Assembly: GCA_001724265.1 (NCBI GenBank)
Contig: MEDY01000274.1
Span: 1 to 41,665, forward strand
Reading direction: 5' to 3'
DNA length: 41,665 bases
Source of the DNA: Rhizaria sp. SCN 62-66
Taxonomy: Eukaryota
Of the stretch, positions 1-41,665 are shown piece after piece. A program made the position numbers and the translations under genes. Under the pieces are notes generated by a model, which worked only from the letters and a program-made list of their open reading frames with translations, had not been told where the DNA came from and did no database searches. The first letter of the stretch is position 1. Each line of letters begins with the position of its first letter.

Positions 1-107
1 CTGCCGACGAGTCTGCTGCAGCTGTGATTGCTGATGCGACACGTCACTATCACATGCAATCTCGGGCTGCTAAAGAAAAAATCGACCTCGATCTCACTTC
101 TCACTGA
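1..107 (+). CDS. 3' end of an upstream protein-coding gene (partial, unknown product)
   Basis: Open frame from position 3 (ADESAAAVIADATRHYHMQSRAAKEKIDLDLTSH) ends at TGA 105-107. Composition is exon-like and switches to AT-rich sequence afterwards. Confidence 0.5.
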   Translation, partial: ADESAAAVIADATRHYHMQSRAAKEKIDLDLTSH

Positions 108-381
108 AGTCTTGTCGTAGGAGTATGCATTGCGTGGATGGCAAAAAATTGTTGTGGTCTTCTGACCAACGCTTTTGCCTCTCACATCGCGACGTTTCAT
201 GCATCACTTCGAAATTTGTTCATTTTTTCATCTAAACCAATTGTATTGTACAGCAGTACATGTACAAATGTACATTTAGCAAATTTTAAATGGATTCTAT
301 CCGTTTGTTTGCTAGATCTTCCCACTTGTGTGAACCCTCTCACTATTATTTTGCCGTGTTCGTATTTTGTATAATTATTTG

Positions 382-432
382 TTTATTGTGTCCGTTTATT
401 GTGTCCGTATTGTGTGTCCGTATTTATATGTC
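382..432. repeat. short imperfect tandem repeat (unit ~TTTATTGTGTCCG)
   Basis: tttattgtgtccg-tttattgtgtccg-tattgtgtgtccg-tatttatatgtc read directly. Confidence 0.6.
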
Positions 433-1608
433 AGTGTATAATGGCCTTTAGCTAGGCTGTTTGTCAGGAAAGACATTGGCCAACTCGCGACGAGCGTCAG
501 TCCAATATCAGTCCAAATATCTCAAAAGTTTTAGATTTTTATAAAAAATGAGGTTTAATACAGACGTATTACAAGGATTAGAAATCGAGACATCACTCAT
601 CATTCACGATTGAGTAGAGCCGCATCCGCACATTTTGAGCTGTTAAAGGTGTGCATAAACATATCTTACGTTGAGACTACAACTACTAATACAAAAAAAT
701 GTAACCCTAAAAACAGTTATGGTAATCTTAACTAAATAGCTAGGTAGGTTTGAAGTAGTTATTGTTCACGTGTTGTTGATATTGCACATCATGCGTCGCG
801 AAATACCGACCCACTGCATGCCATAGTAAGCGAGGTGAGCACGCTTTGTGCACAAAAGAAAGCGCAGCGCAAGCAGCGGACACCGCAGCGCATTTTCTGC
901 AAGCGCATTGTATGATGAGCACGCCTCCGTGTGCATATAAACTCATGCCGCGATAGCTGTGTCGGTGCAGCTCAGGGAGGGTACTGACAACACAGTCTGC
1001 GCAAATGATAGTCCACGCGCTTAACTCACATGCAAGCTCACACTGCTGCAGACAGGAGTAGTACAGGCTTATGTTGCGTTGTCGAATCGTCGGTGCTACC
1101 CCGGTGACGTTCATTGTGCCCGCAAAGGGCTGGAGCGAGCGGTCACGATCATGCAACTGGTCGATGAGGGCCAGCAGATTACGAGAATACCACACCAATA
1201 CACTTGTTCCAGTTTAGCTCAAAAAGGTGTCTTTATTAGTGTAGATGGGACAGTGGTTAGGTTCAGTGACTTTCGCGCTCCTGCTAATCAGTAACTGCGT
1301 GTTGAAACGGACTGTTTTAACTTTCTAATTACATGTAGTACGTACCATGGTTATGGTACCAGCATTTCTGGCGTCCGTGAATCGAGGCAGTCCTTTGTCC
1401 ACGAAGCGTGTGAGTCTGAATTTCTCATGCAAGACCTTCATTTCGAGAAGTAAATACTGAACAAAATATCTACAAAACTCACTGCCAGTTTAGCCCAAAG
1501 GGTATCTTTATTACCATAAGCTTATAAGTTATATGCTACGCACACGTCGGACCTGCGTGTTTGAGAATAACTATGGTCAACCAATGTATTCGTCAAGATA
1601 AGCAAATC

Positions 1609-1712
1609 CATATACATATACATGTATATTTTTAACATACGTATGTACGTACATGTACAACAACATATATGTACGGTGTACAACATGTAATGTATGTACG
1701 GTGTACATGTAA
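1609..1712. repeat. low-complexity TACATGTA/GTAC palindromic cluster
   Basis: Repeated tacatgta, gtacgtac and atgtacggtgtaca (twice) in an AT-rich intergenic stretch. Confidence 0.55.
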
Positions 1713-1968
1713 TGTTTTATAGCCGTTTGTGGTGGACAAGCTGGGCGCAGTGACCATGGTGATAATAGTGACCATGGTGAGTGAGACGTTGAGTCACCCC
1801 GATAAGAAACCCAAGATATATCATTGTAAGCGTTGTCAATCATCACCTCACTCGATCTATAGGAGAATATTGCTTTGGAAAATAATATACTGATATTATA
1901 TCTCTTATACTTGACGTTTGATTTCTAGCTGCACATCTTCAAACCTCCCAAAGCTGTGAGGTTGCGGG

Positions 1969-4900
1969 ATGTCTCACCGCTCAACTGTTGCGGCTCAGAC
2001 ACCGCCACAGACGTCCCGAGATCACATTCCCGACGAACCTGGTGGTACAGACGCATTTTATCTCGCATGTGGCGCTGGCTCTCTTGCTACAGGTAACGTA
2101 CCACTGTCCCGTGTATGCGCCGCCGCGCCGCCCTTGCTCACCCGACTACTCGCGCGCCTAGGCGTCTCCTCGTTCTCCCCTTGGCAGCTTCGCGTCGCCG
2201 CTCTTGCTCACGCCGGCACCGGGACGAATATCGGTGCCAGCACTATGCCCGCACCGGGCGCCGTAGTTTGCGCACCGACCGGTGGCGGCAAGACACTTGC
2301 TGCCGAATTTGCCCTATCTTCCCTCCTGCTTCTCCCTCCGACGCCTGCAGCAGCCTCTCTGTCGTCGCAAGCGCAGCAGCTCCCGCCATGGCTTGCCCCG
2401 CTGTGCAATCAACGTGCGGCGCGGTGCAGCCGCGCGTTGCTACGACAGCAGCTGCAACAGCATTCGCCGCCGTGCCGTGCGATGACTCGTGCCGCTGCCA
2501 GAGGTTACAGTGCAGTCGCGTCATCCCTTTACGCGTCCACAGCCGCGGACACTGCTGTCTCTGCGCCACTGCACTCGCCTGCCGCGGCTGCGACGGGCGG
2601 CAAGGGGCAGATTGCGCTGCTTGTGCTGCCGCTGCGGGCGCTGGTGCGGGAGCGGACGTTGACGCTCGCAGCTGCCGCCACTGCCGCTGCCGCCGCGGTC
2701 TCTGCACGTGAAGACAATACCACCGGCCTGAGCGGGGGCGACGACGACGACGATGACGACAGCAGCAGCAGCGATGACGGAAACTCGACAGCCACCAGAG
2801 CTTCCGCAGCTGAGGAAGACCGCGCTGAGCTCTCGGCCAGCGCCGCCGCCGTGCACGCGCTGTTCGCCCCTCGCACGCAGCGCGCGCAGCGGCCGTCGCG
2901 CGCTCTCTCGGCTGCAGAGCGCGCCACGCTCTCCCGTGCGCTCGGCACCGTTTCGGGGCTTTTGGGCCCGCCCGCGCTTGCAGCGCAAGCGGTCGCCACG
3001 AGCGGGCATGCAACCATCAGCAGCGCCACAGCAAACGCCGTCGCCGCCGTCGCCGCCGCCGGTGAGTGTGAGAGCGAGAGCGCGAGCAGTGCACAATCGG
3101 GGGTTGGGCCAGTTGGGGTGGACTCACTGGCCGGGGCGCGCGCGCGTCCGGCGCCGCTGCCGCTGCATAGCGCACCTGTGTCCGCCGCAGTCTCCGCGAA
3201 GCAGCGCGCAGACGCGGCGGCCGAGAGGGCGCGCGCGCGGGCGCAGTTGCTGCGGCGGCGGCTGCGGCAGCGGCTGCGGCGGCAGTTCCGCGCTGCCGCG
3301 CTTACGGTTACTGCGCTGCACGGCGGGCCCGACGGCAGCGGCGACGCCGGCGGCAGCGGCGGCAGCGGCAGCAGTGCGTCTGCAGTCGCAGCGTCGCGCG
3401 CGCGCGCGTTGCTCGTGGTGGCGACACCGGAACTCGCGCTTGTGCTGTTGTCCGCGCTGGCGCAAACCGCGGCCGCAGCGGCGCCGGTGGTGGTGGCGTC
3501 TGCCGCTGCGGTTGCGCTCAAACTCGCGACAGGACCGAGCCGCGGTCGCGATGACGCTAGTCGCGGGGCGGCGAGTGGCGCGCAGAGTGACTCTGGCTTG
3601 GCTGAGACGGGGTGCGCTCGCTGTCTCGAGCAGACCGCGGCAGCTTTGTTGAGGGGCCGACTTGCCGGGGTCGCCATCGATGAGGCGCACTTGGCTGTTC
3701 CCGCCACGGTCGCCAACACGCTGCCCACCGCTTCGCCGAGCGTTATTCCAACGTCAACAGCGTCATCGCGCGCGATGTCATCCTCATCGTAGACTACGAG
3801 TGCGAGTGCCAGCTCCGACGCTGACTGCGCGTCACTCTGCAGCACTGCGGCGCGGCGCGGTGCGATTGCGCTTGCTGTCGCCGACGCTGCTGCTGCCCCC
3901 GGCCCCGTACTATCTGCAGCGGCCCGGGACTGGATGCTCGCGGCACACGCGCTGCTCTCGCCTGCGATCGCCACCGCCGCGCCCGCTGCGCTTCCCGCTG
4001 CGATCGCCGCGCTGCGAGAGCGTGGTCACGCGGTGGACGCTGCAGGGTGCGTCGCTGCGGCGGCGGCGCGCGCGCTTGCGGCCGCGATTTCGGCAGAGGC
4101 CGTTGCTCTCGGCGCGCGCGCATCTGTTGCTCCTGCCTCAGCTGCCGCGTTAGTTGCCTCCGTCCCCGCTGACGTCAATGCTGCAGGGGCACTATCACCA
4201 CCTATGCGCTCTGGCGGCGGTGGCTGCGGCTGCGGCGGCGTCGGCACTACTAACACTGGTTTTAAGAGCACTAATCTTGTTGAATGCTCTTGCGAATGGG
4301 AAGAGAGAGCAATTCCCACATGGGCTCTAGATTCTAACAGGACGGGTATGATTCAGACCGCCAGTAGATGTTTTGCACACGCGACTCCGCTGCTGTTGTT
4401 GTCTGCGTCACTGTCAGAGTCGTCCGCGGCTGCGCTGAGTGCGCGACTGTGGTTGCCTGTGCTGCGCGCGCGGCGCCGGGCTGCACCGCTGCTCACCGCA
4501 ATCGCCATCGCCGGCACGGTCACGCCGCATACTGGGGTAACAGCCAGCGGTGACGCTGCTGCTACAACGGAGGCAGCGAGGGAGGTTACCGTGCCCACAG
4601 TTGCACGCGCAGTTTTGGTCCCGCTGACGGCCGCGATCAATGCACTTGCGACTGATGCAATGGCGAGCTCGACCAAAAATGCCTCTGGTTCTGTGCCGGC
4701 ATCGGTTTTGACAGGAAAGCGTGTTGCAGCTTCACTGCGCCGTGCAATCGCTTCGGCTGACACTGCTGCGTTATCGCCGTCCGTGACACCATCATCTCTT
4801 GACTCGGATGCTCAAGATGCAACCTCAAAGCTGATTTCGGCGCCTTCAGTTGCGAGCTCGCACGCCGCTCTGTTATTGCTTCTTCTTGTAACACCAGCTG

Positions 4901-7900
4901 CCGCCCCAGCTCGCGCTGCTGCAGCGCCCGCGCTCGCCACTATATTGCAGACTCAGTGCGCCGCGGCTCATCACGCACCGCCACAGGCTGGCACCGCGTC
5001 TGCGCGCTCTCTTGCGGCGCTTGCAATCAGCGCACTCGGTCCTCTGACAGCCTTGGGACTTCCACTGAACACTCTCTCGTTGCTGCTGTTTGATAACACA
5101 AACACTGGCGGCGCTGAGAGCAGCGGTATCGGCGCCCAGCCGCTGCTGCATGCACGGCCTGCCTGTGTGTTGGTGTTTGCGCCGACCCGTGCCGCTGCAG
5201 TGCTAGCTTCCGATGCGGCCGCGCACGGCCTCGCCAGCGCGCGCGTCCTGCTGGCAGTTGCGCTCGCGTTCGCCGCAGCCAGCGGACTGTGGGACCCAGC
5301 TGCCGCGCTCAGCGCGCTTGGCGTTTTACCGGCCCAGTCACACCCTGCGTACGCCGCGACGGCCGACGCACTCGCGCGGTCTCTGATCACCCAGTCAGAG
5401 CCAGCGCCCGCCGCGCTCGTCCCGCTGATCCAGGCGGCGCGCACGTGGGGCCCCGTGGGCGCCGCAGCGCAGGCTGCGCCGCTGCTGTCGCTGGTGGCAC
5501 TGTGTCTCGCGCGGCTGTCTGCGTGCCGCCCGCCCGCGTGCGCGGCGCACCACGCCGGCCTGCCCGCCGCCACGCTGGCCGCCGCCGAGCGCGGGGCGCG
5601 ACGCGGGCGCGTGCGCGTGCTGTGCGCGACGACGACGCTGGCGGCCGGCGTCACACTGCCCGTCGTGCGCGTTGTCGTCGCCGGCCCCTGGCGCGGGCGC
5701 GCGCGCGACATCACCGCCGCGTTCTCCTCGACCGCGACGACGCCGGCCGCGCTCGCCGCCGCGGCGGACACGCTTATCGGCTCGCTCGCCGAGACCGAGT
5801 GGGCACAGATGGCCGGTCGCACCGGGCGGCGCGGCACGGCGGCGACGGCCGGCGCGGGGCTTGAGCGCGGGGGTGCGTGGTTGCTGCCGACGGGCGACGT
5901 CTGGGCGCGACCGGCGCTGCACAGCAACGCGGCGCGCGTGGCTGCGCTTACCGCGGCGCTGACTGCGCGGGCGCTCGCAGTGGTGTTGGCGGGGGCGACA
6001 AGCCCGGGTGAAGCACAGTCTGCTGCGTGGTTTAATCACCAGTGCAACGGCGAGCGCGCTATGCAAATCCGTCTGTCATTGCTTTTTGGCGGGGTATGTG
6101 TCACCGTGTCGCGACCGAGAGGTTTCTCGGCTGAGACGATTGATTCTGGCGTTACGGATGTTGCTCACTACGGTGCAGCGTTAGCGCGACGCTTAGTATC
6201 CGAGTTTTCCGAGTCGTTCTCTGCAGGGCCTCTGCCTACACTACAACGCGCGATGCTATCAGCAATATTAGCAGCGTCAACGAACAATGCGACCGCCTCC
6301 GTGTCCCCCATTGCTGCTGCAACTACGACTATTACCGCTATGACGCCCGCGTACGCTGATACTACCATGTCTGTCGGTGCAGGCCCTCTGGCTGAGTTGT
6401 TGTGGCGCATGTCAGCGTGCGCATCCTCTTTTGCTAATCCTGGCTCACTTTCTTCAGCCGTCACACTTGTCATGACCGAAGCGCGAACAGCTGCGGTTTC
6501 TGTCGCGGCAGCAGTAACGAAATCTGATCGCGGCTACAGCACATGCACTCTTTCTGACCGCTGTCCTTGTACGCATACTGTTGCATCTGCGTCTTCCGCA
6601 GCGCGCGCGGTCGCATGTGCAATTGCGGCACTCAGCATTGAGTGGCTTTGCAACCACGGGTTTCTGACTGCGTCAACCGCCGCAGCTGGTTTGACCGCGG
6701 GTTTTCCTATGTTTTCAGTCACTGAGCTCGGTATTGCGATGTTATCAACATCTCTTGCTCCGACTGAGATGACTCTGCTCGTGCAAACAGCGCATGGTGC
6801 GCGTACTTCCCTCGCTCTGCCGCCGCCCCCGACATTGACGGCCACACTCACATCAGGCGCCAGTCAGGCTGACGTCGAGCTCGCTGCAGCAAGCGCTGCC
6901 GCAGCGGGCGACGACTGGGGGTTGCTCTGGGGTCACGGAGCGAACAAGAACAGCACTGGTGTCGATACATGTGCTGCCATGACGTTCGCCGCCGATGCCG
7001 CGCTTTGTTTCGCCCTCTTGCCGCCATTGCTCCCCACCGCGCCCGCACTGACTACCGTCTCACCTGACCCCGTAGCGACGCCTGCCGCGGCCTTACTGGC
7101 GTCCTCAGCGGCCGCGCTTGGCTCGATTTTGTCGCGCGCACCCGCAGTTGTGCGGTCAACCGCAGCCGCGCTCTTTGCGACCGCCGTCTCCGCAGCAGCG
7201 TCGCCCGCTCTCGTCGGCACGGACTCGCCCGGAGCCAGCCCGCTGGTGCTGCCTCCCGTAGCTGAGGGCGGACCCGTAGTGGTTGCGCCCGTGGTCGCCG
7301 CACCATTCGCGCTGCCATGGGCCGACCCCTCTGTCGTTGACGCACAGTGCCCCGTCTGTCTACCGCATCTTGCCTGCAAGGCTGCGCGTAGGACAGCGAA
7401 GACCGCCGCTGTGGCCGCACTACCGGCAAATGCGAGCGCAAGCGCGACTCAGCCTGCTACTGGGACGGAGGGACAAAAACCCGTGTGTGCGCGGTGCTGG
7501 TGGGGTGCGCGCGCGGAGGCTCGTGTTGCTGCGGCGTTGCGCACAGGCGGGCGCACACTTACGCCGACAACGCCCGCTGCGCCATCTCCTGTGCGCGTCA
7601 CGCTGCAAGGCTATTCTGGCGCTGCGACAGAACATGCTGCTGTTGACGCATCTCAGGCCAATGGCTACAGACAAGCGCCGTTTAGTCAAGGCGCGTGCTT
7701 TGGCATGTATCATAGTCATGAGTACGATCACAGTCAACATGGCGGTGACTACAGCCAGGGATTCTCTCAAAACAATGCCAGTGCTAACATTACGTCCGAC
7801 ACCGCACCGAACAGCGGCGCAGCAATGCTGCCCTGGGAGCGGGCGCTCACCACTGCAGATGTCACTATCCAGCTGCCGCCTCTGTGGCATGTTGGAGTCG

Positions 7901-10900
7901 TCACACCAACTGCGACACTCACATCACCGCCAGGCGCAGCCTCTCCGTCGCCAGCCGCTGCAGCTGCGAGGAGCGACGCGCTGAGCGTTGCCGCGAGTGA
8001 GCTGACTCTACTGCTACATTCCCCGCAAGTGCGCAGCCGCACACGACTTTCCCGTGGCCGCGCGGGTGCGGCTTGCCCCGCCCGCACCCGGCGCGCGCGC
8101 GCCTGGCTTGCGGACTGCGAGGCCCTTGCGCTGCACCGCGTGTGGGCCGCGCTGTGCTGCGCGTCCCTACCTCACGCGCTGTCGCCGCACGTTGCAGCCA
8201 CTTTACTGCGCTGCGCACCGGGAGCGCTGGAGGGCTTGCGGGCGGGCGCCGTGTCCGGTCTGCGCCGCGCAGCGTCTGCGCTGTGGCCGCTGCATTGGCG
8301 CGCGCTGGCTCTCATCGCCATCGACGCAGCGACACGGTTCGAACTTAAGCTGGATCCTGCGCTCGCGCCGCTGCTGCCGCTGCTGCCGCCGCCGGAGGCC
8401 GTGACAGCAGCCCTGCCTGCGCCGACGATCATTGCAGCACTGCGCGTGCTGATCGGCGCTGGTTTGCGCGACCCGGCGGCCGTCGCGGCGGCGGGGCCCT
8501 CACGCGTGGCCGCGTTGCTGCGCGCTGCGGCAGCTGTGGTGGAGGCGACAGCGCGCGAAGAGAGCGAGCAGCGGGAGCGCGCGCGTGCGCGGGCCGCGGC
8601 GGTGGCGAGACCCGCCGTCAAATACGCGCGAGTGCGGACTGGGGCTCGCACAGAGCAGCACGCCGAGGCCGATGCGGTCGGCAAAGCGTCGGCGGAAGCT
8701 GCTGACGAGCCAAGCGCTGCTGGCGGGCTCTATCGCAAGAAGAGGCGTGCGCATGACGCATTGCCTGCAGCGTTTGCAGTGACCGCTGAAGCTGCAATAT
8801 CTGTTGACACTCTGTCATTGGACACAAGCACCACAAGTGAAACAGCAGCTGCTGTGTCGTTGCCGTTGTTGGCAATGAGTGATGCGAGTCCTGTTGTTAT
8901 CTTACCAGAGCCTTTATTGTCGTCCGCGCCGTTGCCAGGCTACGGCGCACACGGTATGAGTGTTGATGATAGCGATGATGCACGTGCGGAGACATCGCCG
9001 CAACCCTCGGCCCAACTTTTCGCCCTTGCTGCTGGAGACGGCGCGGATGCTGTGGCTGCGGCGCTCTGCGCACGTGCTGCGCGCGTTTCAGGCCTTGTTG
9101 CGATGCAGACCGACCCACTTTCTGTTCAGACTGACGTCGGCACGAGTGCTGTCCCAGCGAGTCAGAATAACATTGATGCCGCTGCGCCCGTGGCACGCGC
9201 TGCTGCGACGATGATCAGTGTAGGAGCGATACTACTCGCGCCTGCTGCAGAAGGCACAGAAGCCGTGGGCGATGCAATCAATGCATGGCTTGCGGAGCCG
9301 TTGCCTGCACTTGCAGTGGTTTCTGACTCCAGTGAAGACGATCTCTCCGACGACGACGATGAAAGCGAGAGCAACACTGGCTCAAAACCACAGAAAGTCA
9401 GCCGCAAGCGCTTACGGAATGCAGCCTTTGAGCTTGGCGTATCACGACCTGCGCTCGCACTCGCAGCGTCATCCTCATTCTCTGCAGCTGGAGCAAGCGC
9501 TACAGCAACCGCATGCTCGTCCGCCATTGACACTCTTGCGAGCTCCACTGCGCGTGTTTGGTGGCTGCCCCTGCGGGGCTCGCCTTCCGTCTCCAGCGCC
9601 GTGGTGCTTGAGCTGTTGCGACAGGTCGCAGAGGCGCCGCTGCGGGGCTACACCGTGGCCACGCCAGCGCCGGCGCACACTCGCAGGCATCTCGAGCGGT
9701 GGGGCCTGCTGCCGCCTCTGCCTGCGCTTGCTATTGATTTGGGCGACGGTGTCTCCAACGCAAAAAATCCGAGTGTCGCCGATGATGGCGACGGCGACGG
9801 CGATGCGCTTAGTGCTAAGACCGCGACACCAGTGTGGCTATCGGCGTATCAAAAGCATCCGCGCGCAGGAACTCCCGCTTTATCCAAGTCTGCATTCTCG
9901 CCGCAACAAAACGCAGTGACAACCCGCGCTCGTAAGGAGGCTGCTGCAGCCGCTCTTGCCGAAGCCGAGGCCGTTGTTGCTTCCGGTCACTGCGCGCGCT
10001 TAGCAGAGCTTGCGCAATGGGGCTGGCGACCCGCTGATGCCGCGGCAGTGCTTGTACGCGCGTGTGTCACCCCTACTGGCGCAGATATGCCGGCGCAAGA
10101 GGATGTAAGCTTCGCATGTAGCCCAACGCTTGGCGGAATCCTTGCTACAGCGGCGGCCAATGTTGTCGGTGCAAACAGTAGTACATTGTCTGCGCTCACT
10201 GCAGCGGCCGTCGCAGCTGAGCGCGCGCGCTGTCACCGTGCAGTGGCCGCTGCGGCCTGTGCACGCGCAGAGGGCGCCGTTGCAGCGGCCCGCATCGCGG
10301 CGGATGGCAGTGTCGGTTCGTTGATCGCAGCCTCAGAGTACATTGCGCCAGTCACCGTCGCTAGCGTGTGCGGACTCACCGTTGCCAATCAACCGCGTAC
10401 AACCGCAGCAATCGCTGTTCAACGGCAATCTGTGTTTGCGGAGTGGCGCTCAGTTCCCACGCTACGTACGAGCATTGCCACAAACGTGACCGCGTGCGCG
10501 CTTGCTCTTTCGCCGCCCGATGTTGCAGCACTACTGAGGCTTTGCAATGCGCGAGTCTCCGCAGTCCGCGAAGGTATCGCGACAGCGCTGCACACGCAAC
10601 TCACGACAGTTGGCACGCGTTTCAGCGCCTCAGCGCCAGCCGCTCGCGCATTGCGCGCTGCGTCTGCATCCATTGCTGCTTCGATTGCGCCGGGCGTTGC
10701 TGTGCCCGTCGGCGCGACAGCCGGCGGCGGTCCATGTCCGCGCTGTCTCGAGCTCGCTGTCGCCACTGCCGCCGGTGCGTGGACTGCTGTCTTTGCGTCT
10801 CGCCGCGACCGTGCTGAAGCAGCATTGTGTGATGATGTTCTTGCTATTACAGCGACAAGCTCATGGAGCAGCCTGAACTCGCTTCTCAGCACCGTTGGAG

Positions 10901-12387
10901 CTCTTACTGACGCTGCGAACACAGCATTCAGTGCTGTCTGCGCGAAGGTCGAGGACGGGCGAGATTATGATGACAGCGTAGGGTCAGTAACGGCTGATTC
11001 CGCGACAGCTGCAGCTGGTGCGCTGCTGCTTGCAGCGTCACGTGAAGCGGCGTTGCTTGACATATCATTGCGAATGATTTGCAGAAACGACCCTCATAGG
11101 CGTTGTGAGCAGCACCGATCACAAGCAGCGACGCCATTGATAACACGCGCGCTTAGCGCACGAGCCTTTACAGGAACTGCTCTCGGCGTCGCTCCACTGC
11201 TCAGTCTTACAGTTCCCACATCTCAGAACACAGTCCTTGTGCGCATCAGTATGTCGCGACTCTGGACTCTCGCAGTCGCGCTGGCGGCGGTCACCGCGCC
11301 TCCGCCGCAGTCGTTCACTGGACTCGCGGTCGGCGCACTTGGTCAAGAGACGGAGAGCGCAGCCGAAGCCGCTGCAGAGGAAGAGGCAGAAGCTGAGGCG
11401 CGCGCATGTTCCTTCACGCACGCGTCAGCTGCTGTTGACATCTCATTTATCTCTGACTGTTCATCTGCTCTCGTATCAGCAGTGCCAACAATGTCGACGT
11501 CAGCACCTGCATCTGCCGCAACAACGATAACGACGACTACGACAGAGATACTTGCACCCTTTGCGGCCGCTGCAGCCGCCGTCGGCTTGTCCGCTACAGA
11601 TACAGTTGCACTCCTGCTCGGTACGCCCCTCGCAACCGTCGCACTGGCGAACGCAGTGTGTCCCGGTTCCTCTCTCACCGCGTTTCGCACAGCGGCCGCG
11701 GCTGTCGCGGCACGCTACCCCAGACTGACCGCTGCACCGGCCGCGCTCGCCGCCGCAGCCCCGCGCCGGCGCGCGCGACTTGCTCTGTGCGCCGCTGTCG
11801 CCGCCACTCTGACTGGCGGATCCGCTGTTAATGTGGCTGACGACGCAGCTGAAAGCGCAACGGCTGCGGTCGAGTGTGGAAACGCCACAGGGCCAACGCC
11901 CAGTTGGGGCGCCGTGGTGACCGCTTTTGGCGGCCGCGCAGCGCTACCTGCTCTTAGCTCGACTGCAAGCGAAGCACTTGCGAACCAAAAGACGAGCACG
12001 AGCAACGTTGCAGCTAAGGCTCGTGGTGACGCTGCTGAGAGTGGCGAGGCCGCGTGCGTCGCATGGCGCAGCGCTGTCGGGGCGACTCTAGAGGAACTTG
12101 CACTTGGCGCTTCAGGCGCAGCGGCACTTGCGATCGAGGCACACATCAACAGCGGTAACAACAACCCCGATGTTACGACGGCCATTGACGCGAACCCAGT
12201 GCTCGCAGTTGGTCACGACGCCATTGTGCTGGCTGTGGGCAAGCAAGGTGCGCGTGCGGCGGCGAGGGCTGCCGTGGTGGGCGCGCGCGTATGGCTGTTG
12301 GCTGCGGGGCGCGCGGCGGGGGCGCCAGAGGAGTTGCTGCGTGATGTAGTTGCAACGGTCACCGTCAAAATCATGAAAGAAACGTAA
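1969..12387 (+). CDS. POLQ: DNA polymerase theta-like (Ski2/HELQ-type SF2 helicase plus degenerate family-A polymerase), interrupted by one in-frame TAG at 3790-3792
   Basis: ORFs 1969-3792 and 3934-12387 share a frame and 3793-3933 is open. Ordered helicase motifs: LGVSSFSPWQ, VVCAPTGGGKT (I), LVLPLRALVRE (Ia), VVATPE (Ib), VAIDEAH (II), LLSASL (III), VLVFAPT (IV), HHAGL, VLCATTTLAAGVTLP (V), QMAGRTGRRG (VI). These are followed by POLQ/HELQ-type segments (IEWLCNHGFL, TELGIAMLSTSLAP, CAPGALEGL, AGLRDPAAVAAA). C-terminal Pol-A remnants: ARYPRL, VTAFGGRAALP, VLAVGHDAIVLAV. May be a pseudogene or contain a base error. Confidence 0.8.
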
Positions 12388-12885
12388 GAATATCAATGAA
12401 ACCTACCTATCATGCGTTATATAAGGCTTATTGTATACTTAGCATTACAATATTTAGAATAAATTATACTGTGATTGTATCTCTTTGTTTGTCTTTTGCT
12501 TGTCAGTTAAATGGGCCGTAACCACGTGGTTTCGCCACTAGAATATTCATAAAATTGATGATTAGTGGATGAGTTCTGATGTCTTCAAGATTTGATGACT
12601 ATCAAAGCATAGGAAAGTTTAGTTTTATTTTGAATAATGACAATATTAATTCTCTAATGATTGTTTAGGAGCTTGATGTCACTAGTTTAGTGGTCTTCAT
12701 CGAGTGTGCCTCTGTTCCGAGGCAGAGCAAGAACTCCGCAAACGCACCTCTTACTACAGTCGCATGTTCAAGACATATTATTAACCCAACATATAGAAAT
12801 AATACTAAAATATATACAGTTGATATCAAGCTGTGCACTGACGGACCTACGTTTGCGCATTTGCAACTTTTCACTCGCCATCCAG

Positions 12886-13566
12886 ATGAGCTCGGAGTCT
12901 AACGACGCGAACTCTGCGAAACTCACCCTCCGTGAGCGCGTCAACGCGTCTTGGAAGGAGTTTACGACCAAGATGATGACCCCTGACACCGTTGCCGTTG
13001 TTGGTGATGGACCCAAGACTTTGGACAAGCCCACCACGCGTCCCCCGGGCTTCCGCGACAACGACGAGGACGACTGCAACTGCGACATGGTCGAGAACTT
13101 CCGTACGTCCATATCTCTCTCAAAAAACGTGCTGCAACAAAGCCACGTAACACTGCTATATCACAGTGAGTACGCTTATGTCTTTTTATCTTACTGTCTC
13201 TTGTGTCTTTCATTTGCAGGAAAGCTGCGCGATTTCCTCCTGGGCGAGTCGCCCGAGCGCCGCGCCCTCCGCGAGCAGACAGAAGCCGCCAGCGCGGCGC
13301 GCGCCGATGCCCGCCGCGACGCCGTCGCGGGCTCCGTCGACGCCGCGCGCCTCCGCGCTATGTACGACGAGATTAAATCGCACGGCCGTGGCCTGGAGGC
13401 GATGGGAGACCTCCCGGTTGCGTTCCGGCGGTTTGAGGCTGAGGACAAGGCAGCTACCGTCGCCGCCGCGCGCGCCGCCGCAACGCTCGCGGCAGCGACG
13501 CCGGACCCGGTAGTGACAAACAACGCTGGCGCGGGTGCGGGCGCGACGGCCGCGCAGCAGGGCTGA
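12886..13566 (+). CDS. hypothetical protein, 187 aa, 2 exons (12886-13102, 13220-13566)
   Basis: ATG 12886 (MSSESNDANSAK...). AT-rich intron 13103-13219 (GTACGT...TTTGCAG) keeps the frame (ENFR|KLRDF). TGA at 13564-13566. No family recognised. Confidence 0.7.
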   Translation: MSSESNDANSAKLTLRERVNASWKEFTTKMMTPDTVAVVGDGPKTLDKPTTRPPGFRDNDEDDCNCDMVENFRTSISLSKNVLQQSHVTLLYHSEYAYVFLSYCLLCLSFAGKLRDFLLGESPERRALREQTEAASAARADARRDAVAGSVDAARLRAMYDEIKSHGRGLEAMGDLPVAFRRFEAEDKAATVAAARAAATLAAATPDPVVTNNAGAGAGATAAQQG

Positions 13567-14599
13567 GCTGTGAGCGCGTGACAGTCTTGCTGCGGCGCTT
13601 GACGCAGCGCAACATGAGAGCGAGCAGGCTCTATTTCCCCATTGGGTAAGATGCAGCATTTCAAGTGAACGGCTTGGTTTGGAAGTTGCACCATTGACTA
13701 CGAAGAGGTAAACTCCTTTCAAGTTGCCGTGCAGAGCTCTCTGGTGGAGAGCTCAACTGCCACGTTGGACACTTCACCCTTGCGTTTCGCAACCCAGCGG
13801 GGCGAGGCCTCAAACTTCACTCATGTGTTGCACCTTCTGGTTTGCTCGCCAGTGATACACTCTTTATTACGCTCTTTTTGTTGTGATCACAACGAATCAT
13901 ATTTCAGTGTTTCACGCATCCAGCTCCGCCCACACATTATTTGGTGAGTATTACACGCTCCCAAGTGGCATCGATGCTCTGACGTACCCCGCCGACACGG
14001 GGCTGCTGCGGTCGCGCTCGGTCTTGCTCGGCGCGAGCACTTCGTTGGTGTTTATTGTTGTCAAGCACTGTCCGGCAACGCTGCTACGTGGCGTTGTGCC
14101 CGTCGGGCCAGTGATGCGTTGCGGCAGCAGTGATGCTGCGCTCTAGTAAGCCGACCTGGAGACTGACGGCTGGCCGCTATTTACAGAAGAGCGTGTGCGC
14201 TGGTTTGAGTTATTCGGCGCGGCGGGGTCGTGCAGTAGCAAAAGCAGCAACTCAAGCGTACAGAAGCAACAAAATTTCAAGCGTGCAGCAGCAACAAGCA
14301 TTTCAAGCGGCGGTGCAATACGCCGTCAAAACTTTGACGAAGCTAGCTAGCGCGTCGTTTGCATGCTATAATAGTTACACTGTATTGGCATATAGTATCT
14401 GGCCCCATAGCGACCGTAGAAATAAGACATGCTTCGCATGACCATGCATTGATCGCAGGCCACGCGAGCTTCCAAACAAACAGTAAGACACCACAGTAAT
14501 GATGCGCCGATCGTTCAGCGCATCTTTGCACCAATTAAGCAATACACGTACATGTACAGTACATAGTATTATCATGCGCTGAAAACACGTGCTCGCGGC

Positions 14600-16855
14600 T
14601 CAACGCATCTGATAGGCAAGGTCCCAGTACTGCGGCACGCCGGCGCGCTCCATGAGGCTGCGCGCGGCGAGCGCGCTCCCCGCCCCTTCCATAGTAAAGT
14701 CACGGAACGCGCGCGCAGAGACGACTCCGCGCCAGACCGCGACGCAGTCTTTATGAGGCGTTGAACCAAACGCAGGGCCCTCGTTCTCACTGCTGCCTTG
14801 GCTGTGGCCGCGGTGCTTGCTGCCCTCGCCGTCAGCGGCGGCTGCGTTGTCGCCGTCAGCATCGCCGTCGTCGTCATCGTCGGAGTCTTTGTTGTCGTCG
14901 TCGTTGGCGGGGGCTTGGTCCCACTTGACACGGCGCGTCAGCAGCGCAGCATACTTCCGCAGCGCCGTGGGGTACCCCTCAACGACCACCACATTGCAGT
15001 GCGGCTGCAGCAGCGCCACGCCCGTCAGCTCGTACTGCTTCGCGTTCTTCTCCACTTTGAACCGGCGCCGACCGTCGGCCAGGTCGCCAACGCGGAACAC
15101 GCGCACTTCCAGCGACGTGCCCTCAGGGTCGGCCCACTTGCGCCGCAGCTTCTCCGCGCGCTGCTGCGGTGTGAGCTTGCGCGCCGCGTTGTTGGCGTTG
15201 TGCTCAGCCTGCCGCGCGGCGACCTGCTCCTTCGCTTTGAGCTCGGCCGCGGTCGGCGCGAGCACGGCGTCGGCGCCGGCGACGCGCATAAAGTTCTTCA
15301 GTGTGTAGCGCGGGGCAGGAACGGGCAGAACGCCCGCGCGGATGAGGTCCTGCGTCTCACGCGCACGCTCCTAGTCGATCGCGAAAAACAACCAAATGTG
15401 AGAATTTAATGATATAATGAGTGATCTTCAAGTTAAAATTTTGATATCAGATAAAAATCAACTATCGAATGATATAAAATAAAAGATGCGTGTAAATGTT
15501 ATCGTTAATGTCATCAAATCGCGTGTTGAAAGTGATTTGCCAAGGCGTACCTGGCGTTCGATGTGGCGGGCCTTGGCGCGCTCCGCGGGCGTCAGGATCA
15601 CAGCGGGCGGCGCCGTGGGCGGCAGGGGCACACGGGGCGCGAGGCGACGCGGATGCAGCACTAGCGCCGTCACCGCGCCCGGCTTCAGCGTCATACCACT
15701 AGGAATCGCACTATCACCAGCACTCGTCGTTGTTGCAGTTGAGTTCTCAGCACCATCAGCGTTCGTGTTGTTGTTGTTGTTGTTGTTGCTCTCGTTGACG
15801 TTTGTGGTGGCGATGGCGGCGTCCCACCACTCCATTTCAGGCACCGACGTCACCGCTGAGGCTTCAGTACCCGTGGCCACAGGTGCCGTCGCGCTGCGGC
15901 CGAGACTCGCCATCGTCACGGGCGCAACCCCCATCAGACTGCCCACAATGCGCCAGTCCACCTTGCCAGTGACGTCCCGCGCCTCCTTCTCCGCCGCAGC
16001 GGCCGCCTGTTCCACGCGCGCGCGGTGCATGCGCATCGCCGCGGCCTGGCGCGCGTGCTGGCCGGGTTCGCAAAAATTCAGCATCGGGCGGCGCGCGCGT
16101 GAGGGCGCCTTGTCGAGGGATTTGTCGATGAAACGGGCGCGCGCGGCGGCTTCGGCGGCGCGTTCTGCGGCAAGCTGCTCCTTGAGCTCCGCGCGCTTGC
16201 TAGAAGCGCCAACACTAACAGTATCATTCGCAGCGCTCGCAGCAGTTGCTGCGGTTGTAGCGGGTGCGGCCGCGGTGGAAACGGGCTTGACGGACGGACG
16301 GCGGGTGATAGCAAGCGAGTCTACGTCGACCACGTTGCCTTCGCTGTCAATCGCACGGCCTTGGGCGTCGAAACGGAGGATTTGCACTGGGGCAGCGGGC
16401 GCAGCGGGGGGCGCGGGCGCGGGCTGGCCGGAGAGCTTCGCCGCGAGAGCGCGCGCGCGGGCCAGAGCCTCGGTCGCAGCATCAGCCACAGGCGCAGTCG
16501 CAGCGGCAGCAGCAGAGCCAGCAGCGGTGGAAGTGGTACTGTTAGCGGTCGTAGCGGAGGACTTGAGCTGGGCAGCGAGAGCGGCGGCGCGGGCCTTGGC
16601 AGCCTCAAGTGTGGCCTGAATGTTCGCAGGGAGCGCGGTACCACCAGCAGCGGGGACAGCGGGGGCAGTAACAGGAGCAGGGAGCTGAGTAGAGTCAGCC
16701 TCTTCAATGCCGTCGTCGCTCTGGCCGTCGACCCGGGCGCGCTTGGGCTGTTGCTGCATCGCCGCGGATTGCTGCAAGGTCGACGCGTTAGGCGCGGAGG
16801 ACTCGGCGGCGCGCTTGAGGCCGGCGCCGCCCCCGGAGTCGGGGTGTGCGCTCAT
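14600..16855 (-). CDS. PRPF3: U4/U6 snRNP protein Prp3, 691 aa, 2 exons (16855-15551, 15370-14600)
   Basis: Intron 15550-15371 (GTACGC...CTAG) joins HIERQ|ERARETQDLIRAG. Prp3 signatures: VPEMEWWD, LVLHP, ILTPAERAKAR, TLKNFMRV, HNANNAARKLT, FKVEKNAKQYELTG, VVVVEG, RRVKW, CVAVWRG, GVPQYWDLA. Confidence 0.93.
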
Positions 16856-17362
16856 CTGAGGCGAAAACACAAGAGCGAGAATGGAGATGGATACCATGAG
16901 ACATAGCAGATATCTGTAAAAGAACAATTAAAGAATTAAGTACAAATGCATATTTTAAGTTCGGGGCAATCTATAAAATTCATGATGACGTTGGATCTCG
17001 AGCTGGACATCTTTCGTAAGATGAGTCTTTGATCAACGGACACCTCGCCAGTCCCCAGCCAGCCGCCACCAAGCCACAGCAAGCAACTCGCTTAATCTCG
17101 AACGAAAGTAGATACGGAGAGCCACGACAAAGACATATGCAGACAAAAGTTGAGAATAATATATGATGATACGGATGTATGTAGAAATCACAGGGTTTAT
17201 CCCCCTGCTTGCAGAATGAAAGTTCAATTTGTGTGTTTAATTACAACTAAGACTCAACCAACGGCAGGCGAACCTAGACACACCAGACCAACACAAACAG
17301 AATCAGTCGAGCTGCCATGGCTTACACCGCCGCATATGCTATCAAAGCGCGCGGAGTCGTAT

Positions 17363-18444
17363 TTAGTTGTAGAAGTCGGCGTCGGGTCCGTTGCGGTCGC
17401 CGCCATCGTAGTCGTCATAGTCGTCATAGGCGCCACTGCTCGACTTGCCAGTGCTTTTGAGCTGCGGCTTAGCAGACTTCTTCTTCTTGTTCTGCTGCGC
17501 CTTAGTCGTGTCGTTCTTGATAACGGTGCCAACGCGCACGAGCTCGGTCACGTCCTCGAGCTTCATCACGGGGCCTACCGCGAGCGTGACCTCCTTGAGC
17601 AGTGCGAGCATCACAGCAGAGTTGCCGCCGTCCTGCAGCTTGCGCGCGACGAGCTTCGCGAACGCCGCGGCGTCCTCCTTGGTGGCAAGCGAGACCTGGT
17701 CCATGACGGACGGCGGCGCCTGGCCAGTCACGCGCTTGGCGTTGGGGTCGTTGATGAGGCTCATGTTGTCGGCACCGTCGCCGAGACCGGAGGCGTTGGC
17801 GAGCTCCTTAGCACGCGCGGCCTTCTCAGCCTCGCGGCCAGACAGCTCAGCGTCGGCGGGCTTGGCCGCGCGCGGGGCGGTGGCGGCGTCGCCGAAGAGG
17901 TCCGAGGCAAGGTTGCGCTCCGATTGCTCGATGTCGCGCTTCTCCTGCTCCTTCTTCTGGCGCGCGTACTCGGGGTCAGCGCGCATCTTCTCCATCTCTG
18001 CACGCGCGGCGCGCTCGCGGGCGGCGGCGGCCTGCGCGCGCTCAGCGGCCTCAAGCATCTCGCGCTCCTTGGCGATCTGCTTCGGGGTCTTCTTGGGGCC
18101 GGCGGGCGCGGCGGCGGGCTTGGGCTTCGCGGCGGCGGCGGCGGCGGGGGCGGCGCCGGAAGGCTCGGCGTCCCACTCGTCCTCGACAGGGGCGTCGCCG
18201 GTGTCCTCGTTTGCGAACACGGGGGTCGGGGCAGAGTCAGCGATAGTCTCTGTAGAGGCGGGCAAATTACATGCAGAAGACATAACCAAGCACATGAAGA
18301 GAGAGACGTGAGAGGCGGAGTGATGGCGGGGAAGGCGGAGAGAGATGCAAGTCAGGGCGGCGTTTGATGGATAGATCGCGGTTGTAAGAGCAATCAAATT
18401 GTTAAATAATAGATGCGTAAGTACGTACCCCAGTCGTCGTCCAT
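17363..18444 (-). CDS. EIF3J: translation initiation factor eIF3 subunit J, 300 aa, 2 exons (18444-18429, 18249-17363)
   Basis: 16-nt first exon ATGGACGACGACTGGG followed by intron GTACGT...CTACAG gives MDDDWETIAD. Further signatures: acidic VEDEWD, IEQSERNLASDLFG, KKKKSAKPQL and an acidic C-terminus DDYDDYD...DFY. Confidence 0.88.
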
Positions 18445-18858
18445 GGTTCCTGTTTAACGTTCAAAAAGCCTAGAGCCTTTGATCAATCGATCCGGCCAAA
18501 CAAGGCCTGATCGTCACCGCTAAGGCCGCCACCCTTCACCGCTGCCCGACGCGGTTCGCGAAAAAACAGAGCGAGCGAGCTGCAACAGTAAACGAATTTT
18601 GAAAATTTGTCATTATCACCTTGCCATATAAGTCCGTTATTTGGAAATGCAGACGCAATGATAGAATATTGCATGCAGTTTTCTATTTTGAGATTTAACC
18701 AAATTTGTATCGATCCCGATCCCGCTTCAGTGCGCGTTGCGACAGTAAACTATCCGTTGTGTGCCCTCCTTCCCTCACCTGACCTTCCCTTGCCCTTCCC
18801 TGCCTGCGCGCAAACACTGGATCAGAAAGACAGCGTCTCACCATCACTTACAGCAAGG

Positions 18859-20118
18859 ATGGACGCTTCTTTCCCTTCTCCGGCGGACCGGCAGCGGTAC
18901 GCGCACGGGCTCATGAACGCGACTCTGGCCGTCGCGTCCCGCAACATGGCCGAGCTCTCAGCCACCTGCACTAGCGACCCGCTCTTCGCCGAGAGCCCCG
19001 ACGCCGCCACCGCCGTTGCCCGCGCGACGGCCAAGTACGGCGCGCGCGTGACGGATACGCTGACGCACGAGCTCCGCGTCTTCGAGCAGCAAGCGATGGC
19101 GCATGTCTTCGAGGGTCCCGCCGTGCCGCCCCCCGCAGCGCCGCTTTCCCTGCGCTCGCGCCGCTCTTCAATCGCGGCGTCGGCGTCCTCCTGTTTTTCC
19201 CCGTCCTCGTCGTCGGCGTCCGCGGCAGTCGCGGGCAGCGGGTCCGTCGCTCCTGCGATGTTGCGCCGCGAGTTAGCGGCATTAGACGACGAGTCATCCT
19301 CTCTCGACGCCGAGTTGATCCGTCTACGAGCCGAGGCCGCCGTGACGACCGCCTGGACAGACCGGCTCACCGCCGCCACGGCCGCGCTGTCCGCCGCCAC
19401 CGCCGCGGCGCAGGCGTGGGCGAAGCAGCCCGAGACGAGCGACGTCTTCGGCCCCGCACTCGCCGCGTTGGTCGCCAACGCTTCCCCCGCGACAGCGCTG
19501 CCCACGGTCACCGCGCTTCCGGCGCCGCCGCTCGCCGCCCCCGCCACGGCCGCCGCGGCCGGGCTCGGCGCGCTGCAGCAGGCGCTTGGCGCGCTCCAGG
19601 CAGCGGCGCTGCACCACCCGTCCGTCGACGCCGAGTCCGCAGCGGCCGTGGACGCAATGCTCTCAGCGGCAGCGCTCCCCCCAAGCGGCGGCGTGGCCAT
19701 AGTCAAGCCTGCGCTGGTGCTGTCACGGCCTATCACGATGAACGCGGCGAACGCGAGCAATAACGCGTCTGTCAACGCTGCTGGGCACGCGAGTCTTGCG
19801 ACCGCTTCGGGTGCGAGTGCTGGTGCGAATGCGAATGCTGGCAATGGCAGTTTTGATGGAGCGCTGTTGCGGGGCGCTGCGGCTGGCGCCGGGCGGTCAA
19901 ACGCGGTCAGCCGCGCGGGTACGGGTCATGCGAGTGGTGGCAACCTCGGTCTCGGGCTCAGTCAGGGGCAGAACAGCGGTACCGGTGGGTTTGGTGCGTT
20001 CAACCTGTCTCAGTCGCAGTCGCACATGAGTGATGGTGGCAGTTCAGTCACGATGATCACTGGCGCTGGCGCTGGCATTGGACTGGGATCGTCGTTGTGG
20101 CCCGGTGTCCACCCTTGA
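18859..20118 (+). CDS. MIS12: probable kinetochore protein Mis12 (divergent) with low-complexity C-terminal tail, 419 aa
   Basis: The N-terminal ~170 aa follow the Mis12 pattern (RYAHGLMNAT...; LRVFEQQAMAHVFEGP resembling FDkFE.y.l.nvF.vP; coiled coil SLDAELIRLRAE). Single exon, TGA stop. Recognised by eye only. Confidence 0.5.
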   Translation: MDASFPSPADRQRYAHGLMNATLAVASRNMAELSATCTSDPLFAESPDAATAVARATAKYGARVTDTLTHELRVFEQQAMAHVFEGPAVPPPAAPLSLRSRRSSIAASASSCFSPSSSSASAAVAGSGSVAPAMLRRELAALDDESSSLDAELIRLRAEAAVTTAWTDRLTAATAALSAATAAAQAWAKQPETSDVFGPALAALVANASPATALPTVTALPAPPLAAPATAAAAGLGALQQALGALQAAALHHPSVDAESAAAVDAMLSAAALPPSGGVAIVKPALVLSRPITMNAANASNNASVNAAGHASLATASGASAGANANAGNGSFDGALLRGAAAGAGRSNAVSRAGTGHASGGNLGLGLSQGQNSGTGGFGAFNLSQSQSHMSDGGSSVTMITGAGAGIGLGSSLWPGVHP

Positions 20119-20577
20119 TCTCATCTGTTTGAAAGAGCGAACAAAATCCCAGACAAGATAGAACTCCATTTAGAGAAAGGTCAATGTCAATGCTTAACAT
20201 GCGCCGCGTCGTCTTATGGTCAGAGCATTCGGTAATTGCGTGAATATCTCTAGAACAATTAGCAATATGGCCAAATAACAACGATCTGTAAGCCGTGAGT
20301 GTTTCAGGTGGGCCAGGAATACCACAAATACACAACTTGACAATTACAAATCATGTCTCAACAAGATTCACTTTACGGGACTATGAATATCAACTATTGT
20401 ATTTTACAATAAGCTTTGGATAAAACAGCTACACTAAACATATTTCATTAGAGCAAATCATAGACACTAAAAACTAACATAAGACTATTGATTGTTGTCA
20501 TGACAAGACAGAAAGACAAAGAAACGGAAGCGATTCAATGGAACATCTGGGTGGGTAACACAGGGCGGCTAAACTTC

Positions 20578-21973
20578 TTACTCGTTGTTCTCATCGCCCT
20601 GCTCATCCCCCTCGCCGCCATCATTATAGTCACCAGCGCTGCCGCCGCCGTTGTTGTTATCGTCATCGCCGGCGTCCCCGGCGTCCTCATTCGCGCCGCC
20701 ATCGTTGTTGTTATCGCCGGAATTGTTCATGACGTCACCGTTCATGACGTCAGTGCCGTCCTCGTCCGGACCCAGCTCGTCGCCTTCGCCCCCGTCGTCG
20801 CCCTCCGCGGCAGCCAGCTCTTCTTCCAGCGCGCGCGCCTCGTCGCGCTCGCGCTGCTGCTGTGCCTCAAGCGCGGCTTCCTCGGCCTTGGCCTCGGCGC
20901 GGGCAACTTCCTCTTGCGCCAGCCGCGCGGCGGCGGTCTCGGCGCGCTCCTTGGCCACGGCGGCGGCGGCGGCGCGCTCAAGCCCAGTGACGACGCGCGC
21001 GTCCACGCGGCGCAGCTGCGGCAGGAGCAGGAGCAGGGCGAGGATGAGCTCGTCGGGCTCCTCGAAGCGCTTGTACAGCGCGCGGTTGCGCTGCAGGATC
21101 ACAGTCGCGAGGTTCGCCAGAGGGGCGAGGGCGGCGAACTCGGCGGTGGCGGAGAGCTTGTTGTTGCTGAGGTCGACGGACTCAAGCAGCGGCAGCTTCT
21201 GCAGACCGGCGATGGACACGAGGCGGTTGCTTGAGACGTTGAGGTGGCGCAGGTTGGGGAAAACCTCGATGCCAGCGAGCGAGCTGAGCTGGTTGAAGCT
21301 CAGGTCGAGCACTTCGACTGAAGGGAAAGACACGCCGGCAGCGCGGAGATCGGTCAGGGAAGTGATGTCGTTGCGGCTCAGGGTGAGGGCAAAGAGGGAC
21401 GGGGCAGAGAACCCGCCGGCGGCCAGCGACACGATTGAGTTGTCATCCGCCTAGACAAAATAATAGAATATAATAGAATACACGGGCGGTGAAATAAATG
21501 TCATTTAAGCCAAAAAGAAGATTAAATATGCATTACAACGCAATAACTTGATTGACCACTGTTGAAAGAATGAGACGTGAACCTTGTCGATATATCGCGT
21601 ATTAAGTGGCGCGTATTAAGTGGCATGTGGAGGTGATTGAAGTAGTGAGACATACCTGAAGGACCTGGAGTGCAGTGCAGTTATCAAGCGCAGGAAGCGT
21701 CGTGATACGATTATGCTGCATATTAACCGTGACAAGCTCGGGCAGCGCCGCAAGCGCGGACAGCGATCCCGAGAGCGAGTTCTGCGAGATATTGACGTGC
21801 TTCAAGTGGCGGAACGCAGGGAGGTCACCGTCGAGAGACTGGACACCGCGCGCGATCAAGTCAAGCCGCGTGAATGCGACGCCGAGCCCGTCGGCGGTCT
21901 TCTCGACCTGGGACAGGCCCGTCTTGATCACCGCGGTCGTCAATGGCGGCAGCATCGCGGCGGCCTTCTCTTC

Positions 21974-22004
<31 letters not shown>

Positions 22005-22279
22005 CGCTCTGAGGCGGCCTGCTTCACAGCGGCCTCAAGTTCAGCGGCGTCAGCCAGCGGCACGAGGGGCTCCTTGGCGGGCTTGGCCGGCGCGTGAGGC
22101 TCCTGGCCGTCGTCGTCGCCCTCGTCGCCTTCGTCGTCGTTGTAGTGCTCGGGACCGGGCTCGGGGAAAGCGTTGCCGTCGTGGTCGTTGTTGTCGCCTT
22201 CGTAGGGACCGGCGTTGTTGTTGTCGTACGCGGGGTCGTAGCCCATCGCGGGCGCGTCGTCGTCACCCTCGTAGCTCAT
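20578..22279 (-). CDS. LRRC23: leucine-rich repeat protein LRRC23-like (axonemal), 498 aa, 2 exons (22279-21656, 21450-20578)
   Basis: PLTTAVIKTGLSQVEKTADGLGVAFTRLDL matches the LRRC23 N-terminal cap. It is followed by multiple LxxLxLSxNxL repeats and an LRR cap (LPQLRRVD), with acidic termini. Intron 21655-21451 is GTATGT...TCTAG, phase 0. Confidence 0.82.
21596..21624. repeat. 14-bp tandem duplication in the LRRC23 intron
   Basis: cgcgtattaagtgg twice. A separate 10-bp duplication (taatagaata twice) lies at 21461-21480. Confidence 0.75.
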
Positions 22280-23094
22280 GCTCAGGAGGACCTATCACAA
22301 CAGCGGCGACGGGAGCGGCTGGAGACTGTGTCTGCGTGTGTGTGCGTCGAGTGAGGTTGGGTGCTGTGGCCAGCGAGAGCGAAGCGGGTCACCAAGGACG
22401 TTGAAGAGGCGGGCTCAGAGAGACAAATGCGGCTGTGCAAGAAGTTAAGAGTTGGGAAAACCTATATCGAAGGCGAACCGAAACCAGAGACATAAGATAG
22501 AGGGACGGGAGTGAGGATTGGGTTTGAAAAGAGTCGGTGGAGCAGTGGCTTCCCAGCCCAGACGTTGATCAGTTTCCAGCCGGGTGAACGCACGATATGA
22601 AATACACAATTAAATGGGAAGATGCAATAAAGACGCACATGACATACTGTCGCGGTTGAATAGACAAATATGACGGAACCAGTGCGTGTGGAATCATTTT
22701 TTGGCAAGGCTCGACTCGGTTCAGAAACGGTCGGCTCACTTTTTTGCGAACCGCTCCTGCCCGTCCACCACCACCACCCACACAGTCAGCGAAGCAGAGT
22801 TTGGCACTTAAACGAGACGCAGCAGCCGCCAGTGTGGGTTGGGAGATGTATTATTAAACTGTTTTATGCGAAATGTTTGTGAGAACTCCTTGCTTTCTGT
22901 TTTCTTGCTTCTATGGCTTGCGTGACGGCGTATTTGCTTTGAGATTCAGTTGTGGACAAGGAAGGACCAGCAACCCGTCCCCCCTTTGTCTTTGCCGTCC
23001 AGCGCCCCTTAATCTTCACTCACGTTTTCCTTGTTCCGTTATCTTCTCCACCACAGGTCGCCGTTTCTCTCTCTGTGCACCCCCACGCTTTGGA

Positions 23095-26000
23095 ATGCAC
23101 ATGGACGGCGTCACCCCCCTTCGTGCTTGGGAGAAGCACAACAGTGGGGACGGTCCCGCGAGCGGCGCCTCTGCCGCTGCCTCGCGAGACCGCACACAGG
23201 CCCCGCCTCCCGGGCGGCGGTCTGCATGCACCCAGGTGTCTTCTCCCTTTCTTTCACCCCGTGTGTCCGCCCCGCCTTACCGGGGCGCTTCCCTGCTCTC
23301 TGCGCTCGCGCTGCTAGCCGTTCTTCTATGCTTCTCGAGCTCTTCTGTGCTCGCGACAGCACAAGAGCAGCCGCCGCAGCAGCAGCACCAGTTCGCGAAC
23401 CTTAACGCGCTGTATGACCTCGAGAGCGCCGCCCCTGCGCCCTGGGTTGCTACGATTGAGCGGTCCGCTCACGCTTCCGCCTTTGCAAGCGCTCACGCTG
23501 TTGGCTCCAGCTCTGGAGGTGCGAAGTGGGTCAGTCGCGACCAATTCACTGCCACTCCGCAGCCACAGGCCAAGCACAACAAGCGCAACGCCACGTCGCT
23601 CGGTGACGACGGCTCTAGCGACCCGGCTGCCCTGGCGGTGCTCTCGACCGTCTCAGCGCCGCCCGCGCTTGACCTGTCGACGCTGGCGATGCTCCAGGTG
23701 ACCGAGTCCGTGACGCACGCACAGGAGCTCACGATGCAGTGCTTTATGGAGCTCATTGTCGAGCCGCTTGCCGTGCTCGGCACGCCCGCGCTGGTGTCTA
23801 TCTTTATCAAGGTTCTTCGTAAGCTCTCCTTCCTCCTCATTGGCATGGCTCTGGCTCCAACTTTCGCCGAACCGATTCTGACCCCGATCGTCGAACGCCT
23901 CGCGCCGCTGCCCAAGACGGGCGGCGTCGGTAACTCCCTGGCGCCAATCCCCTACGATGGTTCCTCCGGTACCGGTGGTCAGCAGTACCCCGAACCGCTA
24001 GCAAACTCCCCCGGATACCTCAACGCTATGGAGCAGTCCCGGTCTGCCATGACGGCCAGTGACGCCGAGACCAAGGTTTTCGGGTCTAGCTCTTCCACGA
24101 TGTCGATGCCACCGAACCAGCACATGACTGACTCGGCGCTCTGGTCGCGACTCGACCGCGAACGCACCGGTACCGCCACGCACGAGCTCTTATCGGCCGA
24201 TCTACGGTCCATGGCACAGTGGGCCGAGCTGGCGCAGCCCAGGCTCTGGCCAGGGTTCGCAGGCTTCCTCTCACCGGCCGAGTGTGCGACGAACGTGCTT
24301 CTCGCGGTGCAGACCCGCGGCAAGCCCGGTATGGTAAAGACGGAGTGGCAGCGTGACCGCTTCGGAATCTTCACCCAAATGCGGCTGCGCGGCGCTGAGT
24401 TCGCGGGCGTGCGCAAGAACCGCATCAACTCGTCCAAGGAGCTGCAGAAGCGGTGGCCGCTGATGACGCTGCTGGATCTCCGGCACATGCAGAACGACTG
24501 GCAGCTGCTGCCGCTCGTGCTGTGGCGCATGCTCGACCCCACGGCGACCGGCGTGACGCAAGGGGACGCTGTGACGCGCGTGTTGCGGGACATCTGGGGT
24601 CGGCCTGACCCCGAAATGGAGGACCTAACCCCCGGTGCGAAGGCGCAAACGAGCAACTCCCTCTCCACAACGCCCGGGTTTGTGTTCGGCCGTGTGTATG
24701 AGGCGTGCATTGTGCGGCTGACGAAGCCCACGGTGAAGCGTCTCACCACCGCGTTCCAAGACCCCAAGTCGTCGTTTAACGGCATCGGACAGTCCTACTT
24801 TATCCGTAACTTCCAGGTACGTTTGTGTAATTTCACAAAAACAAAGATGTCTCGACACCTAATGAAATTCGGAGAAAGATGTCATGTAAATGCTTTAAAG
24901 CAAATGTTCATCTAATTTTTTATGATGTATTTTTATGTATGTATCCTTATTTATAGGAGTTTGTGCACGAGGCGCACCGCGTCAAGGCGATCTGCGCCGA
25001 GAAGCAGCGTCTCTCCGGTCTCGGCCTGCCCATGCCGGCCGGTCTGGCCTCTGTCGTGCCTCTGGGCGCCGACTCGGCGTCTCTGTGGCGCCGGTACGTC
25101 GCGTCCCCGCAGTGGGTGACCAAGCGCGGGACGGAAGTTAGGTCGCATGCCGGCGACCACGGTCTCCCCCCAACGATGAAGCCGGCTGACGCGGGCAGTC
25201 TCGTGAGCAGTGATGTCGCCGAGCGCACCAAGTTCCTGCCCAAGGCCTCGGTCGCCACGGCTCTCATTCTCGAGGCCGAGCCCGATGAGCACGTCACCAA
25301 GACGATCACGAACGCGGTTGCCAAGAAGCTTTACGAATGCACTGAACAGGAGGCCAAGAAGACCTTTGCCGCGCGCGCGCTGGTGATGGTCGCTGGTTTG
25401 ACGGATGAGGAAGCGAAGCGGGATAATGCGCAGTTGACGCGGACACAGTTTGACGTCTCGCCACACGCGCTCATCACTCTCGGCAAGGCTCTCCACCAGG
25501 TGCGTGGATATTTCGAAACAATATGAACCCAAACATTCACAGCTTAAACAAACAGACGCTTTTAATTCTGAATTATATTGAAAATTACTAAACCCGGTCT
25601 ATTTTTCGCATTCTCACCCTGATATTGCACATTTATTCTCGATCTTTGTTTTTGGTTCGCATCATAGGTGTGCCTGACGCGTGCCCTAGCCGGCACGATC
25701 CCGTCCGACTCTGAGATCTTCCTGCTCTGGGAGGTCTACACCGGTGGCGTCGACACCCTCATCGGCTCCATGACGCGCCAGTCCATCGAGGCCGGTCTCC
25801 GCCGTTTGCTCGAAAAGGCCGCCGCCAAGCACTCCCCTCTGGCGCGGCCGCAGCACAACGCCGTCCGCGCGTGTCTGGAAGCGCATATCCCGGGGGCCGC
25901 GGTCAACGCGCTGGCTACGCTCAAGCCGCACTCACGCGAGCCGGTGCTAGGGGCGCGGTATCGGGACCACGAGTGGTATCTGAAGCCCTCGCCCCCGGGC

Positions 26001-29000
26001 CCCAAGGGGCCAGGGGTGATTCACGAGCGCGTTGTCTTCACCGAGCTTGACACGGAAATTACGTTGCAGTCTGATGCCGACGCGGACTCCGACGCGGAGT
26101 CACTGCTTGAGGTCGACTCCGAGTCTGGGATGGACTTTGAGCTCTATTCCGAGTCAGAGTCGGAGTCAGAGTCTGGCTCTGGTTCTGGTTCTAATGCAAT
26201 CTCTATGTCTCGCGACATGTTCGCGGCGTCCCGCGCCCGTATCCAGGCCGCGACGGCTGCGAACCGCAAGCGTCTGGACAACGCGGCCCGCGTCGGCCTC
26301 GGCGTCGACTCGGCCAACTACTGGCAGCTCTTCCGCGGCGCCGCTGCGTTCAAGGGCGTCATCGACGCGCTCGGGCTCCTCTGCGCCGCGCCCGCGATGC
26401 CGCCCGCGGCCGCCGACGACAAGTGCCCCGCGCGGGCCGTCGCGCGCCCCGGCGAGAGCGCCGAGGACCGTGAGCGCCGTCTCAACCGCGCCCGCACCGA
26501 GCTACGTCAGGCCTTCACGCGCTTCGACCCGCGCGGCCAGGGCGCGCTGCCGCTGCGGCCCTTCACGTCGATGCTCGCGGCCGCGGTCACCGCTGCGGTG
26601 CATAACCCGCGGCTGTTCCCCGAGGTGCAGCAGCGGACGAAGCAGATCGGCAGTAAGGAGCTGCGCGTGCTCAAGGGCTGCATCAAGGAGCAGAGCCGCA
26701 CGCACGGCCAGGTGCTGTTTGCGCGGTACTTGCGTCTTGGTGACCCGCTCTCGCTGCCGCTGACGGGGCCCGGCTCCGGCGCCGCGGCGCTGGCGGCGCG
26801 CGACTTGACGTTCCCGCCCATGCGCATGGAGCCGCTGTGGTTCCGCCACACCGTCTGCGCGATCGCGCACAGCTGCGTCAACGCCATGGGGCTCGGCGAC
26901 GACGGACCGCAGGGGCTCACCGTGCAGCAGCTATTGCATTTGCTGTGGATGCGCACTCTGCGCGTGATGTCGGACATCAACCGCGCCAATGCGCGCGTGT
27001 TGGTCGCTAAAACGGCCCGCAAGCGCTTCACACGCGCTGCGCAGGAACTCTTGAAGATTCTCGCTCCCAAGTTCCTCTCGCAGCGCGCGGAAGTGCTCGA
27101 CGCTGCCGGCCGCTCCGCGCGCGGACTGCTTGCGTCGCAGTACATCGTCAGTCAGGACATGATCATGCGCCGTCACCCCGGTGCCATCGCGGCCGCAGCT
27201 TCCGCGCTCGCCACCGGCGCTATCTTGGACACGTTCACGAAGCGCAACCGTATGGCGCGTGCTTGGACGACGTATGATCCGTCGCGCACGTTCAAGCTGC
27301 AGCAGCCCGCGGTGGAATCAGCGCTGCACTCGAAGCTGGACCGGCCATGCACGCAGCGCATGAAGGCCGGCGAGGACGGGTTTGACATTGCGCGTGACCA
27401 GGCGTGCCAGTGCGCGCGCAAGCGTGTGCCTGCCGCGGCGCGCGAGATGCGCAATGATCTCGACCGTGATTCCAAGGGGTACATCTCGGCGGAGGATTAC
27501 TTCCTCTCGTACACCGATCCCGACGCGTTCGACATCAAGGCGAGTAAGCTGCTGCAAGAGTGCGCCGCCCGTGTCGCGCGCTCCGCCGACGACATCGCTG
27601 CCGAGTACAACGCGTTGGCCCCGATCACCCCGCGGTCGATCGAGATCAACTGGGAGAAGCGTATCCGCTCCTCTCAGTGCCAGGAGCCCGGTTGGCCGCA
27701 CATCGCCAAGTGCATGCTGCCGCGCGCGCCCAAGGACGCGCTGTCGGTCGCGCTGGATCTCGTCGCGCGCGACCCGTCGCACACGTCCAAGGCGGGCGTC
27801 AGCAGCGGCGGCGGCCGCGGGGGCCACGGCGGCGGCGTCGTCGTGTCGATGCCTGGCTTCAGCGCAAACCCGTACCTCATCCGTGACGGTTACGCCGCGC
27901 TGGCCGCGCAGTGCCGCGAGACGACTGATGTCCGGGCCGCCATCGCGCGCGACACGGCGGTGTGGAAGATCTTCGCCGAGGACCGCAGTGTTATTATTAA
28001 CACCGACGTCGAGCGTGTCATCTGCATGCGGCTCGCTAAGCTCGCTGGCCTCGAGGCCGCGGGCCCTGTGGTCAACTCGTTCCTCGCGCTGGGCGAGACG
28101 CTCAGTGCACGCGCGCGCAGTGGCGCCGTCCCGGACTCGGTGTCGTTCCTCGAGGCCGGCACCGAGCTCGCGGCCACCCACGTCGCCGCTGTGGACGCCT
28201 CGAGTACCACAGGCACCGAGTCCTTCACCGCGCACTCCGCGCAGTCCCCGGCCGCCGCCGCTGTCGCGACGCCAGTGCTCGCGTCGCTGGCGACGCTGAC
28301 CCCCGCGTTGCGCGCCACTGCCGCCTGCATCTCCCGCGGCGCGCGCGTGACGGCGAAGCAGGCGATTGTGCGCGTGGACCACTCCATCCGCGGGCCGGTC
28401 CGCGGGCGCATCGAGAGCCACGGCCAGCTGCAGGCGCTCGGCGACGGCCGCGTCACGCGCTGCGAGTTCGACTCGGCGCCACGCGCGCTGGACGAGACGA
28501 TCGACGAGCTCTTCACGCAGTGCGGTGCGCAGCCGACCAACGACGCGCGCCGTGTTATGCAGGCGTATACGGAGCCCGGGCAGGAGCCTGAGCAGGCGTC
28601 GGTCTCCGCGACCGTGCTCGAAGAGCGGTACAACGAGCAGGTCGAGCAGGCGCGTGCCGCCGTGCGCGCGCGCCGTGACGCCGCCGTCGCTGCGTACCAG
28701 AAGGCGTCGTACACGCCTAGTCACACCGCCCAGGTCGACGGCCGCGCGGTGCCTGTGGACACGCTCAAGGACGACGCACAGGCGCGCACGCTGGCGCTGG
28801 CGCAGTTCGAGGCCGTCGCCGAGTGCGCGCTCGATCTCACTCGCAAGGCCGCGAAGCAGGTTATCCACGGGATGGTGCTGCATGTCGAGGGCGTCGACGC
28901 GGTGCTGTCCGCAGCGTCCGCGTCCGACACGGGCAGCGGGTCATTCGCCGAAGAAGCGGCGTACATTACCACGCTTGCCGACGCTGTGGGCTTTGACGTG

Positions 29001-31196
29001 TCTTCGCCGTCGCTTGTCGAGGCGATGGCCCAGCGCGCGCGCGCCCCGCGGCCGCTGTTCACCAGCGGCGGCAAGCGCATTCTGGCCGTGGACATGCGCC
29101 ACGTCACCGCGCTCCCCTACGCGCTGGCCTCGGGCGCCAAGAGCATCATGCAGCGCTGCGAGCTCGCGACCAACACGCGCGTGCACCGGCTCTGGATGCG
29201 GTACGCGCCCGCCAAGTCGACCTGGGAGACGCGCATGCGGCTTCGCACTGCAGCGGCCGCCTCAGCGGGCTCCGCGGCGAGCACGATGTCGTGGCTGGCG
29301 GAGGCGGAGCGCAAGCTCGACGCGATGGCGAGCGCGGAGCACGGCCCCGCCGCTGATATCGACGAAGAGCGCGTGAAGTTCATCCCGCGCGATGTTGTCG
29401 AGGAGATGCTCACGCGCATGGTCGCCTCGGCTGCGAACCAACGGCTCGATACTGACGAAGACGATGCTGTCGCCGCCGCAGCCCGCAAGGAGCGCGCGCG
29501 TCAGGGTTATGCCTCGTTCCTCGAAGCCGGCGCCGGCCTTGGCTCCGAGTCTGATCCCAGCACCGCGACCGGCGCGCAGCACATGCCCGGCTACGCACTG
29601 TTCGCTCGGTGCGTGCGCAGCGGCATCCCGGCGGCTACGGACCGCGTTCTGGCGTATTTCCTGCCCAAGGGCGCGGTCAACGACGTCACCCAAACGCCCT
29701 CAGTGCGCGCGACGCTGCTCTCAGCCGCGCAGGCCGTCAGCAACACCACGGACGCACAGCTGCCGAACTCGCACCAGACGCAGCGTCTGCTTGACGCCGC
29801 GGCGCGCGCCGGCCGGATCGAGTACCGCGACTGGCTGCGGCGCCAACTGGGGCCGATGCACATCCCGCTTGACCCGCCGCACCCGTGGGGGCAGTCGTGC
29901 CCCAACTTGGCCGCCGTCTTCTCGGGCCCCGCCAACGACGCCGCGGCGGACCGCAGCGACGTATTGGCGTCGGCAGTGCTGTCGGCGGCCCGCTCGCTCG
30001 CCGCGCGATGCGACGCCAAGGTGAACTGGGGCGCGCTGTTCAACGAGATCATCCACCGGTCGCTGGAACCTTTGGGCGCGAGTACCGGCAAGCGTCCCTC
30101 CCCGTTCATGGACATGCAGTACCTGAACCCGCGGGAACCCTTGGATCCCAACGACAAGCACGCGTTCCGCGAGAACTCTGCACTGCACCGTGTCGTGCCC
30201 CCCGAGCCCGTGGACCTGATCGCTACCACAGCGCGTTGGGCCACGGCTGACCCCATCCGTGCGGCCGCCGTCGATGCCGCGGTCGACAACCCTCCTGGCG
30301 GCATGCCCTCTGTCACGGGTGCACTGGGTGTGTCACTGTTGAGCGTGAGCGAAGTGCGCGCGGCGTCGGTCGACGGCGCGGCCGCGGCGACTCTGCTGGG
30401 TCTCCGCAACGGCGCCGCGCCCGCCGCACCGGGCACCACGGTGTTCGCCGAAATGTCCTCCACAGTCAGCGCGAGCGCCGCCGCGGCCATGAGCGCGGCG
30501 CCGCCGCTGCCCGCCGTGGACAACGACATGGGTCCACTTGTTGCCCGCGTGTCGCAGGTCATGGGAGACGCTGCGTCGGCCGGTCTGGCTGCGGGGCTCC
30601 AGGCGTCGCTGCCGGATAACCTCGTCAAGGTGACAAATAACACCGTCTCACGTGTGACCGCACGTAAACTGCTCAAGTCGCTCACGGTCTCGCTGACCGA
30701 CTCGCTGACGGCGACGCTGCTGCTCGCGATCTCGCGCCCGCTCGTGCACCACACCACTCGCATGCTGACCCACGCGCTCACGCCGGCGATCATGTACCCG
30801 GCCACGTCGATCATCGCGCGCGCGCTGACGCACAACCCGCGCGGCGACTACTACTGCTGGTACTGCGCGACGACGGGGCAGACTGCGCCCGCGCCCGGGC
30901 AGCAGGGCGTGCCGCTGTATTGCGACTATTGCCAGCGTGCGCAGGAGTACAACTACAACATCGACTATTACGCGCAGTATTTTGCGCGGCACTACACGAG
31001 CTATTATGCGGAGTTCTACTCGAATGGCGCGGGCATGGAGGATATGATCCGGCTCAGGGACCCGATTCTGGAGGAAATTCTCAACATCTCTGGTTCGGAC
31101 CCTGTTATCGTGCAAAAGCAGCTCTACGGCAAGAACGAGACCAGCAACGGCAGCACTGCGCCGGTGCCGGACGTGCAGGGCGGCGGCCAGAGTTGA
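23095..31196 (+). CDS. giant predicted secreted protein (~2,597 aa) with degenerate EF-hand modules and a Cys/Tyr-rich C-terminus; 3 exons (23095-24816, 24957-25499, 25668-31196)
   Basis: Two phase-0 AT-rich introns (24817-24956 GTACGT..ATAG; 25500-25667 GTGCGT..ATAG) join three ORFs. Signal-like segment SLLSALALLAVLLCFSSSSVLA at ~23290-23360. Near-canonical EF loop DRDSKGYISAED at 27462-27497. The start could be 23095 or 23101. Confidence 0.85.
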
Positions 31197-31626
31197 GGTA
31201 TGTTAAGATAAGGATAGGAAGGATGACTAAGGCTGCAGCTTGATGTTGCATGATGCAAGGAAGGTGGTTGGTGTGAGCTGCTGCTGATGTTGATGTTGTC
31301 GCGTGTTTGCGAAAGGATAAATGCGGGGCCAGTTGGACGGCCGCTGCTTGGTAGTTGCTCTCACAATGAGTTAAATCTAAATCACATATAGTAATAAAAA
31401 TAAGCAAATCTTTATTTCAAACAATACTCACTGTTTATCGTGCTGTTTTTTTGAGATGACTTACTGGCTGATAGAGGTGTGACTGGCAGCTGGTCACCGA
31501 ATTGTTTTTCAAGTTGCAGAACCAGAGAGGACACGACTGGGTCTTTAAAAACGACCGAATACCGCAAAGCTGAATCATCAGAAAATCGAAAGAGGCTTTT
31601 TTGTGGAACTATTGGACGCATCGAAT

Positions 31627-34600
31627 ATGAACCCTAATGTCGGCATCTCGCCGGGGCGACATTCGTCACTCAAGGGATCGCCTCAAAGCACAGTGGCGCC
31701 CGACACATGCGTCTCGTTTGCAAAGGTAATAAACCACCGCCCTCTGGTACGTCCAAATAAACTATACTATATGCTTTTTGTTTCAAGTGCGCTGAACGAG
31801 ATCTCCGCTAACTATCTACCCCTCTCGTTTTCTTCTGCAGGCTGTTTCTGAGCAAGTACAGGGCGGGCTCTACTCCCTCAAGCGCTCGACCGTCGGTCTC
31901 GAGCGTCTCGCCCAACTTCTCTCCCGCGCCGGCTCCGCGCCATCCCTCGCCAAGTCTTTCCGCGACACGCAACTCGAGCGTGTGCCCGCCGATAAGCGCG
32001 TCAAGTTTCCTGACTTGCTGGCGCCGTTCGAGCGTGGACTGCAGGCCGGCGAGGAGTCGATTCTCACCGTCGTCACCGCCACCGCAGTCATGGTTGAAGA
32101 GGTCCAGCGCCTCATTGTTGCGCCAACGTGGGAGTTTTACACCGCCGCGCAGGCACGCCGCAAACGCATTGAAGCCGAGGTACGTCCGCCAATGCTCAAA
32201 ACCATAGCAAAGTCGCAACTTGAAGTTTAAATGAATCCTCCGAGTCTCCTTTCACAGTCTCGCTCTGACAAAACGCGTCACATCATTTTTTGCAAACTTA
32301 TCCTTGACATTTTTGACTTTTGCTTGTTTTCTTTAGATTCTGCGCAATGAGGCTATCATGAAGCAAAGCGCGGCGGCCCTGGACAAGCAGCGCACCGAGT
32401 GCCGGCGTCACGTCTCAGCCCTGGCCGCTATTCAAGTCTTGGAGGCATCGCAAATGCATAAGCAGTCGCTGCTGCCGCGCTCCTTTAACAACAACAGCAA
32501 CGCCAACGCTAGCATGACTGCGAATGCGAGTTCTGGCAATAATAACAGTACACCGGTGTCGTCCCTCTCGTCAGTCTCGAACTCGGCCGTCGAGGCTGAG
32601 ACTGTTACCACCGCGACTGAGGCTGCTGGAGTCGCTCGTGACAGTGACTCCACCGCCACTGCTGCTGCTGCTGTAACAGCCACGCGCGCGCGCTCAGGCT
32701 CCGGCGTAGTCTCGGTCTCCTCCCGTTCCACCCCCAGCCTCGAAGCTAGTGCCGCGACAGCGAACGGCAATGATAATGGTAGCTACAAAGACACTGCTGC
32801 AACTGCTGCTGCGGTAAAGGTGTCTAAGAAAGAGCGCCAAGCGCGTGACCGTGCGCACCGTGCCCTCCGCAGCTTCTGCGCGTCCCTCGTCGCCGCGCGC
32901 GCCCAACAGGCGCGGATCCTGCGACAGGAGCTGCCGCGGCAGCTGAGGACGCTAGAGTCGATCGAGCGCGCGCGCATGGAGCTCACGACGCGATCGTTAC
33001 AAACCGTACAGGAACGTCTATATGAACACGAAACTATTGAAAGCGTTATTTAAATGTGAATTACAATGTATTTTACGTGTATACCGCATGAATACTCTCT
33101 TTTTTACTAAATAGTCCCATCTGTAATGTGTTGTTGCTGTTTTTATGTTTGTTTTCTTTCTGCGCAGGCGTTGCTGCAGCAGATGCAGGGCGAGACCCGC
33201 GCCGCGTTGAGTAAGTGCAGCCTCGCGGCCCGCGGCATGCAGCAGCCTGAAGACGCACTCCGTGGCTTAACTAAGCGCTGGGTCATGGCCCACGGTCCCC
33301 CCTCAGCCGCCGCCGCCACTAATAGCGCGGGCGCAGGCTTGAGCTGGGTGAGTGAGACGCTGCCGTACGGGGTAACGTGTTCCCCCGCCGCGGCGCTGCA
33401 CGGGGTAACCGATGACCTTGCGTACGGCGCGCGTGCCACGGGTTCCGGCGTCGCTGAGCTGGGTGAGTCGAGCGCGTGGATTCATGAGGAAACCGCCGAG
33501 CTCTCAGAGGACTCTGACAACAACGGCGCTGTGAGCTCTAACACGAAGGCTTCAATGACGACTGCGATTGGTGGCAAGAGCGATGGGAGCAAGAGCAGCC
33601 GTTTGCGCGAGAAAGAGCTTGAAGACGTGTTGGCGTCGCTAGCAGGCTCTGCGTCGGCATCGCGTTCGGTGACGAAGCTGCTGCTGCGCCAACGCGAGCA
33701 ACACAAACATCAACAACAGCAACAGCAACAACAGCAGCAGCAGCGTGGTGGCGCTCTCTATGCGGCGCCGGTCTCCGGCCACAGTGGCTCTGACAGTAAC
33801 TGCGACAACGCAGTGCAAGGCTCGGCATCAGCCTCAGCCTTGTCCTCGGGTTCCACCGCTGGTTCTGGCTCTGGCTCCTCTGCGGTTGCTGCCAACAACG
33901 GTGTCAGTGCGGGTGTCGTGACCGGCGACTGTGAGAGCGTTGACAGCGACGACTCCGGCGTCTCCCGCATGCGGCTTGACGTGTTTCTGGCCGACTTAGA
34001 CCCTGTCGCGGAGGACTATCACGACAACAACGACGGTGAGAATACTAGTCGCAGTCGCGACACCAGCGACGAAGCCGACGCTCTCACACCACAGCTGCGC
34101 CCCCTCTGCGCCGTCGCCGCTCCTGCTCCTGCCGCTGCTGTTGTCAATACTGCAACCGCTTCGCATGATTCCGGCGCAGCTGTCGTCTCCGTCGCGAGTG
34201 AGACCGAGGCGGTGGGTGGTGGGCAACGCAGTCGCGGTGCGAGCTCAACGCTGCCGCCCTCGGCAGCAGCCACAGTCGTCATTGGCAACAAAACCAACAA
34301 CAACTGCACTGTGCAACAGACAGCTACGATGGGCGCCAGTGCAGCGGGCTCTGCCACTGGCGGCGGCTCACTGTACACAGTGTCGCTGCAGAGTGAAACG
34401 TGCACTTCCGGTGCGTCTGCAAGTCCGCGTGACTCACCAGTACTTACGAGCACGCCAGTACTCGCTCACGCGGGACCTGGCGAGACCAGTCACGCGTTTT
34501 ACAACCAAGCTACGAGCAGCAACAACGCCAGCAACAACAGCTTTGCGCAGTCGCCGCTGATGACGCCAGTCGCAACTGTGATGCAACAGATGCAGACCCA

Positions 34601-37600
34601 ACGCCTCCAGCAGCAACAGCAGCAGTTTGGCCAGAGGTCGTCACATGCGCAGCTGCTTCCGGCGTCACGGGGCCAGACCCGCGCCCGCTCGTCGTCGTTT
34701 GTCGGCACCACACTGAGCCCGATCATGTCCGCGCCCAACAGCGCGGACACCACCGCAGCCACCACCGCAGCCGCGGCCGCCGCCACAGCCGCCGCCACGG
34801 CCACGGCATCACCGCCGACTGGAGCAGCGGCGGCGGCGAGGGCGGGGACGGGGGCAGAGCCGCCAGCGACTCCGGGCAAGCGGCAGGCTGAGGCGGTGGC
34901 GGCGGCGGTGCTTTCGAGCCGCCGCCGGTCCAACACGGTCTCTGACTGGTCGCCGCCGTCTGCGGTCACAGGCAACACGGCCACCGCTGCTGTAGTCACG
35001 GCAAGAACGGTGAATGTCGGCACCGCGGGTGCGATGGCTGCGCTGGGCATGTCGCCGCTGTGCAGTCAAACATCTTCTATCGCGCTCGTAGTCCAGCAAC
35101 AACAACAGCTAGCACAGCAGCAACAGCTTTCGCAGCAGCAGCAGCAGTGGGGCTCGCCGGCCCGTGGCAATTCGTCTTCATCGCCGCACCAACAGCATTT
35201 CATGTTGCATCATCAGCAACAGCAGCAACAACAGCAAGGGGCTTACAGTACGCATGGTACGCCTGGCGAGATCAACGGTGTGAGGCTGAGTCAAATGCCG
35301 CCGACGCCGCCACTGCGCGCCGCCAAGACCGTCCAGCCCGCGATTGGTCACAATAACGTTAGTGGTGGCAACATCATCAGCACGAGTTTCAGTGCGAGCT
35401 CGAGAAGTCTGAGCGCAAGTCCTGGTAACAGCACCACGTTTGCGTTGCTGCAGCACCAGCAGTCGCCGTCGCCGTCACCGCCACTGTCACAAGGAGGGCC
35501 GCACTCGCGTCTCGCTCTCGCGCGCACTCTGCCGACGCCGTTGCCTCACAGCGTCGCCGCGGCGACGGCAACTGGAGCTGTTTCTGGTGGCACTGCTGTT
35601 GCTGGTGCTGATGATGCAGGGGCAAGAATGCAGTCGTCGCGGCTGCGCGCATCGTCAACAGCCTCGAGCACCAGCTCAGCGCCGACGCTCACGGTCACAC
35701 ACGCCAGCATGGGTACGACATTCGCGGCGCTGGCACTGGCTCCGCAGTCACTGTTGCACGCGCACTCGCACGCGCAGGCGCAGGCGCAGGCGCAGGCGCA
35801 GGCGCAGGCGCAGCACTCGCAGTTTCAGGCGCAGTCTGCGATGGGCGCTGCGTTGGCGCCGTCGATCGTCGGCACGCCTATCGGTACACCACCACCGGTA
35901 GTCCGCGGACCCACACTGATTGCCAACAACAGCAACAATAGCAATAACAGCAGCTACAACGGCAGCAATACCTTGGGCTCTGGCATTGGTGCACTTGGAA
36001 ATGCTACGACTGCGAATAGTACACTTGTAAGCAAGTCACCAGTGCCTGGTTTTAGCTTTGATTACCCGCCGTACGTTGTGCCAGGCTTCCACGCTGCTTT
36101 TGACAACAACAATAACGGCTACATCAACGCAACCGCGGCGACTAATCTCGAACACTCAGGCTCTGCCGCGTCATCGTCGTCTCTTAGTAGCAGTGCGATT
36201 GCTACTGCGGACAAGCCAGCTGACCTTGCAGCGTCGTCTGCAGTGACGGCGGATGCCGGCTCTGCAACGGCAGCGGTGGCGCTAGAACGCGTGGCGAGCG
36301 CGTCGACGCGTGCGCAGACGCCGCTGCAACAGCAGATCCTAGCCTCGGTTTATGCGTCACTGGCAGGCATCGCAGCGTCGCCCGCCGCCGCCAACGCTGC
36401 CGCCGCCAACGCTGCCGCCGCCGCCACTGGCGCGTCGCCGTTGCCACAGCAGCACCGGCAGCTCACAGTGTCATTGCACGATCAGCTCTTGCGCTCCCCT
36501 CTCGGTCAATTGCAGCATCAGCAGCAGCAGCCTGTAAAGTTTGCGAGTCTGCCGGGTGCGCTCCCGCAGACGCTCACAGGCAACATCGCAACTGCGACGG
36601 CGAATGCAGCTGGCGCAAGCGCATCGAGTCCAGAGAAGACGGGGCGGCCGCGTTCTATGTCCGTCTCCGTTGCATTCTCACCCAACTCCAACCACATCAC
36701 TGGCGGCAGCAACAGCAGCAGCAGCTCAAGCGCTAACAATGCTAGCGCTGCGCTTATCGGCGGCGCTGGCGTCTCGCCGCTGCTGCCGCTGCAGCCGCCG
36801 CTGTTGTCGCCGCCGCAGCTGCTCCCGCAGGCCACTCTCGGCGCACTGCCGCTGACGTCGCCGTTGATGCGCTCACCGTCGCTCACTGCGCACCTACAGC
36901 CTTTCTCAGTGACACCACAACAGCAGCAACCGCTGCTGCAGCAACAGCAGCAGCCGTTTGGCGCAAACCCCGGTGCTGCGTTGCTGTCCCCGCCGCATCT
37001 GCTGCCGCAGTCATCCTGGTTCACCCCGCAGCTTTCTGTGAACATGCCCTACTTGCAACAGCAGCAACAACAACTGCTGTCACAGCAGGCGCAGCTACAG
37101 TCGCAACATGCTGTCGCAGCTGAGCTTGCACTGTTACGCCGCCAGATGGCTTCGCTGGAGGCGCGTCTCTGCGCTGCCTTGCCGTCAATGGGCTCACTTG
37201 CTATGGGGTCATTGCCTCCAGCGTCATCAGTCTATGTGGCGACACCCGACCTTGGACCGCCTGTGTTCTCGCCGACCCTGTCTCAGTCTGCATTCGCGCC
37301 TGTGCCCGGTCTAGCTGCACAGCCGTCATTGTTGCCGCAGTCCCTGCTGTCAACCGGCGCTGGCACTGGCACGGGGATGTTTGAGTCAAGTGTCGTCACC
37401 GTCGGCGGCTGCGGCGTCAATGCCTGCGCCAGTGTCAGCAACAACAACAACAGCAGCGGCGCAGCGATGGCAACGCGTCGTGTCCCTGCAGCCACCCCCA
37501 ACGCCGCCACTGCAGGCCTCGCGACAATCACACCTGCAAGCACAAACGCAGTCGCGGTGCCGACTCAGCCCCACTCCAGTGCGCGTGCCGGCGGCGGCGG

Positions 37601-40600
37601 CCGCGTGCGCGCGCATCCCCACTGCAACGGCCACGGCCGCGGTTTGACCGGCGTCTGCACCGGCGGCGGCGGCTGTGGTGGCGGCGGCTGTGAGTCCGCG
37701 TGCTCGACGCCGACGCCACCGCCCGCAGCCGCGCTCGAGGACAGCGAGAGCGGCAGTGACCGCACGCACGGCCCGCACGACAGTGTCGATAGCGCGGCGT
37801 TTTCGCGCGCGCACACGGCGCTCTCGCAGCGCAGCGCAGCGCTGATGCTCTTGCAGCAACAGCAACAACAACAGCAAAACGAGCAAGTGCAGTATGGCGG
37901 TGTCATTGCGCCAGCTCACCACAGCGCTAAACCAAGCTCTGGTTCCGCCGCTGGCTCTTTCGCTGGCTCCGTGACTGGTACAGTTACGCGTGCAATGCGT
38001 GTGCGCATCATTAACCCGCGTTTGCCCTGTGACGACCTCATCGGCAGCCACACCCACAGCCGCAGTCACCGTCACGACCGCAACAGCAGCAGCAGCAGCG
38101 GCGGCGGCGGTGGCGGGCGCAGCGCGATGGCGGCGGCGACCGCGACGACAACAGCGGTGACGCGTGCGCAGGCAGGCGCGGTGGTTGCCCCGCCGACTGG
38201 CGCCAGGCACGCGCGCGTCAAGAGCAGCGCACACGTGTTCAGCCCGCGCATCCAGCCATCGCCGCGCACTCGCGGCGTCGACGAGAGTGACAGTGACACT
38301 ACGATCACCCCAGCTCAGCCTGGGCTCAGCGTCGACGTGAACAACACCACAGCAGCCCGCACCGGCACTGGCCACGGTGCCGATGCTAGCGGCGACAGCG
38401 ATGGTGGCGGCGGCGACGATGAAGACAGTGATGCGAGCAGTGGGACGCCGGTGACGCCGCCAGTGATCCCGCTAACCGCGCGCGTCGTGCGGCGCACACC
38501 GTGGCGCGCCGCAGTCGGCGGCGGCGGCGGCGTCCCTGGCAGCAGTGCTGCTCAGGGCTCAGCGGCGCCCTCAGTGGCTGCGGCTGCGGCTGGGACAGGG
38601 AGCCGGACTGCGACGCCGATGCCGGTGCCCGCGGCTGAGCCGCTGCATGACGCCGCCGCAGACGACGTTGTGCACGTTGTGCTGTGTGGCGCTGACGGCG
38701 CACGTTGCGATACCAACGACAACACCAATAACGCTTACCACGCACACGCACACGCTAGTATTGCAAACAACAACGGCGACGATATTGATACCTTGCCGCT
38801 GACAATGCACTTGACGGCGGCCTCTGAGGCTGCAACCGTGGCAGCAAACAGTCTCTGTGGCGTGTCTGCTGTAACAAGTGACCCTGCCGCTATCAATGAC
38901 GCAACTATGGCTCCTGCTGCGGTCACAGAGAGCGACCACGCCGTGCCGCTACCGCCGCCGCCGCAGCGTACATCTGCAAGCTCCCGTCTGACGCCTCTGT
39001 TCGTGCACACGCCCCATGGCCTCTACCCGAGTCCCGACACGGCTGCCACAGTCGCCGGCTCGGCCGCCGCGTGGTCAGCGCTCATGAACAGGCCCGACGC
39101 GCACCGCATTCTGGCCTCACCAGTGTCGCTCGCGACGCCGCGCACGGCGCACGCGGTCAAGACTGCGCTCAAAACCGCGGCTGCCGCCGCCGCTGCAGCG
39201 GACGTCACGCAGCAGTGTGGGGCGCGGCAAACAAACACGTCTGTGAGTGAGGTAACTGTGCAGGCAAATTCAGAAGTGCTGCAGGTGATTTCCGCTGGCG
39301 CTGGCACTGATAGCGAAGGATGCGGTGAGATGGCGCTTGGTGCGCTGCTTGAAACACCGCCCCAGAACCGTAACTGCGACACTGCAGACGGATACGACGG
39401 AATCACTGTGCAATCACAGTCTCAGCCCCAGTCGCAAACGCACTCGCAGGCGCAGTCGCAGGCGCAAGCACGGTCACGGGCTGATATTCTTATGGGGATT
39501 GGGATGAGCGCGTTTTCACCGAGCTCAACTGCTTTCGCGCCTGCACCTACCCTGACCGGTCCTGACATAGACATTGCGCTTAGTAGATTCGTGGCGCCTG
39601 GCAGTGCATGCGTGAGCTCCGCCGGCGCTGCGTCCTCAGTCCCTGCGTCAGACTGCACTGTGGCCGTGACCGTGGGCGACTCGGCTGTGGCCTTGCGTGT
39701 GTTGAGTCACAGTGACACCACAGCTGCGGCTGACAGCGGTGTGCAATCCAACGGCACCACTACTGCGACAGGCGTTGCGCGCGCGGCTGCAAATCCAGGC
39801 GGGCTTGTTCATAGCGGCAAGTTTGGACACGTGACAAGCTTTATCAGTAGCAGCAGTAGCAGCAGTCTGAGCGGCAGCAACAGTGCCGGCCGTTCATGGG
39901 GCGCGTCGCACAGTCACTCTGCGCAGCTCCAGCTGCAGTTGCCATCGCAGTCGTCGCAGATGCCACTGCCATATGCGCCGCTCTCGCACGCGTCGCCATC
40001 GTCCCGCGGCCGGTCTCCGCTGCCGCGCCACAGCATCGCGCTGATCTCACCCGTCACAGCCGTGACAGCCGTGACAGCCGCGACAGCAGTAACGGCTGGG
40101 ACGGCGCGGACGGGGCCGCAACCCAGCGCTGGTAGCAGCAACGACAGTGGCGGAATCGCTTCTGGAGGCAACATTAGCGGCTGTGCTGCGGTGTCGCCAG
40201 CTCAGACGCCACAGCTGCTGAGATGCGATGGATCCTCAGGTAACGGCGACGGCGACGATGGCTTGGCGCTGACGCGGCCCGGTAGCGGAATTGGCACGGC
40301 TGACACAGACACCAGCAGTATTGGCACTTGTGGTGACAACGCGGCGCAGTGGCGTCACAAGCGCTGCGACAACGCTGGTCGTGGCGGTGCCTCCGAGCTG
40401 CTGACACAAAGTCACAACGCTGCCGCTCGCGGTGGTTTACCGCTGCTCACAAGCACAGCGCGCGCGCTGCTGGCACGCGCACCCGGTGCGCGGTCTGGTC
40501 TCCCAGGCAGCGGGGGCCAGCACAGTCACAGCGTCAATGGCAGTCATAGCGGCGCCGGGGGCGGAGTGCTGCCGTTCAGGCGGCCGTCGTCAGCGGGCAC

Positions 40601-40817
40601 GAGCACGCTGCGCACGCAGCTATTGGCAAATGACACTGCTGTCATTGTCTCTGTGGGCGCCAGCAACGTGAGTCCTGGCAGTGATAATAGCGCGAAGACT
40701 GCGGCCGTGGCTGCTGGCGCTGGTGCTGGGGCCGACGCCAGCACTGCTGCTTCGGTGATAGTGGCCAAGGAAGGGCCAAAGCGTCAAGCGCCCACAAAGC
40801 CGCCCACAAGGTGGTGA
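31627..40817 (+). CDS. F-BAR (FCH)-domain protein with very long low-complexity C-terminal region, ~2,918 aa; 4 exons (31627-31725, 31841-32179, 32337-33005, 33168-40817)
   Basis: Three phase-0 GT-AG introns join the ORFs. The helical N-terminal part has F-BAR-like features: LIVAPTWEFYTAAQARRKRIE, ELPRQLRTLESIERARMELTTRSL, TKRWVMAHGPP. The remainder is Q/A/S/N-rich. The gene model is stronger than the domain call. Confidence 0.7.
35772..35813 (+). repeat. perfect coding hexanucleotide microsatellite (GCGCAG)7 encoding (AQ)7
   Basis: Seven perfect units counted in the sequence. Confidence 0.9.
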
Positions 40818-41451
40818 CGCAAGAACGAACCCATGTAAGATTTCGAGTTATTTCTTGAAGGCGTTGTATTCTAAGTGACTTGGTATTTTCCAACCAGTTG
40901 TGAGTCTTGAAATTACGGCTAGTAGTAGGTTCGAACACGACTTCTGGGATATATCTCTACTTCATCTGAAGACCGGTTAAAGTCCACATATCATTTTTAA
41001 AGCAGTTTATAGTACGATTATGTTAATCAAAAAAAGAAGTGATTTTCCACTCAAGTTGCGATATTGGGAAATCATGATAGTTCTCCAGTTCTGATTAGGA
41101 CAGATACATTATTTTCACGTACTTACGAATTTGCTTCTAACAAATTGTTCAAACCAAGAACATATTAAGGAATCTTAAGGCTCAAAGACAGACGGATACG
41201 GTTAGAAAACGTTTGAAATAGAAGCGATGTGTCCATATGTAGTACGTACACATAAGTTATGTGAACGGCCACAAACATCCAATAAGATTGTTCAAATATG
41301 CATTTGAAAGCTGGATTTAGGTTAAATTTACAGTACATATTAATAAGTACGTAGTATATAAAACAAATAAAATACTCACGAACACACATTAAGAGTGAAA
41401 CGGCCATCTGTATTGACAGTCGCACAAGCTTCATTCCATAAAGTACTCTGT

Positions 41452-41477
41452 CCGTAACCTACTACCGTAACCTACGA
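41452..41477. repeat. 13-bp imperfect tandem duplication
   Basis: ccgtaacctacta followed by ccgtaacctacga. Confidence 0.65.
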
Positions 41478-41665
41478 CTAGTATTGCAAAAATATCACTA
41501 ACTATGGTAAACGCATAACTATAAAATAAATCTCCAACAATGAAAAGTACGAATGTCTTAATCACGTCCTTAAAAATAAACAAATTATAAACAAAATATT
41601 AACAACGTTTAAGAATCCAGATCAATCAGCAAAATGGCACAGGTTTCATACGCGTGTCAACTCCA

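Follow-up and report, generated by a model that had tools for sequence, protein, structure and literature searches.

A three-exon gene for a giant, putatively secreted precursor with recurrent SFhE-like motifs

Introduction

The closest described systems to the gene treated here are the maturases of apicomplexan parasites. The consensus given for plasmepsin X (PMX) of Plasmodium is SFhE, with Ser at P2, Phe at P1, Leu/Val/Ile at P1', and Glu at P2', and that for plasmepsin IX (PMIX) is SFLE (PMC9804387); RAP1 is an example of a substrate with such a site. PMX also cuts itself at NFLD, IALE, and SSIE, with alternative sites 7 residues apart (PMC9352755). The substrates of Toxoplasma ASP3 include ROP1 (SFVE followed by APVR) and ROP13 (SFTE followed by GTNE), representing an S-phi-X-E pro-peptide site of rhoptry proteins, although, according to the N-terminome paper itself, the ASP3 sites yielded no obvious consensus (PMC5595437). 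The scissile bond is placed after the P1 Phe in PMX substrates (PMC9804387) and, as the sites are written for ROP1 and ROP13, after Glu (PMC5595437). Outside the apicomplexans, the aspartyl cathepsin CTH3 of Tetrahymena assists in the cleavage of the proGrl precursors, whose products then assemble in the extrusive organelle (PMC4142616). We here compare these systems with a gene found in the window, i.e., the whole stretch of 41,665 nucleotides analyzed in this study (contig MEDY01000274.1). The source organism is an uncultured wastewater eukaryote.

Gene structure and expression

The ORFs 22873-24915 (frame 0) and 25668-31196 (frame 2) are exons of one three-exon gene, because the GT..AG introns are visible in the sequence and are skipped in cDNA/RNA contigs. 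The gene comprises:

23095..24816, plus strand: modelled exon 1, which starts at the first in-frame ATG preceding the hydrophobic segment and ends at a CAG/GT donor
24817..24956, plus strand: intron 1 of 140 nt, GT..AG, phase 0, AT-rich, seen in the sequence and skipped in contigs of X10, X5, and X4
24957..25499, plus strand: exon 2 of 181 codons, collinear with the homologues P0156 and P0154
25500..25667, plus strand: intron 2 of 168 nt, GT..AG, phase 0, AT-rich, seen in the sequence and skipped in a contig of X8
25668..31196, plus strand: exon 3, an ORF of 1,842 codons and the stop

The joint across intron 1 is exact in X10 and carries one mismatch in X5 and X4, and the contig of X8 covers 69 nt on the shorter side of the joint across intron 2. 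Contigs of polyA-RNA map on the gene. The ORF of exon 1 is open from 22873, ahead of the modelled ATG, and the 5' end of the model is the first in-frame ATG. The spliced product is 2,597 aa long. Coding sequence in the window is 60-70% GC and follows the standard genetic code.

Two hydrophobic segments were found in the N-terminal part:

23287..23355, plus strand: signal-peptide-like segment ASLLSALALLAVLLCFSSSSVLA, followed by TAQEQ (hydropathy peak 2.19)
23740..23880, plus strand: conserved, proline-punctuated segment, ELIVEPLAVLGTPALVSIF…PILTPIVERLAPLP, about 20 residues past AMLQV

The former aligns with MSLSVILFFAFVALLAAAPGALA, the canonical signal peptide with which the full-length orthologue P0156 begins. 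In the window protein, the segment lies 64 residues past the first ATG and is thus no textbook signal peptide. A Met followed by a hydrophobic N-terminal segment was detected by a crude hydropathy rule in 48 of the 120 family members (see below) of at least 300 aa. Judging from these sequences, many members, P0156 included, begin with a signal peptide, as is characteristic of the substrates of PMIX, PMX, and ASP3.

Motif sites and their conservation

The initial annotation listed nine peptides in this protein as recurrent S-hydrophobic-x-E/Q motifs. All nine translate exactly at the coordinates given, AMLQV from ORF 22873-24915 and the remaining eight from ORF 25668-31196. We found one additional relaxed motif (VFTE). 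The sites and the acidic/Ser/Gly spacer are as follows:

23686..23697, plus strand: AMLQ(V), relaxed, ending the N-terminal region of ~110 residues; AMLQV in P0156, TLLQL in P0154
26034..26045, plus strand: VFTE, relaxed, absent from the earlier list; VFTEL identical in P0156
26100..26111, plus strand: SLLE(V), strict, where the acidic/Ser spacer begins; aligned with SFLEV in P0154 and AEVEA in P0156
26115..26204, plus strand: acidic/Ser/Gly low-complexity spacer DSESGMDFELYSESESESESGSGSGSNAIS, indel-rich in the three-way alignment
28077..28091, plus strand: SFLAL, a conserved hydrophobic patch without E/Q; SFLAL in P0156, absent in P0154
28143..28154, plus strand: SFLE(AG), copy 1, strict, in an Ala/Ser/Thr-rich linker; VFLES in P0156
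28941..28952, plus strand: SFAE(E), strict; aligned with TDAQA in P0156
29010..29021, plus strand: SLVE(A), strict, 23 residues past SFAEE; TFIEA in P0156, linker missing in P0154
29514..29525, plus strand: SFLE(AG), copy 2, strict; SLLE in P0156, DLLA in P0154
30333..30347, plus strand: SLLSV, a conserved patch without E/Q; SLLSV in P0156, absent in P0154
30441..30452, plus strand: VFAE(M), relaxed, 136 residues ahead of the CxxC anchor; VFAEM in P0156, MFLQT in P0154

Five of the nine fit the strict pattern S[FL][LVA][EQ] (SLLE 26100, SFLE 28143, SFAE 28941, SLVE 29010, and SFLE 29514), and the other four are loose variants, namely the relaxed AMLQ and VFAE, and SFLAL and SLLSV, which lack E/Q. 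The placement of the sites was described correctly, as the linkers are low in complexity (Ser/Ala/acidic) or rich in indels, and VFAEM precedes the conserved C-terminal domain by 24 residues. The sites stand in indel-rich or low-pLDDT spacers between conserved blocks: the flank downstream of SFLE 28143 is identical to P0156 at 6 of 25 positions with 12 gap columns, and 87 gap columns lie upstream of VFAEM in the three-way alignment. Only two of the nine listed sites are still motif-like at the aligned position in each of the three full-length homologues; P0154 is 28% identical to the window protein. The motif is conserved or re-created nearby in the orthologues; P0156, for instance, bears SFAE ~9 residues upstream of the column aligned to SFAE 28941 in the same linker. 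Paired sites are 22-23 residues apart.

C-terminal domain and protein family

30510..31067, plus strand: conserved C-terminal domain, with 202 clusters at E<=1e-3 and an AF2 mean pLDDT of 83

Of these clusters, 66 are retained at E<=1e-10. The domain consists, in this order, of a ~100-residue helix with LTxSLT periodicity, YYCWYC (30849-30866), YCDYC (30918-30932), and a Tyr-rich helix, and thereby carries the whole family signature, which is the LTxSLT-type long helix, HxLxRxPxxDYYCxYC, YCxxC, and the DYYxxYYxxYY tail. The Cys, Asp, and Pro columns are invariant or nearly so in alignments A1 and A3 of the domain. No transmembrane anchor was found past the Tyr-rich helix in the hydropathy profile of the window protein. 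The member sequences come from JGI/IMG, Logan, ENA, and NCBI (20 looked up and 22 cluster members listed), and the family was seen in wastewater, seawater, and microbial mats. No Pfam match to the C-terminal domain was obtained for the window protein or the family members scanned. Elsewhere in the proteins, the Pfam scan of 25 family members detected EF-hands in four and an EGF-like domain in one, and Ig domains in P0128. The family is widespread and lacks Pfam annotation, and the window protein is a giant member with several copies of the motif.

From their sequences, the members appear to share a layout of a signal peptide, a variable N-terminal part, S-[F/L/M]-[L/I/V/T]-[E/Q] in a hydrophilic variable spacer, and the C-terminal module. 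The spacer from the motif to the domain is unalignable across the family, and the motif is preceded by a hydrophilic stretch. Some of the small members carry segments similar to 23740..23880 past the motif, and the order of the motif, the hydrophobic Pro-punctuated segment, and a long helix recurs in the N-terminal module of the window protein.

Statistics of the motif

In exon 3, S[FL][LVA][EQ] was observed five times against 0.42 expected from the amino-acid composition (Poisson 7.8e-5), and SF[LVA]E three times against 0.05. For the spliced protein of 2,597 aa, S[FL][LVAI][EQ] gave 5 against 0.75 (P 0.0011), and the strict motif in the two orthologues gave 3 against 0.57 and 3 against 0.59. 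Four further long ORFs in the window contained 0, 1, 0, and 1 matches with 0.22-0.77 expected, i.e., no enrichment. These single-protein P values are soft, because the motif was picked after the data had been seen. The recurrence could then be the product of chance, given an Ala/Leu/Ser-rich composition and a pattern chosen afterwards; the earlier list indeed mixes strict and loose forms, and the looser patterns exceed expectation only weakly (S[FLVIM]x[EQD], 9 against 4.58, P 0.044; S[FLVIMA]x[EQ], 8 against 4.73, P 0.11). Besides the strict motif and the flat ORFs of the same window, the family speaks against chance. In 147 members (81,030 aa), a set that leaves out the window protein and its close orthologues, the motif occurred 110 times against 25.8 expected and was present in 70 proteins; as the members are related, these occurrences are not independent events, and the controls carry the same bias. 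Among nine permuted, reversed, or substituted (including charge-swapped) controls, seven gave 0.70-1.45x, and the one with [AVG] at position 1 gave 2.19x, which fits the tolerance of A and V at that position. An outside control of 120 PRP3 proteins yielded 21 against 18.9 (1.1x). (The PRP3 C-terminal ORF of the window itself has best matches of 31-38% identity, the named ones of which are from animals, plants, and a fungus.) The motif also peaks in position: 125-250 residues before the CxxC anchor, its density is 2.4-6.4 per 1,000 aa, compared with 0.5-0.95 within the domain and 0.2-0.5 far upstream. VFAEM 30441 stands at this peak. The test across the family, independent of the window protein, is decisive for the reality of the motif, which is non-random; the chance reading is already contradicted by the family statistics, the residue profile, and the positional peak, and we regard it as extremely improbable.

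All four positions are required jointly, as SxxE (1.07x), S[FLM][polar]E (0.89x), S[polar][LIVT]E (0.72x), and S[polar][polar]E (0.93x) are flat in the family and S[FLM][LIVT]E reaches 5.5x. The enrichment was S 4.3 > A 2.7 > V 2.2 at position 1 (T 1.4x and D 0.66x), F 8.6 > L 2.9 > M 2.5 at position 2, L 6.8, I 5.8, T 4.9, and V 3.4 at position 3, and E 5.5 > Q 2.5 at position 4; in raw counts at position 2, Leu comes close to Phe (57 vs 53).

This profile bears on two further explanations. The motif could be structural, being an S-x-x-E helix capping box with hydrophobic neighbors, or the opening turn of an amphipathic helix, that recurs in helix-rich proteins. Modelled by AF2, the segment 30270-31193 has a helix (residues 57-76) that starts at T-VFAEM past a disordered stretch, and SLLSV precedes a second one (26-42); in the family, T/V/L are enriched at position +4 after S. 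Nevertheless, the helix opened by VFAEM has a pLDDT of only 50-70, SxxE, TxxE (0.90x), and DxxE (0.86x) are not enriched, the non-capping A and V are favored at position 1 in place of T and D, and the residues preferred most strongly, F at +1 and L/I at +2, are not known as typical N1/N2 residues of helices. A helix N-capping box of the form S/T/D-x-x-E with any N1/N2 was rejected as a candidate, since enrichment appeared only with [FLM][LIVT] in the middle. We consider the structural explanation improbable. The motif Ser could alternatively be a phosphosite, as S-x-x-E is an acidophilic kinase consensus and S-x-E marks the sites of secretory-pathway kinases, of which the SESESE spacer would be a cluster; position 1 favors Ser and position 4 favors Glu, and the spacer 26115-26204 is rich in S-x-E. 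Such a reading is nonetheless very improbable, as A and V, which replace S, are intolerable for a phospho-acceptor, and hydrophobic residues are required at +1 and +2.

Comparison with known processing systems

Position by position, the family profile essentially matches P2 Ser, P1 Phe, P1' aliphatic, and P2' Glu of PMX and PMIX. As with their substrates, we are dealing with an apparent secretory precursor bearing a four-residue site of Ser, Phe (or Leu/Met), an aliphatic residue, and Glu/Gln, and alternative sites lie close together in the family as in PMX. Sites of the SFhE/SFLE/S-phi-X-E type are present in exposed regions of both the window protein (five strict ones) and the family. There is, however, no sequence relationship to known PMX/PMIX substrates by Pfam or PDB match, and the family motif is tied to one position in the architecture, ahead of a domain specific to the family. 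The S-phi-x-E-type site, with Thr tolerated at the third position, also resembles that at which the pro-region of ASP3 substrates is removed. The family motif is sharp, in contrast to what is stated for the ASP3 N-terminome, and the Toxoplasma proteins have one pro-peptide junction each, close to the N-terminus, whereas the motif here lies before a C-terminal domain and recurs along a giant protein.

With ciliate dense-core granule precursors (Tetrahymena proGrl and Paramecium trichocyst matrix) the protein would share a secreted precursor and the maturation by proteolysis proposed here. The mature parts of the ciliate precursors are helical, and we know of no SFhE-like code in ciliates. The standard genetic code of the window is a further difference. 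Pfam scanning found no Grl/TMP match in the window protein or in 25 family members. The coccidian wall precursors GAM56 and GAM82 of Eimeria are cut into Tyr-rich pieces, and class I viral fusion glycoproteins carry a hydrophobic segment, a long helix, and a Cys pair past their cleavage site. The resemblance of both groups lies in the architecture alone, as in the subset of members and the N-terminal module described above, and neither group shows a sequence or fold match to the family, which also differs in having no transmembrane anchor past the Tyr-rich helix.

Proposed maturation

The initial annotation had proposed a pro-peptide processing code in the extrusome pathway of an apparently non-apicomplexan protist. 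What stood of it is that the motif is non-random, conserved or re-created nearby, located in linkers of a secretory protein, and essentially equal in profile to the published consensus; the cutting itself, an ASP3/PMX-like protease, the extrusome pathway, and a non-apicomplexan host are predictions. Considering the motif statistics, the SFhE/S-phi-X-E-like profile, and the signal peptides together, we regard proteolytic maturation as the best reading, and give an even chance to the prediction that the region is a three-exon gene for a secretory precursor of ~2,600 residues matured at the motifs. By analogy in the residue profile, the enzyme could tentatively be a pepsin-type protease with PMIX/PMX/ASP3-like subsites, a more doubtful proposal. 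No match to an aspartyl protease (PF00026) or other protease was found in the window ORFs scanned.

The statistics demonstrate selection on an exposed four-residue motif beside a conserved domain and are silent on hydrolysis. The motif may accordingly be a linear signal that is bound and left uncut, either for sorting or aggregation via a cargo receptor to a storage organelle or as a docking site for module assembly, and sortilin-type receptors are reported to sort granule cargo in Tetrahymena (PMC3824020). This explanation is unlikely, albeit the most serious of the alternatives, as it leaves aside the coincidence with a protease subsite profile, and processing accounts better than a single sorting tag for multiple and paired copies in the linkers of such a large protein of several blocks.

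If proteolytic maturation applies, the precursor would enter the ER, and an endoprotease of the secretory/endosomal route would then recognize the motifs. The cuts would separate the C-terminal helical module from an N-terminal pro-piece and from several central pieces, and the step common to the whole family would be the release of this module from the variable N-terminal part. On a wider and rather unlikely view, the SFhE-type maturation code may extend beyond parasites as a common architectural hinge of a large, environmentally widespread family of secreted protist proteins. The cut would then free the module and, in a subset, expose the hydrophobic segment at the new N-terminus; this segment, the ~100-residue helix, the Cys pairs, and the Tyr-rich tail would self-assemble or insert into membranes. 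The module could, for example, serve as material of an extrusome matrix, a cyst, or a wall, or act as a fusogen- or pore-like effector of a free-living predator. If this is true, the processing code of apicomplexan rhoptries and micronemes would have arisen in free-living ancestors or in other lineages.

Contig and Gene Structure

The contig is eukaryotic, with housekeeping genes on the minus strand (an intron-split PRP3 gene, a gene for an eIF3 subunit, and one for an LRR protein) and two further giant ORFs. The coding GC of the window is 60-70%.

14603-16927, minus strand: PRP3 (two ORFs)
17366-18460, minus strand: eIF3 subunit (PF08597)
20581-22291, minus strand: LRR protein (two ORFs)
1960-12384, plus strand: further giant Ala-rich ORF (610 + 2,864 aa)
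33111-40814, plus strand: further giant Ala-rich ORF (2,568 aa)

As the Pfam matches of the two PRP3 ORFs abut at profile position 155, a short intron is likely present near 15371-15460. The best matches of the C-terminal PRP3 ORF were 31-38% identical, the named ones being those of animals, plants, and a fungus, and an ESM Atlas search with PRP3 returned the label 'Eukaryota' only; the search with the C-terminal part of the giant protein yielded no usable match. The two further giant ORFs have almost no recognisable domains, the exceptions being DEAD and Helicase_C matches of the first ORF, both below threshold. Neither Rfam families nor tRNAs were detected when the window was scanned for them. 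The organism is seen in bioreactor, wastewater, and activated-sludge metagenomes, 11 entries from 7 studies containing part of the window.

The nine peptides that the initial annotation regarded as recurrent S-hydrophobic-x-E/Q motifs are distributed over two ORFs in different frames.

22873-24915, plus strand: ORF carrying AMLQV
25668-31196, plus strand: ORF holding the other eight peptides

In the DNA sequence, two short, strikingly AT-rich GT..AG introns of phase 0 separate these ORFs (24817-24956 and 25500-25667; 140 and 168 nt, with the 5' sites GTACGT and GTGCGT, respectively), flanked by exons of 60-70% GC and enclosing an exon of 181 codons (24957-25499). Among the contigs of cDNA/RNA libraries, that of the run X10 skips the 140-nt intron and those of X5 (a polyA metatranscriptome) and X4 share the joint with one mismatch, while the 168-nt intron is skipped in a contig of X8. 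The spliced product, counted from the first suitable ATG (23095), is stop-free and comprises 2,597 residues. The gene model is corrected here: the two ORFs are exons of one spliced gene, not separate genes, and the single spliced gene is consistent with transcription.

Three side observations concern this locus. A prokaryote-style gene caller reports two ORFs (680 and 1,842 aa), both of which are exons of the one gene. One polyA-RNA contig of X5 matches the window only from 23657 on, its match being preceded by 255 unrelated letters; this break could come from a chimeric contig, a paralogous gene, or alternative use of an upstream exon. In all four runs, depth spikes and loose ends abound at 27512-27845, a GC-rich stretch of simple repeat (GCGGCGGC-type) that recruits contigs of other organisms; this is not a feature of the giant gene.

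The Motif in the Giant Protein and Its Homologues

All nine peptides translate exactly where the initial annotation had placed them. Five of them fit the strict pattern S[FL][LVA][EQ].

Motif counts in the giant protein (pattern; region; observed versus expected; P)
S[FL][LVA][EQ]; exon 3; 5 versus 0.42; 7.8e-5
SF[LVA]E; exon 3; 3 versus 0.05; 1.8e-5
SFLE; exon 3; 2 versus 0.01; 8.9e-5
S[FL][LVAI][EQ]; spliced protein; 5 versus 0.75; 0.0011
S[FLVIM]x[EQD]; exon 3; 9 versus 4.58; 0.044
S[FLVIMA]x[EQ]; exon 3; 8 versus 4.73; 0.11

The window has four other long ORFs, in which 0, 1, 0, and 1 matches stand against 0.22-0.77 expected; the motif was enriched in neither of the two further giant ORFs. 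The pattern had been chosen with the data in view, and for that reason the window protein alone would not settle the enrichment.

One relative, a 1,389-aa fragment of 56% identity, came from a word-indexed search, and a cluster look-up provided two full-length homologues, P0156 (2,576 aa, 55% identical over 2,461 aligned positions) and P0154 (2,483 aa, 28% identical). Three strict motifs were found in each of P0156 and P0154, with 0.57 and 0.59 expected, respectively.

Sites of the window protein and their counterparts (window; P0156; P0154)
AMLQV; AMLQV; TLLQL
SLLEV; AEVEA; SFLEV
SFLAL; SFLAL; absent
SFLEA (first); VFLES; absent
SFAEE; TDAQA aligned, SFAE 9 residues upstream in the same linker; linker missing
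SLVEA; TFIEA; linker missing
SFLEA (second); SLLE; DLLA
SLLSV; SLLSV; absent
VFAEM; VFAEM; MFLQT

An additional VFTEL at 26034 is identical in P0156. Most of the site flanks are indel-rich, with 87 gap columns upstream of VFAEM and 6 of 25 residues identical in the downstream flank of the first SFLE; in this, the sites resemble short linear motifs placed in the linkers that join conserved blocks. RxLxE is a form of the PEXEL/TEXEL export motif, and RRLLE (25800-25814) was considered as such a site but dropped, as it is not conserved (MMRLV in P0156).

The N-terminus of P0156 is a canonical signal peptide, MSLSVILFFAFVALLAAAPGALA, which aligns with a hydrophobic segment of the window protein, ASLLSALALLAVLLCFSSSSVLA (23287-23355), lying 64 residues after the first in-frame ATG. 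By a crude rule, Met plus a strongly hydrophobic N-terminal segment was found in 48 of the 120 members of at least 300 aa in the family described below. A subset of the small members (P0070, P0078, P0093, P0097, P0117, P0118, P0123, and P0147) possesses a hydrophobic, Pro-punctuated segment (phi-phi-x-P-phi-phi) 20-35 residues after the motif. The N-terminal module of the window protein, in which AMLQV is followed by the segment at 23740-23880, resembles that subset, and the giant protein looks like the small-member design with its N- and C-terminal modules split by ~2,100 inserted residues. The segment at 23740-23880 was also considered as transmembrane helices, a candidate dropped as the counterpart in P0154 is not hydrophobic.

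A Secreted Family with a Conserved C-Terminal Module

The conserved domain comprises the last ~190 residues, namely a long LTxSLT-type stretch, HxLxRxPxxDYYCxYC, YCxxC, and a DYYxxYYxxYY tail. With the exon-3 residues 1390-1842 as the query, HMMER recovered at least 202 cluster representatives at E<=1e-3, at least 66 of them at <=1e-10. The family profile A1 retrieved at least six proteins from the word-indexed collection, and a scan of metagenome loci added at least 22 distant members of 25-35% identity, with no new close orthologue among the matches listed. The C-terminal domain has no Pfam match. When 25 members were scanned against Pfam, four contained EF-hands (P0011, P0017, P0018, and P0032), one a teneurin-like EGF domain, and P0128 immunoglobulin domains, and the remaining 19 gave none. 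AlphaFold2 on A1 predicted a single ~100-residue helix, a short helix, a Cys-pair loop, and a Tyr-rich helix (mean pLDDT 83, pTM 0.49). Nothing significant was found among PDB sequences with the profiles A1 and A2 (best E 0.048; none at E<=0.1), and Foldseek with the C-terminal model against PDB gave no match at E<=0.001, the long-helix matches being meaningless. Altogether, this is a new family of secreted proteins, united by a conserved helical module at the C-terminus.

The related loci came from seawater, microbial-mat, and other metagenomes, and their contigs are eukaryotic and apparently intron-poor. Five of the contigs with distant members (L002, L004, L006, L009, and L011) consist of eukaryotic DNA of 39-49% GC that is densely packed with genes and apparently intron-poor, on which MUS81 (1,097 aa), kinesin (1,436 aa), NAP, DnaJ, a Ste24-type protease, Myb, and tetraspanin were found as one-ORF neighbours. 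There was no lineage marker among such neighbours on the metagenome contigs.

The Motif Is Constrained across the Family

Before counting, we dropped 10 rows (window products, close orthologues and fragments, two fragment duplicates, and the Ig-domain protein P0128), leaving 147 proteins with 81,030 residues. S[FL][LVAI][EQ] occurred 110 times against 25.8 expected (4.3x) and was present in 70 of the 147 proteins. Seven of nine control patterns (D/N, K/R, or S/T at position 4; T at position 1; I/V at position 2; the reversed motif; two permutations) fell at 0.70-1.45x, while that with [AVG] at position 1 reached 2.19x, in keeping with a tolerance for A and V at this position. In a PRP3 set of 120 proteins, 21 matches were found against 18.9 expected. 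The family members are related, so that the 110 occurrences are not independent, but the control patterns share this bias and stay flat. The retrieval was not driven by the motif, because most of the HMMER alignments start after the VFAEM position. Against these counts, chance is an extremely improbable explanation.

Enrichment by motif position (observed/expected)
Position 1: S 4.3, A 2.7, V 2.2, M 2.0, T 1.4, D 0.66
Position 2: F 8.6, L 2.9, M 2.5
Position 3: L 6.8, I 5.8, T 4.9, V 3.4
Position 4: E 5.5, P 2.6, Q 2.5, D 1.4

SxxE (1.07x), S[FLM][polar]E (0.89x), and S[polar][LIVT]E (0.72x) were set against S[FLM][LIVT]E (5.5x); all four positions are needed jointly. Next to this joint requirement, we regard a phospho-site as a very improbable reading of the motif. 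In the AlphaFold2 model of 30270-31193, disorder precedes VFAEM (pLDDT <50 at residues 44-54), a low-confidence helix begins with VFAEM (residues 57-76, pLDDT 50-70), and the long helix follows (residues 88-187, pLDDT ~89-96). That the motif is a structural helix start is nevertheless improbable, and the capping-box form of this reading fails both the position-specific enrichment and the four-position tests.

Among the 113 members with the aromatic-CxxC anchor of the C-terminal domain, the motif reached a density of 2.4-6.4 per 1,000 residues in the zone 125-250 residues upstream of the anchor, versus 0.2-0.5 far upstream, 0.5-0.95 inside the domain, and ~0.3 expected from composition. A looser pattern gave a match 100-230 residues upstream of the anchor in 67 of 89 members. 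The spacer between motif and domain is unalignable, and the region upstream of the motif is hydrophilic. The same arrangement was seen in members translated from metagenome loci (SFLQM, SLAEL twice, and VLLET twice). Thus, S-[F/L/M]-[L/I/V/T]-[E/Q] is jointly constrained in the spacer before the C-terminal module and recurs in the linkers of the giant member. The motif observation of the initial annotation is confirmed. It has also gained strength, as the motif characterises the family as a whole, which the initial annotation could not see.

Comparison with Apicomplexan Maturation Sites

The consensus of Plasmodium plasmepsin X (PMX) is given as SFhE and that of plasmepsin IX (PMIX) as SFLE, with Ser at P2, Phe at P1, Leu/Val/Ile at P1', and the cut after Phe (PMC9804387). 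Other reports list NFLD, IALE, and SSIE as self-cleavage sites of PMX, with alternative sites seven residues apart (PMC9352755), and SFVE|APVR in ROP1 and SFTE|GTNE in ROP13 as the 'S-phi-X-E' rhoptry site, while no obvious consensus emerged for Toxoplasma ASP3 (PMC5595437). PMIX, PMX, and ASP3 belong to clade C of the apicomplexan aspartyl proteases (PMC8540915). The motif profile of the family agrees with that of SFhE at each of the positions, Thr at the third one included. PMC9352755, PMC5595437, PMC9804387, and PMC8540915 treat the code in apicomplexan parasites only. In Tetrahymena mucocysts, the processing of proproteins is reported to require an aspartyl cathepsin (PMC4142616); our search found no literature linking ASP3, Chromera, and ciliates.

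The proposal of proteolytic maturation in the initial annotation is partly supported: an SFhE-like motif is present family-wide in secretory-type proteins, and cleavage itself is only inferred. We consider the chances evenly balanced that the motifs are endoproteolytic maturation sites of a secretory route, and more tentatively suggest that they may be read by a pepsin-type enzyme like PMIX, PMX, or ASP3. It is unlikely that the motif instead serves, uncut, as a sorting or assembly signal.

The S-F-h-E code of plasmepsins IX/X and ASP3 belongs to a drug-target pathway. The same four-residue profile, jointly dependent on its four positions and at a fixed architectural position, is found here in a Pfam-less family of at least 202 clusters from environmental eukaryotes, a newly defined secreted protein family whose C-terminal long-helix module is confidently predicted. 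The family thus gives a testable handle on the origin and first use of the code.
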